Virus record (IMG/VR): IMGVR_UViG_3300032237_000080
Location: 305 to 64,304 of that record
Strand: one strand, 5' to 3'
Length of the DNA: 64,000 nucleotides
Origin: a virus
Lineage: Duplodnaviria; Caudoviricetes
Within the stretch, counting starts at the first letter, position 1; every line of letters begins with the position of its first letter. Below, piece by piece: positions 1 through 64,000 of the stretch. A program made the position numbers and the translations under genes. The notes below the pieces were generated by a model, which saw nothing but the letters and a program-made list of their open reading frames with translations, had not been told where the DNA came from and did not search any database.

Positions 1-1
1 C

Positions 2-442
2 CAAGCCAAGGGCAAGGAGGTCGTTGAGAACACACTTGGCGTGAAGATTCCTGATAACCCCAGCGCAGAAGATGTTGCCAAGCTACGGGAGTTGCAGTTT
101 GCCCATGAGGAAAAGCTCCTAGAGTTGGGTATTGAAAAGGCCAAGATGGAATTGGCTGAAATGGAACTGTTTGCCAAAGCCGCCCAGAATGATGCCGACA
201 ACATCACGGATCGCTGGGAAGCTGATATGTCTTCAGATTCTTGGCTGTCTAAGAACATCAGACCCATGTCGTTGATTGCTATCTTCTGCGGGTATTTCCT
301 ATTTGCCATGATGTCTGCCTTTGGTTTAAACGCCAATGAGTCCTATGTTTCCTTGCTTGGACAGTGGGGAATGTTAATAATGGGTGCATATTTTGGAGGC
401 CGGACAATCGAGAAGCTGGCTGAACTGAAAGGCAAAAAATGA
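2..442 (+). CDS. Holin-like membrane protein (3TM holin type), 5' truncated by the window edge
   Basis: Frame open from base 2 (QAKGKEVVENTLGVKIPD...). SDSWLSKNIRP is followed by hydrophobic segments and a YFGGR..EK C-terminus. Overlaps the endolysin start. Confidence 0.7.
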   Translation, partial: QAKGKEVVENTLGVKIPDNPSAEDVAKLRELQFAHEEKLLELGIEKAKMELAEMELFAKAAQNDADNITDRWEADMSSDSWLSKNIRPMSLIAIFCGYFLFAMMSAFGLNANESYVSLLGQWGMLIMGAYFGGRTIEKLAELKGKK

Positions 443-780
443 GTTTAAACACAGAACAAGCTGCATTTCTGCTGGATATGTGTAAACTGATTCAGTACGC
501 CACAGAACAGGGTTTCGTTGTTACCGGTGGAGAGCTTGCCCGTACACCTGAACAGCAAGCCATTTACTTCAAGACAGGTCGCTCCAAGACCATGAACTCT
601 ATCCACCTCAAGCGTTGCGCCATAGACTTGAACTTCTTCAAGGATGGGAAGATAATCTGGGACAAGGCAACCATTGCTCCTTTGGGTGCATTTTGGGAGT
701 CACTGCACACCAAGAACCGCTGGGGTGGAAATTTCTCCAATCTTGTGGATTGCCCTCATTTTGAACGCAACGTGGGTTAA
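439..780 (+). CDS. Endolysin, peptidase M15 (L-Ala-D-Glu peptidase-like)
   Basis: Zn-binding motifs SIHLKRCAID (SxHxxxxAxD) and WGGNF...DCPHFE; adjacent to the holin. Confidence 0.85.
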   Translation: MSLNTEQAAFLLDMCKLIQYATEQGFVVTGGELARTPEQQAIYFKTGRSKTMNSIHLKRCAIDLNFFKDGKIIWDKATIAPLGAFWESLHTKNRWGGNFSNLVDCPHFERNVG

Positions 781-782
781 AA

Positions 783-2894
783 ATGCCTTTACAGAAACTG
801 CAACTTAAAGCTGGTGTTAATCGTGAGAATACGAGGTATACCAATGAGGGCGGTTGGTATGAATCTGACAAAGTGCGATTTCGTCAAGGTACACCAGAAA
901 AAATTGGTGGTTGGGCAAGAATTTCGTCAAGTTCATTTTTGGGTATTTGCAGATCTTTATGGAACTGGGTAACTCTTACATCAGCAAATCTACTGGGAAT
1001 TGGCACAAATTTAAAGTTCTATATTGAAAGTGGGGGCGCATACAACGATGTAACGCCTATCCGTACCACAACAACACTTGTCAACAAGTTTACAACCAAT
1101 ACAGCAACTAATACAGGTACAGCAACCACTGTTACTATCCAAGATACAAATGGTGGATTTGTCAACAATGATTATGTAACTTACTTTATACCCGGCGCAA
1201 CTTCAGTTACGTTTAATGGCATCACAATCACTGGTGGTACGCAATACCAAATTACGTTTGTAACCGCAACCACCTACACAATTTCAGTCGCAGGCACAGC
1301 AACTTCAAGTTCTGCTGGTGGGGGAACTATTTATGCTGTATATCAAGTTAACACAGGCCCATCCTACGGCGTACCTTTAACAGGCTGGGGCGCAAGTACA
1401 TGGGGTTCTGGTGCATGGGGTATTGGCACAGCGCAAACAGATGCTTTACGTATTTGGAACCAAGTAAATTGGGGTCAAAACTTGTTGTACGGCCCCCGTG
1501 GTGCGCCGCTGTATTACTGGGACGCAGTTATTGGTGTTGCAGGTCAGCCAATTACAATGACAATTGCCGCGCCTTGTGTTGTAACTTCAACTACCGTCAT
1601 CCCTGACGGTACACCTATTACTTTAACTACCACTGGGTGGTTGCCTACAGGTTTGGTGCCCGGCACAACCTACTACACTAAATACGTTTCAGCCTACACA
1701 TTTAACTTAGCGGCTACCTCGGGGGGTACTGCCATTACCACTACCGGCACTCAAAGTGGATCACAGAAAATTTCACAGCGGGGTGTATTGTTGTCTTCCC
1801 TGACTGGCTCTGATGGTTATGCCCCATTGTTCCAGAATACTTTTACTGTGTCGGATGCCAGTAGATTTTGTATTGTGTTTGGCACAAACGACTACGGCAG
1901 TACAACACTTGATCCCATGTTGATTCGCTGGTCTGACCAAGAATCATTGATCGTATGGTATCCTGCGGCTACCAATCAAGCGGGCAGTGTGCGCCTGTCT
2001 CACGGCTCCAAGATTGTCACAACCTTACAAAGCCGCCAAGAGATTGTGATATGGACAGATCAGGCACTTTATTCATTCCAATACCTTGGCCCGCCATATG
2101 TGTGGGGCACTCAATTATTGGCTGACAATATATCCATAGCTGGGCCAAATGCGGCTGCGATGGCTTCTGGTATTACTTACTGGATGGGTGTGGACAAGTT
2201 CTACAAATACGATGGTCGGGTGCAGACCTTGCGTTGTGACTTACGTCAATTCATTTACAGCGATATTAACCAGTCGCAGTTTGACCAAGTATTTGCCAGT
2301 ACTAACGAAGGCTTTAATGAAGTTTGGTTCTTTTACTGTTCATCTGGTTCAAATACGGTTGACCAATATGTTATTTACAATTATTCAGAAGATTTGTGGA
2401 CATATGGCACGATGGCACGCACTGCTTGGTTGGATACAGGGCTAAGAAACTACCCTATTGCCGCAACATACAGTTACAACATCGTTAATCAAGAGTATGG
2501 TGTTGACGACAATGAAACTGGCACTGTTTTGCCAATTGAAGCCACCATCACTTCAGCGCAGTTTGATATTGGAGATGGGCACAACTTTGCTTTTATCTAC
2601 CGTTTAATTCCTGATTTAACTTTCCGAGGGTCTACAAGCGGCACTACGCCAAGCGTGACCATGTACCTGCAAGGTTTAAACAATTCTGGTTCTGGGGTTA
2701 CTCAGACAGGTAATTCAGATGTTACCTATAACGGTTCAGCACCAACAGTTATTAATGTAGATGAGTTCACAGGCCAAATATATATCCGTGTACGTGGTCG
2801 CCAGATGCAAATGAAAATTACTTCTTCCGCTCTTGGTGTGCAGTGGCAACTGGGTGCGCCTCGGATTGACGTTAGACCGGATGGCAGACGATGA
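783..2894 (+). CDS. Virion structural protein, tail/DNA-stabilisation (P22 gp10 / tail tubular B-like, inferred)
   Basis: 703 aa, beta-rich (RWSDQE, GTMARTAWLD). Located just before the ejection-type genes. Confidence 0.55.
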   Translation: MPLQKLQLKAGVNRENTRYTNEGGWYESDKVRFRQGTPEKIGGWARISSSSFLGICRSLWNWVTLTSANLLGIGTNLKFYIESGGAYNDVTPIRTTTTLVNKFTTNTATNTGTATTVTIQDTNGGFVNNDYVTYFIPGATSVTFNGITITGGTQYQITFVTATTYTISVAGTATSSSAGGGTIYAVYQVNTGPSYGVPLTGWGASTWGSGAWGIGTAQTDALRIWNQVNWGQNLLYGPRGAPLYYWDAVIGVAGQPITMTIAAPCVVTSTTVIPDGTPITLTTTGWLPTGLVPGTTYYTKYVSAYTFNLAATSGGTAITTTGTQSGSQKISQRGVLLSSLTGSDGYAPLFQNTFTVSDASRFCIVFGTNDYGSTTLDPMLIRWSDQESLIVWYPAATNQAGSVRLSHGSKIVTTLQSRQEIVIWTDQALYSFQYLGPPYVWGTQLLADNISIAGPNAAAMASGITYWMGVDKFYKYDGRVQTLRCDLRQFIYSDINQSQFDQVFASTNEGFNEVWFFYCSSGSNTVDQYVIYNYSEDLWTYGTMARTAWLDTGLRNYPIAATYSYNIVNQEYGVDDNETGTVLPIEATITSAQFDIGDGHNFAFIYRLIPDLTFRGSTSGTTPSVTMYLQGLNNSGSGVTQTGNSDVTYNGSAPTVINVDEFTGQIYIRVRGRQMQMKITSSALGVQWQLGAPRIDVRPDGRR

Positions 2895-3769
2895 CCTATG
2901 TTGTAACTTCTACGTTTGAACTTAACCGAGCCGTTGCGCCTCGGCTTCCTGCGGCTACGCCTGAGTATGATCTTAACTATATCAACCAGCTCAATAACAT
3001 TCTACGGCTGTATTTTAACCAGCTTGACAACATTCTTGGACAACTATCGACTTCGGGTGGTATCACGGGTGTACGGTTCCCTTATGGGGCGTTTCATCAA
3101 GATGGGTATACAACTTTAACTAACGCTATACCAACTTCAGGATCAACTGCGACTATTGTTGTTGGTTCAACTGCTGGGTTTGAATCCGCCGGAACTATAA
3201 TTATTCAAAAAGAATTAATTAGTTATACAGGTAAAACTGCCACCACATTTACGGGTATTACTAGATCGCAATATGGCTCATCAGGTGCTTCGCACGCCGC
3301 AGGTCTTTATGTAACAGAAGCTCAGGCAGTGCCTTCCGCAACTACGGCTTTAGCTATTCCATACGATACAACCGACTATAATAATCAAATATCTTTAGAT
3401 GCCACAGATAGTAGTAAAGTTGTTTTTGCTGTTTCTGGGTTTTACAACATCCAGTTTAGCATTCAACTTTTAAACGGTAAGAGTTCAATAGATAACGTAA
3501 CTCTTTGGTTTAGACAAAATGGTGTTGACATTCCAAATACGGCTGGAATTGCAACTGTTCCTCTTGGCCCCGGCACTACTCTAGGCGCTACTATCGTAGC
3601 TTGGAATTTAGTTATACCTATAACCGCTGGTGATTATATTCAGTTAATGATGGCTTCAGATTCTGGAGACACAGTAGCTGGTACTTACCCGCCCGGAACA
3701 GCGCCTGTACACCCAGTATCACCCTCTGTTATTTTCACCGCAACATTTGTGTCTGCGCTTCCAACATGA
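2891..3769 (+). CDS. Putative virion structural protein
   Basis: 292 aa; ATGA overlap with upstream gene. N-terminal PRLP-A..EY...Y.NQL..ILRLYFNQLD helix, then beta-rich domains. Confidence 0.6.
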   Translation: MTYVVTSTFELNRAVAPRLPAATPEYDLNYINQLNNILRLYFNQLDNILGQLSTSGGITGVRFPYGAFHQDGYTTLTNAIPTSGSTATIVVGSTAGFESAGTIIIQKELISYTGKTATTFTGITRSQYGSSGASHAAGLYVTEAQAVPSATTALAIPYDTTDYNNQISLDATDSSKVVFAVSGFYNIQFSIQLLNGKSSIDNVTLWFRQNGVDIPNTAGIATVPLGPGTTLGATIVAWNLVIPITAGDYIQLMMASDSGDTVAGTYPPGTAPVHPVSPSVIFTATFVSALPT

Positions 3770-3803
3770 TACTATCAACAAACCCCCCATTTACGAGGCA
3801 AAT

Positions 3804-6053
3804 ATGAGCCTAAAACTTGCCGCTCAACATCTTTCCAATCAAGGCCGTGGGCCTGATGATACGCTTGTTCATATGTCGGCACGTGAGGTTAAAAGCCTCA
3901 ACGACTTAGCGCAAGCACATGGTGGTCAATTAACCATTAATCCGCACACGGGTTTACCCGAAGCTGGCTTTCTTGACAACTTATTACCGGGCATTATTGG
4001 TGCTGGTGTTTCATATTTTTCAGGTGGCGCAATTTCTCCCGCCATGATTGGTCTGGGTGTTGGTGGGTTTCAAGCTTTAAAAACCGGTAGCCTTGAAAAA
4101 GGTTTGATGGCTGGTTTGGGTGCCTATGGTGGTGCTGGTTTGGCAAGTGGTTTGACAGGAGCTGGTGAAGCTGCAATTGGCATGAATGCAAGAGATGCCG
4201 CTGTACAAAGTGCTACACAACAAGGTTTAACAGGTGAAGCTTATAACCAAGCAATTCAAAATCAAGTTACACAACAAATGGCTGAAAAAGCTACCCCATT
4301 TGGTGCTATTTCCGAAGGTGCTTCTCAAGTATTTAAAGATCCCGGCAAAGTAATGGACGCTATGGGTGGTGGTTGGCAAACTGCTAAATATGCCGCAGGT
4401 GCTGCCGCACCATACTTGGCAGAATCATTAAAGCCAAATACTGATATGCCTAACCCAACACCTAAGCCTGTTGAGTATCGCCAATACAAGGTCAAACGTA
4501 GACCTGATATGAGCTACGAATATCAAGCTTTGCCTGTGAGCAATACATTCACCCCTAATTTTGCCGAGGGTGGTGGTATCAGTGATGCTTTGACACCATA
4601 TATTGATCCAAGTTTTAAATTTAAAAATGTTGGTGGCCCACCTAAAATTTCTACTACTACTGAAATGCCGCAATTAAAGTTGGCGGAAGGTGGACGCATT
4701 ACGCCTGAAGAGTTCTATCAGATGTATATGCAACAGCCACAAACAAACACACGAGTGCAAGATATGAAATACGGGGTGCGAGGTTACCCCGGTAATTCCC
4801 CAACGCCTACGGAAAACCCATATACCCGCCCAGAAGCCACACCCGCTGATATTGTTGGTGTTGATGGTATTACATATACATGGGATGTGGCTTCTGGAAA
4901 ATACGTGGAAAAACCCGGTATGGTAACCCCTACTAAACCCGCTGTTACACCTACAAACACAATAGGTGGACAGACAAGCGGAAGTGCTCAAAATCCCGCA
5001 GAACAAGCACGCATCAATGCTTATTTTGACAATATGACCCCAGCAGAATTGGCGGAGCACCAACAAAATATAGCGAATGTTCTAGATATGGTAATGCCGC
5101 TTACGTTCCTTAGAAAAATGCTGCAAAAAGATAAAACCGAAGCGCCCGCCGAAGTAGTGGACATGAGCACAATGTCCCCCGATGCTGTTAACGAATCATT
5201 GGGCATTACTCAAGCTGATCCATCACTTTTCTCCCCAGATAACCCCATGCAACAACAAGTGATGGATGCGTTTCAACAATCGGAGCAGAACCAACAAAAT
5301 AACCCATTTAGTAGAGAGGCATTAAGTAATTCTCTTGCGGATGCAAGTGGAAATACTAACCCGGGGGAAACAAATGTCACTCCAACAGTAACTGTTGGCC
5401 CAATGACTGAAGCTCCCGGTGGTGAAGCTCCCGGTGGTGAAGCTCCCGGTGGTTTCAGCGGTATTGGTATTGGTGGCTCTGGTTTTGGTGTTGGTGGTAA
5501 CGGTATTGCGGGGGGGACAACTTCTTCTCCCGGCGCACCGGCAGGTGTAACTGCCGCCAATTCTGGTTCTGGTGAAGGTGGTATGAACGCTGGTGGCGGT
5601 GGTCGGGGTGGTGATGGTGGCGGCGGTGATGGTGGAGGCGGCAGTGCATCTGCTGGCGGCGGTGACGGCGGCGGTGGTGGTGGCGGTGGAGGCGGTGGTG
5701 GAGGCGGCGGAGGCGGCGGCGGTTGCTGTTTCATCATGCTTGAGGCCAGATACGGTGATGGCACTATGGACAGGGTTGTGCGCCGTTATCGTGATGAAAA
5801 AGTCACGGAAAGAAACAAACGTGGATACTATAAGTTGGCTGAAGTTTTTATTCCACTGATGCGTAAATCCAAGTTGTTCAGTTTCTTTGTGGTTAAAACA
5901 TTTGCCGATCCTGCTGTGTGCTACGCCAAGTGGTACTACGGAGAAAACAAATGGGGTTGGATATTCAAACCACTTGAAAAATTTTGGATGGGTCTGTTCG
6001 ATACATTGGGGACAGATACTAAATTCATTCGTGAAAACGGGGAGGTTGTGTAA
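3804..6053 (+). CDS. Putative internal virion/ejection protein with poly-Gly linker and C-terminal CFI-box-like domain
   Basis: Start moved to ATG 3804 (GAGG at 3795-3798). N-terminal GRGPDDTLVH...TINPHTGLPE, glycine-zipper region, Gly tract, then GGGCCFIMLEA. Confidence 0.6.
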   Translation: MSLKLAAQHLSNQGRGPDDTLVHMSAREVKSLNDLAQAHGGQLTINPHTGLPEAGFLDNLLPGIIGAGVSYFSGGAISPAMIGLGVGGFQALKTGSLEKGLMAGLGAYGGAGLASGLTGAGEAAIGMNARDAAVQSATQQGLTGEAYNQAIQNQVTQQMAEKATPFGAISEGASQVFKDPGKVMDAMGGGWQTAKYAAGAAAPYLAESLKPNTDMPNPTPKPVEYRQYKVKRRPDMSYEYQALPVSNTFTPNFAEGGGISDALTPYIDPSFKFKNVGGPPKISTTTEMPQLKLAEGGRITPEEFYQMYMQQPQTNTRVQDMKYGVRGYPGNSPTPTENPYTRPEATPADIVGVDGITYTWDVASGKYVEKPGMVTPTKPAVTPTNTIGGQTSGSAQNPAEQARINAYFDNMTPAELAEHQQNIANVLDMVMPLTFLRKMLQKDKTEAPAEVVDMSTMSPDAVNESLGITQADPSLFSPDNPMQQQVMDAFQQSEQNQQNNPFSREALSNSLADASGNTNPGETNVTPTVTVGPMTEAPGGEAPGGEAPGGFSGIGIGGSGFGVGGNGIAGGTTSSPGAPAGVTAANSGSGEGGMNAGGGGRGGDGGGGDGGGGSASAGGGDGGGGGGGGGGGGGGGGGGGCCFIMLEARYGDGTMDRVVRRYRDEKVTERNKRGYYKLAEVFIPLMRKSKLFSFFVVKTFADPAVCYAKWYYGENKWGWIFKPLEKFWMGLFDTLGTDTKFIRENGEVV
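5409..5453 (+). repeat. Three exact tandem copies of the 15-mer GAAGCTCCCGGTGGT (EAPGG x3)
   Basis: Read directly at 5409-5423, 5424-5438 and 5439-5453. Confidence 0.95.
5580..5724 (+). repeat. GGY-codon low-complexity tract encoding poly-glycine
   Basis: Runs of GGT/GGC/GGA codons; explains the antisense poly-Pro shadow ORF. Confidence 0.9.
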
Positions 6054-6730
6054 TGGCAACTACAAGAAGCGTTCGTGAAGATGGTGGGTTCATTGGAGCT
6101 GCCGCAGTTGACCATTCTGGGCACAAGTATGACGATGACTTAATGAACACGCTTGCCCAATTCCGTGATGCGTATATGGCAAAACACCCAGAAGGGTCAA
6201 AAGAAATTGAATGGTATTACCAACATTCGCCCCAGATCATGCATGAGTTGGCTACCAACCCCAATGGTAAACAGATAGCCAACACAATGTATGTAAGCTA
6301 TATTAAACCAGCATATGCCGCTATCAAAAGGGGGCAAATTGAACAAGCCCATAAGTATTTAAAAGCATTGGTTGCTTTTATTAGAAAAACTACCAATTTG
6401 GCTGAAGGTGGCATGGCAAATGCCTATGCTTCCGGTGGTTTGTCTGATCTGGGTGGTTACTCAGATGGTGGTCGTCTTTTACGTGGCCCCGGAGATGGCG
6501 TGTCTGACTCTATCCCTGCAACAATTGGTCACAAACAACCGGCACGCTTGGCTGATGGTGAGTTTGTAGTTCCTGCCCGTATTGTTTCTGAAATTGGCAA
6601 TGGCTCAACTGAAGCTGGCGCACGTAAACTGTACGCCATGATGGACAGAGTTCAGAAAGCACGTTCTCAAACTGTGGGCAAAGGCAAGGTTGCCAAAAAC
6701 ACTCGCTCCGAAAAATACCTTCCCGTTTAA
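6053..6730 (+). CDS. Putative internal virion protein (CFI-box-like N-terminal domain, GPGDGVSDSIPA C-terminal domain)
   Basis: 225 aa; TAATG coupling with the upstream gene; motifs read from the translation. Confidence 0.6.
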   Translation: MATTRSVREDGGFIGAAAVDHSGHKYDDDLMNTLAQFRDAYMAKHPEGSKEIEWYYQHSPQIMHELATNPNGKQIANTMYVSYIKPAYAAIKRGQIEQAHKYLKALVAFIRKTTNLAEGGMANAYASGGLSDLGGYSDGGRLLRGPGDGVSDSIPATIGHKQPARLADGEFVVPARIVSEIGNGSTEAGARKLYAMMDRVQKARSQTVGKGKVAKNTRSEKYLPV

Positions 6731-6739
6731 GGAAAAGAA

Positions 6740-9094
6740 ATGGCTGATGTACAAAGTATAAATTACCGCACGACGGCGTTACCAGAATACCTTGATAAGC
6801 CATATCAAGAGTACATGGGCCTATACGGTGGGCAAGTTTCGGCTGATTTAAAAGCTGGTATGCCTCAGTATGGGCAAGAGCGTATTGCAGGGTTAAGTGA
6901 AGTACAAACCAACGCAATGAATCAAGCGTTGAATATGCAACCTGCCCAACAACTTAATGCCGCTACTGGTTTGATGGGGGCGGCAACTGCTAATGCACTG
7001 AATACTAACTACCAACCGGGGCAGTACAACGCCCAAAATTTTGGTAATCAAGTGGGTGGCTATATGTCGCCCTATATGCAAAACGTAGTTGATATTCAAC
7101 AGCGTGAAGCGCAACGTCAGGCAGATATTGCTGGTACACAACGTGGTGCACGTGCCGCTCAAGCTGGTGCGTTTGGTGGTTCACGTCAAGGAATTGAGAA
7201 TGCGGAAGCCGCACGTAACTTGGCAATACAAAAAGGTGATATTCAAGCCAAGGGATTGCAAGATGCATTCTCTCAAGCTTCTAATCAATACAACATTGGT
7301 AACCAATTAAGTGAGCAGTCACGCCAGTATGGTGCTGGTCTTGGGCTTCAAGGACAACAAGCCGCTATGCAGGGTGCAGGTGCGTTAGGCACACTGGGTA
7401 ACTTGCAGTACAACCAAGCAATGGGTATTAACCAGTTGCAAGAAGGTTACGGCGGTATGCAACAGAACCTTGAACAACAACGCATGAATACTCAGTATCA
7501 GGACTTCCTGAACAAGCAACAGTATCCATACCAGTTGTTGAACCAGTACGGCAACGTGTTGAACAAACAACCCGCCAATATGAATTTGCAACAAACTACC
7601 TACGGGCAGTCTCCAAGTCTTGGTGGTCAAATTATTGGTACGGCTGGTGCATTAGCTACTTCTCCTGCTGGCAAAAACATTTTTGGATTTGCTGAAGGCG
7701 GCATGGTGCAGAACTATGGCAGTGGTGGTGTTACTGACAGTCGTGACGTTACTGACGAAAGTTATATTTCCAAGCTAATTAGCAAAATGTCGCCCCAGCA
7801 ATTACAAGCAATGTTGGGTAATCCTTCTGTGCCTAGAGCGCAGAAACAAATGGCTTCCGACCGTTTAGAAACTTTGATGCATATGCAAGCATCTGCCCAA
7901 CGTGGTCTATTTGGTGCGGCTGAAAATACACCAAGCATTCAAGATATGTATCCTGCCCAAGAAGCCAGAGGTGCCAATGGCGGTATTGTGGCGTTTGCTG
8001 GTGGAGATGATGACGGTAGTTTTGTAGTTGACCCTATGATGGGTACAACCCAAAGCACTACTGCATCTGATGATGACCGTACTTTTTTAGAAAGAATTGG
8101 TCTTGGTAATCGTGAAAACCGTCGGGTGTTAGAAAATCTTGAGTTGCAACAGCGTAAAAAAGAACAAAATACAAAGTCACCACCTCCTCCACCCACCGCC
8201 AAGCAAACAGAAACACCTTACGACGCACGTACGGCTACTCGCAAGTCAGACTACCAAAAGGGTCTTCCTGATCTAAGTGCGTCTGATTTGAAAGGTTTTA
8301 CTTCCGCACTCAAGGGCTTGCCAAGTTCATACAAGGACGAAGTGCTTGCCGCCGCCAAAGAGTTTAGCAAGGGTGATGAAGAAGTTAATGCTAAGTTGGA
8401 ATCATTGCTGGGCAAAGATAAAAAGCGTTCGGAGGATTTTAAAAATGAATCCAGCCGTATGTATTGGAATCAGTTCTTCAGCGGCATTGCAAAAGCTGGC
8501 GCAGAACCCGGTCAGTCTGGTGGTCGTGGAATCATGACTGCCATATCTAAATCCGCTGGCAATATGCCTGAGTACGAAGCCACGTTGCGTAAACAGCAAG
8601 ATCAATATGATTTGTTGGCTGAGAAAAATGAAGTGGACAACCTCAAGTACAAAGTTGCGCTTAAAGACCGTAACTTTGATAAAGCCTTGGGCTTGGAAAA
8701 AGCTATCAAAGAAAACCAGTACCAGATGGCGCACTTGCAACAACAAGCCGCCGCTACTTCTGCTCATACTAAACTTGGTTTAGCGCAATTGGATGAACAA
8801 AAAGACTATCACAAAATGCTGGGCGATGTGTACGGTAAACGTGCGGAAGCAATGCAAGGTGCAAACAAAGCTCGTATGGCACAAGCTGAAGCCAAAGTTA
8901 TGCCCTTGTTCCAATCTGACCCCAACACTCGCAAGCTGGCAAAACAGTTGGAAGATTTGCATGGTAAAAATTGGCAATCACAACCGGGGCCTCAACAAAC
9001 GTATTGGAATGCTTATCAAACTTTCAAAGCCAGAACAATGCCTTCGTTGGTAGACCCAAGTGCGGGTAGCATTCCTTACAGCGATGACCTATGA
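6740..9094 (+). CDS. Putative DNA ejection/pilot protein (Gln/Ala/Gly-rich, helical)
   Basis: 784 aa; AAGGA RBS; GAFGGSRQGI motif and Q-rich composition; lies between the structural genes and the giant gene. Confidence 0.6.
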   Translation: MADVQSINYRTTALPEYLDKPYQEYMGLYGGQVSADLKAGMPQYGQERIAGLSEVQTNAMNQALNMQPAQQLNAATGLMGAATANALNTNYQPGQYNAQNFGNQVGGYMSPYMQNVVDIQQREAQRQADIAGTQRGARAAQAGAFGGSRQGIENAEAARNLAIQKGDIQAKGLQDAFSQASNQYNIGNQLSEQSRQYGAGLGLQGQQAAMQGAGALGTLGNLQYNQAMGINQLQEGYGGMQQNLEQQRMNTQYQDFLNKQQYPYQLLNQYGNVLNKQPANMNLQQTTYGQSPSLGGQIIGTAGALATSPAGKNIFGFAEGGMVQNYGSGGVTDSRDVTDESYISKLISKMSPQQLQAMLGNPSVPRAQKQMASDRLETLMHMQASAQRGLFGAAENTPSIQDMYPAQEARGANGGIVAFAGGDDDGSFVVDPMMGTTQSTTASDDDRTFLERIGLGNRENRRVLENLELQQRKKEQNTKSPPPPPTAKQTETPYDARTATRKSDYQKGLPDLSASDLKGFTSALKGLPSSYKDEVLAAAKEFSKGDEEVNAKLESLLGKDKKRSEDFKNESSRMYWNQFFSGIAKAGAEPGQSGGRGIMTAISKSAGNMPEYEATLRKQQDQYDLLAEKNEVDNLKYKVALKDRNFDKALGLEKAIKENQYQMAHLQQQAAATSAHTKLGLAQLDEQKDYHKMLGDVYGKRAEAMQGANKARMAQAEAKVMPLFQSDPNTRKLAKQLEDLHGKNWQSQPGPQQTYWNAYQTFKARTMPSLVDPSAGSIPYSDDL

Positions 9095-12000
9095 TTATTG
9101 ATCTCCCAAAACTTGGCTCAGTCAGGTTTCGTGATGACCTGACTCCCGAACAGCTTGATGCTGAAGTTCAACGTCTTTCAGCAAAGTACGACTTCAAAAT
9201 TCCCAGACCAGACATTGGTCTTGGCGAAATTGCCAAGCGTGGTTTTATGCGTAGTATGGGAGAAACAGGTATCGCTTTGGGGGATACGCTTCCGGCAATG
9301 GCTGGTAGTGCGTTGGGGTATGACGAATATGCCAAGGGGCAAATGGAAGAAGCGGCAAAGAGCCGTGCGGAATTAGAAGCCAAGTACCCCACACGGTTCA
9401 AGTCGTACAAAGAAATTAGCAGTCCACGTGAAGCACTTGAGTACGGCGCTGAGACTCTTGGTGAACTCACCCCATCAGTTGCTACATCGTTAGTCCCCGG
9501 TGTTGGTTTGGAAGCTGTTGGTGGGCGTATGGCTGGGCGTGCGGCTTTAGAAGCCGCAACAATGGCAGGGCCTCCTTCACGTGCCGCTTTGCTTGGTGTG
9601 GAAGAAGCCGCAAAAGCTGGCGCACGTAAAGGTATGTATGGCGGTGTGTATCTCGGTTCACTTGCCCAAAATGCCCCCGAAGTATTTGATAATATCTATC
9701 AAGAAACAAACAAGATGGAGCCGGGTATTGCAGCATTGGCTGGTGGTATTAGTGCCGTGCTTGACTCTGCGCTCCCTGCAAAAGTGCTTGATGGTTTAGG
9801 TAAGTTTGGTCAACTTAAAGCTATTGAAGCTGTTGCTAAAAATACTGGTGCCGCACCAAAAGTTTGGAAATCTATCGGTAAAGAAGCGGCAGAAACAGCG
9901 GCTACTGAAGGTTTGACCGAAGCGGCACAAGAAGCCATATCCGTCTATGCGGAACACGTTGCTGGTAGTACCAAGGAGTTGTTCGGTAAAGAACACATGG
10001 ATCGGTTCAAAGAATCGTTTGTCAAAGGTGCGATTGGTGGTAGTGCGTTTGGTGTACCCGGTGGTTTGTCAAAAGGTCTTGCAGCAAAAGCAGAATTCAA
10101 TCGCCAACAGCAGGCAAATGAAGTTCCTCCAAACGTGCCGCCAAACGTACCACCTACACAGGGTGCGCTTTCTGCACCGCCAGAACAACTGGCAATTGCT
10201 GGCCCAGAGGAACAACTGCGTTTGGAGTATTCACCTACACCAGAGGCCCCGGCACCTACTACACCTGTCACACCAACAGAAGCTACTACAACAGCACCAG
10301 AACCAGCAGCTCCGGTAGCTGAAAGAAACATACCCAAAGAACTTGGTATGTCCACACGATCCAAAGCTGCCAAAACCATTATGGATTTGGACTTGACCAC
10401 ACCCGAAGGTGTGGAACAGCTTGTGGCTACGGTTGAAAACCCCAGCTTCAAAGGTAAGATTGAAGAAGCGGCATACAACAATTTGTTGTCAACGCTTGAC
10501 CCACAGCACGTGGAAGCCGCACGTACCAAATTAAAAGAGGTGCCGAATGTTGGACAACCTGTCAGTAAACCAAGTGGAACAAGCCCTAGCGTGGTTAGCC
10601 AGCCCGATACAGGAGCCGCCACCACAACAACTGGAGGATTTGAACCAAGTAGAGTGGTTTCTACTAAGCCGGATGTTGGAGGCGCTCCTACAGGAGAAGC
10701 AAAACCAACCGCTCCAGTAACCGAGGTAAAGAGTGAAGCTCCTACTATTGATACTGCTCCTCCTGCTGTTGCCCCTGCCGCATCTGTTGAAGGACGAGAG
10801 ACAACTACTCGCAAGACTGCTAAGACTGCCCCTGCCGAAAAGGTGGAAGCACCAACTCTTGGTAAGACTGCTAAAGATTTAGAAAAAGAACGTTTCGCCC
10901 CTGATACCGCTACGGTAGAAACCAAACTTGGTAAACCATCAGGTTTGAAAGGCGTGGACAAAGATGCCAATTCATACTTTGGCAGATTGCCCACCGAAGA
11001 AGCATTGAAGTGGATTGCCAACGATTTGGTATATCAACCCACGGCATACCGCAACTCATCCATGAAAGTGTTTGAGAACCACCCCGAAGGCCCTGAGAAT
11101 TATTTTTCTTGGGAGGGTGAGGCCGATATGTTCAAAGGTCAGGGTGGTGAACACGCCAAGAATGCTGAAAAGTGGGCACGTGCAAATTTATCCGAGACTG
11201 CTGTCAGCCATTTGGATGAGTGGATTACCCAATACAAGGCAGAGAAGCGTCGTACCGATGCCGCTGAAAAACGCAGAGCCAAACGTGACGCAATCAAGCA
11301 AGCCAGTAAAGAACAGGCTATTGATGAAGCGTTCACCACTGACACTGCTGAGAAGCAAGCTCTCAAGGATATTGAGGAAGACCTTGGCAAGAAACGCAAA
11401 GTGCCAAGAACCAAAAAAGAAAAGCGGGATGCGGCAGAACTTGCACGTCAAGCTCTTGAGGAGTTTGGCCTTGACGAAGACCTTGGCCCGTTGTTGGACT
11501 CCGACCTTGATAGCCTCCTAGCATCTCCCGACACCGCCGCTTTGCACAGCCCAGCGCACCCCGGTGTCCATAAGATGTTGGAGCGTGGCGATATTGTGGG
11601 TGCTATGCGTATGTTGGCTGATAGTGCGTCATCTGACTTTGCCAGTGAGATTGCTGGTAAGTTGCAAAAGTACCTTGGTGGTGTGAAGGTTGAGTATGGT
11701 GCAGAAAAATCCAGCTACGATCCCAAGACCAATACTATCTACTTGACGGACAACGCCACAGAGTATGAAGTTCTTCACGAGGGTGCACACGCCGCACTGT
11801 CTCATGTGTTGGCAAACCCATCACATCCAGTAACCAGACAGATGACAAATCTGTTTGAACAGGCAAAGAAAAACCTTGATGGCGGTGCGTACGGTGCAAA
11901 AAACCTACAGGAGTTTGCCGCTGAGATATGGAGTAACGAAGACTTCCGTAGCCAGTTGCAAGAGATGCAGACTGACAAACCCAAGCTGTCCATGTGGGAC

Positions 12001-14877
12001 AAGATCATTGGTGTCATTCGCAACTTCCTTGGTATGTCACCCAAGCAAACATCCGCTTTGGATGCCGCTGACCGGATGCTCAACGAAATTGTCAGCCCAC
12101 CACCAGAGACACGTACTGGTGAAACGATGTATGCACAGTCGGTACACAACCCAAGTTTGGCAAAGACCGTACTCAATACTGCTGAAAAAATAATGAACAA
12201 AGCCCCCGGCATGACCCCCGAACGGTCAGTTGAATGGCTGTCCAAAGCGGAAGGCGTGGGGGTTAGTGGTCGTCGGACTATGCGTAAATTCCTTAATCTG
12301 TCTGCACTGGGTCAGGTTGCCGAGAAGATCGTTGGCAAAGAAGCTGTTGAGTTTGCCGATAAAGTCAACGCAATGGCTGGTTACTACGACACCATGATGG
12401 AGAAGCTCCAACCGTTGCACAAGCGTTTGGAAGCCTACGCCCAAACTGACCGTTATGCTGACTGGTCAAGATTTGTTCATGAGACTACCCGTGCCGATGT
12501 TGACCCACGTGTACCTCCCAACACATACGTAGGTAGTCCAGAGAAACTCGCTGCGTATAAAGAGTTCCGCAATCATTACTACAACAAGTTGAATGATGTT
12601 GAACGCAAACTGTACGACGACACATTCAAGGCATACAGCGTATTATTTGACGAGTTGAAAGACTCTTTACGCAACAATTTGTTTACTGCGTTCCCCAACG
12701 ACAAAGATCGGGCGCTGTCTATCTATAAGAAAATCATTGACCAGATCACTGCAAAAGGTGTCGAGCACTATGTGCCGCTGTACCGCAGGGGTGACTATTT
12801 CCTGACGTACAAAGAAAAAGGCAGTGCCGACCACACCACAGAACTGTTTGAGTCTGAGATCAAACGGGACAAAGCACGCAGGGAACTGGAAGCCAAAGGT
12901 GCTACTGACTTTGAAGAAGTTTCCAAGTTCAGTGAACTCAAGGCCCGGAATGTGCCTGTAGGTTCAGTTGCTGGTCAGATCGTGAAGATCATGAAAGACG
13001 GCGGCGCGGGCGACCAAGCTGTAGATCAGTTCTTACAACTTATTGTCAGTGCAATGCCAGAGACAAGTATCCTGAAATCCTTTTCAGTTCGTAAGGGAAC
13101 ACCCGGATACATAAACGACGTAGCTTTGGCCTTCTCAAATGTGACCAGTTCAACTGCACGTCAGTTGTCACGTATGCGTTATAGCGAACAGCTACAGGGC
13201 CTCGTAGATAAGATGATTGAAAATGGCAAGGCACTGCGTGGCACAGAAAGCACGTTGGCATCTGAATTCATTGAAGAGTTTGAGGCACGCCAGAAGTACG
13301 CCATGAACCCCAACATTTCAGACTGGGCAAGATACGCCAGTACCGGCGCGTTCTATTTCAACTTAGCTGGCAACGTGTCATCTGCTGTGGTGAACTTGTT
13401 GCAAACCCCAATGATTGCATTCCCGCATTTGGGTGGTAGATATGGGTTTACAGAAACTGGCAAGGCAATGACTGCCGCCACAAAGCTGTATATGGGTAGT
13501 GGGTTGAAGCGTACTGTCACCGACATAACTGGTGAGAAAGTCGATACCCAAGCCATGCTGTCTATTGAAAACATTTTAGACACTGAAGCTGGTAAGAAAT
13601 ACAAAGACCTTATCCAAACTTTAAAAGATCAAGGTTTCCTGCAAACATCTACTGCACGTGACGCATTGGAAGCCGCAAGAAGGCCGTCTTCAGAAGAAGG
13701 TGGTAAGCGTCCTTTGGGTGAACGTGTTGCCTCGTACTCCGCTTTTATGTTCCACCACGCCGAACGTATGAACCGTGAAGTTACGGCTGTTGCCGCATAC
13801 GACTTGGAAATGGCAAAAAGTGGTGACAAAGCAAAAGCAATTGAGAAAGCCATTCGTGCTGTGGAGTTCACACACGGTGCTGGTCACACTGAATCCGGGC
13901 CGAGCATTGGTCATTCAGACATAGGTAAAGTTCTTACCGTGTTCAAGCGGTTTGGTTTCTCCATGTACTATATGTTGTTTGACACTATGCGTCGTGCTGA
14001 ACTGCAAAAGCTGTTCTCCGTATCAAGCGAAGAAGCCAAGATTGCAAGACGGCAGTTGGCGGGTGTGTACTTCATGGCTGGTATGTTTGCTGGTGCTAAG
14101 GGTTTACCCATGTATTGGGTGGCACAGATGGCATATGACGCAGTGCATGATGACGATGAAGACGACTTTGACACTATGGCACGTAAGTACATGGGTGAGT
14201 TGGCATTCAAAGGGCCTGTCAACTACTTTACCAATCTGGGCATTGCTGACCGTGTGGGTTGGACAGACTTGATCTACCGTGAAAACAAAGGCGGTAAAGC
14301 AGATGCAAGTGCGTTGAGTCAAATCATGGAAGGCATATTGGGTGCACCTTATGCCATTGCGAACAGCGCATTCCGTGCAAAAGAGTTGGCGGCTGAAGGT
14401 CACTACGAACGTGCAATCGAAACCATGTTGCCTGTGGCACTCCGCAATCCGTTGAAGGGTGTGCGTTACGCTGTCGAAGGTGCCAATACTTTACGTGGTG
14501 ACCCAGTAATGGGTGATATAAATGGTTACAACGCCGCAATGCAGGTAATGGGTTTTGCTCCGGCAGACTTGTTGAAACAGTACGAAATCAACGCATACGA
14601 AAAGCGTCTGGACAAGGCTACGATAGGTGAGAGCAAGAAACTGCTCAAGCAATATTACGTAGCGCAACGTGCGGGGGATGATGACCGTGCGGATGCAATA
14701 CTGGACAAGTTGTTTGCCCTGAGTGATAAACACAATTTGGGTGTTACACAAGACACTGTGAACAGGTCAGTCAAAGCACGTGATCGTATATCTGACCAAG
14801 AAATGTATCACGGTGTGCAGGTCAACAAGAAGATTCGGGATGAATTTGAGCAAAGTATTGCTGACTTGGAAGACTGA
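9091..14877 (+). CDS. Giant internal virion / polyvalent-type protein with a zincin-like HExxH motif
   Basis: 1928 aa; Ala/Gly-rich N-terminus, Pro/Thr/Ala linker, VLHEGAH at 11776-11790 plus downstream LQEFAAE; last gene of the late arm. Confidence 0.65.
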   Translation: MIIDLPKLGSVRFRDDLTPEQLDAEVQRLSAKYDFKIPRPDIGLGEIAKRGFMRSMGETGIALGDTLPAMAGSALGYDEYAKGQMEEAAKSRAELEAKYPTRFKSYKEISSPREALEYGAETLGELTPSVATSLVPGVGLEAVGGRMAGRAALEAATMAGPPSRAALLGVEEAAKAGARKGMYGGVYLGSLAQNAPEVFDNIYQETNKMEPGIAALAGGISAVLDSALPAKVLDGLGKFGQLKAIEAVAKNTGAAPKVWKSIGKEAAETAATEGLTEAAQEAISVYAEHVAGSTKELFGKEHMDRFKESFVKGAIGGSAFGVPGGLSKGLAAKAEFNRQQQANEVPPNVPPNVPPTQGALSAPPEQLAIAGPEEQLRLEYSPTPEAPAPTTPVTPTEATTTAPEPAAPVAERNIPKELGMSTRSKAAKTIMDLDLTTPEGVEQLVATVENPSFKGKIEEAAYNNLLSTLDPQHVEAARTKLKEVPNVGQPVSKPSGTSPSVVSQPDTGAATTTTGGFEPSRVVSTKPDVGGAPTGEAKPTAPVTEVKSEAPTIDTAPPAVAPAASVEGRETTTRKTAKTAPAEKVEAPTLGKTAKDLEKERFAPDTATVETKLGKPSGLKGVDKDANSYFGRLPTEEALKWIANDLVYQPTAYRNSSMKVFENHPEGPENYFSWEGEADMFKGQGGEHAKNAEKWARANLSETAVSHLDEWITQYKAEKRRTDAAEKRRAKRDAIKQASKEQAIDEAFTTDTAEKQALKDIEEDLGKKRKVPRTKKEKRDAAELARQALEEFGLDEDLGPLLDSDLDSLLASPDTAALHSPAHPGVHKMLERGDIVGAMRMLADSASSDFASEIAGKLQKYLGGVKVEYGAEKSSYDPKTNTIYLTDNATEYEVLHEGAHAALSHVLANPSHPVTRQMTNLFEQAKKNLDGGAYGAKNLQEFAAEIWSNEDFRSQLQEMQTDKPKLSMWDKIIGVIRNFLGMSPKQTSALDAADRMLNEIVSPPPETRTGETMYAQSVHNPSLAKTVLNTAEKIMNKAPGMTPERSVEWLSKAEGVGVSGRRTMRKFLNLSALGQVAEKIVGKEAVEFADKVNAMAGYYDTMMEKLQPLHKRLEAYAQTDRYADWSRFVHETTRADVDPRVPPNTYVGSPEKLAAYKEFRNHYYNKLNDVERKLYDDTFKAYSVLFDELKDSLRNNLFTAFPNDKDRALSIYKKIIDQITAKGVEHYVPLYRRGDYFLTYKEKGSADHTTELFESEIKRDKARRELEAKGATDFEEVSKFSELKARNVPVGSVAGQIVKIMKDGGAGDQAVDQFLQLIVSAMPETSILKSFSVRKGTPGYINDVALAFSNVTSSTARQLSRMRYSEQLQGLVDKMIENGKALRGTESTLASEFIEEFEARQKYAMNPNISDWARYASTGAFYFNLAGNVSSAVVNLLQTPMIAFPHLGGRYGFTETGKAMTAATKLYMGSGLKRTVTDITGEKVDTQAMLSIENILDTEAGKKYKDLIQTLKDQGFLQTSTARDALEAARRPSSEEGGKRPLGERVASYSAFMFHHAERMNREVTAVAAYDLEMAKSGDKAKAIEKAIRAVEFTHGAGHTESGPSIGHSDIGKVLTVFKRFGFSMYYMLFDTMRRAELQKLFSVSSEEAKIARRQLAGVYFMAGMFAGAKGLPMYWVAQMAYDAVHDDDEDDFDTMARKYMGELAFKGPVNYFTNLGIADRVGWTDLIYRENKGGKADASALSQIMEGILGAPYAIANSAFRAKELAAEGHYERAIETMLPVALRNPLKGVRYAVEGANTLRGDPVMGDINGYNAAMQVMGFAPADLLKQYEINAYEKRLDKATIGESKKLLKQYYVAQRAGDDDRADAILDKLFALSDKHNLGVTQDTVNRSVKARDRISDQEMYHGVQVNKKIRDEFEQSIADLED

Positions 14878-14906
14878 AAAAAAGCCCCCGATTTTTGGTC
14901 GGGGGC
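14877..14906 (-). terminator. Rho-independent terminator for the leftward replication operon
   Basis: Stem GCCCCCGA (14884-14891) / TCGGGGGC (14899-14906) preceded by an A7 run on plus (U-tract on minus); sits at the convergence point. Confidence 0.75.
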
Positions 14907-14968
14907 AATAGGAGAGTAGCAACTGAAGGAGAGAGGGAGATCAGTGCTAGGCGAACTCTAACACAAGA

Positions 14969-15172
14969 TCATTTTACCCGCCAGACCCTTACCCCTTGTG
15001 TACTCCCCTCGGAACGAATTTGAAACTTGACTTTCATACCTCGTTCACTGGCTGTTCGTTTTATATCCTCTGCCAACGTGTCGGGCGTTAGTGTAGGTAT
15101 ATAGAATGAACTACCAACTACGAATTTATGCCACTCAATAATGACTAGCAATCCGCTATTGTAAATCGACAT
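14969..15172 (-). CDS. Hypothetical protein
   Basis: 67 aa; start overlaps the end of the primase-helicase gene. Confidence 0.6.
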   Translation of the reverse strand: MSIYNSGLLVIIEWHKFVVGSSFYIPTLTPDTLAEDIKRTASERGMKVKFQIRSEGSTQGVRVWRVK

Positions 15173-18041
15173 TACTCGGTACAGGGGATGATGGTTCTTC
15201 TGGGTCTAAAGCTGTTGCTTTCCTGCAATCAATTACCAATGCACTTACCGCCGGTGTGGACATATCTGACCCACGTGACATGGCTTTCTTGACGACACCG
15301 TGGCACGCACCCATCGTTGATAACTCATCCGTCAACCCTTTGTAGGAAACTTGATTTTTGCTACACCACTCCCGCAAAAGCTTGACGGTAATAAACAATT
15401 GCTTTGTATCAGGTTCGAATCGGGTGATAAGTTCCCCACGTGGTTCCCGCACTGGTGCTTCAATCAGCCCTGAGCGTTTGTCCACAGTGCTGTTAACAAT
15501 CAACATATTGTTGTTGTGTTCATTTAAGAACAGGCCCAGATGAGCCAGTGGGCCAGCCACACCCGGACGTATCTCCACACGCATACGCTTCAAGGTATTC
15601 ACGATCCATTCGTACACCGCACTCACGTCAATGTCGTGTAGACCGAGCTTCTTGGTGATGATGCCGGACGTGATGGTGCAAGCCGCAGTTGCTGACCAAT
15701 ACCTTTCACGCTGAGTAAGGCCAGCCGCTTTGTCAAGTTTGCGTTGGACTTTGAGCAACATCTTCTTGACTTCGGGGAGGTTGGCAATAACGTACCGCAT
15801 GAATACTTCACCCGCCACACCAAAGTTTTCGTACATCCCAACAAATGCTTCATCAGACTCAGCCTTGGACATATTGTCGTTCTTGGAGACATTGAACTCC
15901 AGTACCCGCATCAGTTCGCCCTCTGGAAAATCCTTGAGATTGAACAGTTGATCGTACAAACTCTTATTGCCTGACGTGATGGCAAACAAAGACCAGCGCA
16001 AAGTATTGCTACGTTCTGCATTAACTTGTGACTGCATACGATTGCGACCCCTGCCGTGCGTAATACCGTACGCCATATTGCTGACTTCCTCGTCAGGCAT
16101 ATTGGTCAACTCATCAATCGTTGCGGGTAAATTACCCATGACTGAAATACGGTGCATACGTGCAAGGTACTTGTCTTCCTGATTCATCATGATCTCAAGT
16201 GGGCGACCCCAAATGCTGTTGACCATGTACTGAATGGTTGTCTTACCTGTGCCCGAGCTATTGTTTGTCAGGTGAATAATCGCACCACTTAACTTAGTGA
16301 ATTTGAATAAGGTAGACCCAAACCCAGCGAACAAAGTAAACGCCCTAACCTCGTTGCCTTTGCGTGCATAGTTATTTGCTATCTTTGCCCATTCATTGAT
16401 AGTTCCTTTCTTCTGGTACATACTCGCCAGTTCTAGCGTTGCCGTAGATGATGGGCTATAGTTCACCCCAGTGGCAGTAATCTCACGGTTGCCAACGACA
16501 AACTTAGTATCGTTTTCGCACCAACCAAATTGTTGTCGTGCCTTCTCAGCTTCCGACAGTTGTTGTAGTTCACCTACCCATCTTGTTACGTATGCCATAA
16601 GTCCATCCAGTTTTTTGTTGTACGCAGTTACACCCTGATATGCCAGCACTTCACGGAATTTATCTTTGGACAAGATACTTGCCAGTGGTGCAGAAAATTC
16701 TCGAATGCCATCCTTGGGCATATGTAGACGCATCCATAGCGACTCACCCGCATCAGGGTCAGTCAGCCTTTTGACCACATACAAGTCGTACTCATATATG
16801 AGGTGGTCACGTTCTTCTTCAGTTTCTTCGTCATCATCTTTCTTTTTCTTTTTTGCTGATGGTAGTCCACGTTTGTATACCCCGCCATTCTTGCCACGGA
16901 AATACGGAAACGGATACTCAGGAATCTCAACGGTTATATCTTCTTCCAACGTAGCGTTACGCATGACAACGATGTTGTCTTCTGCTTTCGCTTCTGCAAT
17001 CTGTGCACCAATCTGTATGGGAGAAGTTATTGTGCCTTTGTTGGGGCAGTCGGCACACCCCTCGGGATACAAACCGCCAAATGTTGCACACTTGTATGGC
17101 TTACCAATCAAAGACTGCGCTTTGTCGTGCGTATCTTTAGGGTCATATTCATCATGTCCATGCGAAATCTTGTGAATAGCCAACTCACCGTCTTCACAGT
17201 TCACAGCGATTGATAAACCCGCTCTCCACAATGGCTCGTCAATTTCTTGTTGGTTTCTATAAATACGTACAAGTTGTGCACACCCCTTACCTTGTGCGCT
17301 CTTTCGCATGATTGCACCAAACCTTGACACGCTGTTCCCCATCAAAGCTCTGGTGGTGGCATCTATTGGACGGCGATGTACGGGTGCGGCAAACGGTAGT
17401 TCAACAGAATCTGCATCATCTTCATCGTCGGGGCCTGCACCTACTATCGCTCTGAACCTATCGAATGTTATAGGTTGCGAGTTAAGCATCACATCTACCG
17501 ACAACGGTGGTGAATCTTTGTAGTTCAATGTTTCTGGAATACGTAGTATCCGTGCCGCATCAGCCGTGACAGAGGGGTCAGCATGAAGGTGGTAAGCCGC
17601 ACAGAATTTCTTGAACGCTTCGGCAGTGGGTTTCCAATCGTTGTAAAAGATTGGTGCTGTGAGTATCCAGTAAACGTGCACGCCACGTCCTGAGTTCACG
17701 ATTGTCGGGCGGGGAAGTCCGGTGTCCGTTACAAACTGCTTGAGTGCATCTAAAGCAACCGTCTGTGTTTCGTATGGTTTGTTTTCACCACAATCAAGGT
17801 CAAGCCAAAAGGCTTTGAACCACTTTGCGTTTTTTGCTACCCGCCCCTCTGAGGCGTTCAAATATTTCGCACACCCAAAATATGTGTCGAATCCTTGAGC
17901 AATCAAACCATCTACTACACCGTCGATCTCTTCAACTGTCTCAACAAAAGTTTGTCTTGGCGCACCTTTCTTCAGCCCCACTATGCAGTACATACCGTCG
18001 TCGGCAAGCACTGATGAGAGAAAGGGAATCCTTGAGGTCAT
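15156..18041 (-). CDS. Primase-helicase (RepB/AEP-like primase, Cys cluster, DUF927-like P-loop helicase)
   Basis: KAFWLDLD, VNSGRGVHVYW, DAARILRIP; CATF...GCADCP; Walker A SSGTGKTT; Walker B TIDE. Confidence 0.8.
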   Translation of the reverse strand: MTSRIPFLSSVLADDGMYCIVGLKKGAPRQTFVETVEEIDGVVDGLIAQGFDTYFGCAKYLNASEGRVAKNAKWFKAFWLDLDCGENKPYETQTVALDALKQFVTDTGLPRPTIVNSGRGVHVYWILTAPIFYNDWKPTAEAFKKFCAAYHLHADPSVTADAARILRIPETLNYKDSPPLSVDVMLNSQPITFDRFRAIVGAGPDDEDDADSVELPFAAPVHRRPIDATTRALMGNSVSRFGAIMRKSAQGKGCAQLVRIYRNQQEIDEPLWRAGLSIAVNCEDGELAIHKISHGHDEYDPKDTHDKAQSLIGKPYKCATFGGLYPEGCADCPNKGTITSPIQIGAQIAEAKAEDNIVVMRNATLEEDITVEIPEYPFPYFRGKNGGVYKRGLPSAKKKKKDDDEETEEERDHLIYEYDLYVVKRLTDPDAGESLWMRLHMPKDGIREFSAPLASILSKDKFREVLAYQGVTAYNKKLDGLMAYVTRWVGELQQLSEAEKARQQFGWCENDTKFVVGNREITATGVNYSPSSTATLELASMYQKKGTINEWAKIANNYARKGNEVRAFTLFAGFGSTLFKFTKLSGAIIHLTNNSSGTGKTTIQYMVNSIWGRPLEIMMNQEDKYLARMHRISVMGNLPATIDELTNMPDEEVSNMAYGITHGRGRNRMQSQVNAERSNTLRWSLFAITSGNKSLYDQLFNLKDFPEGELMRVLEFNVSKNDNMSKAESDEAFVGMYENFGVAGEVFMRYVIANLPEVKKMLLKVQRKLDKAAGLTQRERYWSATAACTITSGIITKKLGLHDIDVSAVYEWIVNTLKRMRVEIRPGVAGPLAHLGLFLNEHNNNMLIVNSTVDKRSGLIEAPVREPRGELITRFEPDTKQLFITVKLLREWCSKNQVSYKGLTDELSTMGACHGVVKKAMSRGSDMSTPAVSALVIDCRKATALDPEEPSSPVPSNVDLQ

Positions 18042-18085
18042 TGTTCGCTCTTGTTATAACCATCACTTGCTGGCGGCAAGTGTGA

Positions 18086-18337
18086 TTAGATTGGGTTGTA
18101 TTTGTCTTTTAGCTTTTTGGTAACTTCTTCGATCTTCAAGCGCATATCAGGGTGGGGTTTGGATTTACCCAAGAACCACAGATAAACAGCTTGGCGAGAA
18201 ACACCAAGAAACTCTGCTACATCAAGGACTGGTATGTCCCTGTCAATGCAAACACGTCCTAACTTCACCCCGATGTGAGATTGGTCAGCTTTCTTATTGG
18301 CTGTGATGTATTTGCGAGAATAACCTCTGTTATTCAT
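18086..18337 (-). CDS. XRE-like helix-turn-helix DNA-binding protein
   Basis: VLDVAEFLGVSRQAVYLWFLGKSKP matches the HTH pattern; ATG at 18337 preferred. Confidence 0.7.
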   Translation of the reverse strand: MNNRGYSRKYITANKKADQSHIGVKLGRVCIDRDIPVLDVAEFLGVSRQAVYLWFLGKSKPHPDMRLKIEEVTKKLKDKYNPI

Positions 18338-18756
18338 TTTTGGATTGCTCCGTAGTTGTTCCAATACTCTTTATCAAGCACAACGTCTTTGATACTTCCT
18401 ATTGATACTTGCATTGAATCAGTTTCAACTACTATTCCGTTCCTGCACCAAATAACTTTTGGTACAACGTGTGTCCCTGCAAGAAAGTCTTTGCCCTCCT
18501 GAGTAATGCGGTATAGACCCGAACGTGGCGCACCATGTTCTGCTAAACCAAACCACACCAATCTTGACACGTGTGCCCTTGCACGGTACGGCGCTCTAGT
18601 AACGCTGTCCCCATGAAATGCACCATGCCCTTCTTGCACGTGCACCCAGTCATCAGCTTTAGCCAAAATCTCAAGCATTGCCACTTTTGATTTGCACATC
18701 CGATGCGGGTTCAGCTTTTTTATTGTTTGCCCACAACATACGCATGATGGTTTCAT
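18334..18756 (-). CDS. Hypothetical protein (N-terminal CxxC, possible winged helix)
   Basis: MKPSCVCCGQ start after a GGAG RBS; C-terminal YRITQEGKDFL is wHTH-like. Confidence 0.5.
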   Translation of the reverse strand: MKPSCVCCGQTIKKLNPHRMCKSKVAMLEILAKADDWVHVQEGHGAFHGDSVTRAPYRARAHVSRLVWFGLAEHGAPRSGLYRITQEGKDFLAGTHVVPKVIWCRNGIVVETDSMQVSIGSIKDVVLDKEYWNNYGAIQK

Positions 18757-18773
18757 TGTTAATCTCCCATATA

Positions 18774-18791
18774 GGGCGGGTTTCCCCGCCC
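18774..18791 (-). terminator. GC-rich hairpin GGGCGGG-GAAA-CCCGCCC just after the SSB-like stop codon
   Basis: Perfect 7-bp stem with a GNRA loop on the minus-strand RNA. No U-tract, so it may be an mRNA-stabilising hairpin. Confidence 0.45.
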
Positions 18792-18798
18792 CGATCAA

Positions 18799-19650
18799 TT
18801 ACTCAGCCCAGTCGTCCAAGATTTCAGACACATCTTTCGGTGCGGCTTTCTTGGTGCGCTTGGTTGGCTCTGGCTCGGCAACAGCTTCTGCCTTTGGTTC
18901 TGCTTTGGGTGCTGACTTTGCACCGTCCAACATTGCAGGGTTGTTGGCAATTGCAGTCTTCGCTTCAGCAGACTCACCTTTTGTTTGGGCAGTTGCCAAC
19001 TCATCGACTTCCAACGGACGCACTGCCTTGAACGTCAACTTGGGTGTAGCACTTGCTGTATCAAAACGCATCTCAGTAACTACTGACGTGACAGGCAAAC
19101 CATGACCGCCCAAAAACTGAGCGTAGGCTTGCAGTGGCATTTTGCTATTCTCTGCTTTACCAAAGATTGACTGTGCGGGTAATGTCAGTTGGTATACATC
19201 ACCTTGCAAGTCGTTCTCAAGTGTAACTGCCAAGCGTTGGCTGTAACGGCAAGCACGTCCTTTGCCCTGTTCGGCAGACCCTGCGATGTTTTGTGGGCAT
19301 GATGCACACTTCCCTGCTTGTGGTTCGCTGACCTTTGAGTCAGGTGTAATGCCGTCGTTTGACCAACAGCTTGGGGCAATGTTTTTGCCTTCTTCATATG
19401 TTCCCTCGTAATAACTACGTGACACGTGTGCGTTAGCCGCAACGATCACAACATTCATTGCACGCTCTTCGTTCTGTGCAATTTCTTTACCATCAACAAT
19501 CATACGGAATACACCGCCACGAATTGAGATACGCTTACCAGAACCGCCACCACCTGACCCCATCAAGGCTTTGGTTGTTGCGTCCAGTTCAAGGTTACGC
19601 AAGTGTGCGGGAAGTGTATTGCCGCTTGAAAAAAGTGTGAGTTCAGACAT
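18799..19650 (-). CDS. Putative single-stranded DNA-binding protein
   Basis: 283 aa in the replication operon; conserved-looking core, Ala/Pro/Lys/Glu linker, acidic-aromatic tail ILDDWAE. Confidence 0.55.
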   Translation of the reverse strand: MSELTLFSSGNTLPAHLRNLELDATTKALMGSGGGGSGKRISIRGGVFRMIVDGKEIAQNEERAMNVVIVAANAHVSRSYYEGTYEEGKNIAPSCWSNDGITPDSKVSEPQAGKCASCPQNIAGSAEQGKGRACRYSQRLAVTLENDLQGDVYQLTLPAQSIFGKAENSKMPLQAYAQFLGGHGLPVTSVVTEMRFDTASATPKLTFKAVRPLEVDELATAQTKGESAEAKTAIANNPAMLDGAKSAPKAEPKAEAVAEPEPTKRTKKAAPKDVSEILDDWAE

Positions 19651-19837
19651 TTTTAGTTTCTCCGGTTGGTTGGGGTTGGGTGTTTGTCATAGCAATCAGG
19701 TCAGTACGTTTGATACGTACCTTGTTGCCAATCTTGAAGTGAGGAATCTTCCCCTCACGAATCAGGGTGTAGACCGTTTGGCGGGACACACGCAAGTAAC
19801 TTGCGACTTCCTGCACAGTCAATGTTTCAGTTTGCAC
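19643..19837 (-). CDS. Excisionase-like (HTH_17 type) DNA-binding protein
   Basis: LTVQEVASYLRVSRQTVYTLIREGKIPHFKIGNKVRIKRTDL. Confidence 0.8.
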   Translation of the reverse strand: MQTETLTVQEVASYLRVSRQTVYTLIREGKIPHFKIGNKVRIKRTDLIAMTNTQPQPTGETKNV

Positions 19838-20231
19838 TGTTGCTCCTCCTTACTGTTATGGAATACTTACTATCAATGTTCATACCCTTGGGCATGAGGT
19901 CGGGATTCTCTTCCAACAACTGCTTCATATTGGATTGACTGACACGCTTCTCCAGAAGATCAGGCATCTTGTGTTCCAAAATGAATTTGTGCATGGACTC
20001 CCAATCGCTTGTCCAGTACCGTGTTTTCACAGAGCGAATAACAGTACCGTTTTGCGTTTTTAAACTATCAGCACCAATGGTTTTACAGAGGTCGAGCAGT
20101 TTGCCCTCCACCATATCCATTTGGGTTTTGATAGCCTCGTCTTCTTCCTCGTATGCACGAAGAATTTCAGACCTTTTGTCACGCATCTTTATGTAGACGG
20201 CGACTAACTTATCGACTGCAACATCAGTCAT
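19827..20231 (-). CDS. Conserved phage replication-module protein (coiled coil)
   Basis: MTDVAVDKLVAVYIKMRD start after a GGGAGG RBS; first gene downstream of the promoter at 20262-20289. Confidence 0.65.
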   Translation of the reverse strand: MTDVAVDKLVAVYIKMRDKRSEILRAYEEEDEAIKTQMDMVEGKLLDLCKTIGADSLKTQNGTVIRSVKTRYWTSDWESMHKFILEHKMPDLLEKRVSQSNMKQLLEENPDLMPKGMNIDSKYSITVRRSNSAN

Positions 20232-20261
20232 ACAAACCTCCCTCTCTCTTTTTATGTTCCT

Positions 20262-20289
20262 ATGATAAACCAAAATTTAACAATGTCAA
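20262..20289 (-). promoter_or_regulatory. Sigma70-type promoter TTGACA-N16-TATCAT
   Basis: Minus-strand -35 at 20284-20289 and -10 at 20262-20267. Confidence 0.55.
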
Positions 20290-20295
20290 GAGTTG

Positions 20296-21843
20296 TCACC
20301 TTAGTATTTCCCCGTACAGGTCGGTGATCTTTTCATGTATGTCAACCTTGTTGTTAAGCATGGTGTACATACGTCTCTCAACGCCACTTCCTTGCAAGTG
20401 CACTACAACGGATGGGTTCTTTTGCCCTGCTCTATGAACACGTGCATTACATTGCAAATATGTCTCTACGGACATTACCGGACTCCAATAGACAATAGTG
20501 TTTGCCGCATGAAGCGTCACACCATGCGATGCCGCTTGTGGTTGGATAACCAACACTTGCGGGTCAGGTGTCCCTTGGAATCTCTCAAATATTTCTGACC
20601 GTTTTCCTGCGGGTACTGCGCCATTGATGATGGCAGTGGAGTAACCGTTCTTGCGTAGGAATTCTGCAACAACCTCAATGGCATGGCGATACGGAACAAA
20701 CACCAACACCTTGTGGCTTGACTCTTCTATCACCTCCTTCAACACCGCCAGTCGATTACTTGCATCAAACTGCACAACCTCACCGCTGTCAGAGTACACC
20801 GCACCACCAGATAGTTGTAGGAGTTTATTCAAGTTCGCAGCCGCATTGACTGTAGTTATCTCCTCACCAGCCGCTTGTACGATAAGCTGACGACGTAGGA
20901 GTTCATAGTATTTCTCTTGCTGTGCTGTCAACGGTACGTCACGTGTTACGTACGTCATTTCAGGAAGGTCAAGACATTGCTCTTTCGTATAACGTATTGC
21001 AGGTTGCAAGGCACGGTAGACAACGTTCTGCGCTTCGGGTTTCGGAACCCATTTAAATTGTGTGACCTTGTTCATGACCTGATCTCTGAACCCACCATAG
21101 AACCGAGGCACGTTGTTGGCGTTGACCAGTTTGGCAATACCGTAAGCATCCAATGGTGACTGTGATGCGGGTGTACCTGTCAACATCCATAGCCATGTGT
21201 TTGGTTGAACAAGTTTGTTGAGTATCTTCCAACGTTTGGTTGTTGGATTTTTATATGCGTTAGCTTCATCAATCACAATCATGTCAAAGCCACCATTGGC
21301 AACAGCATCTGCCACGATCTCCACACCGTCATAATTTATTACCACAAACTCGGCATCGCCATTAATTATTTCTATGCGTTTCTCGGGCTTGCCATACGCA
21401 ATGTCAACCCTGCGGTGCATAGCAAACTTAAACAAGTCATTGCGCCATGCGGATTCCATAATAGATAATGGACAGATTACTAGCACACGTTTTACATGAC
21501 CAAGCAACATTAGATAGTCAGCCGCCCAAATCACACTGGCAGTTTTTCCTGTGCCCTGTTCGTTAAAACAAAACGCACGCCGGTGCATGGTTAGGAATGA
21601 CGATGTAACTTTTTGATGGTTAAATGGTTTAAACAGCCCGGGCCACTTGTACGTAGCGTTAATAGGTGACGGTACGTTGATCTTTAAATTCTTGAGGACA
21701 ATAGATTCTTCCAAGCCCCAGTTGACCAACACACTAGCCACTTTGCCATCGTCTTCAATGACCTTGCTCTTTGGTATGACCGTTGTTATGCGGTCAGGGT
21801 TACGTACTTTGAGTAGTAACGCTTTGTTGTCAATGATCTCCAC
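20296..21843 (-). CDS. SNF2-family helicase
   Basis: EQGTGKT (motif I), VIDEA (II), LTGTP (III), QCNARVHRAGQ (VI). Confidence 0.9.
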   Translation of the reverse strand: MEIIDNKALLLKVRNPDRITTVIPKSKVIEDDGKVASVLVNWGLEESIVLKNLKINVPSPINATYKWPGLFKPFNHQKVTSSFLTMHRRAFCFNEQGTGKTASVIWAADYLMLLGHVKRVLVICPLSIMESAWRNDLFKFAMHRRVDIAYGKPEKRIEIINGDAEFVVINYDGVEIVADAVANGGFDMIVIDEANAYKNPTTKRWKILNKLVQPNTWLWMLTGTPASQSPLDAYGIAKLVNANNVPRFYGGFRDQVMNKVTQFKWVPKPEAQNVVYRALQPAIRYTKEQCLDLPEMTYVTRDVPLTAQQEKYYELLRRQLIVQAAGEEITTVNAAANLNKLLQLSGGAVYSDSGEVVQFDASNRLAVLKEVIEESSHKVLVFVPYRHAIEVVAEFLRKNGYSTAIINGAVPAGKRSEIFERFQGTPDPQVLVIQPQAASHGVTLHAANTIVYWSPVMSVETYLQCNARVHRAGQKNPSVVVHLQGSGVERRMYTMLNNKVDIHEKITDLYGEILR

Positions 21844-22032
21844 AATCTCTCCCGATAGTTATGCACACCAAACACGTTGTGTTTAATGGAAATTTGTCCT
21901 CGTCTTTCCGAGGTGTCCGTCAGTTCACAATTGAAAGGGCATCGCACTGACTGGTGAGGTTATCCTATGAGGGGTCGTGTAACCCTGTATCTACTATCAC
22001 TCACACCTTACTTCGTAGACACTAAATCAACT

Positions 22033-22293
22033 TTACTTCATGGAACGATCTGCGTTCCTTTTGAATGATCTGTTTTTCGATGGCGATTCCAATCGCACAC
22101 CATTTTTGTTTGACCCGCCTTTGCTCAATGCTTTCACATGGGCAACATCTTTACCTGTGCGGTCAACACCCTCTTTATCCAGCTTGCGTCTTGCACGTTG
22201 ACGTTCCATACGTGCTTCGTGTGCACCCGCACGTTTCTTTTCTAGCTCGTACTCACGTTTGATATTGCGATCTTCTTTGTTCTTATACACCAT
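22033..22293 (-). CDS. HNH endonuclease-like protein
   Basis: GKDVAHVKALSKGGSN...SKNRS beta-beta-alpha-metal pattern. Confidence 0.7.
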   Translation of the reverse strand: MVYKNKEDRNIKREYELEKKRAGAHEARMERQRARRKLDKEGVDRTGKDVAHVKALSKGGSNKNGVRLESPSKNRSFKRNADRSMK

Positions 22294-22979
22294 TAACGTA
22301 GCCTCCCATTATGTGGACAAATTAGCACTGGACACCATGCCTTGCAAGCAAAATTTTGTTTTGGATTAAACACTAACGAATCGTATGCAGTCTCACGTGC
22401 AACAAGTACGTTGTCCAGTTCCGAAAATATATCTAACCCAGTAGCCGCATCGTAATCCGCTTTGATGAAGTCACCCACCACGACGAATAGCAATCCTGCT
22501 TTCACGGTTTTGATATTGGGGAAATACACAAAGATACAAGCCGCCATCAACGCTAATTGTTTTGTGTCAGCATACTTACTGCTTTTACCTGTCTTGTAAT
22601 CAACGACACGTGCTTCCTGTTTGTCATGATTCAAAATAATCAAATCAGCCACGCCCCTGTACCAAACATCTTTGGCAAAGAAGTCACACGCTACCAAACG
22701 TCCGTTCTCTTTCTTCAACCCCATCTTGTATTCGCATAGCTTCTCGCCCTTAATAGAGTTCAGCTTCTCCACCATTGGTTTGAGGTATGCGTACTTCTCA
22801 GGGATTGGTGTGCCATCACGCACAAAGTTTTCAGCCGCAAGGTGTACATCTTTCCCGTACATCATTGCATCGCTCTCAGGCTCTACAGTATCTTTTGCTA
22901 CACGCAAATGAAAGTACTTCTTCGGGCACTGATCGAACAGTGTGATACTTGAGTAACTCCAAGCGGGAGGTTTTTTCAT
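22293..22979 (-). CDS. PD-(D/E)XK exonuclease (Cas4/RecB-like)
   Basis: WSYSS...QCPKKY, RGVADL, VVDYKTGK, C-terminal CKAWCPVLIC. Confidence 0.85.
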   Translation of the reverse strand: MKKPPAWSYSSITLFDQCPKKYFHLRVAKDTVEPESDAMMYGKDVHLAAENFVRDGTPIPEKYAYLKPMVEKLNSIKGEKLCEYKMGLKKENGRLVACDFFAKDVWYRGVADLIILNHDKQEARVVDYKTGKSSKYADTKQLALMAACIFVYFPNIKTVKAGLLFVVVGDFIKADYDAATGLDIFSELDNVLVARETAYDSLVFNPKQNFACKAWCPVLICPHNGRLR

Positions 22980-23176
22980 CGCTGTGCTTCTTTCATGACT
23001 TTCAACGAACTCAACATGAGTCGTGCTTCCACAATAGCTTCTAGCGTATGCTCAATGGCGGCATCCAAATCGTTATCCAATACAGCATCGTGCGCTTGCT
23101 TTAACGCTTTCTCTGCCATCATGCACGGCATAGCGTAATCAACAATCCCCATAACTCTCTCCATATCCTGCTTCAC
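22976..23176 (-). CDS. Hypothetical protein (start uncertain)
   Basis: Short helical ORF overlapping the end of polA. Confidence 0.55.
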   Translation of the reverse strand: MKQDMERVMGIVDYAMPCMMAEKALKQAHDAVLDNDLDAAIEHTLEAIVEARLMLSSLKVMKEAQR

Positions 23177-24962
23177 AGTTCAGAGGTATGCCTGTCGCCC
23201 AGTCAGGTACGTACCGCATACACTCCATCACGTACGCCATAGCTTCTTCGGCTTCTTCTTTTGGCGCAATACACGCTACAGCATCATGAACAGTTAGTAC
23301 GACACGGTATCGTTTAGCAATCTTCAGCATCTGTTCACCAATGATGCAACGTGCCAACCCCTGACAAATGTTCTCTGTCAACTTCCCGCCGTACAGCTTC
23401 GCTACGCTTTTGCGTGAGTCATAAATATACTGCAACTTACTATCTTTGTCTTTAACTTTTTTAAGGTTTGGGTAACGTTGTGTCAACCCGTTAGGCATAA
23501 CAATACCATCTTTTACTATCGTTACAACACCCCCCCTGCCCCACTTGACAGTACGTCCCTTGCTCATAGCTTCGATTGCCGCTGACCCCTGCGACCATAG
23601 TGCAGTAATTTTCGGGTGAGTACTTCGGTACGTATCAATGATTCGCTGTGCTTCTTCAAGCGTAATTTCAATACCAGAAGTTTTAAGTTGTCCTCGAAAC
23701 TTCTCTGCCCCCATGCCGTAGCCGCAACCAAGAATCGTAGTCTTGCCGATGAATCTTTCATGCGTCGTGACTTCGCCCATTGACTTTCTGTAAATCTCAG
23801 CCGCCATAATTTTGTAGACATCTTCTTTCCTTTCAAATGCTTCGGTCAAATCGTTCTGCCCTGCAAACCATGCAAGCACACGTGCTTCAATCTGCGATGA
23901 GTCACAATCAATGATGACGTGACCAGCGGGAGCGAGAATGGCACTCTTCAACTTGTTGGCGTTTGCTCCACGTGCGGGGAGGTTTTGAAAGTTCAGCTTG
24001 TCAGCACCACCCCACCGTCCGGTGTGTGCCGCATAGTAAGCAAGAGGCACAGGTATCAAGCCTCGGTTGGCAATTCCTATCAACCGCTCGGTGCGTGTCT
24101 CCTCCAACGTAGTCTTGTTACCCAACCGTGCGGCAACCAACGTTTGCACACGTAGGTCAGGGTGTTCTGCTAACGCCTTGAACCCCTCGTCTGTTTTGGC
24201 AAATGCCCATGTTGTTTTATTAGTGGTCGCACTAATTTTTATAGGCGGCTCAACACCAAGTGCAACCAACTTACTTGCAAACTTGTTGTTGGACATGAGA
24301 TCTTCAACGTCGCTCCCGGCTGCTGCAAGAAGTTCAGCCTTGTGTAAACGTACTTCTGTGAGATGTTTAAGAAGCAGATCCGGGTCTAGCCTTAATACTG
24401 GCTCTGTAAACATCCTGATGGTCGTGTCAATCAGTTTGAGTTCTGTCCGCTTGAACGTAGGCAGTAGCGTTAGGAACAAGTCGTAGGTAAGTGCTACGTC
24501 ATTGCGACAATACGCACCGTACTCGTCCAACTCCCTCATGGTGAAGTCTTGCCGCCTTTTATTTATGGCACTCAACACCTCCGAACCTTTTACCCCAAGG
24601 TTGTAGAAAGCTACCAACTTACCCAAGCTGTTGCCCACTTCAATACCGTGTATCGCACGTGCCATGCTCAATGTATCTGCAATAGCAAACGGTCGTATGT
24701 TGAAGTGCCAGTTAAGAATAGCCATGTCGAACAACGCATTGTGTGCAACCGCCATGCTTTTATCCCAAGGGAATTGGTCAAGCCATTCTTTAATTTGTTC
24801 CCTGTCTCCACTGAACCACTCAGGCCAACCACCGTCTACTTGCACGGACACACCGATCACTTCAAAGCGTATGTCACGTACGTATTCCTCAGTGGTTTGT
24901 TTCTTGAATCCTAAGTCCGTGTTGGTGTAGTACGTCTCAAAATCTACTGTGAGTATGTTCAT
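23139..24962 (-). CDS. polA: DNA polymerase, family A, with 3'-5' exonuclease
   Basis: Exonuclease VDFET and HNALFD; HTGRWGG..LNFQNLP; motif A DSSQIEARVLAW; motif B RFIGKTTILGCGYG; motif C VHDA. Confidence 0.92.
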   Translation of the reverse strand: MNILTVDFETYYTNTDLGFKKQTTEEYVRDIRFEVIGVSVQVDGGWPEWFSGDREQIKEWLDQFPWDKSMAVAHNALFDMAILNWHFNIRPFAIADTLSMARAIHGIEVGNSLGKLVAFYNLGVKGSEVLSAINKRRQDFTMRELDEYGAYCRNDVALTYDLFLTLLPTFKRTELKLIDTTIRMFTEPVLRLDPDLLLKHLTEVRLHKAELLAAAGSDVEDLMSNNKFASKLVALGVEPPIKISATTNKTTWAFAKTDEGFKALAEHPDLRVQTLVAARLGNKTTLEETRTERLIGIANRGLIPVPLAYYAAHTGRWGGADKLNFQNLPARGANANKLKSAILAPAGHVIIDCDSSQIEARVLAWFAGQNDLTEAFERKEDVYKIMAAEIYRKSMGEVTTHERFIGKTTILGCGYGMGAEKFRGQLKTSGIEITLEEAQRIIDTYRSTHPKITALWSQGSAAIEAMSKGRTVKWGRGGVVTIVKDGIVMPNGLTQRYPNLKKVKDKDSKLQYIYDSRKSVAKLYGGKLTENICQGLARCIIGEQMLKIAKRYRVVLTVHDAVACIAPKEEAEEAMAYVMECMRYVPDWATGIPLNCEAGYGESYGDC

Positions 24963-25243
24963 CAGAATAACAATCCAAAGAATGAGGAAACGTATGATTC
25001 AAAGTGTTCTTTTTTGAATAGCCCCATTTGTCCTGTTGGAAAATGAACAACCCCAATCATGTTGTCTCCCCCATCTTCTGCATCCCATATACCGTAGTCA
25101 CCTATCTTTATAGGTCTATACACTTCTGGGTTTTTTGTGTGCCCACGAAATGAACCATCATCAAATATCTCACCAAGCAATTGAGGGGTTTCTATCTTGA
25201 GTCCATCATCGTCCGTTAATGTTGCTTTCATTTGTCCCATCAT
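24962..25243 (-). CDS. Hypothetical protein
   Basis: 93 aa; overlapping start/stop coupling on both sides. Confidence 0.55.
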   Translation of the reverse strand: MMGQMKATLTDDDGLKIETPQLLGEIFDDGSFRGHTKNPEVYRPIKIGDYGIWDAEDGGDNMIGVVHFPTGQMGLFKKEHFESYVSSFFGLLF

Positions 25244-25692
25244 TCTTCCTCCCCATCTGTTAATCGTTTCAAGTCAAGCAAAGCCTTGTACTGTGCCACA
25301 GTCTCAGGGTACGTTTCAATCAGCCATGTGTAAAAGCCATTGATGTGCGCCACCCTTGCTTCTATTGCATTGTTCATGCTGATTACTTGATTGGCAAGGT
25401 TACGCATCTCTTGCTTGTGTGCCGCATCCATCTTTTGAAGTCTTGCTTCAAGTTGTTGTGCCAAGTAATGTTCAGTCCCTCGTGCGTGCCAACTCTCGAT
25501 ACCATCTTTCGTAATCCTTTCTCCCCCTGTTGATATTTTGTATGAGTCCGTGTTGTGGTCATAAACCCCCCTCCCTATTGCCATGCTGTAGGACTCATGC
25601 TTGTGCTCTGCTTCAAACGTTCGGTTTAACTGTTGACTAAGTTGCGCCCCCAAATCATTTATTATTTGTTGTTGCAGTTTCCCTTTAGCCAT
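25240..25692 (-). CDS. Hypothetical coiled-coil protein
   Basis: ATG 25692 after GGAGG; stop overlaps the next start. Confidence 0.6.
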   Translation of the reverse strand: MAKGKLQQQIINDLGAQLSQQLNRTFEAEHKHESYSMAIGRGVYDHNTDSYKISTGGERITKDGIESWHARGTEHYLAQQLEARLQKMDAAHKQEMRNLANQVISMNNAIEARVAHINGFYTWLIETYPETVAQYKALLDLKRLTDGEEE

Positions 25693-25693
25693 G

Positions 25694-26275
25694 TCAACCT
25701 CCAAATATCTTCTTAAGCTCGTCGTACAACGCACGTGCCTGTGTGATACTCAAGCTGTCCAGTATCTCCTGTGTACCGTTGCGCTTCGGTGTTGGTAGTG
25801 CCGCACTTATCCCAGTATCTTCATACTTTTGCACTTTCAATCGCTCTTCTCGCTTTGCCGCTTTAGCCGCACGTGCAACCTCTGCCTGTGCTCTCATCTT
25901 TTCCAAACGTTCTTCACTGGCTTGCTCTTCTGCCTTGCGAATAGCTTCCAACTCTAATCTTTTTTGTTCACTTATTACTCTGTATTTGAATGACGCTCTA
26001 CATATCGTCGGGTCGAAAAACTCTTCACGTTCCAAAAAGTTTTTATCTGTAAGTTGTTTGAGCGAAGATGACACGCTCGACTTAGGCGTATCAGGATACT
26101 CACGCATGATGATGTTTTGTATATTGCTTGCCGGACTGTTTGGATATTTCAATACAAAGTCAATTATCTTTCTAGACAAAGGGGAATACGTTTTTTCCTG
26201 TATTGCTTGGTGTAAATCCTCTTCTTTGTTCCACTCGTTAATCACTGCTTCAAGTTTCTCTTTCATTATTCCCAT
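25694..26275 (-). CDS. Putative winged-helix DNA-binding protein
   Basis: SRKIIDFVLKYP...KSSVSSSLKQLTDKNFLERE wHTH-like segment, then a charged coiled coil. Confidence 0.5.
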   Translation of the reverse strand: MGIMKEKLEAVINEWNKEEDLHQAIQEKTYSPLSRKIIDFVLKYPNSPASNIQNIIMREYPDTPKSSVSSSLKQLTDKNFLEREEFFDPTICRASFKYRVISEQKRLELEAIRKAEEQASEERLEKMRAQAEVARAAKAAKREERLKVQKYEDTGISAALPTPKRNGTQEILDSLSITQARALYDELKKIFGG

Positions 26276-26277
26276 GA

Positions 26278-26571
26278 TTACTCTCCCTTTAAAAATATAA
26301 TTGTTTCTACAAGTTCCTGTAGGTTGTTCTCATTGATAACCCACGCTTGCCCGCCACAGTCATGAATTGCACTCAAGTTCTTATCCTGTAGTGCAGTTGT
26401 AGTGCCCTTACCTGCTTTTGCTTCGATAGCCAAAAACTTACCATGCACACAGCACAAGAAGTCAGGCACACCTGCATTGCCGTAGCCTGTACCCATAGGC
26501 ATAGCGTAGTACACGTTATGTTCTTTGAGTATCTTCTTGATCTTGTCTTTAACCTTTGCTTCGGGCGTCAT
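26278..26571 (-). CDS. VRR-NUC domain nuclease
   Basis: MTPEAKVK...GVPDFL...FLAIEAKAGKG...LQ...GG. Confidence 0.85.
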   Translation of the reverse strand: MTPEAKVKDKIKKILKEHNVYYAMPMGTGYGNAGVPDFLCCVHGKFLAIEAKAGKGTTTALQDKNLSAIHDCGGQAWVINENNLQELVETIIFLKGE

Positions 26572-26716
26572 CTACTTTCTCCTGTAGTTTCTTGGCTAAC
26601 TCTTTACGCAACCATTGCGCCCCACCAAGCCGTTTCCATTCTTCATAGTGTGATTTGGTTAGTCTCACACCTATGTGTTTGCTGTCACCTGTTAGTTCAC
26701 TCTTGGGTCTTGACAT
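26549..26716 (-). CDS. Small DNA-binding protein (ribbon-helix-helix-like)
   Basis: MSRPKSEL...IGVRLTKSHYEEWKRLGGAQWLRKEL. Confidence 0.55.
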   Translation of the reverse strand: MSRPKSELTGDSKHIGVRLTKSHYEEWKRLGGAQWLRKELAKKLQEKVDDARSKG

Positions 26717-26859
26717 TGGTGTTGTTCTCCTGCGGTTCTTGTTAAGAATATAAGTTGACACTGCGTACATCTATACACAAACCCTTGCTCTACGATTGTT
26801 CTGCGGTTGCCACGCTCACCACGTATCTTGCCAAAGAATGTTCTGATTGCTTCAATCAT
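26692..26859 (-). CDS. Small zinc-finger-like protein
   Basis: YRCTQCQLIFLTRTAGEQHQC; GAGG upstream of ATG 26859. Confidence 0.55.
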   Translation of the reverse strand: MIEAIRTFFGKIRGERGNRRTIVEQGFVYRCTQCQLIFLTRTAGEQHQCQDPRVN

Positions 26860-27052
26860 TTTGTTGTTCCCTCCATCTAGCACATAGTTGTTGTACTGTC
26901 TTGCTTTGCTTCTTGCCCTTGCGCTCACACACTGCACTTACGGATTTGTACACTGCTTTTTGTTTTAGCGTCAGTGGTGTTGGCGGCTCTGGGTTTAAAC
27001 CATTGAACCCTACTGTGCCTAGCACAGCACTGAGAATGAGTCGGTCGATCAT
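26852..27052 (-). CDS. Hypothetical protein (possibly secreted or membrane-bound)
   Basis: Hydrophobic N-terminus; coupled to both neighbours. Confidence 0.55.
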   Translation of the reverse strand: MIDRLILSAVLGTVGFNGLNPEPPTPLTLKQKAVYKSVSAVCERKGKKQSKTVQQLCARWREQQND

Positions 27053-27357
27053 GTGTTCTTATCCTTGAGTTTGGCTTCTGCTTTTATCAGCGCCTCATGG
27101 ATTGAGTGCGTATTAAGGATGGCTTCCTGTTGCTCTCGAAAAGTCAGCCCTACCCATGTGCGCTTAGAAATTAAAAGCTCGGCAAACCTTTCCAAGAATT
27201 TGATGTGGTATTTTTCGGGGTACTCACCGCTGACGTAGTAATCAATCGGCGACTCAAATGTGAATGTCGTAGTCTTTTGAATCGTGCTGTGATTGACCCA
27301 CATCGTCACTTGTCCTTCAGCCTGTCTTGCCAGATTAAGTATTTCATCTTGTGTCAT
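27049..27357 (-). CDS. Hypothetical protein
   Basis: MTQDEILNLARQA and KRTWVGLT...LKDKNT motifs of a kind common in phage accessory genes. Confidence 0.55.
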   Translation of the reverse strand: MTQDEILNLARQAEGQVTMWVNHSTIQKTTTFTFESPIDYYVSGEYPEKYHIKFLERFAELLISKRTWVGLTFREQQEAILNTHSIHEALIKAEAKLKDKNT

Positions 27358-27560
27358 TCTTGCCTCGCTTTCATCATTGCTTTCGCTTGTTTGTACGATG
27401 TCTTTGCAATATCGTCATAGTCCAACTCATATTCTTCTGGCGCTGTGTCCACAAGTGCTTGCATAGCTTTGGCCGCAAAATAATCAAGCGTAGTTATCCC
27501 TGCCCTACCCGAATCTTTTGCTTCATGCGTTGGAAATGCAGGATGATTTTTTATTTTCAC
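27354..27560 (-). CDS. Hypothetical protein, xxTxxDYFAAKAMQ family (paralog 2)
   Basis: HPAFP...GITTLDYFAAKAMQAL. Confidence 0.7.
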   Translation of the reverse strand: MKIKNHPAFPTHEAKDSGRAGITTLDYFAAKAMQALVDTAPEEYELDYDDIAKTSYKQAKAMMKARQE

Positions 27561-27766
27561 GCCTCTCTCGCTTTCAACATTTCATCTGCAATTTGATAGG
27601 CTTCTTTTGCTGTATCAAACATTATTCCTGTTGGAAAATTACCTTTTGCATAAAGTCCCTGCATAGCTTTTGCCGCAAAGTAATCACGCAAGGTCATGCC
27701 AGATACGTTGTGGTAATGTGGGTTTGGAAATGCTGATGGGTTTGTTGGTTTGTTGAATTCAGTCAT
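27557..27766 (-). CDS. Hypothetical protein, GMTLRDYFAAKAMQ family (paralog 1)
   Basis: PSAFP...GMTLRDYFAAKAMQGL; ATG 27766 after GGAGG. Confidence 0.7.
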   Translation of the reverse strand: MTEFNKPTNPSAFPNPHYHNVSGMTLRDYFAAKAMQGLYAKGNFPTGIMFDTAKEAYQIADEMLKAREA

Positions 27767-27878
27767 TCCTACCTCCGTTTTGTAAAAAGAATATCGCCCA
27801 TCCAATCAAGCCACAAATAGTTATCAGTGCTATTGCACCGAACGCCATCAGCGTCACAGTGATAAGTACATCCCACAT
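27759..27878 (-). CDS. 39-aa membrane peptide (absent from the ORF track)
   Basis: MWDVLITVTLMAFGAIALITICGLIGWAIFFLQNGGRND; GGAGG RBS; fills the gap exactly. Confidence 0.6.
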   Translation of the reverse strand: MWDVLITVTLMAFGAIALITICGLIGWAIFFLQNGGRND

Positions 27879-27879
27879 A

Positions 27880-28215
27880 TCAACCTCCTCTTCTGTCCTG
27901 TATAAAATACAGTCGGTCATTTATCTTGAACCCTACTTCTTTTACTAGACTGTTTATATCAGCAATCCGTAACATAGAGATAGATTCAAGAACCCACTGT
28001 GGCATATCCTCTTGCGGGACATTTTTACGCACTTTACCGCTCTCGCTAGGTAAAGTAAAGTCCGTTATATCAAACGACTCGTCATCATTGATAGAGATTC
28101 TCAATACGTCTTGCTTCTTCAATCCATTGAACTCCCCATGTATATGCAACTCCATTTGTATAAGCGCACCCACAATCTCGGGATGTATTGGTCTTGATAA
28201 CTCTTTAAGCATCAT
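27880..28215 (-). CDS. Hypothetical protein
   Basis: 111 aa; coupled to the upstream gene. Confidence 0.6.
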   Translation of the reverse strand: MMLKELSRPIHPEIVGALIQMELHIHGEFNGLKKQDVLRISINDDESFDITDFTLPSESGKVRKNVPQEDMPQWVLESISMLRIADINSLVKEVGFKINDRLYFIQDRRGG

Positions 28216-29069
28216 TCAAACACCCAGAAAGTTGTTGGTGTAACCATCACACCCACGTCCATCACTGCATGACCCTTATCTCCAATCTGCAACACGGCAA
28301 CCTTGTTGCGAATCTCTTCGGGTACATCCTCCAGTTTGTACGCTATCACAGGCTCACCAGTATGCGGCTGATACTCCACACGGTCAGGTTTAATCCACAC
28401 GAACATCTTCTTGGGTTTGTAGTTGACGATGCGGATTAGCTCTTCGCCCTGCTCTTCCATCAACTTCACGGCTTCCCTGAACTTCTCTGTGATTGGCACG
28501 TATCCGGTTCTTATCATGTTATCTATCTCTTGACGTATCACCGTTCTGCCCATGTCAGCGGCTTGGTACAACGTGTTCTCAGGCTTGTCTCTCATCCTAG
28601 CCAATGCCCCTGCCAGTGTTGATTCCGCATCATCCATAAGCTCTTGAACTGACATTGGTTTAACGTATTGCAGTGCAGTCTTCACCGCCTTGGCAAAGTC
28701 CTTGGTCTTCTTAATATGGTATTCATCTTTGTGATCGTTGTACTTCTCGTTCTTGATACGCTCAGATTTAACACCGTAAATGATCTTGCCATCATCGTCT
28801 ACTTCTATGAACAACGCACCTACATAAACATCGGGTGAGTCTTTGTATGCAAGCCCAACACCACCGAAATAATCCCCCTTTCGTGTCACGTCAACACGTG
28901 CAACAATGTCAGGACGCTTGTAGCGAATCTCGTTAAAGAACTTCATCACCTCTTTCACCACAGGGATGTCACCAACCCAGTGAGGATGATTGTTTGCTTT
29001 TGCTTTCTCAACAATTTGCACATAGTTGTCGTACTTGTACGTACCAAAATATTGCTCTTGAGTCATCAT
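28212..29069 (-). CDS. Hypothetical protein
   Basis: Start MMTQEQYFG after GGAGG. Confidence 0.65.
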   Translation of the reverse strand: MMTQEQYFGTYKYDNYVQIVEKAKANNHPHWVGDIPVVKEVMKFFNEIRYKRPDIVARVDVTRKGDYFGGVGLAYKDSPDVYVGALFIEVDDDGKIIYGVKSERIKNEKYNDHKDEYHIKKTKDFAKAVKTALQYVKPMSVQELMDDAESTLAGALARMRDKPENTLYQAADMGRTVIRQEIDNMIRTGYVPITEKFREAVKLMEEQGEELIRIVNYKPKKMFVWIKPDRVEYQPHTGEPVIAYKLEDVPEEIRNKVAVLQIGDKGHAVMDVGVMVTPTTFWVFE

Positions 29070-29071
29070 AG

Positions 29072-29176
29072 TTAAGCCCTCCAAAAAAATACATCTAACA
29101 CCAAAACGACCATCGCTAAAACATAAACGACGGTCAACCAAAACGTCTCGTTGATAACTGTTTCTTTAATCGACAT
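29072..29176 (-). CDS. 34-aa membrane peptide
   Basis: MSIKETVINETFWLTVVYVLAMVVLVLDVFFWRA. Confidence 0.45.
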   Translation of the reverse strand: MSIKETVINETFWLTVVYVLAMVVLVLDVFFWRA

Positions 29177-30347
29177 AGATAGCCGCCCCGACTTTAGGCT
29201 GTGCCTTGTTACCACCAACGATGCACCACAACACAGGACAGTCCCACTCGCCCCATGAACTACCCACATAACCATCTGTCAACATCACTACACACTCAGG
29301 CTTGATGTGGTTGTCTTTCAAGTACGTAGCAACACACGTAGGGTCAGTGCCACCACCCCCTGCCGGTTTAGTTGATTCAACTAACTTGCCTTGCTTGTCA
29401 CGACCATACACCTCATGTGCCGCCACTTCGGTATCCCAGTAGATCAAGTCCACCATCTCAGGCTGTACGTTCACACAGATAGCTTGCACCTCAGATAAGA
29501 ACTTGGCTAAGTCTTCATTGCCAATCGAACCCGATGTATCTATGCCGATCACGATACGACCCATTGATTCGCTCAATGTACTAGGCATATACATATCATG
29601 CTGTAACCATCTACGATTAACACGTTGCCACGTTGATATGTCCTTACCATCAGCCAGTGAGTTGATGAAGTCACGCAACTGTTCACGCCAGTCAACCTTG
29701 GGTGTCAACAAGTCTTCAAGTATGCGGGATGACTTACCACCTAACTTACCCGCCATGATTTGACCTTGACGTATTGCTTGGTCAATATCTTTCTTGATCT
29801 CTTCAATCTCTTCGTCAGTTCTACCGCTCTCCCAGTCATGTGAGTCGAACCCCTCGCCATCACTACTACCCCCTTCGCCGTCTTCATCGTCGCTCTCTTC
29901 CAATAAGATGTTGAACACCTCTTGAGAGTCCATGTCACGGAACCGCTCGTCATATAGTCCACCCTTGGGTAACGTAACGAACCCGCTTGATGATGCTTCA
30001 ATATCTTTGATGATGATATTGATTACATAGTCACACGCCATGTTCGCACACCGTGCATTCTGCTCATACAAATGCTTCCACAAGAACGTATGCTGAAACA
30101 ACTTGTGTAGATTCTCATGCAGTATCAAGCCACGTAAGTCAGAGTCGCCCATGTCTTCGATGAACTTCTTGCCATACAAACAGTCAACGCCATTGGTACA
30201 GGCAGTAGGAACTTTGTCAGTCACTTCATACTTGCCAACGAATATGACGCTTGCATACTCCATAGTTTCTTTGTGTGCCATCAATTCGACGTGTGCTCTC
30301 TCCACACGCTTAAGTCCTGACAACTGATTGGTTTGTGTAATAAACAT
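29166..30347 (-). CDS. Metallopeptidase-like plus vWA domain protein (DUF2201-like)
   Basis: LILHENLH (HExxH), NMACDYVIN, acidic linker, MIDAS IDTSGS, GGGGTD, MLTDGY. Confidence 0.8.
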   Translation of the reverse strand: MFITQTNQLSGLKRVERAHVELMAHKETMEYASVIFVGKYEVTDKVPTACTNGVDCLYGKKFIEDMGDSDLRGLILHENLHKLFQHTFLWKHLYEQNARCANMACDYVINIIIKDIEASSSGFVTLPKGGLYDERFRDMDSQEVFNILLEESDDEDGEGGSSDGEGFDSHDWESGRTDEEIEEIKKDIDQAIRQGQIMAGKLGGKSSRILEDLLTPKVDWREQLRDFINSLADGKDISTWQRVNRRWLQHDMYMPSTLSESMGRIVIGIDTSGSIGNEDLAKFLSEVQAICVNVQPEMVDLIYWDTEVAAHEVYGRDKQGKLVESTKPAGGGGTDPTCVATYLKDNHIKPECVVMLTDGYVGSSWGEWDCPVLWCIVGGNKAQPKVGAAIYVD

Positions 30348-30423
30348 ATGATCTCCCGGGTTAGCTATTAAACACATAGGACAACTTCATACGGTATGAA
30401 TTTGTCCCGACTAGAACACTCAA

Positions 30424-31506
30424 TTACTTCTGCTTGGCAAACAGATAGTTGTTGCTTGCCGCCCATGCCGCAAACTTAGGATTGGTTGCCGCTACGTTCT
30501 GCTTCGGGCAATCTTTCGCCATGACAGTACGTGCAAACAAACCCTGCGCTTCCTTGGTAAGACGTGGTAAGAACTCCATGAACGCATCCATCGTGGTCTT
30601 CTCAATACGTTGTACCGCCTTGGTTACTAACATACACGCCGCCGCCGCACTTGTAGGTATCGTCACACCTTGTGGGTCTTTGATTAACTCATCCCAACTC
30701 ACCAACTGATTGTCGAGCTTGACCATCGTCAAAATATTGTGCATCGCCTTGTCACCGACAGTGCCCATCAGTGCATGGCACATCACATCGTCACCCAACA
30801 ACATAGTACGGTGTATTACATCGCTTGCCGCATGGAACGAACGTGGTGTACAAAACGCCATACGAACTGTACGTGGGTCATTGATATACAGATTCTGCTC
30901 AGGCTTCTCGTAGTCTTCGAACGATGCAAGCATCTCAGGGAACTCACGCAATGCCGCAATGATTACTGGATGCCAATTATTGTTGATGCCAAACTCCATC
31001 ACCGCCAACGCTTCGGGCTTTGCGACTCGTACTTGAATCACACGGTTACGAACGTGTGGCGGTACGTTGTCACCGATACCCTCGACCGATAGATTGGTAG
31101 TTGAGAATATGACACCCTCCAACTTGTAGCTACCTTGTTGACGCTCAAGCATAAGACGTAGACACGCATTCAACACACCGCCCTTGGCTTTGCCCAACTC
31201 GTCAAGCATCATCACGACTTTCTTACCCTTGAAGTGCAAGCCGAACTCTTCGTTAGGAATGAATGAGCACACCTCAACGCCATCGACCGTACGAATTTTA
31301 GGCACAGAGAAGTCACCAACATCTTTAGTTGTCAGGTCAACGTAACAGAACAAATGGTCTTTGAACTGCTCGTACTTCTGCAACGATTTGAGGATTGATG
31401 ATTTGCCAATACCCATCTCACCTTGTACCAAGACAGTACGTAGGTCACCGACAGCGGCAATCAGGTCAGCGGTTTGTTGCAAAGACAAAGATTTATACAT
31501 AGACAT
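30424..31506 (-). CDS. MoxR-like AAA+ ATPase
   Basis: Walker A GEMGIGKSS, Walker B MMLDE, STTN sensor, VRNR arginine finger, TPRS. Confidence 0.85.
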   Translation of the reverse strand: MSMYKSLSLQQTADLIAAVGDLRTVLVQGEMGIGKSSILKSLQKYEQFKDHLFCYVDLTTKDVGDFSVPKIRTVDGVEVCSFIPNEEFGLHFKGKKVVMMLDELGKAKGGVLNACLRLMLERQQGSYKLEGVIFSTTNLSVEGIGDNVPPHVRNRVIQVRVAKPEALAVMEFGINNNWHPVIIAALREFPEMLASFEDYEKPEQNLYINDPRTVRMAFCTPRSFHAASDVIHRTMLLGDDVMCHALMGTVGDKAMHNILTMVKLDNQLVSWDELIKDPQGVTIPTSAAAACMLVTKAVQRIEKTTMDAFMEFLPRLTKEAQGLFARTVMAKDCPKQNVAATNPKFAAWAASNNYLFAKQK

Positions 31507-31580
31507 GGTTAGTCCCTTTCATGGTTGATTAAAAAACAAATTCATACGGTATGAAAACATACCGCCCCGATAACTGTTTC

Positions 31581-32459
31581 TCACAGAGAAAACTTATCCA
31601 GTATGGAGTCCACCTTGCGCTTCGTATCAGCACGTAGTGCGTCACTCTCACGTAATGAACCCGCATCCACATTACGCATGGCATCCTCCAACTGCCTACG
31701 CATTTCTTCCAGTCGATTGTCACCAGTCACATTGAAGTGTTTCAATAATCCGCATACCTCAATCGCATTCTCAACAAGCGAGTCACGGAATATCTTCTTC
31801 TTCGGTTCACCATCAGCACCCACGTCGTCAGCAAGACGCTCTGACATCTTGACCAGTACGTCATGCAACCTATCCCACGCATCTTGCATTGCACCTTTGA
31901 TGCGGGTATCCATCACACCCTCGTAGTGTGTCTTCAACTCTTGCAGTCCCTGCTCGGCAATGTCCACAGCAAAATGTCCTGACGTAGGCAGTGGTGCAAA
32001 CGCATAACGAAATCCAAACTTGTCCACGATTTGCTCACGCATGGGGTAGTCGTCACGGTTAAACAAGTCACCTAGTTGGAAAGCCGCCGCCGACACAAGC
32101 GTGTCGTACTCATTCAAGAAGTTGTTGACAGCAAGTGCAAACTGTTGCTCGTAATCCGCCAGTCGTGACTTGTAGTCCATGAACTGTGTCATCACCAACA
32201 TACGGTCACCGTTGTCACCCCACGGTTGCGTCACACCATAGTGCCATGTACGCACAGCATTCGCCACCTTGCCCACATCTTCAAGCTTGGATGAACCCGC
32301 CAAAAGATTTTTGTGGTAGTTACCTGCACGTGTCTTCGTAGAATTTTGTTGGTCAACCTCTTCCGACACACGCTTGTCGAGCTTACGCCCAGTCCACACA
32401 GATAGCGACAGATTGACAATCAATGCCGAGCCATTCAAACGAGAAACATTTTCAATCAT
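31581..32459 (-). CDS. Conserved phage protein next to the AAA/vWA pair (DUF3150-like, tentative)
   Basis: ALIVNLSLSVWTGRKLDK...QLGDLFNRDDYP...KKKIFRDS; AAGGA RBS. Confidence 0.65.
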   Translation of the reverse strand: MIENVSRLNGSALIVNLSLSVWTGRKLDKRVSEEVDQQNSTKTRAGNYHKNLLAGSSKLEDVGKVANAVRTWHYGVTQPWGDNGDRMLVMTQFMDYKSRLADYEQQFALAVNNFLNEYDTLVSAAAFQLGDLFNRDDYPMREQIVDKFGFRYAFAPLPTSGHFAVDIAEQGLQELKTHYEGVMDTRIKGAMQDAWDRLHDVLVKMSERLADDVGADGEPKKKIFRDSLVENAIEVCGLLKHFNVTGDNRLEEMRRQLEDAMRNVDAGSLRESDALRADTKRKVDSILDKFSL

Positions 32460-32540
32460 GATGATTCCTTTCAAAGATTGGTGTTTTCATACAGTATGAA
32501 TTTACACCTACTAACACAAAACAATATCAACTAAGACCAC

Positions 32541-32569
32541 AGTATAACACAAGTATACACGTGTGTCAA
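32541..32569 (-). promoter_or_regulatory. Sigma70 promoter TTGACA-N17-TATACT with extended -10 TG
   Basis: Minus-strand -35 at 32564-32569, -10 at 32541-32546, 17-nt spacer. Confidence 0.75.
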
Positions 32570-32570
32570 C

Positions 32571-32762
32571 CTATTGTGATTCAACGCTACCTTTAAATTT
32601 ATTGTAGTCGTCAACCAAATGGTTACGCAATTCCGCATCATCCAATATTGCACGGATAAACACGTCAGCTTTGTATTGCTCATGCTTGTACATAAACGCA
32701 TAGCCAGTGGCAAGCACAGCCCAACACAGCAATACAAATTCAGTCACAGTAAATTCAATCAT
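32571..32762 (-). CDS. Small membrane protein
   Basis: 63 aa with an N-terminal transmembrane segment. Confidence 0.55.
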   Translation of the reverse strand: MIEFTVTEFVLLCWAVLATGYAFMYKHEQYKADVFIRAILDDAELRNHLVDDYNKFKGSVESQ

Positions 32763-32763
32763 G

Positions 32764-32988
32764 TCACACCACCTTATTCAATTTATCTAACACATACTCA
32801 CGCATCAAGGCATACGCTTCGTCCTTGCGCCCCTCACGGTCAGCCAACCATATCTTGGTCAGCGTCTCGTTGTCTTCAAAATTTACAGGTCTACCCCGCT
32901 CTTCCAACTCTTCAAGTAAGTCAGCGGTATCAAAGTCGCTCAGGTCAACGTCCACCTCGACCTCTGTTGTTATCGTTCTGTATGTCAT
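32764..32988 (-). CDS. Hypothetical early protein
   Basis: EVDVDLSDFDTADLLEELEERG acidic motif. Confidence 0.6.
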   Translation of the reverse strand: MTYRTITTEVEVDVDLSDFDTADLLEELEERGRPVNFEDNETLTKIWLADREGRKDEAYALMREYVLDKLNKVV

Positions 32989-33215
32989 GTCCTTATCTCC
33001 TTTTGGTTAGTTTGTTTCAAAGTTACAGGCGCACTCTCAGCAGTCACAAACATATAGCCACCCTTGCCATACTCTTGCACCACCGTCCAACTACGCCGCT
33101 CTGCACGGGCATTGTCTTCGCCACACATAAGGCAACATCTGTATCCAAGTTGCCATCTCTCCACAGGGAATTCATCCCCACAATCTATGCAGTCTCTCCA
33201 GTCGCTTGATTTCAT
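32985..33215 (-). CDS. Zinc-finger-like early protein (DksA/TraR-C4-like spacing)
   Basis: CIDCGDEFPVERWQLGYRCCLMCG. Confidence 0.6.
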   Translation of the reverse strand: MKSSDWRDCIDCGDEFPVERWQLGYRCCLMCGEDNARAERRSWTVVQEYGKGGYMFVTAESAPVTLKQTNQKEIRT

Positions 33216-33580
33216 ACAACCTCCCTTTCTACTAAACCTACGATACCTTTGCTACGCACCACCAACATATCCTCAAGGCACAGCTTCACTGTGTCACCCA
33301 ATGGATGTAGTTGCGACTTGTGTTTGCTCGTTGTCATGCTGTACTTTGTGGCGTTCTCAAACCATTGCCCCGCAAGCTCATCCCATACGAACAACGGAAA
33401 GTCGTAGCGATACGAATACACCACGTATCGTTTGACAATATCCTTTGTGCCGTCAATGCCTTGCTCATACCATTCGGCAAACGTGTTGCTACCCATGAAC
33501 ACTTTGCGGTTTTGCACGTACTGACGTGCGTTGTAGTTTGCAATTTGTGGTTTGCTACCTTTCGATACTTTCATTTCCAT
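33212..33580 (-). CDS. Hypothetical early protein
   Basis: 122 aa; YVVYSYRYDFPLFVW...KYSMTTSKHKSQ. Confidence 0.6.
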   Translation of the reverse strand: MEMKVSKGSKPQIANYNARQYVQNRKVFMGSNTFAEWYEQGIDGTKDIVKRYVVYSYRYDFPLFVWDELAGQWFENATKYSMTTSKHKSQLHPLGDTVKLCLEDMLVVRSKGIVGLVEREVV

Positions 33581-33744
33581 TCCCCTTTCAATGCGAGTTT
33601 GAGTTTCTCTTCTTCCAATTTCATACGGTATGAATTTGGTTTCTTAACTACACTGCCGGCGCCAGCAGTCGTGTTATATCCAATCCACAACATCTTGTCA
33701 CGTGTGTGCTTGTGTTCCAAATGTTTGCGTTCGAGTTTGTTCAT
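33571..33744 (-). CDS. 57-aa hypothetical protein (absent from the ORF track); contains one palindrome copy
   Basis: MNKLERKHLEHKH...NSYRMKLEEEKLKLALKGEWK; overlaps both neighbours. Confidence 0.55.
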   Translation of the reverse strand: MNKLERKHLEHKHTRDKMLWIGYNTTAGAGSVVKKPNSYRMKLEEEKLKLALKGEWK

Positions 33745-33941
33745 TCTGTTTCTCCCTCAAGTCCAGTTCTGTTAATCCGCACAGCGCGTACCCAGTAGTC
33801 CTCGGTAGTCCCACCGTGTCGATAGCTCTTGATGTACGCATCCCTTGCCGCCAGTGCGTTCTCTTGTGTGTCATGCACTGACAACAATTCATGGCAGTCA
33901 TCCAAAAATTCCACCACCCATATATGCTTCTCGTTATTCAT
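33741..33941 (-). CDS. Hypothetical early protein
   Basis: MNNEKHIWVVEF start after GGAGG. Confidence 0.6.
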   Translation of the reverse strand: MNNEKHIWVVEFLDDCHELLSVHDTQENALAARDAYIKSYRHGGTTEDYWVRAVRINRTGLEGETE

Positions 33942-34078
33942 CTCACCTCCCTTACATAAAGTAACCACGTACGTTTGCCTACACCTAGCACGTACCCTGC
34001 ATGGCGTTCGGCATCTGCTTTGCTCTCAGCTTTGAATGTCAGCACCGAGCCGTTGTAATAGCATTCAAATGTTTTCAT
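33938..34078 (-). CDS. 46-aa hypothetical protein, first gene of the early operon (absent from the ORF track)
   Basis: MKTFECYYNGSVLTFKAESKADAERHAGYVLG...; AAGGA RBS. Confidence 0.6.
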   Translation of the reverse strand: MKTFECYYNGSVLTFKAESKADAERHAGYVLGVGKRTWLLYVREVR

Positions 34079-34846
34079 AGGATTTCCTTTCAACGATAGC
34101 AAGACGCTATCGGATAAGGGACTGAATCAATCCCCTATCACGTTATAGTCTCTTACACATGGTTAATCAAAACCACACGTCGTCGTATCTCGTTGTATCT
34201 CATCGTTCGGTTTGGCTTTACTAACTGCGATAGTGTTTGTCGTTTGCACATCTTCCTTTCGGCTTGCATTCCCTGCGGTTGTCATCTGTCACCTACTCCG
34301 CATTAGGGGTTTAGGGCTTTCGCCCATAAGTTTTCATACAGTATGAAAACTCAGCCCCACACATTTAGGCAGTATCTACATTGCATTGCACGTTGCTATC
34401 GTTCTTCGGAAACACTCAGCTTCACTACTCACTACACCACAACGTGTGCCGACTGACTACGGCACGCCTATTCACACAGGGAGACTTCACACATCTGCTT
34501 TTGAGGTTTAGGAATTTGGATTGAGGGTGCGTTACAGTCAGGAATCTGTCGAGTGATTGGGTACTGGCAGAGCCAGTCCCTTGCAATTTCATACAGTATG
34601 AAAGTGCGTACACGTGCATAACGCAAACGTGCAGTGGCACACCAACAACCCGCCTAGCCATGTCCTTTCTTGTACAGCTTGCTTCTGACCATGTGCTTCT
34701 CGTATTAACATTAGTTCCGAGCGGCGGTTTGATTACGTGGCAATTTCTTGTCACGTGTTGTCTATTGGTTTGTTAAAGAACGGTGTTTTCATACGGTATG
34801 AAAACCTGCCAAATCGTCGATGCGGTTTTGGTCTTGATGAGCTTCT

Positions 34847-34875
34847 ATTATAAGGCATTTGGGGGTACTTGTCAA
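34847..34875 (-). promoter_or_regulatory. Perfect-consensus sigma70 promoter TTGACA-N17-TATAAT driving the early operon
   Basis: Plus strand reads ATTATA at 34847-34852 and TGTCAA at 34870-34875; spacer 17 nt. Confidence 0.85.
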
Positions 34876-35280
34876 GTCAAAATAAGTGGGTATAAGGCAG
34901 TATTGTGGGGTGTATTATCTATTTAATTCAGCAATATTCTAGGGGTGAGAATAAAAGTAAGTCGTTGATTATAAAAGGGAAATTGGCTAAAAAAAGGGTA
35001 ATATTCTATTATTCTTGGTTTTTGGGATTTCAAGCCAGAGAAAACATCCGAACACAAATATTTCTAAAACCATGTGTGTGAACACCAATAAAAAGAGAAA
35101 TTGATAAAAAATTAAAAAGGGGTGTATATATATTTTTTTATAGAATAATAGAATAATAGGGGGAAAACTCTCCGCAAGTGCCTATGAATGCTGAACTTTC
35201 TAATATTCCCGAGCAGAGAATATTGCTGAATAAAATAGACAATGCACTTGCTTATAACACCTTGACAAATTAAAAGTGGT

Positions 35281-35564
35281 GCGGCACGCAAAGAGGAAAC
35301 AGTTATCAGGAGATTGTGGTATTTCATACAGTATGAAATTGCTGTGTGATAGTTATAACAACGTGTAGCAGCGGAGTGTAGTTCAGTGCGGCACGCTGAG
35401 AGGAAACAGTTATCAAAGGGAATCGGTCAGGGTACCGTAGTTGTGTAGATATTAAACGTGGTAAATTGTTGTGGTGTGTGGGTAGCTCAAAGCGTGAGCT
35501 GCTGGTTGGACGTTTGTGTGGCACGCTACAAGATGTTGGCGGCACAAGTAAGAAACAGTTATCA
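35281..35564 (+). repeat. Three direct repeats GCGGCAC-N-GAAACAGTTATCA
   Basis: Copies at 35281-35308, 35388-35415 and 35539-35564. Confidence 0.85.
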
Positions 35565-35600
35565 AAGCGCCAAACGATGTTGGCGCAGGAAATTTTGGGC

Positions 35601-35628
35601 AAAAAAAAGCCCCCGATTTCTCGGGGGC
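35601..35628 (-). terminator. Rho-independent terminator after the 180-aa orphan gene
   Basis: GCCCCCGA-TTTC-TCGGGGGC (35609-35628) preceded by A8 on plus; same stem as the 14884 terminator. Confidence 0.85.
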
Positions 35629-35648
35629 TAAATTCATACGGTATGAAA

Positions 35649-36191
35649 TTACTCAGCTTTGAATTCGATACCTTGTGCTTCTAACCAGCTTTTCACCATG
35701 CCGTGAAAAGTGGCTTTCACTGTATCGTTATATTCAGCTTCAATAACTTCACACGCTTCAACAAAGTCAGCATGGTTAAACACTTTGAGTAAAAGCTGTG
35801 ATAACTCAGCTTTACCTTTGCCTTTACCCTTTGCCTTTTTCTTCGCGTCATTGCGTGCCTTATTCCAATCACCAACTGGTTTGCCAGTTGATACAGCATC
35901 TTTAAACGTGCCCAAGTAAACACGTTGTGCTGTAGCTGGTGAAACGTTTGCACCAACGCATCCATCAATGAATGCAGTAGCAATGGCGCATCCAGTGCCG
36001 TCTTTCTTATAACGTCCAACTGTAACCTTACGGGAAAATAAGGTAGCAATGTGATTGTTAATATCAGTTTTGAATTTCTCCGCTGTATTTTCCAATTCAT
36101 TCAGTTGGCCAAGTAGTGCACCAATAGCTACTGCTATTGATACGTTATCGAGTGTGGATTCCACAGCGACTGCAACTTGTGACTTTTTCAT
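35649..36191 (-). CDS. Stand-alone 180-aa hypothetical protein
   Basis: AAGGA RBS, own terminator, Ala/Lys-rich with a KKKAKGKGKGK linker. Confidence 0.75.
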   Translation of the reverse strand: MKKSQVAVAVESTLDNVSIAVAIGALLGQLNELENTAEKFKTDINNHIATLFSRKVTVGRYKKDGTGCAIATAFIDGCVGANVSPATAQRVYLGTFKDAVSTGKPVGDWNKARNDAKKKAKGKGKGKAELSQLLLKVFNHADFVEACEVIEAEYNDTVKATFHGMVKSWLEAQGIEFKAE

Positions 36192-36575
36192 AGCAATGTC
36201 CTTTCGAGACGTTACTGCTTAGGCGCTATGCGAATGCAATGCAATTCCTAACCAGTGACTTAACTATAACATATTGTGGAGTGTTTGCACGGGATAGGTA
36301 GGAATCAGTCTACCTTTACATTTTCATACGGTATGAAATTAAGCGACCCCCACCCCCCAGATTTGGGTCAAGGGACTCCAGCGCGTAGTGGTACTCGAAT
36401 CCGCACACCCGATCACAACTTTTTTGAAACACCCCCCACTACTGTTTATTTATCCAGCCCCCCACCCCTATATATTTTTTTGGAAATACCCCCCGGGTAG
36501 GATTCCTTTACCTCCTTGCTACACACTATATATGTGTGTTACATTTCGGCATCCTTGGAGTGCGACCTTCCTCCC

Positions 36576-37205
36576 ATGCTTTTAGTTACACCTGAACTTA
36601 ATGTTCCACCACCGTTCCGCATGACTGCGGAAGAGATTACTGACCTCTGCGAAAAGGCCAGCCGTGCATTTAGCACCGTTGAGTTTTTGCAAGCGAATGG
36701 TTTGGGGGAAGTAACGCCAACAGAAGCTGACAGAAAAGAAGCACGTGCGTTGTTCACGGACAGTCCTGTTGCTGAACAAGAGATACGTACACCCGGCAAA
36801 GCATTGGTGTTGCGTGCCCTATTAAGTGAATACGATTTTGAAGTTGTCCGTAATGCTGCACAGGTTCGCAGGTATATACAGTTAAAGCTGCTGGAGAAAA
36901 CTGACTGTGGTGACAACAAAACTGAACTGCGTGCGCTTGAGATGCTGGGCAAAATGTCCGACGTCGGTGCCTTTGCAGAACGTGTTGAGATAAACGTCAC
37001 ACACCGCACCACAGAAGAACTTGAAAATGAGCTTGCCACAAAACTTGCTCAGTACATGGGTGACATCATTGATGTAGAAGCCAAAGATCTAAAGATTGAT
37101 TTTGATCCGTTGCCGCAAGCACCGGCGGTTGAAGTAATTGATCTGGACGAAGAGTTAGGTGTGCTTGGTGGTGAGTTGGATGATGAGGTGGTAACGGATG
37201 ATTGA
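36576..37205 (+). CDS. Putative terminase small subunit
   Basis: Directly upstream of terL; helical ELRALEMLGK...FAERVEI; acidic tail; start uncertain. Confidence 0.55.
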   Translation: MLLVTPELNVPPPFRMTAEEITDLCEKASRAFSTVEFLQANGLGEVTPTEADRKEARALFTDSPVAEQEIRTPGKALVLRALLSEYDFEVVRNAAQVRRYIQLKLLEKTDCGDNKTELRALEMLGKMSDVGAFAERVEINVTHRTTEELENELATKLAQYMGDIIDVEAKDLKIDFDPLPQAPAVEVIDLDEELGVLGGELDDEVVTDD

Positions 37206-38754
37206 CCTCCTGAAGAACCCAATGTTCCTTGACAAAATACAGCAGTTGTCACCTGCACAGCTCAAGGCACTGATAAAAAGGTTCCCAAAGGATGAACAGG
37301 CAACGATCACTGAGTTATTGGAAGAGTTAAAGACCAGACGAGTGCGGGAAAAGGCATCCGATGAGTTCATGGAGTTTGTTCATGAGGTCTGGCCTAACTT
37401 TATTCACGGTCGGCACCACACAAGAATGGCTGAAGCCTTTGAAGAAGTTGCCCGTGGGGACTGTAAAAGGCTCATTATTAATATGCCACCCCGTCATACC
37501 AAGTCAGAATTTGCTTCTTACCTGCTCCCAGCATGGTTTTTAGGTAAATTTCCGCACAAAAAAGTCATCCAAACGTCTCACACGGCTGAATTAGCGACTG
37601 GTTTTGGTCGAAAAGTACGAAATTTGGTGGATTCTAGCCCTTACAAGCGGATTTTTCCTCAAATTGAGCTTCAAACGGACTCAAAAGCGGCTGGACGGTG
37701 GAACACCAACTTCGGCGGGGACTATTTTGCGATTGGTGTGGGTGGTGCAGTGACTGGTAAGGGTGCTGACGTACTAATAATAGATGATCCGCACTCAGAA
37801 CAGGAAGCTGCCATCGGTGCATACAACCCAGAGGTGTATGACAAGGTATATGAGTGGTATACGTCAGGCCCACGTCAACGTTTACAGCCGGGTGGGGCGA
37901 TTGTGATCGTGATGACACGCTGGTCACTGCGGGATTTGACTGCTCAGGTGTTGAAATCTGCGTCTCAAAGGGGTGGAGAAGAGTGGAAAGTCATTGAGTT
38001 TCCTGCGCTTTTACCTAGTGATAAACCCCTATGGCCTGAGTTTTGGTCTGAAAAAGAGTTGAAAGCACTGCGGGAAGAACTTCCCAGTGGTAAATGGATG
38101 GCTCAGTATCAGCAGCAGCCAACCTCAGATACCAACGCCATTATCAAACGTGAATGGTGGAAATGGTGGGAAGGTGACCAGCCACCACACTGTGAATTCA
38201 CAATTCAGTCATGGGATACGGCACATGAAGTAAAGAAAGTGAACGACTACAGTGCGTGCACAACATGGGGCGTGTTTTACAACGACGAAGATAAACATCT
38301 ACCAAATATCATATTGCTCAACTCATGGCGTGCACGTATGGAGTTTCCCGAATTAAAAAAGAGGGCATATGAAGAATGGCAAGAATGGGAACCAGATTCC
38401 TTCCTTGTGGAGAAAAAGGCGGCAGGTGCCCCCCTCATCCAAGAGTTCCGACACATGGGAATCCCAGTCCAAGAATTCAGTCCCGGCAAGGGACAAGACA
38501 AAATTAGCCGATTAAATTCTGTGTCGGATTTGTTTGCATCGGGTAAAGTGTGGGCACCACAGACTCGTTGGGCCGAAGAATTGGTCGATGAGGTAGCGTC
38601 GTTTCCGTCTGGTGAACACGATGACTTGGTGGACTCAATGACATTAGCATTGATGCGGTTCAGACAAGGTGGATATATGCGCCTGCCCTCAGACGAGGCA
38701 GAAGAAATTAAATGGTTCAAGAGTCATCGCCGTGAGCGGTACTACACAGTTTAA
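37198..38754 (+). CDS. terL: Terminase large subunit
   Basis: LIINMPPRHTKSE (Walker A region), LIIDDP (Walker B), QSWDTA and HDDLVDS nuclease motifs. Confidence 0.93.
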   Translation: MIDLLKNPMFLDKIQQLSPAQLKALIKRFPKDEQATITELLEELKTRRVREKASDEFMEFVHEVWPNFIHGRHHTRMAEAFEEVARGDCKRLIINMPPRHTKSEFASYLLPAWFLGKFPHKKVIQTSHTAELATGFGRKVRNLVDSSPYKRIFPQIELQTDSKAAGRWNTNFGGDYFAIGVGGAVTGKGADVLIIDDPHSEQEAAIGAYNPEVYDKVYEWYTSGPRQRLQPGGAIVIVMTRWSLRDLTAQVLKSASQRGGEEWKVIEFPALLPSDKPLWPEFWSEKELKALREELPSGKWMAQYQQQPTSDTNAIIKREWWKWWEGDQPPHCEFTIQSWDTAHEVKKVNDYSACTTWGVFYNDEDKHLPNIILLNSWRARMEFPELKKRAYEEWQEWEPDSFLVEKKAAGAPLIQEFRHMGIPVQEFSPGKGQDKISRLNSVSDLFASGKVWAPQTRWAEELVDEVASFPSGEHDDLVDSMTLALMRFRQGGYMRLPSDEAEEIKWFKSHRRERYYTV

Positions 38755-38762
38755 GGATGGGT

Positions 38763-38936
38763 ATGGAAAGACAGAGTTCAGTGACAGAAGAACGAATTGG
38801 GTTTCCAACGTTAGTAGACGCCCAAGTTTTTTGGGCTTCTCTTGAAGACCCACGCGAATATCACATCGTGCGTATTGTTCAACATCAACTCTACGGGAGT
38901 GTGCTGGCATACCTCGTAGAAAGAAACGAGGATTAA
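38763..38936 (+). CDS. 57-aa hypothetical protein between terL and portal (absent from the ORF track)
   Basis: MERQSSVTEERIGFPTLVDAQVFW...; fills the gap; GAGGA near its end could serve as the portal RBS. Confidence 0.5.
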   Translation: MERQSSVTEERIGFPTLVDAQVFWASLEDPREYHIVRIVQHQLYGSVLAYLVERNED

Positions 38937-38938
38937 AA

Positions 38939-41431
38939 ATGGCAACGAGTTCAATGGACAAAGGTTTGTATCAGGCACCTATGGGGTTGGAGCAAGAAGA
39001 TGCTTCCCCAATTGAAATTGATATTGAAGACCCGGAGTCAGTACATATTGGCATTGGTGGGATGGATATTGATCTCAAACCACAAAAACCAACAGCAGAA
39101 GATTTTGATGCCAACCTTGCTGACTTTATGGAAGACAGGGACTTGCAAGCACTTGGTGGTGACTTGATTGGGGACTTTGACAAAGACCAGATGGATCGCA
39201 AAGAGTGGATCAAAACGTACGTTGACGGTTTGAAACTGCTGGGTTTGCAGTACGAAGAAAGAACAGAGCCTTGGCAGGGAGCGTGTGGTGTGTTTCACCC
39301 GATGCTCACAGAATCAGTAGTTAGGTTCCAGTCAGAAGGTATCACAGAAACATTTCCAGCGATGGGGCCTGTGAAGACCAAGATTATTGGTAAAGAAACA
39401 CCAGAAACAACTGATGCCGCAGTTCGTGTCCAAGATGATATGAACTACCAGTTGACTGAAGTAATGTATGAGTATCGCCCAGAACATGAAAAGATGTTGT
39501 GGAATTTGCCATTGGCTGGTTCAGCATTTAAGAAAGTCTACTATGACCCAAGTCGTGGTCGCCAAGTTGCGGTGTTTATTCCTGCTGAAGACATCGTTGT
39601 GCCGTACGGCGCGAGTAATCTGGAGACAGCAGAACGTGTAACCCACGTGATGCGTAAGACTGAAAATGAGATTTTAAAGTTACAAGAAGCTGGGTTCTAC
39701 AGTGATGTGGAGCTTGGTGAACCCGGGTATGAGTTGGATGATATTGAGAAGCAAAAGGCCGAAGAGCAAGGTATGTCTGCGATTCAAGATGATCGCTTCC
39801 GTATTTTGGAAATGCACGTTGACCTTGACTTGCCCGGCTTTGAGCATACAGATAAGAAGGGTGAACCAACGGGCATTGCACTACCTTATGTGGTCACTGT
39901 TGAAAAGGGAACAGGAACTGTTTTAGCCATTAGGAGAAATTGGTATGAAGGAGATAAACTCCACCTCAAACGTCAGCACTTCGTCCACTACCAATACATC
40001 CCCGGTTTTGGATTCTATGGTTACGGTCTTATTCACCTTATCGGCGGGTACGCGAAATCGGCGACGATGCTCATCCGTCAACTCGTGGATGCAGGAACAC
40101 TTTCGAACTTACCCGGGGGCCTCAAGTCTCGCGGTCTCCGCATCAAAGGTGACGATACACCTATACAGCCCGGAGAGTTCCGAGATGTAGATGTCCCAAG
40201 TGGTTCAATCCGCGACAACATACTCCCACTGCCTTACAAAGAGCCAAGCCAAGTATTGATGGCGTTGTTCCAGCAGATCGTTGAAGAAGGACGTGCGTTT
40301 GCTTCGTCAGGGGATATGAATGTGTCTGATATGTCAGCACAGGCTCCTGTGGGCACAACACTGGCATTATTGGAGAGACAGTTGAAAGTGATGGGCGCTG
40401 TTCAAGCCCGTATGCACTACACCATGAAGCAGGAGTTCAAACTCCTTAAAGTCATCATTGCTGATTACACACCAGAAGATTACGACTACGACCCAGAAGA
40501 AGGTAGTCGTGGTGCACGCAAATCAGATTACGACTTGGTTGATGTTATTCCTGTTAGTGACCCTAACGCCGCTACGATGGCACAGAAGATTGTGCAGTAT
40601 CAGGCTGTTCTTCAGTTGGCACAAACTGCACCGCAGTTGTATGACATGGCAATATTGCATCGTCAGATGATTGAAGTGTTGGGTGTGAAGAATGCCGACA
40701 AACTTATTAAGACAGAGGATGACCAGCTACCAACCGATCCAGTGACGGAGAACCAGCACTTGTTGACGAATGAACCAGTCAAAGCGTTTATTGAACAGAA
40801 TCATCAAGCGCATATGCAGGTGCACATGGCGTTGTTGCAAGATCCGAAGATCCAAGCTACGTTGCAGCAAAACCCACAGGCGCAAGCACTCATGGCGGCT
40901 GTTATGGCTCACATCAATGAACATACAGCGTTGGACTACCGCAGACAGGTAGAAACAATGATTGGTGTATCTCTGCCAAGTGAGGAGATGAATAAGAAGT
41001 TGTCTCCAGAAATGGCGGATCAGATTGCGGTCATGTCAGCACAAGCGTCTGCACAGATCACACAACAGAATCAACAACAAGCCCAACAGCAGCAAGCTCA
41101 ACAACAAATGCAGGATCCGATTGTTCAGATGCAGATGCAAGAGTTGCAGTTGAAGCAAGGTGAGTTGCAGTTAAAACAACAAAAACAACAGATCGACGCT
41201 GCTGAAAAAGCAGACCGTCTGCGTATTGAAGAATCTCGTATCGCGGCTCAGAAAGAGATCGCTGCAATGCAGGTCGCGGCTCAGGCCGCTGCAAACAGAG
41301 ATAAGTTGGCAAAGCAACAGGAAACTGAAGGTATGCGTATGGGTATTGATGCTGCAAAACACAAAGCGCAAATAGCTACACAAAACGCACAACGTAACCA
41401 ACAAAATCGTACACCACGTAAGGAAACATGA
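38939..41431 (+). CDS. Portal protein with long Gln-rich coiled-coil C-terminus
   Basis: 830 aa after terL; PWQGACGVFHP, GSAFKKVYYD; Q-rich helical tail reminiscent of the P22 portal barrel. Confidence 0.88.
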   Translation: MATSSMDKGLYQAPMGLEQEDASPIEIDIEDPESVHIGIGGMDIDLKPQKPTAEDFDANLADFMEDRDLQALGGDLIGDFDKDQMDRKEWIKTYVDGLKLLGLQYEERTEPWQGACGVFHPMLTESVVRFQSEGITETFPAMGPVKTKIIGKETPETTDAAVRVQDDMNYQLTEVMYEYRPEHEKMLWNLPLAGSAFKKVYYDPSRGRQVAVFIPAEDIVVPYGASNLETAERVTHVMRKTENEILKLQEAGFYSDVELGEPGYELDDIEKQKAEEQGMSAIQDDRFRILEMHVDLDLPGFEHTDKKGEPTGIALPYVVTVEKGTGTVLAIRRNWYEGDKLHLKRQHFVHYQYIPGFGFYGYGLIHLIGGYAKSATMLIRQLVDAGTLSNLPGGLKSRGLRIKGDDTPIQPGEFRDVDVPSGSIRDNILPLPYKEPSQVLMALFQQIVEEGRAFASSGDMNVSDMSAQAPVGTTLALLERQLKVMGAVQARMHYTMKQEFKLLKVIIADYTPEDYDYDPEEGSRGARKSDYDLVDVIPVSDPNAATMAQKIVQYQAVLQLAQTAPQLYDMAILHRQMIEVLGVKNADKLIKTEDDQLPTDPVTENQHLLTNEPVKAFIEQNHQAHMQVHMALLQDPKIQATLQQNPQAQALMAAVMAHINEHTALDYRRQVETMIGVSLPSEEMNKKLSPEMADQIAVMSAQASAQITQQNQQQAQQQQAQQQMQDPIVQMQMQELQLKQGELQLKQQKQQIDAAEKADRLRIEESRIAAQKEIAAMQVAAQAAANRDKLAKQQETEGMRMGIDAAKHKAQIATQNAQRNQQNRTPRKET

Positions 41432-41625
41432 TGGATATGCGCTCCACAGTTTTTATTCTGAAAGAGATTGACAAACTCCGTATGGATCAAGTTAGCCATT
41501 TAAGTGGTGGGGGCGCAAAAGATTTTGCCGAGTATCGGCACGTCTGCGGGGTCATCCGGGGTCTGACCCATGCAGAACAACTTGTCAAAGACCTTGTGCA
41601 AAAAATGGAGTTTGAAGATGAGTGA
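41428..41625 (+). CDS. Hypothetical protein
   Basis: LSGGGAKDFAEYRHVCGVIRGL; overlaps the portal stop. Confidence 0.7.
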   Translation: MMDMRSTVFILKEIDKLRMDQVSHLSGGGAKDFAEYRHVCGVIRGLTHAEQLVKDLVQKMEFEDE

Positions 41626-42028
41626 ATTTGATACCACTGCGGTAGATTTGTCTGGCATTCTTAATACGAGTGCAGAAGAAAAAGCAAAGCAGTTGCCCGA
41701 CCCAAAAACTTTCCATATTCTGTGCGTTGTCCCAGAAGCAATGGAACAGTACCACGATAGTGAGATTGGCATTATCAAATCAGGTGACACCATGCACTAT
41801 GAAGAAGTACTGACCCCAGTGCTGTTTGTAGTAAAGCTTGGCCCTGATTCCTTCAAGGATGAGAGTCGTTTTCCAAGCGGCCCATCATGTAAAGAAGGTG
41901 ATTTTGTCATCGTACGCCCCAATTCAGGCACCCGCTTGAAGATTCATGGTCGTGAGTTTCGCATCATCAATGACACCTCAATTGAGGCAGTAGTTGAAGA
42001 TCCCCGTGGCATTACACGTGCAGCATAA
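41618..42028 (+). CDS. groES: GroES/Cpn10-like co-chaperonin
   Basis: LPDPKTFHILCV...GIIKSG mobile loop...VVKLGPD...CKEGDFVIV...GREFRIIND..IEAVV. Confidence 0.8.
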   Translation: MSEFDTTAVDLSGILNTSAEEKAKQLPDPKTFHILCVVPEAMEQYHDSEIGIIKSGDTMHYEEVLTPVLFVVKLGPDSFKDESRFPSGPSCKEGDFVIVRPNSGTRLKIHGREFRIINDTSIEAVVEDPRGITRAA

Positions 42029-42038
42029 GGAGTAAAAA

Positions 42039-43025
42039 ATGGCAGATATAGAATATGAATTGCCCGATCCCGATAAAAAAGGGAAAGATCAAGTAGAAGA
42101 TAATTTTGAGGTGGAGATCGAAGATGATACCCCACCGCAGGATCGTGGTCGCAAGCCCATGAAAGAACCTGTCGAAGAAGTATCCGACGACGAGCTGTCA
42201 AGTTATGACGAAAAAGTACAAGCTCGTATTAAGAAGTTTACACGTGGCTACCATGATGAGCGTCGTGCCAAAGAAGAAGCTTTGCGGGAACGTGAAGCGG
42301 CTGAAGCTTTTGCCCGTCAGGTTCATGAAGAAAATAAACGATTGAAGCAACAAGTTGCATCTGGTAGTAATGCGTTTATTGAACAGTCTAAATCCGCTGC
42401 TCAAACAGAATTGGAATCTGCCAAAAGCCAATATAAGAAGGCTTATGAGGCTGGAGATTCGGATGCTTTGGTAGCCGCACAGGAAGAAATTGCCAAAGCT
42501 ACCTTAAAAATGGATCGTGCACATAATATGCGCCCCGTTCCAGCCCCCAAGGAAGAAGATTACGCACCACCACCCCGTGCGCCCGAACCCCCCAAACTTG
42601 CTCCCCGCACACAACGGTGGGTAGAAAACAACAGTGATTGGTGGGGAGTTGATGAAGAAATGACAAGCGCAGCAATGGGGCTTGACAAGAAGTTACAACG
42701 CGAGTATGGTGCAGACTATATCGGGTCTGAAGATTATTTCCGAACAATCGACAAGACCATGCGTAAAAGATTTCCTGAGCATTTTGCCCAGAGCTACGAG
42801 GAAGACGAATCGCCTCCAAAGAAAAGAACGTCAGAACCGGAAGACGAGGAATTTGAAACTCCAACCCGTGCACCCAAATACGCTTCGCCAGTGGCACCAG
42901 CCGCCCGAAGCACACCACCTAACCGTATTCGTTTGAAAGCGTCAGAAGCTGCGATTGCACGCAGGCTTGGGGTGCCCATCGAAGAATATGCAAGACAGGT
43001 TGCTCAACTTAAAAGGAATGGATAA
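42039..43025 (+). CDS. Putative capsid scaffolding protein
   Basis: Acidic, coiled-coil; C-terminal LKASEAAIARRLGVPIEEYA; upstream of the capsid genes. Confidence 0.65.
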   Translation: MADIEYELPDPDKKGKDQVEDNFEVEIEDDTPPQDRGRKPMKEPVEEVSDDELSSYDEKVQARIKKFTRGYHDERRAKEEALREREAAEAFARQVHEENKRLKQQVASGSNAFIEQSKSAAQTELESAKSQYKKAYEAGDSDALVAAQEEIAKATLKMDRAHNMRPVPAPKEEDYAPPPRAPEPPKLAPRTQRWVENNSDWWGVDEEMTSAAMGLDKKLQREYGADYIGSEDYFRTIDKTMRKRFPEHFAQSYEEDESPPKKRTSEPEDEEFETPTRAPKYASPVAPAARSTPPNRIRLKASEAAIARRLGVPIEEYARQVAQLKRNG

Positions 43026-43027
43026 TC

Positions 43028-43495
43028 ATGGCTGAAACTAAACAACAAAATCGTTTGGAACGTGAATTAGATGATCGCCCAGATTGGGACAGGGAAGAAG
43101 CTTGGGTAGAACCCGATACATTGCCTATGCCTAATGATCGTCCGGGTTGGCACCATCGTTATATCCGTATCAGCATGGCTGGGGAATCAGACCCCCGCAA
43201 CATTTCCTCTAAGTTACGAGAAGGCTATGAACCCGTGAAAGCGGAGGAATACCCTGAACTCAAAATGCACGCTACCAGAGATGGCGCTTTTAAAGGCGGT
43301 ATTGAGGTAGGCGGATTGTTACTTTGCCGTATTCCAAAAGAAAAGATTGCTTCACGTGCCAAAAAGCACGAGGAGAAAAACAAACTTATCGTGGAGTCGG
43401 TAGACAACAATTATCTTCGTGACAGAGACACAAGATCCAACATGGCGTTACTCGTCGAAAAAAGATCTAATGTTTCTTTCGGATCTGGCGCTTAA
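43028..43495 (+). CDS. Conserved head-module hypothetical protein
   Basis: GWHHRYIR...KLREGYEPV...VGGLLLCRIP. Confidence 0.7.
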   Translation: MAETKQQNRLERELDDRPDWDREEAWVEPDTLPMPNDRPGWHHRYIRISMAGESDPRNISSKLREGYEPVKAEEYPELKMHATRDGAFKGGIEVGGLLLCRIPKEKIASRAKKHEEKNKLIVESVDNNYLRDRDTRSNMALLVEKRSNVSFGSGA

Positions 43496-43513
43496 TTTTT
43501 TAAGGAAAATCAA

Positions 43514-44410
43514 ATGGCATACCCAACGGTTTCGGCCCCCTACGGCCTACAGCCGATAAATTTGATTGGTGGTCAGGTGTTTGCGGGTTCCACCCGTGAA
43601 GTACCTATCCAGTACGGATACTCTACCAACATTTTTTACGGCGATTTCGTCAACATCACACGTGGTTTGACCACACGCCTTGCAGTTACTGATGGTGGCT
43701 CCGCCACTACCGGTGGCACTGGCTACGGTCAAGTTGGTATCTTCCTCGGATGCCGATTCACCAATCCAATTACCAAGCAATTGACTTTCAGCCAATACTG
43801 GCCTGCAAGCACTTTGTCTGGTGACGCAGTTGCAATCATCTCTGATGATCCTGATACTGTGTTTAAAGCTGCTGTGGTTACTACTCAAGGTGGTACAACA
43901 ATCGGTTCTGTCGCCCGTTCTATGGTTGGCTTGAACATGACTGTTTCCAACTTGGCTGGTTCTACCGCTACTGGTAACTCTTCAAACGGTATATTGGCAA
44001 GTTCTGCTGCTACCACTTCAACTTTGCCCGTACGTGTTGTTGGTGTTGTTCCTGACACCGCAGCCGCTTTGGGTACAGCTACATGGTCAAGCGGTACAAC
44101 TACTCTGACTGTTACAAACTCAGCTTTCTCAGCTTTACCTGTTGGTACTGATGTTGCATTCCTTGCAGCAAACGGTCAAACAGTGTTGACTGGTAACTGG
44201 GTTTCTACAGCCGCAGCAGCTAACGCAACCTCCGTTGTGGTCAATCAACAATATGCAGTCGCCGCCGCTGGTGGTGCTGCTATGGCATTGACCGCTATCC
44301 CCACAGGCTCAACCTTGGTGTTTACGCAGTTCACAGAAGTTTTGGTAAAAATTAACTTCGGTGTGCATTCGTATTACAACGCCACAGGCGCTCAGTCCTC
44401 TGCCTCTTAA
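43514..44410 (+). CDS. Putative capsid decoration/cement protein
   Basis: APYGLQPI start; Thr/Ala/Gly-rich; immediately upstream of the MCP. Confidence 0.55.
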   Translation: MAYPTVSAPYGLQPINLIGGQVFAGSTREVPIQYGYSTNIFYGDFVNITRGLTTRLAVTDGGSATTGGTGYGQVGIFLGCRFTNPITKQLTFSQYWPASTLSGDAVAIISDDPDTVFKAAVVTTQGGTTIGSVARSMVGLNMTVSNLAGSTATGNSSNGILASSAATTSTLPVRVVGVVPDTAAALGTATWSSGTTTLTVTNSAFSALPVGTDVAFLAANGQTVLTGNWVSTAAAANATSVVVNQQYAVAAAGGAAMALTAIPTGSTLVFTQFTEVLVKINFGVHSYYNATGAQSSAS

Positions 44411-44422
44411 GGAGTAACATAA

Positions 44423-45334
44423 ATGGCTATTTCACGTGCACAGCTACTTAAAGAGTTGCTTCCCGGTCTGAATGCTTTGTTTGGTTTGGAGTATGTTCGC
44501 TACGGCGAAGAACACAAAGAACTGTACGAGATCGAAACATCTGAGCGTTCTTTTGAAGAAGAAACCAAACTGTCTGGCTTCTCTGCCGCACCAGTCAAAA
44601 ACGAAGGCGCTGCCATCGCTTACGACAATGCACAAGAGGCATGGACAACCCGCTATAACCACGAAACCATTGCTTTGGGTTTCTCAATCACTGAAGAAGC
44701 GATTGAAGATAACTTGTACGACAGCTTGTCTGCTCGTTACACCAAAGGTCTGGCCCGTGCTATGGCATACACCAAGCAGATTAAAGCTGCTGCTGTTTTG
44801 AATAACGGTTTCTCTGCCAACTACGTTGGTGGTGACGGCGTTGCTCTGTTCAGCACTTCTCATCCCTTGGTCAATGGCGCAACCAACTCCAACCGTCCTT
44901 CCACCGCTGCCGACTTGAACGAGACTTCCTTGGAAGCCGCCGTTATTCAAATCGCTGCTTGGACTGATGAGCGTGGTCTGTTGATTGCCGCCAAACCTCG
45001 TAAGCTGGTTATTCCTCCAGCATTGCAGTTCGTGGCTACCCGCCTGTTGGAAACCAAACTCCGTGTTGGTACAAACAACAACGACATCAATGCGTTGATG
45101 AATAACGGTTCGATCTCAGAAGGTTACACAATTAACCACTATTTGACCGACACCAATGCTTGGTTCTTGACTACAGACGTTCCTAACGGTTTGAAGCACT
45201 TTGTTCGTACTCCGCTGTCTAACAGCATGGACGGCGACTTTGATACCGGTAACGTCCGTTACAAGTCCCGTGAGCGTTACAGCTTTGGCTGGTCTGATCC
45301 TTTGGGCGTATTCGGTTCACCCGGTTCGTTCTGA
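44423..45334 (+). CDS. Major capsid protein
   Basis: MAISRAQLLKELLPGLNALFG...PRKLVIPPAL...YKSRERYSFGWSD; GGAG RBS; strong codon bias; followed by a terminator. Confidence 0.88.
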   Translation: MAISRAQLLKELLPGLNALFGLEYVRYGEEHKELYEIETSERSFEEETKLSGFSAAPVKNEGAAIAYDNAQEAWTTRYNHETIALGFSITEEAIEDNLYDSLSARYTKGLARAMAYTKQIKAAAVLNNGFSANYVGGDGVALFSTSHPLVNGATNSNRPSTAADLNETSLEAAVIQIAAWTDERGLLIAAKPRKLVIPPALQFVATRLLETKLRVGTNNNDINALMNNGSISEGYTINHYLTDTNAWFLTTDVPNGLKHFVRTPLSNSMDGDFDTGNVRYKSRERYSFGWSDPLGVFGSPGSF

Positions 45335-45338
45335 TGAT

Positions 45339-45367
45339 AAAGGGGGCCTTGTGCCCCCTTTTCTTTT
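45339..45367 (+). terminator. Rho-independent terminator after the MCP
   Basis: AAGGGGGC-CTTGT-GCCCCCTT followed by TTCTTTT. Confidence 0.85.
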
Positions 45368-45385
45368 GGTGTATATTGCACACAT

Positions 45386-45444
45386 CTGGGTGATCCGCTT
45401 TTACCGCCACTGCCCCAGCAGACGATGCAACGATTGGTAAAAGC
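45386..45444 (+). ncRNA. Candidate structured RNA (H-type pseudoknot)
   Basis: CTGGG (45386-90) pairs with CCCAG (45414-18), crossed by GCTTTTACC (45397-405) pairing with GGTAAAAGC (45436-44). Confidence 0.5.
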
Positions 45445-45467
45445 TCTTTTGCATAAGGATTCTTATC

Positions 45468-46475
45468 ATGGGACGTAGTACATTTGAAGGCCCAATTCTT
45501 CAGGGCGACAATCGATTTGGCCCTCTTCGTAACGTAGGTTATACAGAGGCAGTACAAACAGCATACATAGACATTACTAACACAACCGCTAACACTTCTG
45601 GTTATTCTGGTGGTTCTGGTCAGTTTATTGCATCTAACGGAATTCCTAATTCCACCGCAACGGTGTATACACCTTCTGCTGCAACATACCCACCTACGGC
45701 ACAAACAATTCCTGCGGACTCTGCGACTAACGTATATCGCGGTGCTGTTATGTATCTGCCTTATGGTTCAACCATCAATGATGTTTTTGTTGATTGCGGT
45801 AACCCTGTAGCCGTTTCTGGTGGCTCAGCCGCACTTACTTCCGCTACTGTATATGTTTCAAATAACTATACAGCCGCCGCAGGTACAGCAAAATATTTTC
45901 AAACTGGTTCAATTACTGCTGCTGGTCGTCAATCGTTATCAACATTTACTACAGCGCAACTTTATAACCAACAGCTTGGCACTACCGGTGACATCACTAA
46001 CCCACCCGCAAGCGGTCAAGGCACAAGCCCTACCAGCAGCCTAGTATCACAACTTGTGTTTACTGTTGCTATTGTTGGCACTTCTTTAGATACACGTGTT
46101 GCTACAGCGACTGTTGCTGGTGCTGTAATTGCAGATACTATCGGTACTTTCACTTGTACTTCTAACGCGTTCTTGGCTGTTGGTCAAACAATAACTCTTT
46201 CCGGAACATACGGTGGTACAGGTTCAATCAGCGGTTACTCCAACCCAACGAGTTATTTGGTTGCTACTGCTACTGGCGGCGCTGGTACTGTTACTGGGTT
46301 TAAGATTATTAACTTGGACGGCTCTGCGGTTACAACAACTGCGGGTACACCTACAGGTATTACTTACACAATCAGTTCAGCACTTTCTGGTAGATTCCTT
46401 TTCACGGCACGTTATACGCAGCTTGATGGCAACATCGGCAGTACTACCGCTTACCCATACGGTAACTTTGACTAA
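45468..46475 (+). CDS. Putative virion structural protein (head fibre/decoration-like)
   Basis: MGRSTFEGP start; Thr/Ala/Gly-rich; AAGGA RBS. Confidence 0.6.
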   Translation: MGRSTFEGPILQGDNRFGPLRNVGYTEAVQTAYIDITNTTANTSGYSGGSGQFIASNGIPNSTATVYTPSAATYPPTAQTIPADSATNVYRGAVMYLPYGSTINDVFVDCGNPVAVSGGSAALTSATVYVSNNYTAAAGTAKYFQTGSITAAGRQSLSTFTTAQLYNQQLGTTGDITNPPASGQGTSPTSSLVSQLVFTVAIVGTSLDTRVATATVAGAVIADTIGTFTCTSNAFLAVGQTITLSGTYGGTGSISGYSNPTSYLVATATGGAGTVTGFKIINLDGSAVTTTAGTPTGITYTISSALSGRFLFTARYTQLDGNIGSTTAYPYGNFD

Positions 46476-46484
46476 TTGAGTAAC

Positions 46485-46506
46485 GGGGGCTTCGGCCCCC
46501 TTCTTT
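46485..46506 (+). terminator. Rho-independent terminator with UUCG tetraloop
   Basis: GGGGGC-TTCG-GCCCCC followed by TTCTTT. Confidence 0.8.
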
Positions 46507-46525
46507 GGAATTAAAGGAGTATCGT

Positions 46526-49357
46526 ATGTCAGGTGGATGGACAGTAGTTGACTCAGCGTCAAACAAATCAATTCCTATTCAAGGATCAAACGTTTCAGGC
46601 GCTGCTGCGCCTTTTGTAACACCTGCTCCGGGTACACAAGACCCAGTAGGAAAATTCCGCGTATCTCAACCTCAAGCGTTGATTGATACCGACTTTGAAT
46701 ATGGTACGCAGCCTACAAAGTGGGAATCTATTGCCTTGCAAAACAATAGGCAAAGTACGTATTTTATTCAACAACAGCCTTTGGGTGTTACATCAATTAC
46801 AGGCACAACAACATTAACACTTACTGGCACATTTGCTGTTGCCGCTAATACACCAATCTTTATCCAAAATGCAACTGATTCATACGCCAACGGATGGTGG
46901 TGGACAATTGCTGGCGGTACAAACACAATGACCTGTATCCCTACAACTGCGCCAGCAGCAGGGGAAAAGTTTAGCGCAACCGGCACCTATGTGTATGCGG
47001 GTTATTTTTATTCAAACTGCGGCATTAGCTTAACCGGAACAACAGCGTTTACAACAGATGGTACAGCTACTGTTCTTTGTACTACCACTGGCGCTCATGG
47101 TTTGCAAAAAGACAGCCTGATTTATATCAAGGGTACAACTAGCTCAGGAACAACCATCAACGGCGCGTTTGTTGTTGCGACAGTACCGACAGCTAATACA
47201 TTCACTTTTGTAAATACCAACGGTACGGTGGCGGCATCAGCTATCACCAACGTTGCTAACAATACTACGCTTTATGCCCGCCCTGCGGGTTATGTAGAGC
47301 CTCGTACTTTTGATGGTGGTGTGGCATTTACCGCTGGTGGTGGAGCGCCTAATCAACAGTTGATTCGCCAAACACGCCGTTATTTCCGTTACCAATCTGG
47401 TAAGGGTATTCAGTTCTCTACAGGTTCATCTTTGAAGCCTGCGCTATTTGTTACTTCTATTACGGGTACTGGAACAACTGCAACAGTCACCACTCGTTAT
47501 GTTCATAACATGACGGTAGGTTCTAGGATACAGGTATCCGGATGTAACCAAGGTGTGTACAACGGAACATTTACGATTGCCACAGTAACTTCACCAACTG
47601 TATTTACGTACACAACCACGAACAGCATAGGTGTGACCCCAGCAACAGGACTTATTCGTATCAGCCCTTTGAGTTGGTATGGTTCTTCTAATCGTGTTGG
47701 AATGTTTGACCAGCAAAACGGATTCTTTTTTGAGTTCGATGGTCAGACTTTGTACGCCGTATTGCGAAATTCCATTAACCAAATCAATGGAACAGTTGCC
47801 GTAACCAACGGCTCAAACATTGTTACGGGTACAGGGTCAGCATTCGCCTCTCAATTATTGATTGGTGACTATATTGTTATCCGTGGGCAGTCTTATAAAG
47901 TGCTTACGATTACCAGTGATACTGTTATGCAGGTTTCTCCTGAGTATCGTGGCACTACGATTAGCAACGCTTTGGTATCGCGCACAATTGATTTCAAAAT
48001 ACCGCAGTCATCTTGGTACGACAAATGTGATGGCACAGGCCCATCAGGATACAACATTGACCTAACTAGAATGCAGATGTGGTACATCGACTATTCATGG
48101 TACGGTGCTGGTGTTGTTCGTTTTGGTTTCCGTGCAACAAATGGGCAGATAACTTACGTTACACAGATTCAAAACAACAACTTACAGTTTGAAGCCTATA
48201 TGCGTTCCGGAAACATGGCTGCCCATTATGAGTCAAATGGACAGTCTCCAATAACGCAGTTGTCAGCCAGTTTAAGTACCGGCGGAACAACCACACTATC
48301 TGCGGCAATTACTGTTGACGCAGCGACAATCCCAATAACCTCAACAACTAACTTTAACAATGCTGGTATTGCAGTGATTGGCACTGAGTACATCTACTAC
48401 ACAGGTATTTCTGGTAGTAGTTTGGTTGGCTGTACGCGGGGTTACGCAAAGACTGTTGCAAAAGGGTATCCAAGTGGCACAACAATTGGCCCATCTTCAA
48501 TTGATATTGATAATGGTAATGGTTTTGCGCCATCAGGCACTGTTAAAGTGCAAGCGGCAGGTGCTACTGGAGCGATTGAATACATCGCCTATTCAGGTAA
48601 TGATGGCAGCTTCTTGTATGGATTAACTCGCGGTCAAACTGGTGGAGCTGCTGCAACAGCGTTCACCTACTCAGCAACAGCTCCTGTAGCGGTTGAGTTT
48701 GCATCTCCTGATACCGTACCTTCTCTGTCTCACTGGGGTTCGTCAGTCATTATGGATGGTCAGTTCAACGATGATAAGTCGTTAATCTTTAACTACGGTG
48801 TAAATCTTGCAGTAACTTTACTTACTACAACCACTTTAGTTTGCCCATTACTTGCAATTCGCATCGCCCCATCAGTAGATAATGGTCAAGTTGGATTGCT
48901 TGGTCAAAAAGAAATTATTAACCGTATGCAGTTGACGCTGCTTGAGTTGGGGGTTGTTGCAAGTGGCACTACTTTAATTACTTTGGTGCTGAACGGTTAT
49001 GTAGTGGGCGGAACGTGGGGGGCTTGGACTTCGCCAATTTCCCAAGGTGTTGACGCTGTTATTTCATCATTGGCTCAAGTTTCGGTAAACACCTTAAATA
49101 GTGGCACATTGAGGGGCGGTGAGTCAGTTGCTGCGTTTTATACCAACTCAGGTGGTCAAACAACTTTGGACTTGTCTCAAGTACGTGACATCGGTAACTC
49201 AATTTTGGGTGGTGGTAATAGCTCTGCTGTGTCTACAAGCCCTGCCAATATCTACCCAGATGGCCCTGATGTTTTGTATGTTTGCGCTACCAACGTGGTT
49301 AGTTTGGCAACACCAAGTGTGTACACTCGTTTGTCTTGGAAAGAAGCACAGGCTTAA
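46526..49357 (+). CDS. Large beta-rich virion structural protein
   Basis: AAGGAG RBS before ATG 46526; repeated Thr-rich beta domains (TTTGAHGL, TTRYVHNM). Confidence 0.65.
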   Translation: MSGGWTVVDSASNKSIPIQGSNVSGAAAPFVTPAPGTQDPVGKFRVSQPQALIDTDFEYGTQPTKWESIALQNNRQSTYFIQQQPLGVTSITGTTTLTLTGTFAVAANTPIFIQNATDSYANGWWWTIAGGTNTMTCIPTTAPAAGEKFSATGTYVYAGYFYSNCGISLTGTTAFTTDGTATVLCTTTGAHGLQKDSLIYIKGTTSSGTTINGAFVVATVPTANTFTFVNTNGTVAASAITNVANNTTLYARPAGYVEPRTFDGGVAFTAGGGAPNQQLIRQTRRYFRYQSGKGIQFSTGSSLKPALFVTSITGTGTTATVTTRYVHNMTVGSRIQVSGCNQGVYNGTFTIATVTSPTVFTYTTTNSIGVTPATGLIRISPLSWYGSSNRVGMFDQQNGFFFEFDGQTLYAVLRNSINQINGTVAVTNGSNIVTGTGSAFASQLLIGDYIVIRGQSYKVLTITSDTVMQVSPEYRGTTISNALVSRTIDFKIPQSSWYDKCDGTGPSGYNIDLTRMQMWYIDYSWYGAGVVRFGFRATNGQITYVTQIQNNNLQFEAYMRSGNMAAHYESNGQSPITQLSASLSTGGTTTLSAAITVDAATIPITSTTNFNNAGIAVIGTEYIYYTGISGSSLVGCTRGYAKTVAKGYPSGTTIGPSSIDIDNGNGFAPSGTVKVQAAGATGAIEYIAYSGNDGSFLYGLTRGQTGGAAATAFTYSATAPVAVEFASPDTVPSLSHWGSSVIMDGQFNDDKSLIFNYGVNLAVTLLTTTTLVCPLLAIRIAPSVDNGQVGLLGQKEIINRMQLTLLELGVVASGTTLITLVLNGYVVGGTWGAWTSPISQGVDAVISSLAQVSVNTLNSGTLRGGESVAAFYTNSGGQTTLDLSQVRDIGNSILGGGNSSAVSTSPANIYPDGPDVLYVCATNVVSLATPSVYTRLSWKEAQA

Positions 49358-49360
49358 TGT

Positions 49361-49672
49361 ATGGGAACACCAGCATGGCAACGCAAGGAAGGGAAGAATC
49401 CGAACGGAGGCTTGAACGCCAAAGGACGGGCCTCCGCGAAGAAGGAAGGGCACAACCTGAAGCCTCCGCAACCCGAGGGCGGCAGCAGGCGAGACTCTTT
49501 CTGCGCCCGGATGAAAGGTATGAAAGCGAAACTGACGAGCGCAGAAACCGCAAGGGATCCAGATTCGAGGATTAACAAATCTTTGAGAGCTTGGAACTGT
49601 GCTGATGGTGGATACGTGGCGCAAGCCGATGGCTGTGCTACCAAAGGTAAAACGAAGGGTAAATTCGTATGA
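49361..49672 (+). CDS. Basic conserved phage protein (DUF6321-like, tentative) with C-terminal ADGxAxKGKT tag
   Basis: WQRKEGKNPNGGLNAKGRAS...RRDSFCARM...SLRAWNC. Confidence 0.7.
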   Translation: MGTPAWQRKEGKNPNGGLNAKGRASAKKEGHNLKPPQPEGGSRRDSFCARMKGMKAKLTSAETARDPDSRINKSLRAWNCADGGYVAQADGCATKGKTKGKFV

Positions 49673-49866
49673 CCGAACATGACCAAGAAACCCTAAAGCA
49701 CATCCTTGATGGTGCATCAATCATTACCGTCATAGGAACAATCGTGGAATTTTTACCCGCCGTATCTGCGGTATTCAGTATTATCTGGGTGTCGATTCGT
49801 ATCTACGAAACAGATACAGTCCAACGACTTGTGGGTCGTAAGAAAGACAACGATGCCAGCAACTAG
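49669..49866 (+). CDS. Small membrane protein
   Basis: Hydrophobic core IITVIGTIVEFLPAVSAVFSIIWVSIRIYE. Confidence 0.65.
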   Translation: MTEHDQETLKHILDGASIITVIGTIVEFLPAVSAVFSIIWVSIRIYETDTVQRLVGRKKDNDASN

Positions 49867-50377
49867 CCTTAAACAAAAAAAGTTTATGGACGCAGTGGCA
49901 CACAATAAAGCGTTTGCCACACAAGTTGGAGTCCCACAGTCTGTGGGCAAAGACTTCAGTGAGGCCAGCAAGGGTATGAAATTTGGCAAGGGTGAACAAA
50001 CCCGTGCTGATAGGCAGGAAATCAACAAGCCAAAAACCGATCATGGTCAGGCGGCTCTCTTTAAAAAAGGTGGAAGTATGGCAACGAAAATGAATCCCGG
50101 TTTTATGGCAATGATGGCTAAGAAAAAAGCTGGAATGAAAAAGGGCGGCATGAGCATGGCTGCGTTTGAAAAGTCCGGTAAGGATGTCGAGAAGAAGGGC
50201 GTGAAAGAAGGCTCTAAAGCTGACATGGCTATGGACAAAAAACAAATGATGGGCATGAAAAAAGGCGGCGCTACCAAAAAGATGGCTTCTGGTGGTTCAG
50301 CTTCTTCACGTGCTGATGGTGTTGCTCAACGTGGCAAAACCGTTGGTAAATTACTTGCCAAAGGCGGTAAAGTTTAA
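49853..50377 (+). CDS. Lys/Met/Gly-rich protein with repeated KKGG motifs
   Basis: MPATSLKQKKFM start; five [FML][AK][KS]GG motifs. Confidence 0.7.
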   Translation: MPATSLKQKKFMDAVAHNKAFATQVGVPQSVGKDFSEASKGMKFGKGEQTRADRQEINKPKTDHGQAALFKKGGSMATKMNPGFMAMMAKKKAGMKKGGMSMAAFEKSGKDVEKKGVKEGSKADMAMDKKQMMGMKKGGATKKMASGGSASSRADGVAQRGKTVGKLLAKGGKV

Positions 50378-50386
50378 GGAACTATC

Positions 50387-51343
50387 ATGGCAAGAAATAA
50401 CGCTGCAACTTTAGCCGGACTCGCTGCTCTTGCTGGTGCGGCGTATATGTACAACAAGAAGAAAGACGAGGGTACTGACCTTGGGTCTACCCGTGCCGCT
50501 CGTCCCGCAGATACAAAAACAAGTGGGTTGGATGAGTCTGAACTCCAACGGGAAACAAAACGTGGCCCGACTGGTAGCATCCCAACAAAAACTAAAGCAC
50601 CTGCTCCTGTTGAAGCATCAGATACGGAAACATCTGATACCTCAGTTACTCCATCAAGCCGTGTAACTCCCGGCGGCACAGCAAAACGCACCGAAGGCAA
50701 TCAACCCATGCCCTCTTTGCGTGCAGTTGAAGCCCGTGCTGCATCAAATAAAACTGATGCAATGCGTAACGCCTCACGTGCTCAACAAGCAGCGACTAAC
50801 CGTATGCGGGCAATGGCGGCAAACCCAGAAGCTCAAGCTGTTGAAGCTGTGTACCCAGAACAGTACATGACCCCCGGTGGTGGTGTAAAAACAATGGCAA
50901 ATATGGCAAGAGCCGCCGCTAATCGTGGTGTTGTTGGGGCTGCTGAACGCTCTACCGCTCCCGCCATCAAAGAAATTGGCATGAGTTCACGTGGTGCTAC
51001 ACCCGCCGCTCCACAACTTTCTGCTCCTGCCAAACAACTGACTGGCCCAAGCAAAGCTGATCTGTTGGCACGTGACCGTGCTGCCCGTGCAACCACACGC
51101 CAAGAACAGATGATGAATGAGAATGCCGCCAACTACGGTTTGAACCCCGAAGCTCCCGGTTATGGTGCTGCGGCTGGCGCATTACGTGACAAGCTTGGTG
51201 GCGCTGACTTCTCCCTTGGTATGAAAAAGGGCGGTAAAGTTAAAAAAATGGTTTCTGGTGGCATGACCTCCAAAGCACCTTCCGCTTCCCGCCGTGGTGA
51301 CGGTATCGCTTCACGTGGTAAGACACGTTGCAAAATTTGTTAA
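50387..51343 (+). CDS. Ala-rich, probably disordered protein with C-terminal MKKGG/GDGIASRGKT tag
   Basis: 318 aa; AAGGA RBS. Confidence 0.7.
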   Translation: MARNNAATLAGLAALAGAAYMYNKKKDEGTDLGSTRAARPADTKTSGLDESELQRETKRGPTGSIPTKTKAPAPVEASDTETSDTSVTPSSRVTPGGTAKRTEGNQPMPSLRAVEARAASNKTDAMRNASRAQQAATNRMRAMAANPEAQAVEAVYPEQYMTPGGGVKTMANMARAAANRGVVGAAERSTAPAIKEIGMSSRGATPAAPQLSAPAKQLTGPSKADLLARDRAARATTRQEQMMNENAANYGLNPEAPGYGAAAGALRDKLGGADFSLGMKKGGKVKKMVSGGMTSKAPSASRRGDGIASRGKTRCKIC

Positions 51344-51352
51344 GGAAAAATC

Positions 51353-51853
51353 ATGGGACGATTTACAAGACACGGGATGGATGACCAACCACTTGAAGGT
51401 GGCGGCGCTGGCGCAGGAATGGGTAGGTATAAATCATCACCCAAAAAATCCTATGACCCCGATGCCGAAGCTGAAAAAATTATTGGTGTAGGTTTTGGTG
51501 CTCCATTAGCAGCGGCGGGGACTATGGCGGCAATTGGTAGTGCTGACCGTACGGCAACTAAAGCGGGCGACGAAAAACGCACTCAAGACCGCCAAGAAGC
51601 CGCAGATGAAATGAAGCGCGAATCTCGAAGCAAACAAGATTCAATGACCTCTGGTCAAAAACAATCTATGCAAGAAGCAAAAGATGCAGCAATGCAGTCT
51701 AAAAAAGACAAAGCATATAACGCCGCCAAAACTTATCCAGAAGGTATGGCAAAGGGGGGTATGACTGCTTCTCGCCGTGCTGATGGTTGCGCTGAACGTG
51801 GCAAAACCAAAGGCACAATCGTGATGTGTGGCGGCGGGATGTACAAAAAATGA
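51353..51853 (+). CDS. Low-complexity protein with C-terminal MAKGG/ADGCAERGKT tag
   Basis: 166 aa; AAGGA RBS. Confidence 0.7.
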   Translation: MGRFTRHGMDDQPLEGGGAGAGMGRYKSSPKKSYDPDAEAEKIIGVGFGAPLAAAGTMAAIGSADRTATKAGDEKRTQDRQEAADEMKRESRSKQDSMTSGQKQSMQEAKDAAMQSKKDKAYNAAKTYPEGMAKGGMTASRRADGCAERGKTKGTIVMCGGGMYKK

Positions 51854-52128
51854 TGGCCTCCCGTGGCATGGGCGCAATCAACCCCAAGAAAATGCCGGGG
51901 AAGAAAGTCATTCACCGTAAAGACAAACCACAAGACGTGGATATGTATGCGGAGGGTGGTAAGGTCAATGCCGCTGGGAACTACACCAAACCTGATTTGC
52001 GTAAGCGGATTTTCAACAGCGTCAAGGCTGCGGCAATCGTAGGTACGGGTGCTGGTCAGTGGTCAGCCCGTAAAAGTCAGGTGTTAGCCAAACGCTATAA
52101 GGCGGCGGGCGGGGGCTACCGTGACTGA
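51853..52128 (+). CDS. Basic conserved phage protein (NYTKP...GQWSARK...GGGY; DUF5872 N-half-like)
   Basis: Motif recognition; TGATG coupling. Confidence 0.65.
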   Translation: MASRGMGAINPKKMPGKKVIHRKDKPQDVDMYAEGGKVNAAGNYTKPDLRKRIFNSVKAAAIVGTGAGQWSARKSQVLAKRYKAAGGGYRD

Positions 52129-52579
52129 AGCCACCAAGACTTGCACAGACTGCGGAGAGACAAAACAGCTATCTGCTTTTCGCAGCCGTGGCGGTCAACT
52201 GGCACATCTATACAAAAGCCATTGCAACACTTGCCTTTACAAAAGGCATAAGGACTGGGCTGATGATAATCAACATCGAATTGCTGAATATCGAGAGAAA
52301 GACCCGTGGACATTGGCTAAAAGGTGTAGTCGTCGCGGGATTACCCCAGAACAACTTGTGGAGCGGTATGAGCGGCAGGAAGGATGTTGTGCGGTTTGCA
52401 AAACTGAAGTTGCGCTGATAGAGAGTGCAATTGACCACAATCACGATACCGGAGAGTTTCGCGGCGTGTTGTGTAAGCAGTGCAACCGCGCACTGGGAAT
52501 GTTTAAAGACAGCCCTGTTATTTTGCGTAACGCCGTAGAATACCTTGAAGCTTTTGGGAGTTATGGTGATGGCACTTAA
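52121..52579 (+). CDS. Endonuclease VII-family (His-Me finger) homing endonuclease
   Basis: CTDCGETK...HCNTC; CCAVC...IDHNHDTGEFRGVLCKQCNRALG. Confidence 0.85.
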   Translation: MTEATKTCTDCGETKQLSAFRSRGGQLAHLYKSHCNTCLYKRHKDWADDNQHRIAEYREKDPWTLAKRCSRRGITPEQLVERYERQEGCCAVCKTEVALIESAIDHNHDTGEFRGVLCKQCNRALGMFKDSPVILRNAVEYLEAFGSYGDGT

Positions 52580-52808
52580 AGCGCCGCAAAAATCCTTAAA
52601 GGATTGGACGGATCAAAAATGGAGAACCAAAAGTGGTAAAAGATCTTCTGACACAGGTGAAAGATACCTTCCTGAAGCTGCAATCAAAGCTCTCAGCCCT
52701 GCTGAGTACGCTGCGACAACCAAAGCAAAAAGAGCCGGAAAAAAAGCCGGAAAGCAATTCGTAAAACAACCGCCTAAAGTGGCAAGTAAAACAGCAAGTT
52801 TTAGATAA
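52569..52808 (+). CDS. Basic conserved phage protein (QKSLKDWTDQKWRTKSGK...GERYLP; DUF5872 C-half-like)
   Basis: Motif recognition; ATG 52569. Confidence 0.65.
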   Translation: MALKAPQKSLKDWTDQKWRTKSGKRSSDTGERYLPEAAIKALSPAEYAATTKAKRAGKKAGKQFVKQPPKVASKTASFR

Positions 52809-52818
52809 AGGAAAAATC

Positions 52819-53082
52819 ATGTCGCAACTTACTCTGACCCCCGAAGAAGATCAACTGGTTCTCAGCGCATTACGTGGTAAGGCTAATCAGTATGCTGCTA
52901 TGTTTGGTACTGATGACCAAGCTATTTTGGATTTGATTGCCAAGGTTGAAGGCCAACTTCCTCAATCTGCACCAGCAGTTGAACAACCAGAAAATGAACC
53001 CACAGCAGAAGAAGTAGAAGCTCATTTTGATGCTGTAGAAGCCGTTGAAGAAAAGCCAGCTAAGGCTAAGAAAGCCAAATAA
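52819..53082 (+). CDS. Hypothetical protein
   Basis: 87 aa; AAGGA RBS; acidic region then Lys-rich tail. Confidence 0.65.
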   Translation: MSQLTLTPEEDQLVLSALRGKANQYAAMFGTDDQAILDLIAKVEGQLPQSAPAVEQPENEPTAEEVEAHFDAVEAVEEKPAKAKKAK

Positions 53083-54008
53083 TGGCAAACACATCCGGTG
53101 CAGTCAGTTTCAATCTTGACCTAACAGAACTGGTCGAAGAGGCGTTTGAACGCGCCGGTAGTGAACTTCGCACTGGTTATGACCTGAAGACAGCCCGCCG
53201 CAGTTTGAACATCATGTTTGCTGATTGGGCAAACCGTGGTATCAATTTGTGGACAATTGAGACTGGCACGATTGATTTGGTTCAAGGGCAAAACACTTAC
53301 CCCCTACCCAACGATACGATTGATCTGTTGGAACACGTTATCCGCACTGGGGCAAATGTAGCTTCCACTCAGGCTGACCTGACTATCACTCGGATTAGTG
53401 TTTCTACCTATGCCACGATCCCCAACAAGATTACACAGTCCAGACCAATCCAACTTTGGATTCAGCGATACAACGGCATGACATCTCCCGCTGGTGCGTT
53501 GCTTTCTTCAACAATTACTTCTACCAGTACTCAGATTACATTGGATTCAGTGATTGGACTCCCTGCCGCTGGATTTGTAAAAATTGACAATGAGATCATC
53601 AACTACAGCTATATATCAGGGAATATCCTATATAACTGCTTCCGTGCCCAACAAAACACAACAGCGGCGGCTCATACAGCAGGTGCAACCGTGTACTGGC
53701 AGCAAGTTCCAGCAATAACAGTATGGCCCACACCTGATAACGCTCAGACGTATCAACTTGTTTACTGGAGACTGCGACGTACCCAAGACGCCGGAGGCGG
53801 TGTAAATGTAATGGACGTGCCGTTCCGTTTTATTCCTTGTATGGCGGCTGGTCTGTCGTACTACATTGCCATGAAAGTCCCAACAGGTGGTGAACGCCTT
53901 GGCACCCTGAAGCAGCAATACGATGAGGCTTGGGAAATGGCGGCGTACGAAGATCATGAGAAAGCAGCTTTGAGGCTTGTCCCCCGTCAAACCTACATTG
54001 GGAGGTAA
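53082..54008 (+). CDS. Putative head-tail adaptor/connector protein
   Basis: LVEEAFERAG...ARRSLNIMFADWANRGINLW...P.RFIPCMAAGLSYYIA; helical ends flank an inserted beta domain. Confidence 0.6.
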   Translation: MANTSGAVSFNLDLTELVEEAFERAGSELRTGYDLKTARRSLNIMFADWANRGINLWTIETGTIDLVQGQNTYPLPNDTIDLLEHVIRTGANVASTQADLTITRISVSTYATIPNKITQSRPIQLWIQRYNGMTSPAGALLSSTITSTSTQITLDSVIGLPAAGFVKIDNEIINYSYISGNILYNCFRAQQNTTAAAHTAGATVYWQQVPAITVWPTPDNAQTYQLVYWRLRRTQDAGGGVNVMDVPFRFIPCMAAGLSYYIAMKVPTGGERLGTLKQQYDEAWEMAAYEDHEKAALRLVPRQTYIGR

Positions 54009-54010
54009 GG

Positions 54011-54436
54011 GTGGGTAATCGTTTTGCTGCTGGCAAAAAAGCAATTGCAGAGTGTGATCGCTGTGGGCAGCGTTTTTTGTTGAAGGTACTCAAGACCGAG
54101 ATCATCAAGACAAAGAAGTACGATTTGTTGGTTTGTCCTGAATGCTGGGATCCTGACCATCCGCAACTTCAGTTGGGTATGTGGCCTGTAGATGACCCAC
54201 AGGCTTTGCGGAATCCCCGCCCTGATCGCAGTTATGTGGTGTCAGGTACAAGTGGGTTGCAGATTGACCCGACAGGCACGGGCATACTGGGTACAGGAAC
54301 GAATGAAGGTGGTAGTCGAATCTTCCAATGGGGTTGGAACCCGGTTGGTGGTGCACAAGGATCAGATGCAGGATTAACGCCAAATGTCTTGGCAATGGTT
54401 GTGCAACTTGGTACAGTAACGGTAGTAACGACGTAA
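54011..54436 (+). CDS. Zinc-finger protein (CDRC...CPECWD), late module
   Basis: Two CxxC pairs; GTG start. Confidence 0.7.
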   Translation: MGNRFAAGKKAIAECDRCGQRFLLKVLKTEIIKTKKYDLLVCPECWDPDHPQLQLGMWPVDDPQALRNPRPDRSYVVSGTSGLQIDPTGTGILGTGTNEGGSRIFQWGWNPVGGAQGSDAGLTPNVLAMVVQLGTVTVVTT

Positions 54437-54446
54437 GGAGTTGATG

Positions 54447-54611
54447 ATGGACAAGAAACAAGTAAAGCAAATCGCTGATACCGAAGCCAAAAAAATGGTT
54501 AAAGGTCATGAATCCCGTATGCACAAAATGGCAAAGGGTGGTGTAACTACTGACGCTATGAAAGCCGTTGGTCGTAACATGGCACGTGCCAACAATCAAG
54601 GTGGTAAATAA
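54447..54611 (+). CDS. 54-aa basic protein with MAKGG motif (absent from the ORF track)
   Basis: MDKKQVKQIADTEAKKMVKGHESRMHKMAKGG...; AAGGAG RBS. Confidence 0.65.
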   Translation: MDKKQVKQIADTEAKKMVKGHESRMHKMAKGGVTTDAMKAVGRNMARANNQGGK

Positions 54612-54883
54612 TGGCTAAATATAGCGACAAACGAATGGGTAAAGAAGTTGGCACTGCTGCTGTCTACGCCCCACCGCATACCATGTCTGGTAAGCCTGTG
54701 TCTGGTGAAATACCAAAAGTTCCTTACGCAACTGAAAAAGCTGCTAAAGACGTGGGCGTTGCTGACCCTGTACCAAATGGCGTAAGCTACGGCATGGCTG
54801 GTGAGCCTAAGACAACAGGTATCAAAACCCGTGGTAATGGCGCAGCTACCAAAGGCGTTATGGCAAGAGGCCCAATGGCATGA
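54611..54883 (+). CDS. Small basic protein with C-terminal GIKTRGNGAATKG motif
   Basis: 90 aa; TAATG coupling. Confidence 0.7.
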   Translation: MAKYSDKRMGKEVGTAAVYAPPHTMSGKPVSGEIPKVPYATEKAAKDVGVADPVPNGVSYGMAGEPKTTGIKTRGNGAATKGVMARGPMA

Positions 54884-55590
54884 ACTACACGTCGTTGTAT
54901 AACACGATTCAGACGTACACGGAAAATCAATTTCCATCAGTTACGATTGCGGGCGGAGGCACGGTTAGTGCAACCACTCAGATAAACACGTTTATCACGC
55001 AAGCTGAACAGCGTATATACAACACGGTTCAATTCCCTTCGTTACGTAAGACATCGACGCTGACCACCACTGCGTCCACCCAGTATTTAAATTGCCCAAA
55101 CGATTTTCTTGCAACATATTCAATGGCGGTTATGGGCGCTACTGGCTATACGTTTTTGCTAAATAAAGATGTTAGTTTTATTCGCCAAGCCTATCCGCTT
55201 TCAACAGATACGGCATCTCCGCAGTATTACGCACTCTTTGGCCCGCAAGCGGCTTCTGATTTAGAGCTTCGCTTTATCTTAGGGCCAACACCTGATGCCG
55301 TGTATAACATAGAGTTGCAGTACTTCTTCTATCCAGAATCCATTACAACGGTTACGGGCGGGCAGACTTGGCTTGGCGACAATTTTGATACCGTGCTTCT
55401 GTATGGTTCTTTGGTTGAGGCGTACACCTATATGAAAGGTGAGCAAGACTTGATTGGATTGTATGATGGCAAATACAAAGAAGCGCTTGCGTTAGCATCT
55501 CGACTTGGTGATGGTTTGGAGCGTAGCGACGCATACCGTAGTGGTCAGTACAGGCAATCGCCTTTACCACAGAATAACGGGGTGCGATAA
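54880..55590 (+). CDS. Putative head-tail/tail tubular structural protein
   Basis: FITQAEQRIYN...LGPTPDAVY.IELQYF..P...WLGDNF..VLLYGSLVEA. Confidence 0.6.
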   Translation: MNYTSLYNTIQTYTENQFPSVTIAGGGTVSATTQINTFITQAEQRIYNTVQFPSLRKTSTLTTTASTQYLNCPNDFLATYSMAVMGATGYTFLLNKDVSFIRQAYPLSTDTASPQYYALFGPQAASDLELRFILGPTPDAVYNIELQYFFYPESITTVTGGQTWLGDNFDTVLLYGSLVEAYTYMKGEQDLIGLYDGKYKEALALASRLGDGLERSDAYRSGQYRQSPLPQNNGVR

Positions 55591-56016
55591 ATGGCATTTA
55601 CTGGCAACTGGACTTGCAACACATTCAAAACAGGCATGATGAACGGAACGTTCAACTTTACGTCCGGTACGTTCTATATGGCTTTGTACACTAATGCAGC
55701 CACGCTTGATGCCACTACCACGGCTTATACGTCTACGGGCGAAGTTGTGGCTTCAGGGTACACGGCTGGTGGTCTTGCTCTCACGATTGCACAGACACCT
55801 ACGGTAGGTAACTCGGGCAATACGGCATACATCTCCTTTGACAATGCAGTTTGGAACGCTGGTTTGACTACCCGTGGCGCATTAATTTACCAAAGTGGCG
55901 GCGGTAATCCAGCAGTTTGTGTATTGGACTTTGGCAATGACAAAACAAGTTCCACTACCCTCACAGTGCAGTTCCCAAACCCATCAAATACATCAGCCAT
56001 CATAAGGATTGCGTGA
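55591..56016 (+). CDS. Putative virion structural protein
   Basis: FKTGMMNG..NF....FYMALYT...GEV...GYTAGG...ALIY. Confidence 0.6.
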   Translation: MAFTGNWTCNTFKTGMMNGTFNFTSGTFYMALYTNAATLDATTTAYTSTGEVVASGYTAGGLALTIAQTPTVGNSGNTAYISFDNAVWNAGLTTRGALIYQSGGGNPAVCVLDFGNDKTSSTTLTVQFPNPSNTSAIIRIA

Positions 56017-56038
56017 TGGTTAATACTGAGGCATAAAC

Positions 56039-57040
56039 ATGACAACAGGAACATCAACACTTTTAGGTCTTGCATTACCTGTTACCGGTGAGCTTAGTGG
56101 CACATGGGGCGACACAGTAAATGATTCAATTACTTCACTATTGGATTCTGCCGTTGCTGGAACAACCACATTAAGCACAGACGCTGATGTAACCTTGACC
56201 ACTACAACGCTGGCGGCTAATCAGTCACGCCAAGCAATTTTGCTTTGGACAGCAGGTGGCACAGTTACCCGAACAATTACTGCCCCGGCCCAGTCAAAAG
56301 TTTATGCGGTTATTAATAAAACATCCAGCACCCAGTCTATTAAATTAGTGGGTGTGGGGCCTACTACCGGCATTACGATTGATGCAAACGAAAAGTGTGT
56401 TGCAGCATGGAACGGTTCTGACTTTGTAAAAATTGCTACCACGGCGGTTGACGGTGTAGCCACAATCAGTTTTGGATCGACTGGCCTGACACCTAGTACA
56501 GCCACGGCAGGGACTGTTTCTGTTGCTGGTACGCTAATCACCACAAATGGCGGTACTGGACTTACCAGCTATACCGCAGGCGACATTGCCTACTACGCTT
56601 CCGGCACTGCGTTATCAAAGCTTGGCATTGGTTCAAGCAAAACAATTCTGACTTCATCTGGTACAGCCCCGCAATGGTCTGCAAGCCTTGACACTTCTCA
56701 AGGTGGCACGGGATTAACAACATTTACTGCGGGTGACTTGGTTTATTTTGCAAGCGGTACATCATTTACCAAGCTTGGCATCGGTACAAACGGTCAGGTA
56801 CTGACCTCCAGTGGAACTGCTCCTCAATGGTCTGCCGCATCATCTGTTGGTGTGACAACAATCAGTTTTGGCTCTACAGGACTGACACCAAGCACTGCTA
56901 CAAGTGGTGCTGTATCAGTAGCTGGCACATTGGCGCTTACCAATGGCGGTACAGGCGGAACCTCAGTGGCAACAGCACAAACAAGTCTTCAAGTCGATCC
57001 AGCGGGAACGGCAGTCGCAATGGCAATCGCATTAGGATAA
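56039..57040 (+). CDS. Tail fibre shaft-like protein with internal repeats
   Basis: Two TISFGSTGLTPSTAT..VSVAGTL..TNGGTG units and two GGTGLT..TAGD..Y.ASGT...KLGIG....LTSSGTAPQWSA units. Confidence 0.7.
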   Translation: MTTGTSTLLGLALPVTGELSGTWGDTVNDSITSLLDSAVAGTTTLSTDADVTLTTTTLAANQSRQAILLWTAGGTVTRTITAPAQSKVYAVINKTSSTQSIKLVGVGPTTGITIDANEKCVAAWNGSDFVKIATTAVDGVATISFGSTGLTPSTATAGTVSVAGTLITTNGGTGLTSYTAGDIAYYASGTALSKLGIGSSKTILTSSGTAPQWSASLDTSQGGTGLTTFTAGDLVYFASGTSFTKLGIGTNGQVLTSSGTAPQWSAASSVGVTTISFGSTGLTPSTATSGAVSVAGTLALTNGGTGGTSVATAQTSLQVDPAGTAVAMAIALG

Positions 57041-57043
57041 ATC

Positions 57044-57370
57044 ATGGCAAATACATTCACGCGGTATATCAATCGAAACGTAGGAACGTCACCTGTGACG
57101 ATGGTGACTGCCGCCTCGTCTACACAAACTACGGTCATCGGCTTAACAGCCTCAAACACAACGTCTTCGCCAATTACGGTGGATGTGTACTTGGTTGTCT
57201 CGGCAGCTAACTACTACTTGGTTAAGAGTGCGACTGTCCCAGTGGGAGGTTCATTGGCCTTGTTTGGTGCTGATGGCAAGCTTGTGCTGAATACAGGGGA
57301 TGCGTTCACTGTAGTGGCAAGCGCGGCAACATCTGCTGACTTCATCCTTTCTGTACTGCAAATCACATGA
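57044..57370 (+). CDS. Putative tail-associated structural protein
   Basis: MANTFTR...VIGLTASN...YLVKSATVPVGGSL; located in the fibre cluster. Confidence 0.6.
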   Translation: MANTFTRYINRNVGTSPVTMVTAASSTQTTVIGLTASNTTSSPITVDVYLVVSAANYYLVKSATVPVGGSLALFGADGKLVLNTGDAFTVVASAATSADFILSVLQIT

Positions 57371-58644
57371 GTTACATAGGCAACACCGCAACCAATCAGG
57401 CGTTTACACCAGCCATTGATTATTTCAGTGGTAACGCAAGCACGACTGCGTTTACATTGTCTAAGCCTGTTGCGTCTGTGGCGCAGGTGCAGGTGGTGGT
57501 TAATAACGTAGCGCAGAACCCATCATCTGCCTATACAGTCAGTAGCAACACCATTACATTTACATCTGCCCCGTCAGCAGGTACAAACAATATTTATGTG
57601 TATTACACAAGCCCGATTACGCAATTGATTGCACCTAGTCAGGGTACGGTAGGGCTTACACAGTTAACAGCCACGGGTACAGCAAGTTCATCGACATACC
57701 TGCGCGGAGATAACTCTTGGGCAGCTCTTACATCAAGCCAATGGACTACAACTGGTTCTGATATTTACTACAACACTGGTAATGTGGGGATTGGTACAAG
57801 TTCGCCAAGTGGTCGTTTAAACTTAGCGGTGGGCGCATCAACATCTTGCACCATGCGTTTTACTGCGAATAATACAGGTACTGGTGCTGGCGACAGAGGT
57901 AGGTTAGATTTTTATTCTGCTGACAACTCAGGCACTGCGTATCAACTTGGCTACATGGATTACGACCGTTCAGATGGAACGGGAACAGCATCGTACATTG
58001 CATGGGCAAACAGAGTTTCTGGTACTGTCGCAGAGCGTATGCGTATCGACTCCAGCGGCAACTTGCTCATGGGGACTACAAGTAGTTTTAATTCAAATGC
58101 GGCTATATTGACCGCCCTAGGTACACAACAAAACCAAATGGTGTACTTTAGAAATTCAAATGCCACAAACCCTGCTGGGATTATTGTTAATTACTCTGTT
58201 GCTACGCCCAACAATACAGGAAGCGAATTTTTCTTTGGAAACGATCCTGCACAAACAAGAGTTACTTTGCGTTCAAATGGTGGCATTGCTAACTATTCTG
58301 CAAACAATGTCAACTTATCTGACCGCAGAGAAAAAACAAATTTTGCACTAGCTAAATCTTATCTTGATGTAATTTGCGCCATACCTGTACAGACCTTTAA
58401 TTACATTGACCAAAATCTTGAAGAAGATGATGGCTTGACATTGGGTGTTGTTGCTCAAGATGTCCAAGCGGTTGCACCTGAGTTGGTAAGCGAATCTGAT
58501 TGGTCACCAGAAAAAGATGGCTCTAAGGTTCGTTTGTCAATTTATCAGACTGACTTGCAATATGCCTTGATGAAGTGCATCCAAGAACAACAAGCCCTCA
58601 TCACAGCCCTTACAGCAAGAATTGAAGCACTGGAGAACAAATAA
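57367..58644 (+). CDS. Tail fibre/spike with C-terminal intramolecular chaperone (peptidase S74-like)
   Basis: NVGIGTSSP and ERMRIDSSGN repeats; LSDRREK cleavage motif; GVVAQDV; coiled-coil end. Confidence 0.85.
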   Translation: MSYIGNTATNQAFTPAIDYFSGNASTTAFTLSKPVASVAQVQVVVNNVAQNPSSAYTVSSNTITFTSAPSAGTNNIYVYYTSPITQLIAPSQGTVGLTQLTATGTASSSTYLRGDNSWAALTSSQWTTTGSDIYYNTGNVGIGTSSPSGRLNLAVGASTSCTMRFTANNTGTGAGDRGRLDFYSADNSGTAYQLGYMDYDRSDGTGTASYIAWANRVSGTVAERMRIDSSGNLLMGTTSSFNSNAAILTALGTQQNQMVYFRNSNATNPAGIIVNYSVATPNNTGSEFFFGNDPAQTRVTLRSNGGIANYSANNVNLSDRREKTNFALAKSYLDVICAIPVQTFNYIDQNLEEDDGLTLGVVAQDVQAVAPELVSESDWSPEKDGSKVRLSIYQTDLQYALMKCIQEQQALITALTARIEALENK

Positions 58645-59138
58645 TGGCAGTCAGCACAATTGATTCGACAGGCTTATCGGCAGGTGGTGTAGCTCAGACA
58701 AGCCTTGGCACAAACGTGGCTGGCAATGGCCCTGCGTTTAGTGCTTATCCAAATGCAACTTTAAGCATTCCAAACAGCACGGCTACAAAAATACTTTTTC
58801 AAACTGAAGAATTTGATACAAATAATAATTTTGCGTCTTCTACTTTTACACCTACTGTAGCTGGGTATTACCAGCTATCAACTTTAGTTGGGGCTAGTGG
58901 AACTCTTATAGCAACTGAGGCAACTATTGCAATTTATAAAAATGGGAGTGTTTACAAGTATTTAGCAGACCCCTATGCTGCTTCTATTTCAATGCTTGGG
59001 GGTTCTTGTTTAGTCTATGCAAATGGGACAACAGACTATTTTGAAATTTATCTACAACAATTTAGTGGTGGTTCAAGAACTATATCTTCAGCTTCAACGA
59101 CTACTTGGTTTCAAGGTGTCTTGGTAAGGAGCGCATAA
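58644..59138 (+). CDS. C1q/TNF-like beta-sandwich protein (putative fibre tip)
   Basis: PAFSAY...ILFQTEEFDTNNNF...FTPTVAGYYQ...VYANGTTDYFEIY. Confidence 0.65.
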   Translation: MAVSTIDSTGLSAGGVAQTSLGTNVAGNGPAFSAYPNATLSIPNSTATKILFQTEEFDTNNNFASSTFTPTVAGYYQLSTLVGASGTLIATEATIAIYKNGSVYKYLADPYAASISMLGGSCLVYANGTTDYFEIYLQQFSGGSRTISSASTTTWFQGVLVRSA

Positions 59139-59139
59139 C

Positions 59140-60522
59140 ATGAGCTACATTGGAAATTCGCCCACAAACGTTGCCTTCCAGACTGACACATTCAGCGGCA
59201 CTGGAAGCCAGACAGCGTTTACCATGTCGGTGGCTCCTGCCAACACGACCTCAGTCCTTGTTGCTGTCACTGGTGTGTTGCAAGACCCATCCACATACTC
59301 TGTATCTGGAACCACCCTGACGTTCTCTGCCGCCCCTCCAAGCGGTACAAGCAACATTTCTGTCAGATACCTTGGTATCCCTGCTTCAGGAGTCACAACG
59401 ACCGCCTACAGGACTGTGACGAACACAACCGCCACAGCGGGTCAGACAAGCTTCACCATCCCTTCTTACACCGTTGGGTACATTGATGTATTCAGAAACG
59501 GCGTATACCTGCCTACAACCGATTACACAGCTACCACGGGTACTACGGTAGTCCTGACTAATGCGGCTACTGTGGGTGACACCATAACCACATCAAGTTT
59601 CTATGTCTCTAGCGTGTTGAATGCCTTGCCGACAACTGGTGGAACATTGTCTGGCAACTTAATTGTGTCTGGTACGGAGACTGTATCTACCATCACAAGC
59701 CCTGCGGCTACTGCACTAACTTTGCAAACCAACAATGGAACAACAGCAGTTACTGTTGACACAAGTCAGAATGTGGGTATTGGTACTGCTTCGCCAAGTA
59801 GTTATGGCAAACTAACAGTCGCAAATACAGCAGCAGACACGCGCATTTATGTCCTTGATGATATTGCAAACGGGCGAGGTGGATATCTGCGCTCTAACTA
59901 TTCTGATGCCGTAATTCTTGGCACAACTAGTGGTGTTCGCGCTTTAGTGTTTTCTCCTGACAACACAGAGCGTATGCGTCTTGACCTTAGCGGTAACTTG
60001 CTGGTGGCTAAAACAGCAACATCAACAACTACTGCTGGTGCTGAAATTCGTGCGGCAGATGGTTCTTTTTATTCAACAAACTCAGCCACCTTAAATACCA
60101 CAAGCACATATAACGCTTATTCAACTGGTGCATCTGCATATCGTTTTTATGTTGGTATGGCTGGAACTGTTTACGCAACAAACACAGCCATAACAGCCAT
60201 TTCAGACCAACGATTGAAAGAAAACATTCGTGATTTAGACGATGGACTTGAAAAAGTATTGGCACTCAAGCCACGCAAATTTGATTGGAAAGAAGGCAAA
60301 GGCGCAGACATTAAAGATGCCCGTGGTTTTATTGCTCAAGAGTTTGAAATTGTATTTCCTGACATGGTTGAGGCGTGGAAAGACACGCCACCCGAAGGCG
60401 AAGAGCCATACAAGGCAGTCAATGCCAATCTGATTCCAACACTGGTCAAAGCCATCCAAGAACAACAAGCCCTTATCACTCAACTACAAGCTGACGTAGC
60501 GGCACTGAAAGGTAAACCATGA
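59140..60522 (+). CDS. Second tail fibre/spike with peptidase S74-like chaperone
   Basis: Same MSYIGN N-terminal domain as 57367; ISDQRLKENI; GFIAQE; LVKAIQEQQ. Confidence 0.85.
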   Translation: MSYIGNSPTNVAFQTDTFSGTGSQTAFTMSVAPANTTSVLVAVTGVLQDPSTYSVSGTTLTFSAAPPSGTSNISVRYLGIPASGVTTTAYRTVTNTTATAGQTSFTIPSYTVGYIDVFRNGVYLPTTDYTATTGTTVVLTNAATVGDTITTSSFYVSSVLNALPTTGGTLSGNLIVSGTETVSTITSPAATALTLQTNNGTTAVTVDTSQNVGIGTASPSSYGKLTVANTAADTRIYVLDDIANGRGGYLRSNYSDAVILGTTSGVRALVFSPDNTERMRLDLSGNLLVAKTATSTTTAGAEIRAADGSFYSTNSATLNTTSTYNAYSTGASAYRFYVGMAGTVYATNTAITAISDQRLKENIRDLDDGLEKVLALKPRKFDWKEGKGADIKDARGFIAQEFEIVFPDMVEAWKDTPPEGEEPYKAVNANLIPTLVKAIQEQQALITQLQADVAALKGKP

Positions 60523-61559
60523 CCAACGCAGTAATCATTGCCCAACAAGGCTCAAACAACACTACCTTCCGCAATAGGATCATCAACGGTGCGATGGTAA
60601 TTGACCAGCGTAATGCGGGGGCGAGTACAACGCCTGCGGGAAATACTTATACAGTCGATAGGTTTTACTATCAATCTACGCAAGCGTCTAAATTTACCAT
60701 TCAACAAAACAAAGGCTCTGTAACTCCCCCAGTTGGCTTTGCTAACTACCTTGGGTTTTCTACGGCTTCTGCTGTCACTGTTGCCGCTGGTGATTACTTT
60801 ACGACGCATCAGCCAATAGAAGGATTTAACACTGCTGATTTAGGATTTGGTACAGCAAACGCTAAAACAGTTACGCTTTCATTCCAAGTGTATTCTTCGC
60901 TGACTGGAACATTTGGCGGAGCTTTGCAAAATAATGGCGCAAGCCGTTCTTACCCATTTACTTACACAATTTCATCTGCTAATACTTGGACTTCTGTTTC
61001 TGTGACTATTGCAGGGGACACAAGCGGGACTTGGGTAGGTGCAACAAATGGCATTGGTATGTTTGTGTTGTTTGGCTTGGGTTCTGGTACTACATATAGC
61101 GGTACTGCTGGCGCATGGGCTAGTACAAATTATCAAACCGCAACAGGTGCGGTATCAGTTGTAGGCACATTGAACGCCACCTTCTACATCACAGGTGTAC
61201 AGCTAGAAGCAGGGTCTACTGCATCCCCATTTGAGAATCGTTCATATGGTGTTGAGTTGGCTTTGTGTCAGAGGTATTATGAATTTAATGCAAGCGCCGC
61301 AACGATTCAAGCAAATTCAATTTTTTTCAGTGGAAACGTTTCAAACACATTAATTTATTACGTTGCTAAAGGTTTTATGGTTTCAAAACGTGCGGCTCCA
61401 ACGGTTACACCTACTTTGATTGGTGTTCAAGGATTTCCGTCTGCCGCTTGTACTGTTGACACAGTAGATATTATGGGTTTTAGGGCAACTCAAACAGCAA
61501 ATGCGAATTCTAACGGCGGTTATTTTATTAACTCATGGACGGCATCAGCGGAACTTTAA
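60519..61559 (+). CDS. Putative receptor-binding/fibre protein, paralog A
   Basis: [17 protein letters not shown]...ITGVQLE.GSTA..F..R.YG.EL.LCQRYY. Confidence 0.7.
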
Positions 61560-61561
61560 TC

Positions 61562-61726
61562 ATGTACAAACTTCAGCCTGACACAATCTTTGGAAAAGCA
61601 ACTTGCATCAAGCGTATTTCTGATGGCGCATTCATACCATTTGACCCCGCCAACACAGACTATCAACAATATCTTGCTTGGCTGGCTGAAGGCAACACAC
61701 CATTACCCGCAGAGGAGAATAACTGA
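61562..61726 (+). CDS. Small fibre-associated (assembly/chaperone-like) protein A
   Basis: MYKL...[30 protein letters not shown]. Confidence 0.7.
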
Positions 61727-62814
61727 TGGCTTTAACAACCGTTGACGGTGGATTATTAAGTTCCACAAACGCCCAGTACACAGGCTTTAAAAATCGTCTG
61801 ATAAATGGCGGTATGGTGATTGACCAGAGGAATGCGGGGGCGAGTGTAAGCATTCAAACATCTAATCCAACATATGTATTAGATAGATGGGGTGGTGGTG
61901 CAAGTCAAAATAGCAAATACACAATTCAGCAAAATGCAGGCGCTGTTACGCCTCCTGTTGGATATTCTAAATATTTGGGCGTTACATCTTCATCTGCTTA
62001 TTCTGTCTTGGCCGCAGATTATTTTTTTGTAACACAACGAATTGAAGGCTTTAACACAATAGATTTGAATTTTGGAACTGCAAGCGCATCAAGCGTTGCT
62101 TTATCGTTTTGGGTTCGCAGTTCTTTGACTGGAACTTTTGGTGGTTCTATTACAAATTCCGATGCGTCAAGAACTTATCCATTTACATACACAATTTCTT
62201 CTGCAAATACTTGGGAACAAAAATCAGTAACTATTGCTGGTGATACTACAGGGACATGGGCAACTAATAACACCGCTGGTATTAACGTTCTTTTTGGTTT
62301 AGGAGTAGGCTCTACTTATAGTGGAACTGCTGGCTCTTGGTCTGCAAATAGTTATCTTTCAGCCACAGGCGCAACATCAGTGGTTGGTACATCAAGTGCA
62401 ACTTTCTACATCACAGGCGTACAGCTAGAAAAAGGTTCAACAGCAACTAGCTTTGATTACAGACCTTATGGGACTGAGTTGGTTTTGTGTCAACGGTATT
62501 ATGAAAAATCATACAGTATGGCATCAATTGCTGGTGCAAGCACTAATACAGGTAAGGGTTCTTTTAATGTTGGTGCGGCGGCAAATACATTTTGGCGATG
62601 GACTCAAAATTATTGTGTTTCAAAACGAGCAGATTCAACATTCACAATTTATTCAACAACTGGCGCATCAGGTAATGTTAGGTTAAACAATGCGTCAGAT
62701 TTGGCTGTTACTACAGAAGATGCAGGTGAAAACGCAACTGCTATTTATGTATCAAGAAATGCTAGTCTTGGTGATTTCTTTTGGTGGCAATGGACTGCTT
62801 CAGCGGAGTTATAA
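61726..62814 (+). CDS. Putative receptor-binding/fibre protein, paralog B
   Basis: Same conserved blocks as 60519 with a different distal region. Confidence 0.7.
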   Translation: MALTTVDGGLLSSTNAQYTGFKNRLINGGMVIDQRNAGASVSIQTSNPTYVLDRWGGGASQNSKYTIQQNAGAVTPPVGYSKYLGVTSSSAYSVLAADYFFVTQRIEGFNTIDLNFGTASASSVALSFWVRSSLTGTFGGSITNSDASRTYPFTYTISSANTWEQKSVTIAGDTTGTWATNNTAGINVLFGLGVGSTYSGTAGSWSANSYLSATGATSVVGTSSATFYITGVQLEKGSTATSFDYRPYGTELVLCQRYYEKSYSMASIAGASTNTGKGSFNVGAAANTFWRWTQNYCVSKRADSTFTIYSTTGASGNVRLNNASDLAVTTEDAGENATAIYVSRNASLGDFFWWQWTASAEL

Positions 62815-62976
62815 ATGTACAAACTTGTAAACAATTCTTATGGTGGTCAAGCAAGCATGATTCAACGCTTGTCTGATAACGCATTCATTCCAATGAGTGA
62901 AGCAAACACCGACTACCAAGCTTACCTTGCTTGGCTTGCAGAGGGCAACACACCACTTCCAGCGGATGAATCATGA
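62815..62976 (+). CDS. Small fibre-associated protein B, 53 aa (absent from the ORF track)
   Basis: [53 protein letters not shown]. Confidence 0.75.
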
Positions 62977-63170
62977 TTGACGATTTAGAAACAGAATTTG
63001 CAGTACATGAGGCTGTTTGCAAACAAAGATACGAGGCCATTCAAAAGTCATTGGCTGAAGGCGACAAGCGCATGACCAAGATTGAGTATTTGCTTTATGC
63101 AGTGATGATTTGCGTGTTGTTTGGCCCCGGTGTTGCCGCTGAGTTGGTGAAAAAAGTCTTGGGGCTATAA
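62973..63170 (+). CDS. Small protein with coiled coil and C-terminal TM segment (lysis-region, XhlA-like topology)
   Basis: [12 protein letters not shown]...[21 protein letters not shown]. Confidence 0.6.
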
Positions 63171-63851
63171 ATTGACCCTATCTCTCTCCTTTTTGCCGCC
63201 AATGCCTGTGTTGCTGCTATCAAGCAGGGATGCAAACTGTACAAGGACGCTAAAACGTCTTTTGTGGAGGTCAAGAAGACTGTTGATGAAATTGTTTCTG
63301 ACGCAAAGCAGGTTCGTAGTTTTTGGCAAAAGCTATTTGGAACAGACCCAGCCCCGTCCAAGCCTGTGGAGAAAAAGAAGGAGAAGTTCGTTGCCGTTGA
63401 CGAAACCCAAGTCATGGCAGACATCGTCAGTCAGCTTACAAAGCTGTTCAGGCTTGAAGAACAGTTAGCAACACACATTCGGGAGGCGGAAGAAAAGTCC
63501 AGAAACGTCTATGACCCTGATGCCAACTTGATGGAATCTGCGTTGCAAAGAGTGATGGCGCAGCAGCAGATGGCAGAACTGATAGTAACGGTCAGAGAAA
63601 CGATGGTGTATCAATCTCCGCCTGAGATGGGGGCGCTGTACAGCAAAGTGTTTGAGATGCGGGAAATCATTGGTCAGGAGCAGGAACAGGCAAGGTTGAA
63701 ACAGGAAGCGCAGCAAAGGTACAAACAATGGCAACGGCAGGAGGCAAAACGAAACCTTCAGGCAAAGTCAGCGTACCTAATCGTGACTTCTATATTCCTC
63801 CTGTATCTGTGGGCGTGGCTCCTCCTCCTGAATCGGTGGGGGAAGACGTAA
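63171..63851 (+). CDS. Coiled-coil membrane-anchored protein, probable ATT start
   Basis: Frame open from ATT 63171 (xDPISLLFAANACVAAIKQGC), 31 codons upstream of the tracked GTG; C-terminal TM segment. Confidence 0.6.
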   Translation: MDPISLLFAANACVAAIKQGCKLYKDAKTSFVEVKKTVDEIVSDAKQVRSFWQKLFGTDPAPSKPVEKKKEKFVAVDETQVMADIVSQLTKLFRLEEQLATHIREAEEKSRNVYDPDANLMESALQRVMAQQQMAELIVTVRETMVYQSPPEMGALYSKVFEMREIIGQEQEQARLKQEAQQRYKQWQRQEAKRNLQAKSAYLIVTSIFLLYLWAWLLLLNRWGKT

Positions 63852-64000
63852 TGGGTTGGGTTGCTGCTTTGATTTTGGTGGGTTTGATGCTACCTCTTTT
63901 GGGTATGCTGTATCTGGATATTCTGGAAGCCAAACATGAAGTCAAAGCGCAGGTAGAGAAAGTAGAGAAACTCAGGCGAGAGCTTGAACGAAAGGAAAGA
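63851..64000 (+). CDS. N-terminal TM plus coiled-coil protein (i-spanin-like topology), truncated by the window end
   Basis: MGWVAALILVGLMLPLLGMLYLDILEAKHEVKAQVEKVEKLRRELERKER. Confidence 0.5.
   Translation, partial: MGWVAALILVGLMLPLLGMLYLDILEAKHEVKAQVEKVEKLRRELERKER

Follow-up and report, generated by a model that had tools for sequence, protein, structure and literature searches.

A palindrome array in the early region of an uncultured freshwater podophage and the co-varying 180-residue protein that probably reads it

On plasmid RK2, the global regulator KorB, a member of the ParB family, acts through about a dozen identical, perfect OB palindromes, situated both near promoters and far from them. 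Lambdoid genomes carry two nut sites each, where the phage lambda N protein meets boxB; here the loop is recognised and a boxA is present. At the stoperators of temperate Cluster A mycobacteriophages (L5 gp71, Bxb1, Trixie), a monomer binds an asymmetric 13-bp sequence that follows the direction of transcription and recurs genome-wide in 20–30 copies (PMC6550527, PMC9283540). Cluster O mycobacteriophages bear a 17-bp dyad, TGTTCGG-NNN-CCGAACA, of which over 30 copies are described across the genome; the passages on this repeat in the 2015 account name no binding protein for it (PMC4351075). The PeSL of T4-type phages, finally, are terminator/promoter composites that have no dedicated binding protein (PMC2839356, PMC4122927). 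The kind of system proposed below, a phage regulator with multiple operator sites, is already known, while the 180-aa protein family to which it is assigned here was previously unnamed.

The window, the whole stretch of DNA that was analysed, comprises 64,000 of the 64,304 bases of a virus record and is the nearly complete genome of an uncultured freshwater podophage; the complete record has the same ten sites. Sequencing runs containing this DNA are freshwater or aquatic metagenomes, none of them listed as derived from RNA. No tRNA genes were found, and no integrase was seen among about 30 proteins scanned, a subset of the open reading frames. The region has no DNA match among GenBank phages. 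By TerL, the nearest cultured phages are DSL-LC04 and pelagiphage HTVC027P, whose layout is different and in which the 18–20 kb examined contained no repeated palindrome. A motif scan of the 64 kb recovered ten exact copies of TTCATAC-N-GTATGAA, at precisely the positions given by the earlier note, and bore out its statement that no full copy lies elsewhere: an exhaustive scan added none even with up to two mismatches (10 exact and 0 additional copies, where shuffles lead one to expect 0.00 and 0.21). As that note had also observed, the central base on the plus strand is G or A in all ten.

Followed in the direction of leftward transcription, the array begins around the gene of the 180-aa candidate binder (35649..36191, minus strand), the first gene of the leftward early region, which has sites on both sides. 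Site 10 (36323..36337) lies upstream of it, 146 nt from site start to ATG, and its equivalents keep a distance of 125–147 nt across the lineages checked. Between the two, alignment reveals a conserved box, CTATCCCGTGCAA, and a −10-like element, TGTTATAGT (36263..36297, minus strand), which together may constitute the promoter of the binder gene; if so, the centre of site 10 falls near −74. Site 9 (35633..35647) immediately follows the stop codon of the gene and precedes an intrinsic-terminator-like hairpin with a T-run (35608..35629, minus strand), an element separate from the palindromes. Site 8 (35323..35337) is non-coding and adjoins GATAACTGTT repeats. Site 7 (34788..34802) starts 45 nt past the −10 box of the promoter-like site P_A, a perfect consensus (34847..34875, minus strand; TTGACA-17-TATAAT, 12/12). 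Site 6 (34588..34602) occupies non-coding DNA, and site 5 (34333..34347) lies 47 nt 5′ of a 40-aa ORF. Site 4 (33620..33634) is the copy correctly described as sitting inside a coding frame (N-S-Y-R-M-K): it falls within the 3′ part of a predicted 57-aa ORF (33571–33744, minus strand), about 40 nt 5′ of the ATG of a 122-aa gene. Site 3 (32486..32500) starts 41 nt past the −10 box of a second promoter-like site, P_B (32541..32569, minus strand; TTGACA-17-TATACT with an upstream TG, 11/12), and ends 26 nt 5′ of the DUF3150-like ATG. This gene opens a three-gene operon (29166..32459, minus strand) encoding DUF3150-like, MoxR-type AAA ATPase and DUF2201/VWA proteins, with one site ahead of each gene: site 2 (31541..31555), between the DUF3150-like and ATPase genes, is 34 nt 5′ of the ATPase ATG, and site 1 (30386..30400, centre G on plus), between the ATPase stop and the DUF2201/VWA gene, is 38 nt 5′ of the latter's ATG. 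Most sites reside in 5′ leaders or intergenic spacers, 26–48 nt ahead of start codons. The promoter arrangement is a recurrent one: among 11 genomes, 17 of the 27 sigma70 promoters close to consensus are followed by a site 34–46 nt past the −10 box.

The search of related phages called for by the earlier note found the array in relatives, each carrying 5–16 copies in or beside the same early region. In eleven whole genomes 102 sites are exact and just one carries a single mismatch; all of them fall within or next to the early region and the replication region adjoining it, the late genes have none, and a reversed-pattern control yielded 0. Four classes of palindrome occur: TTCATAC, TTCGTAC, TTCCCAC and TTCATAT. 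In every class the two arms change together. The innermost pair does so as well (C/G to T/A), although a 1-nt loop would leave it unable to pair, which counts against an RNA hairpin. Symmetry extends to flank positions ±1 and ±2, whose bases are specific to the lineage. A class switch can be abrupt: genomes L037 and L028 are collinear with 83–93% DNA identity, yet five of five homologous sites have switched class, and in the best-aligned site pair 63 of 70 flank bases are identical. Genome G005 mixes two classes. The window and its closest relative, L005, are mosaic, with a 75-bp island of 97% identity around site 4 set in unrelated DNA on either side, and L005 has a 248-bp insertion directly after the site preceding the ATPase gene. 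The uniform centre had led to the proposal that the site is directional despite its symmetry. This proposal did not survive comparison: the bias is shared by L005 (11/11 C) but does not hold in other relatives. In the window and L005, nevertheless, every centre is a sense-strand pyrimidine against a purine-rich sense-strand background, a regularity that a symmetric dimer leaves unexplained.

What distinguishes the 180-aa protein from other candidates is that it changes with the sites. Across 27 distinct orthologues, palindrome class and a signature within residues 55–117 correspond one-to-one: KKTAQ-NYLSL..DWGGTK goes with TTCCCAC, EWNPAQ with TTCATAT, Q(K/Q)TYLPTF..DWNxQR with TTCGTAC, and DWNxxR with TTCATAC. 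Individual exchanges can be followed on both sides, with Arg to Gln matched by a G-to-A change of the innermost base and Val to Thr by an A-to-G change at arm position 4. The tree of residues 55–117 requires three class changes, which is the minimum, compared with five for the N-terminal helix, eight for the C-terminal domain, and seven to eight for DUF3150, the ATPase and TerL. The poor fit of these last three trees to class is found despite the sites that abut those genes. In G005, two paralogues with matching signatures are each flanked by their own site class. Predictions fixed beforehand also held, namely all nine in which class was read from signature on new contigs, and that of the second G005 paralogue. 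Signature and class share ancestry, so the correlation is in part phylogenetic, and the recombinant and paralogue contrasts amount to roughly 4 to 7 independent events. Since relatives change the palindrome and one short stretch of protein together, the palindromes are best regarded as docking sites of the 180-aa protein, which very probably binds them. Such co-variation argues for the suggestion that the array serves as operators for a phage-encoded DNA-binding protein, and among the candidates then listed it singles out the orphan gene at 35649. Two relatives whose palindromes differ share the helix-turn-helix genes at 18086 and 19643 at 96% and 94% identity, and the gene at 25694 is missing from relatives in which sites persist; more generally, other regulator candidates are either 94–99% identical between genomes of different class or absent.

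The protein itself resembles little that is known. The predicted structure comprises a long N-terminal helix, then a basic linker and finally a C-terminal domain of three helices. No Pfam, PHROG or PDB family matches it, and fold searches of Foldseek PDB, VIA-wide and BFVD with the whole model or residues 55–124 returned no convincing fold match, the best Z-scores (5.2 and 3.9) being to unrelated helical proteins. A pattern, G-[LVW]-x3-T-[AS]-x-(x)-x-Y-L, spans predicted helices 69–80 and 85–102. As there is no family or fold match, and no Pfam HTH match in the family, a helix-turn-helix reading comes solely from this pattern and the two predicted helices. Atlas matches are confined to unnamed viral clusters, of 253, 100 and 730 members; DUF3102 and a Streptomyces phage repressor cluster, at an Atlas score of 0.81–0.83, are leads only. 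A tblastn search of cultured phages gave no match, while in metagenomes the family forms at least 442 clusters at 90% identity.

These observations can be assembled into a mechanism that, as a whole, we hold with slightly more belief than doubt. The palindromes would act as double-stranded DNA sites occupied by a homodimer of the 180-aa protein. The word recognised would be about 19 bp long, reading two lineage-specific bases, TTC, four class-specific bases, a loose centre, and the mirror image. Host RNA polymerase would start at the near-consensus sigma70 promoters, and the protein would occupy sites, perfect ones and presumably of high affinity, that lie about +27 to +39 relative to these promoters, in front of every gene in the DUF3150/ATPase/VWA operon and to either side of its own gene. 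The most likely outcome would be that early transcription is blocked or damped, the array acting with feedback as roadblocks or as operators. Because the promoter itself is not covered by a site at about +30, repression would have to come from a roadblock or from looping, and we put the chance that the array works as a repressive roadblock at even or marginally better. Site 10, about 74 bp upstream of the putative start of the binder transcript, is not in a classical autorepression position.

The same protein on the same DNA sites could also do something other than repress: it might load or modify RNA polymerase in antitermination or activation, operate an early/late switch in the manner of phi29 p4, or bridge sites to organise the early region. 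This is rather unlikely but retains some weight, given that the sites lie downstream of promoters rather than on them, that site 10 is placed at a conserved distance between the divergent binder gene and terS/late operon and adjoins conserved G-rich boxes, and that the modelled flexible basic linker and separate C-terminal domain could touch another partner. Activation, however, should be needless at promoters already near consensus, no −10-like element was found at a fixed spacing downstream of the sites, and all-perfect sites ahead of every operon gene fit roadblocks best. A departure from DNA altogether, an RNA hairpin on leftward transcripts that is read by the 180-aa protein or a host factor and acts in antitermination, processing, stability or translation, was among the options raised initially and now seems quite unlikely. 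Most sites, located in leaders and spacers, would indeed be transcribed, and the extended complementary flanks pointed out in the earlier note are present at some copies. They are, however, no commoner than in within-genome shuffles of the right flanks (228 distinct family sites; z −0.8 at ±1..2 and +0.3 at ±3..8), so that the covariation check proposed for the flanks returned no excess pairing. Pairing at ±1/±2 had been suggested by a cross-genome shuffle, but this reflected the lineage-specific consensus and was gone with the within-genome shuffle. Variants of G-U type do not occur, sites being exact and all-or-none; DNA 3′ of the sites is A-rich or mixed, with a T-run after site 2 only, so no downstream pattern of U-tracts gives them the G+C-rich hairpin plus U-run of an intrinsic terminator; Rfam has no match at or above gathering score, its two sub-threshold hits both falling on the terminator; and site 10 is upstream of the putative binder promoter. 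To these are added the changes of the innermost pair on both arms. Nor can a host factor account for a class switch between 93%-identical phages.

Two further proposals concern what the palindromes are rather than what reads them. That they are mainly short homology seams for gene-cassette swaps, as in PeSL, with regulation secondary, is very improbable. Mosaicism between the window and L005, with its 97% island at site 4 and its insertion after a site, is what such seams would leave behind, but where the binder gene was replaced between these two genomes, the breakpoints are at gene edges and not at palindromes; 15 bp is moreover short for homologous recombination, and co-variation with the protein is left unexplained. 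Barely credible is the proposal that a phage RNA polymerase or sigma factor uses the sites as promoters, for example as hairpin promoters of N4 type. Folded into a hairpin, the window copies would show a 6-bp stem and 3-nt loop, with a central purine on the template strand in 10/10, and sites lie 26–48 nt ahead of start codons. The central purine is mixed in relatives, however, a palindromic promoter would fire both ways, the late genes have no sites, and no gene for an RNA polymerase turned up. The 1928-aa protein does not match N4 vRNAP chains of the PDB in sequence, and the PHROG families that it hits are other than RNA polymerases. Also once suggested was a role in loading or stopping on the DNA end that enters the cell first, which found no support.

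If the operator-array reading is right, a function can be proposed for a widespread viral "hypothetical protein" family, with the cognate protein of an early-region palindrome array named by co-variation alone. The two paired exchanges, Arg to Gln with G to A and Val to Thr with A to G, offer a readable recognition code. The four natural protein–site pairs look orthogonal and are possible parts for synthetic gene circuits. The family also illustrates how a regulon of 5–16 sites can switch its word, apparently by way of a two-regulator intermediate represented by G005. Conceivably, though doubtfully, a virulent-type phage uses the protein–site pair for incompatibility or "immunity": the regulator made early by a resident phage would shut down the early region of any superinfecting relative of the same class. 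If true, this would drive the divergence of the family into at least four orthogonal specificities, as well as the stacked pair of systems in G005, and would provide a lytic-phage counterpart of heteroimmunity through a DNA-binding family of no recognised fold.

Set beside the described systems, the locus has two features of multi-operator repressors, namely motif copies far above chance within transcription units and co-variation with a phage protein. As with Cluster A stoperators, one phage protein is paired with many near-identical sites, some at promoters and most in short operon gaps, and protein and motif diverge jointly among relatives into distinct specificities. Unlike those asymmetric 13-bp sites in one orientation, however, the sites here are perfect 15–19-bp palindromes, numbering 5–16 and placed in or beside the early region, with a centre orientation that is not conserved in the family; nor was an integrase seen among the proteins scanned, and the 180-aa protein showed no sequence similarity to known repressors in Pfam, PHROG or PDB. 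PeSL share the repeated composites of early sigma70 promoter and palindrome, the variable early region and the mosaic junctions nearby, but here the palindrome follows the promoter, is not trailed by a U-tract and co-varies with a protein. Like lambda boxB, the element is symmetric, 15 nt long and found in early leaders, with lineage-specific protein/site pairs; it differs in that only its centre varies and in that the evidence favours duplex DNA. KorB and OB offer the same picture, roughly a dozen perfect palindromes that are identical in sequence and found both close to promoters and at a distance from them, albeit on a plasmid rather than in a phage and with a ParB domain for which the 180-aa family has no Pfam match. 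The Cluster O repeat is alike in its invariant 7-bp arms, variable centre, many copies mostly at gene junctions and lack of consistent orientation; what sets the present array apart from it is that its copies keep to the early region or its immediate surroundings and that co-variation identifies a cognate protein.

Ten exact copies of the palindrome TTCATAC-N-GTATGAA stand in the window precisely where the earlier note had placed them (sites 1-10, starting at 30386, 31541, 32486, 33620, 34333, 34588, 34788, 35323, 35633 and 36323), and a mismatch scan of the 64 kb returns zero extra copies at up to two mismatches, where shuffled sequences lead one to expect 0.00 and 0.21. The parent IMG/VR record is 64,304 bases long and rated complete; since the window covers 64,000 of these and the full record holds the same ten copies, confinement to 6 kb of 64 kb is a property of the whole genome. 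Genes from about 16,000 to 36,200 lie on the minus strand and encode a DUF927 primase-helicase, a SNF2 helicase, a PD-(D/E)XK exonuclease and a family A DNA polymerase, together with a triad composed of a DUF3150-like protein, a MoxR-type AAA ATPase and a DUF2201/VWA protein. Rightward genes begin at 36,516 (terS-like, TerL, portal, capsid, ejection and tail-fibre); neither an integrase nor an RNA polymerase was found among the proteins scanned. The cultured phages closest in TerL are lake phage DSL-LC04 and pelagiphages HTVC027P and HTVC023P (46-55% identity), and the public runs containing this DNA are freshwater or aquatic metagenomes. A separate feature, the 1928-aa protein at 9091-14877, aligns solely with C-terminal portions of giant phage proteins 2400-4650 residues long, among them a family that PHROGs labels 'DarB-like antirestriction'; no PDB sequence matches it, and it is probably an internal virion protein that is ejected.

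A 180-aa orphan gene (35649-36191, minus strand) has site 10 beginning 146 nt upstream of its ATG and site 9 immediately after its stop codon, ahead of an intrinsic terminator. Sites 3, 2 and 1 lie 26-38 nt ahead of the three triad genes. Near-consensus sigma70 promoters precede sites 7 (TTGACA-17-TATAAT) and 3 (TTGACA-17-TATACT), which begin 45 and 41 nt past the respective -10 boxes. The other sites fall in a largely non-coding stretch or at small-gene junctions. Among the near-consensus sigma70 promoters of 11 genomes, 17 of 27 are followed by a site 34-46 nt past their -10 box.

A search with the window's ATPase collected 36 related viral loci, each with 5-16 copies of a palindrome built to the same plan and placed at corresponding positions. 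These fall into four classes by left-arm word, TTCATAC, TTCGTAC, TTCCCAC and TTCATAT, whose differences always affect both arms together. Flanking positions ±1 and ±2 are symmetric and lineage-specific (AC..GT, CT..AG, GC..GC or AT..AT), so the recognised word would span about 19 bp. The centre is loosely constrained, being C or G only in some lineages and mostly A or T in others, in either orientation. The earlier note had read a central purine on the plus strand as making the site directional; the purine is there in 10/10 window copies, but the polarity drawn from it finds no support across the family, where centre orientation varies among lineages. On the sense strand the centre is thus a pyrimidine in 10/10 window copies and C in 11/11 copies of the closest relative, L005, opposite to the purine-rich composition of that strand; this strictness is not shared by other lineages, and a symmetric dimer does not account for it. 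In ten whole relative genomes most sites lie within one 5-10 kb block, with a few outliers lying some kb beyond it, in the adjoining replication genes, and a reversed-pattern control yielded zero matches. The 11 genomes contain 102 exact sites and, inside the early regions, one single-mismatch site.

Directly upstream of a perfect site, L037:6841-6875 and L028:2197-2231 bear a second, degenerate palindrome whose centre is 2 nt long (TTCATAC-CA-GTATGAc and TTCCCAC-TG-GTTGGAA, respectively); because it changed class along with the perfect sites, weaker variant sites appear to exist that exact-match counts miss. Locus L084 holds a single TTCATAC site (7976-7990) in a genome of the TTCATAT class (four sites and an EWNPAQN protein), which may be a recombination leftover or point to a second regulator encoded past the end of the contig. 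The window and L005 are mosaic relative to each other: 75 bp around site 4 form a conserved island, and 248 bp are inserted next to site 2; the insertion (L005:9738-9986) has a 70-aa ORF and sits exactly between palindrome and ATPase gene. A 122-aa gene of the window (33212-33580) is missing in L005, and the junction adjoins site 4.

The 180-aa orphan is present in every relative spanning its position and evolves fast, with 35% identity in L005 versus 80-98% for that relative's other proteins. In an alignment, its residues ~68-116 sort by site class: TTCCCAC goes with ..KKTAQ-NYLSL(F/L)..DWGGTK (8/8), TTCATAT with ..EWNPAQSK (3/3), TTCGTAC with ..Q(K/Q)TYLPTF..DWNxQR (6/6), and TTCATAC with (R/K)VYL or -NYL plus DWNxxR (10/10). 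A change of the innermost G to A coincides exactly with Arg to Gln in the protein, and A to G at arm position 4 with Val to Thr; in window numbering these residues are R115, within DWNKAR, and V91. Arginine prefers guanine, and glutamine and asparagine prefer adenine, with which the Arg to Gln exchange agrees. Neither singly nor as a profile does the protein match anything in Pfam, PHROG or PDB sequences, and its metagenome relatives form at least 442 clusters, none of them named for a function ('hypothetical protein' at best). An AlphaFold2 model (pLDDT 82) opens with a 44-residue N-terminal helix and closes with a three-helix C-terminal domain. Between them come helices 69-80 and 85-102, which bear the class-specific residues, then an arm (103-116) and a basic linker of low confidence. 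The pattern G-(L/V/W)-x3-T-(A/S)..Y-L resembles a helix-turn-helix; fold searches support no assignment, the best Z being 5.2, against chorismate-mutase-like helical dimers, and 3.9 when the segment is searched by itself.

To control for shared ancestry, site-class changes were counted on maximum-likelihood trees, four classes requiring a minimum of 3. The tree of residues 55-117 needs exactly 3, those of the N-terminal helix and C-terminal domain 5 and 8, and those of DUF3150, ATPase and TerL 7-8; shuffled class labels need at least 10. Sites adjoining the ATPase gene hence track a protein segment 5 kb off, not the gene 30 bp off. The collinear loci L037 (TTCATAC) and L028 (TTCCCAC), 83-93% identical in DNA, have switched 5/5 homologous sites in both arms; 63/70 flank bases are identical at the best-aligned pair, and the two 180-aa proteins are near-identical outside the class-sorting segment. 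Relative G005 has six TTCCCAC and three TTCATAT sites, and a second paralogue was found as predicted (G005:59242-59766), carrying EWNPAQSK between TTCATAT sites and 84% identical to the TTCATAC-type protein of close relative G004; the other (G005:281-793) carries KKTAQ..DWGGTK among TTCCCAC sites. This genome (L057-L060) may be an intermediate in a whole-regulon word switch, or hold an inserted second module. Site classes for new family members, predicted from the protein signature before their contigs were fetched, were correct in 9/9 cases. Pairing of the 180-aa protein with the palindromes is thus strongly supported by co-variation, which supports the proposed operator array, with this orphan as candidate binder. 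Other candidates were rejected: between G004 and G005 the HTH_3-like protein is 96% and the HTH_17 protein 94% identical, yet these genomes have no site class in common, and the 193-aa and 164-aa proteins are missing from both.

Extended complementary flanks (GGACAA/TTGTCC and others) had led the earlier note to suspect hairpins or cruciforms. The flanks are real in the window; they are not a feature of the family. With right flanks shuffled within each genome, complementarity shows no excess at ±1..2 (z -0.8) or ±3..8 (z +0.3), and the longest paired runs equal those of the control; the pairing at ±1 and ±2 suggested by a cross-genome shuffle is actually lineage consensus. In the TTCATAT class, moreover, the innermost pair is altered on both arms (C/G to T/A) though unable to pair around a single central base. 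Bases after the sites are not U-rich, and Rfam gives no match. Together these observations leave the hairpin unsupported and argue for recognition as duplex DNA, presumably by a symmetric dimer. The further idea of loading or stop sites on the first-entering DNA end likewise found no support.

For the putative binder's function, negative, roadblock-like control of early transcription is the preferred reading, with about an even chance, perhaps slightly better. Perfect, all-or-none sites would suit long-lived roadblocks; their positions, shortly past the strongest host-type promoters and then ahead of every operon gene, recall stoperators, and they bracket what would be the regulator's own gene. 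Two points tell against it and leave some room for a switch-like or architectural role, a less likely reading: a site at about +30 leaves the promoter itself free, and site 10 lies ~74 bp upstream of the inferred binder-transcript start, adjoining conserved G-rich boxes that face the late operon.

Those boxes (36338-36500, between binder and terS-like genes) are G/C-rich, read CCCCCACCCCCC on plus, are kept on the other strand as ATCT-GGGGGGTGGGG in most relatives, and hold a constant distance from site 10; candidate roles are a late promoter, a pac signal or a site for some other protein. Upstream of the binder gene, box CTATCCCGTGCAA (36285-36297) is near-invariant in all four site classes, conservation far exceeding the need of a weak -35 element. 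A second repeated word, GATAACTGTT (minus-strand sense TGATAACTGTTYC; 35298-35307, 35405-35414 and 35554-35563), occurs in 2-3 copies just downstream of the binder gene, interleaved with palindromes. Its location is conserved in G004-G009, and in G005 it has been duplicated along with each binder paralogue; TTCGTAC-class genomes lack the exact 10-mer. It may be another factor's site or belong to a small RNA. An imperfect inverted repeat of 53 nt, 77% complementary (34910-34962 and 35195-35247), flanks a 232-nt A+T-rich, ORF-poor stretch within the array, an origin of replication being one possibility. After the SNF2 helicase gene lies a near-consensus sigma70-like promoter (TTGACA-16-TATCAT; 20262-20289, minus); promoters alike in sequence, TTGACA-16-TAT(C/G/T)AT, and likewise palindrome-free, occur also in G001, G003, G004, G005 and G010. 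Since these lack a nearby palindrome, the replication genes may have an entry point escaping the regulator.

Judged from sequence, the protein family would be new, and its regulator-operator co-variation unusually clean and easy to read. PeSL cassettes share the pairing of promoter with palindrome and the nearby mosaicism, here seen at sites 4 and 2 against L005; they are without a cognate protein (PMC4122927). The nearest look-alike, the 17-bp dyad repeat of Cluster O mycobacteriophages, combines invariant 7-bp arms with an unconstrained centre, and the relevant part of the source names no binder for it (PMC4351075). Among working systems, the Cluster A mycobacteriophage repressor and its stoperators come closest: there, too, repressor and site motif diverge together (PMC6550527), although those sites are asymmetric, oriented, genome-wide and monomer-bound (PMC9283540).

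Follow-up and report, generated by a model that had tools for sequence, protein, structure and literature searches.

The closest described counterparts of the RNA reported here are pseudoknot riboswitches that reach the Shine-Dalgarno (SD) sequence and pseudoknotted operators of autogenous control. Among the former, preQ1-II, SAM-II, SAM-V and guanidine-III are leaders of about 70 nt with a pseudoknot of marginal stability, whose last strand abuts or includes the SD and whose junctions hold a few invariant bases. Among the latter, rpsO (S15), the alpha operon (S4) and gene 32 of phage T4 have a pseudoknot at the initiation region of the message for a protein that is needed stoichiometrically; the rpsO leader of Escherichia coli alternates between hairpins and a pseudoknot, and the leader of the alpha operon is a double pseudoknot. 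A double pseudoknot of similar size is also found in HDV-like ribozymes, with the helix order P1-P2-P3 hairpin-P1'-P4 hairpin-P2' and the first helix at the 5' edge of the element. With respect to phages, Mu-gpT-DE (RF03012; model of 53 positions) is a structured RNA catalogued downstream of Mu gpT-like head genes, and about 8,500 unnamed candidate RNAs from IMG/VR were presented by Fremin et al. 2023 (PMC10690425). The pseudoknot of T4 gene 32 is set off from the ribosome-binding site (RBS) by an unstructured A/U-rich tract (PMC3014915).

Here we describe a predicted RNA from a tailed phage (IMG/VR record IMGVR_UViG_3300032237_000080), which lies at positions 45386-45454 of a 64,000-nt window (the whole stretch of DNA that was analyzed; all features given below are on its + strand), directly upstream of a probable capsid cement gene. 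Like the riboswitches named above, it is a leader of about 70 nt in which the last strand of the pseudoknot abuts or includes the SD, a few junction bases are invariant, and the fold would be marginally stable; unlike them, it has four helices, two crossings and a 3-bp clamp around the 3' strand of its first helix, S1, and it precedes a gene for a virion structural protein. With rpsO, the alpha operon and T4 gene 32 it shares the pseudoknot at the initiation region and the prospect of a product needed in stoichiometric amounts, with the alpha operon also the double pseudoknot, and in about two thirds of its family helix S1 and a local hairpin, P0, may alternate in the way of the two conformations of rpsO. 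As in such operators, the structured element is conserved together with its gene at the initiation region, and this holds even after gene insertions. Similarity in sequence or model to these three is absent, and, in contrast to the knot of T4 gene 32, the present one touches the SD. It differs from the HDV-like ribozymes in the order of its strands (S1a, S2a, P1b-a, S1b, P1b-b, S3a, S2b, S3b), in having the 3' strand of S1 in the loop of P1b, and in a last helix that pairs beyond S2. In its presumed function the RNA most resembles the SD-reaching pseudoknot riboswitches and the pseudoknotted autogenous operators, and it is a member of none of these groups.

The first-pass annotation of this DNA, made from the one sequence, had raised the possibility of a match to a catalogued phage pseudoknot motif. 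Scanning positions 44800-46000 of the window against Rfam 15 with cmscan under permissive filters returned nothing on the knot at E <= 10, and nine divergent relatives gave no family match at E <= 1; the only matches in these scans were terminator-driven chance ones far below the gathering scores. Specifically, the models of preQ1-II, SAM-II, SAM-V and guanidine-III match neither the window nor the nine relatives, and an HDV-like model matches none of them. Mu-gpT-DE is the family closest by position, in that the major capsid protein (MCP) encoded here matches Mu-like_gpT, and it too gave no match at E <= 10 over the whole genome, a complete IMG/VR record of 64,304 bp; a further difference is that the present RNA stays with the cement gene, and not with the capsid gene, where the two are separated. 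The suggested match, Mu-gpT-DE included, was thus not recovered from Rfam 15, relative to which the RNA is new. Nothing was found in support of a packaging-associated small RNA, another early suggestion.

Comparative evidence for the fold

The two crossing stems of the first-pass annotation are both exact in the window: S1 pairs CTGGG (45386-45390) with CCCAG (45414-45418), and S2 is a perfect 9-bp helix of GCTTTTACC (45397-45405) and GGTAAAAGC (45436-45444), with 30 nt between its arms, of which the 17-nt linker CAGACGATGCAACGATT (45419-45435) forms the last part. In this sequence alone, the stems are not beyond chance. Perfect 9-bp inverted repeats whose arms are 3-40 nt apart number 10 in the window, no excess over the 12.3 +/- 4.6 expected from first-order Markov simulations of the window; minimum free energy (MFE) folding of the single sequence gives z-scores of -0.27 and -1.20, which are not significant; and nested MFE folding recovers S2 and misses the knot. 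We accept the stems as real because relatives were compared, not because of these single-sequence statistics.

A search of IMG/VR with the MCP retrieved 80 loci with a capsid protein 86-94% identical, and reading the DNA 3' of each capsid gene uncovered a homologue of the element with evident compensatory changes in about 50 of the 80. In a plain MAFFT alignment of 45 leaders that was fitted to no structure (A1), 93.3% of the cells are paired, versus 28-43% after a shift of the 3' partners by 1-3 columns, and 20 of 23 pairs show changes on both sides. A covariance model built from S2 and the small helix P1b only (R1) locates the element in 66 of 81 sources; in the alignment obtained from it (A2), S1 is 99.1% paired and S3, a further helix, 96.8%. 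Extending the comparison to 90 non-redundant leaders less than 93% identical (A5), 90.7% of the pair positions are formed, versus 19-47% for slid controls, with compensatory changes at 22 of 24 pairs, covariation at all 10 pairs of S2, and an observed score that none of 500 shuffles reached. Since S1 and S3 were outside the covariance model behind A2 and A5, their support is not built in. Moreover, read from the opposite strand the frequent G-U pairs would turn into A-C mismatches, so the selected object is the + strand RNA. At the level of sequence, these patterns establish that the leader forms a pseudoknotted RNA kept through compensatory change. Both originally drawn stems are accordingly conserved and co-varying in the MCP-downstream regions of relatives (A1 and A5), and the pseudoknotted RNA proposed from them holds up as a genuine element of the + strand.

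Architecture of the predicted RNA

Four helices make up the RNA: S1 (5 bp), P1b (3 bp), S2 (9-10 bp) and S3 (6 bp). The 5' strand of S1, CUGGG (45386-45390), pairs with CCCAG (45414-45418); the helix is 99.3% paired in the 90 sequences of A5, covaries (UA 62/CG 28; GC 77/AU 10) and occurs in the variants CUGGG/CCCAG, CCGGG/CCCGG, CUAGG/CCUAG, CCGAG/CUCGG and CCAGG/CCUGG. S2 is formed by GCUUUUACC plus G45406 (45397-45406) and by a U plus GGUAAAAGC (45435-45444), such that nine Watson-Crick pairs are followed by G45406-U45435. It encloses P1b, in which CUG (45410-45412), situated after the invariant unpaired A45409, pairs with CAG (45419-45421). P1b is likewise 99.3% paired, its middle pair being UA in 68, AU in 16, CG in 4 and GC in 2 of the 90 sequences, and it closes a 6-nt loop that contains the 3' strand of S1 (45414-45418). 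Five of the six loop bases are thereby taken up by S1, which ties the 5' end of the RNA to the loop of the small hairpin. The 3' strand of P1b continues into the unpaired A45422 and C45423 (45419-45423 in all). The 5' strand of S3, AUGCAA (45425-45430), lies within the S2 loop and pairs with UUGCAU (45449-45454), beyond the end of S2; an unpaired G and A (45432-45433) are conserved between S3 and S2. Across the 90 sequences, the conservation of the unpaired bases is 100% for A45409, 97% for A45422, 94% for C45423, 93% for G45432 and 100% for A45433.

S1 crosses both S2 and P1b, and S2 crosses S3; the RNA is therefore at least doubly knotted. The earlier description as an H-type pseudoknot was right about the crossing, but the third and fourth covarying helices speak against a plain H-type knot with 11 nt of free spacer behind it: what had been taken for a spacer between the knot and the RBS is the 3' strand of the covarying S3, which reaches the SD. 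The resulting fold is unusual in consisting of two linked pseudoknots, with nearly the entire loop of a hairpin engaged in pairing with the 5' end.

The summed energies of the helices, about -18 to -19 kcal/mol before any penalty for the knot, are no better than the -21.2 kcal/mol of the nested MFE structure, and the knot should therefore be of marginal stability, such that a ligand could shift the balance. The 5' strand of S1 can also form, in about two thirds of the family, a local hairpin, P0, with the bases just before S2. P0 covaries with this strand (73% paired versus 14-46% when slid; pair counts UA 39/CG 27 and GC 33/GU 24/AU 5): for instance, CCGAG is matched by UCGG locally and by CUCGG distally, and CCAGG by CCUGG at both sites. 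P0 and S1 are mutually exclusive, a hint of two conformers; P0 is missing from the copy in the window.

Contact with the Shine-Dalgarno sequence

In the window, the SD AAGGA (45455-45459) is located 10 nt past S2 and is followed, after a spacer, by the start codon ATG (45468-45470). Across 109 unique sequences, S3 appears as 38 distinct complementary helix types, and its contact with the SD is kept while its sequence varies: the 3' strand of S3 ends directly against the SD in 51 of the 109 and runs 2-4 nt into it in 45, and some subclasses, such as CUUCAUGC/GCAUGAGG, have the whole GAGG paired. The start codon lies 7-12 nt past the SD in every instance examined. In the subclass to which the window belongs, the 3' strand of S3 stops one base short of the SD, and any occlusion there would therefore be only steric.

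The full element, as defined by the covariance model, is absent in phages Pag-Yong1, HTVC027P, CRP-901 and 023Pt_psg01 and in Alcaligenes phage QDWS535. By eye, the leader of Pag-Yong1 (L202 3460-3522) has an 8-bp pairing of leader and SD, CCGUCUCC/GGAGACGG, along with a competing CCCGGGG/CCCCGGG hairpin; in CRP-901 (L207 3480-3545), CUGUC can pair with GACAG(GAG); and HTVC027P (L204 3790-3858) seems to carry a shortened form with only S2 and S3. An upstream open reading frame that begins at an ATG inside the 5' strand of S3 (17 codons in the window) was also considered and was rejected as unconserved in the other subclasses.

Transcriptional context and neighboring genes

The gene upstream of the RNA (44423-45334, ending in TGA) codes for a 303-aa HK97-type, Mu gpT-like MCP (phrog_371 major head protein, E 2.6e-21; Pfam Phage_capsid_4, 1.2e-15; Mu-like_gpT, 4.8e-10). 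It is followed by an intrinsic terminator of the capsid transcript (45339-45368), predicted as a 9-bp stem AAAGGGGGC/GCCCCCTTT (45339-45361) in which CTTGT forms the loop, with a T-rich tail behind it. Loop and 3' arm of this hairpin together also furnish a -35-like TTGTGC (45349-45354), 17 nt from the -10 hexamer TATATT (45372-45377) of a candidate promoter, so that one hairpin seems to be both terminator and promoter element. The predicted start of this promoter (45383-45385) is 1-3 nt before S1. Nearly all of 66 close relatives have a -10-like hexamer whose end lies about 8 nt upstream of S1, and in many of them TTGACA or TTGCA is found 17 nt upstream of the hexamer; this conserved position of the -10 box makes a start at 45383-45385 plausible. 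A stretch around the terminator loop, CCTTGTGCC (45345-45355), recurs in about 12 relatives.

A different layout is seen in loci whose MCP is 59-69% identical to that of the window. Here only 4-9 nt separate S1 from the U-rich tail of the capsid hairpin, which leaves no room for a promoter before the knot, and none is present; the leader in this clade would therefore be internal to a read-through capsid transcript. Hence, the candidate promoter that had been ascribed to the RNA finds support in the close relatives, in the -10 box 8 nt before S1, but not as a general feature, and whatever the RNA does must work in both transcript contexts. A role as a stimulator of frameshifting or read-through of the capsid gene was rejected, the knot being 50 nt past the stop codon and behind a terminator.

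On its other side, the cement gene is followed by a terminator GGGGGC-TTCG-GCCCCC (46485-46500); with terminators on both sides, this gene forms a bracketed unit. The next gene probably starts at ATG 46526, behind an SD AAGGAG, rather than at the TTG 46505 chosen by the ORF finder. No promoter of its own precedes this gene in window positions 46476-46530, and it is directly behind the terminator 46485-46500; the tail-side genes should thus depend on read-through.

The downstream gene and its linkage to the RNA

As the first-pass annotation had proposed, the RNA occupies the leader of the gene that starts at 45468. The gene (45468-46475) encodes a 335-aa protein with the N-terminal arm MGRSTFEGP..., which has no Pfam or PHROG match. 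Its AF2 model (pLDDT 71.5) has a jelly-roll-like core, for which the Z scores in VIA-align are modest: 6.6 to the Pam1 capsid chain 7eel_H, 6.0 to the KHP40 cement protein 7dou_4 and 5.7 to the GP4 capsid chain 8h89_J. Foldseek likewise gave weak matches only, to jelly-roll coat proteins. The model further contains an inserted beta-barrel (residues about 211-305; about 100 aa), missing from most relatives. In the metagenome-assembled phage DSL-LC04, whose gene order is the same, the element is likewise present, and the gene behind it is annotated 'cement protein' (PMC10611076). Based on the modeled core, on a position after the MCP gene that agrees with cement genes, and on this annotation, gene 45468 encodes a probable jelly-roll capsid cement or decoration protein.

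All the proteins checked that follow the element begin with M-x-x-T-x-F-x-G-P or a close variant (MGFATHLGPW, MALSTTQSIW), and this conserved N-terminal arm would dock on the conserved capsid protein. Their bodies are much more heterogeneous: they vary from about 140 to 335 aa, a profile HMM of the window's family misses about half of them, and that family comprises only 83 clusters at 50% identity. Some members, of 157-169 aa, match parts of the core, and others the N-terminal arm only. The cement-type gene has the appearance of a variable cassette (L001-L161), in which the promoter, the leader and an arm of about 13 residues are kept and the body is swapped for largely unrelated sequence. 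The RNA is kept more strictly than the protein encoded behind it, and it marks the constant 5' boundary of a gene of the capsid surface that varies greatly.

The element stays with this gene when the neighborhood changes. In at least 16 loci an extra gene is present between the MCP gene and the leader, and the promoter-like box, the knot and the cement gene remain together; the knot therefore travels with the cement gene and not with the capsid gene. The inserted gene (L007, L012, L016, L023, L024, L033, L034, L040, L041, L043, L045, L050, L056 and others) sits between the capsid terminator and the leader, and a recurrent type of it begins M-x-YP-x-x-R-x-EAK-x-x-G-x-x-x-YFTG; the one in L043 (188 aa) has no Pfam match. 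A second copy of the RNA was not found in the genome with the covariance model, the best other match scoring 11.4 bits (E 3.6).

A pattern for one subclass, CTGGG ... CTGNCCCAGCAGAYG, matched at least 120 IMG/VR stretches, and 62 of 63 new loci, with MCPs down to 59% identity with the window's, match the covariance model; the element is thus present in well over a hundred phage contigs from lakes and oceans. Comparison of the 98-nt leader with GenBank phages by BLASTN gave chance matches only. With the covariance model, the cultured SAR11 phage HTVC023P was found to possess the element upstream of gp41 (43.8 bits); S1 takes the form CCUAG/CUAGG there, and a TATAAT box is found 7 nt upstream of this helix. 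Its presence in a cultured pelagiphage makes the RNA open to experimental test.

Possible functions of the leader

The comparisons above demonstrate, as far as sequences can, the structure, its compensatory conservation, its exclusive tie to the cement gene and its fixed contact with the SD; from these we infer an action on translation, a repressing folded state and an effector. On balance, we consider it probable that the double-pseudoknot leader (45386-45454) governs translation of the cement gene in cis via the contact between S3 and the SD. The knot would constitute essentially the whole 5' leader of the gene, with S3 joining a segment of the S2 loop to the bases immediately upstream of the SD and, in many relatives, to part of the SD as well. 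With the knot folded, whether by itself or through a bound factor, the RBS would be butted against it or partly buried, which would set or switch the translation of the cement protein. That the RNA ends at the RBS is the reason to think that it probably controls the amount of cement protein made, and because it would act at the RBS, transcripts from its own promoter and read-through transcripts would both be suitable. Further points in favor of this reading are the covarying P0 as a hint of switching, the marginal stability of the knot, the stricter conservation of the RNA than of the protein, and the complementarity of leader and SD read by eye in relatives that lack the knot. The early characterization as 'riboswitch-like or translational operator' is consistent with this anatomy. 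Our best guess for the effector is a phage protein, namely unassembled cement protein by way of its N-terminal arm or another head protein, which would match the supply of cement to capsid assembly; we think a small molecule the weaker candidate. An RNA that occurs once per genome, and only ahead of one structural gene, would suit a gene-specific effector (a protein, which may be autogenous) better than a metabolite, and the breadth of hosts speaks against a host-specific factor. The balancing of accessory capsid proteins has so far been studied mainly for scaffolding proteins; a regulated operator at this gene, if real, would show how phages balance an accessory against the major capsid protein.

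Some observations go against a translational operator. The N-terminal arm is not notably basic, and docking on the capsid protein explains its conservation; in the window's own subclass, S3 stops short of the SD and P0 is absent. Furthermore, only five unpaired bases are highly conserved, and these cannot tell a protein from a small-molecule ligand. The same data would also fit a ligand-free structure that merely tunes translation or protects the mRNA.

A more specific form of translational control, which we put forward tentatively and regard as doubtful, is that the knot senses assembly: free cement protein, by way of its N-terminal arm, or another head protein would attach to the conserved core and lock S1 and S3, keeping the RBS shut until capsids absorb the protein. 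Such control would define a new class of autogenous operator acting on the translation of a virion protein, distributed among abundant lake and ocean phages including those of SAR11.

We think it unlikely that the RNA is instead an mRNA 5'-end module, in which the knot does no switching and serves to shield the cement mRNA from RNase E or 5'-end-dependent decay and to insulate it from the capsid message. S1 is 1-3 nt past the predicted start or, in the other clade, 4-9 nt past the U-rich tail of the capsid hairpin, so in both layouts the mature 5' end could lie at the paired S1, and the bracketing of the gene by terminators would agree with such a module. Yet a simple 5' hairpin would suffice for this purpose, and four covarying helices, invariant junction bases and a strict S3-SD contact exceed the needs of end protection.

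A small-molecule riboswitch, with the core A-CUG-N-CCCAG-CAG-AC plus GA as a pocket in which binding stabilizes S1 and S3 and closes the SD, would follow the logic of the pseudoknot riboswitches whose 3' strand reaches the SD. The invariant junction bases, the alternative hairpin P0 and the marginal stability of the knot are all in keeping with it, and its occurrence in phages of very different hosts, SAR11 included, counts against a host-specific protein. Nevertheless, we view such a riboswitch as quite improbable: the RNA accompanies a single structural gene and not a gene of metabolism or transport; it occurs once per genome and matches no Rfam riboswitch; and no obvious reason exists for a capsid accessory protein to follow a metabolite.

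We regard as very improbable a new class of self-cleaving ribozyme whose cut would part the cement message from the capsid message. The compact double-pseudoknot fold and highly conserved core would suit a ribozyme, as would the location in one clade inside a polycistronic transcript, directly after the capsid hairpin; but there is no family match, the helix order is unlike that of the HDV-like ribozymes, the SD contact is given no role, and in the window, where the RNA starts at the candidate promoter, cleavage would remove only 1-3 nt. Equally remote is antitermination like that of HK022 put, by which the RNA, just downstream of the candidate promoter, would modify the polymerase for read-through past the cement-gene terminator (46485-46500) into the tail genes beginning with the promoterless one at ATG 46526: put RNAs are two stem-loops and not pseudoknots, no family match was obtained, and the S3-SD contact and the exclusive tie to the cement gene would be left unexplained.

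Additional gene of the capsid region

Four genes before the capsid gene, the window encodes a 152-aa protein (41570-42028) with a weak match to Cpn10/GroES (E 0.0015, below the Pfam cut-off); this is the position of the annotated GroES co-chaperonin in related phages.
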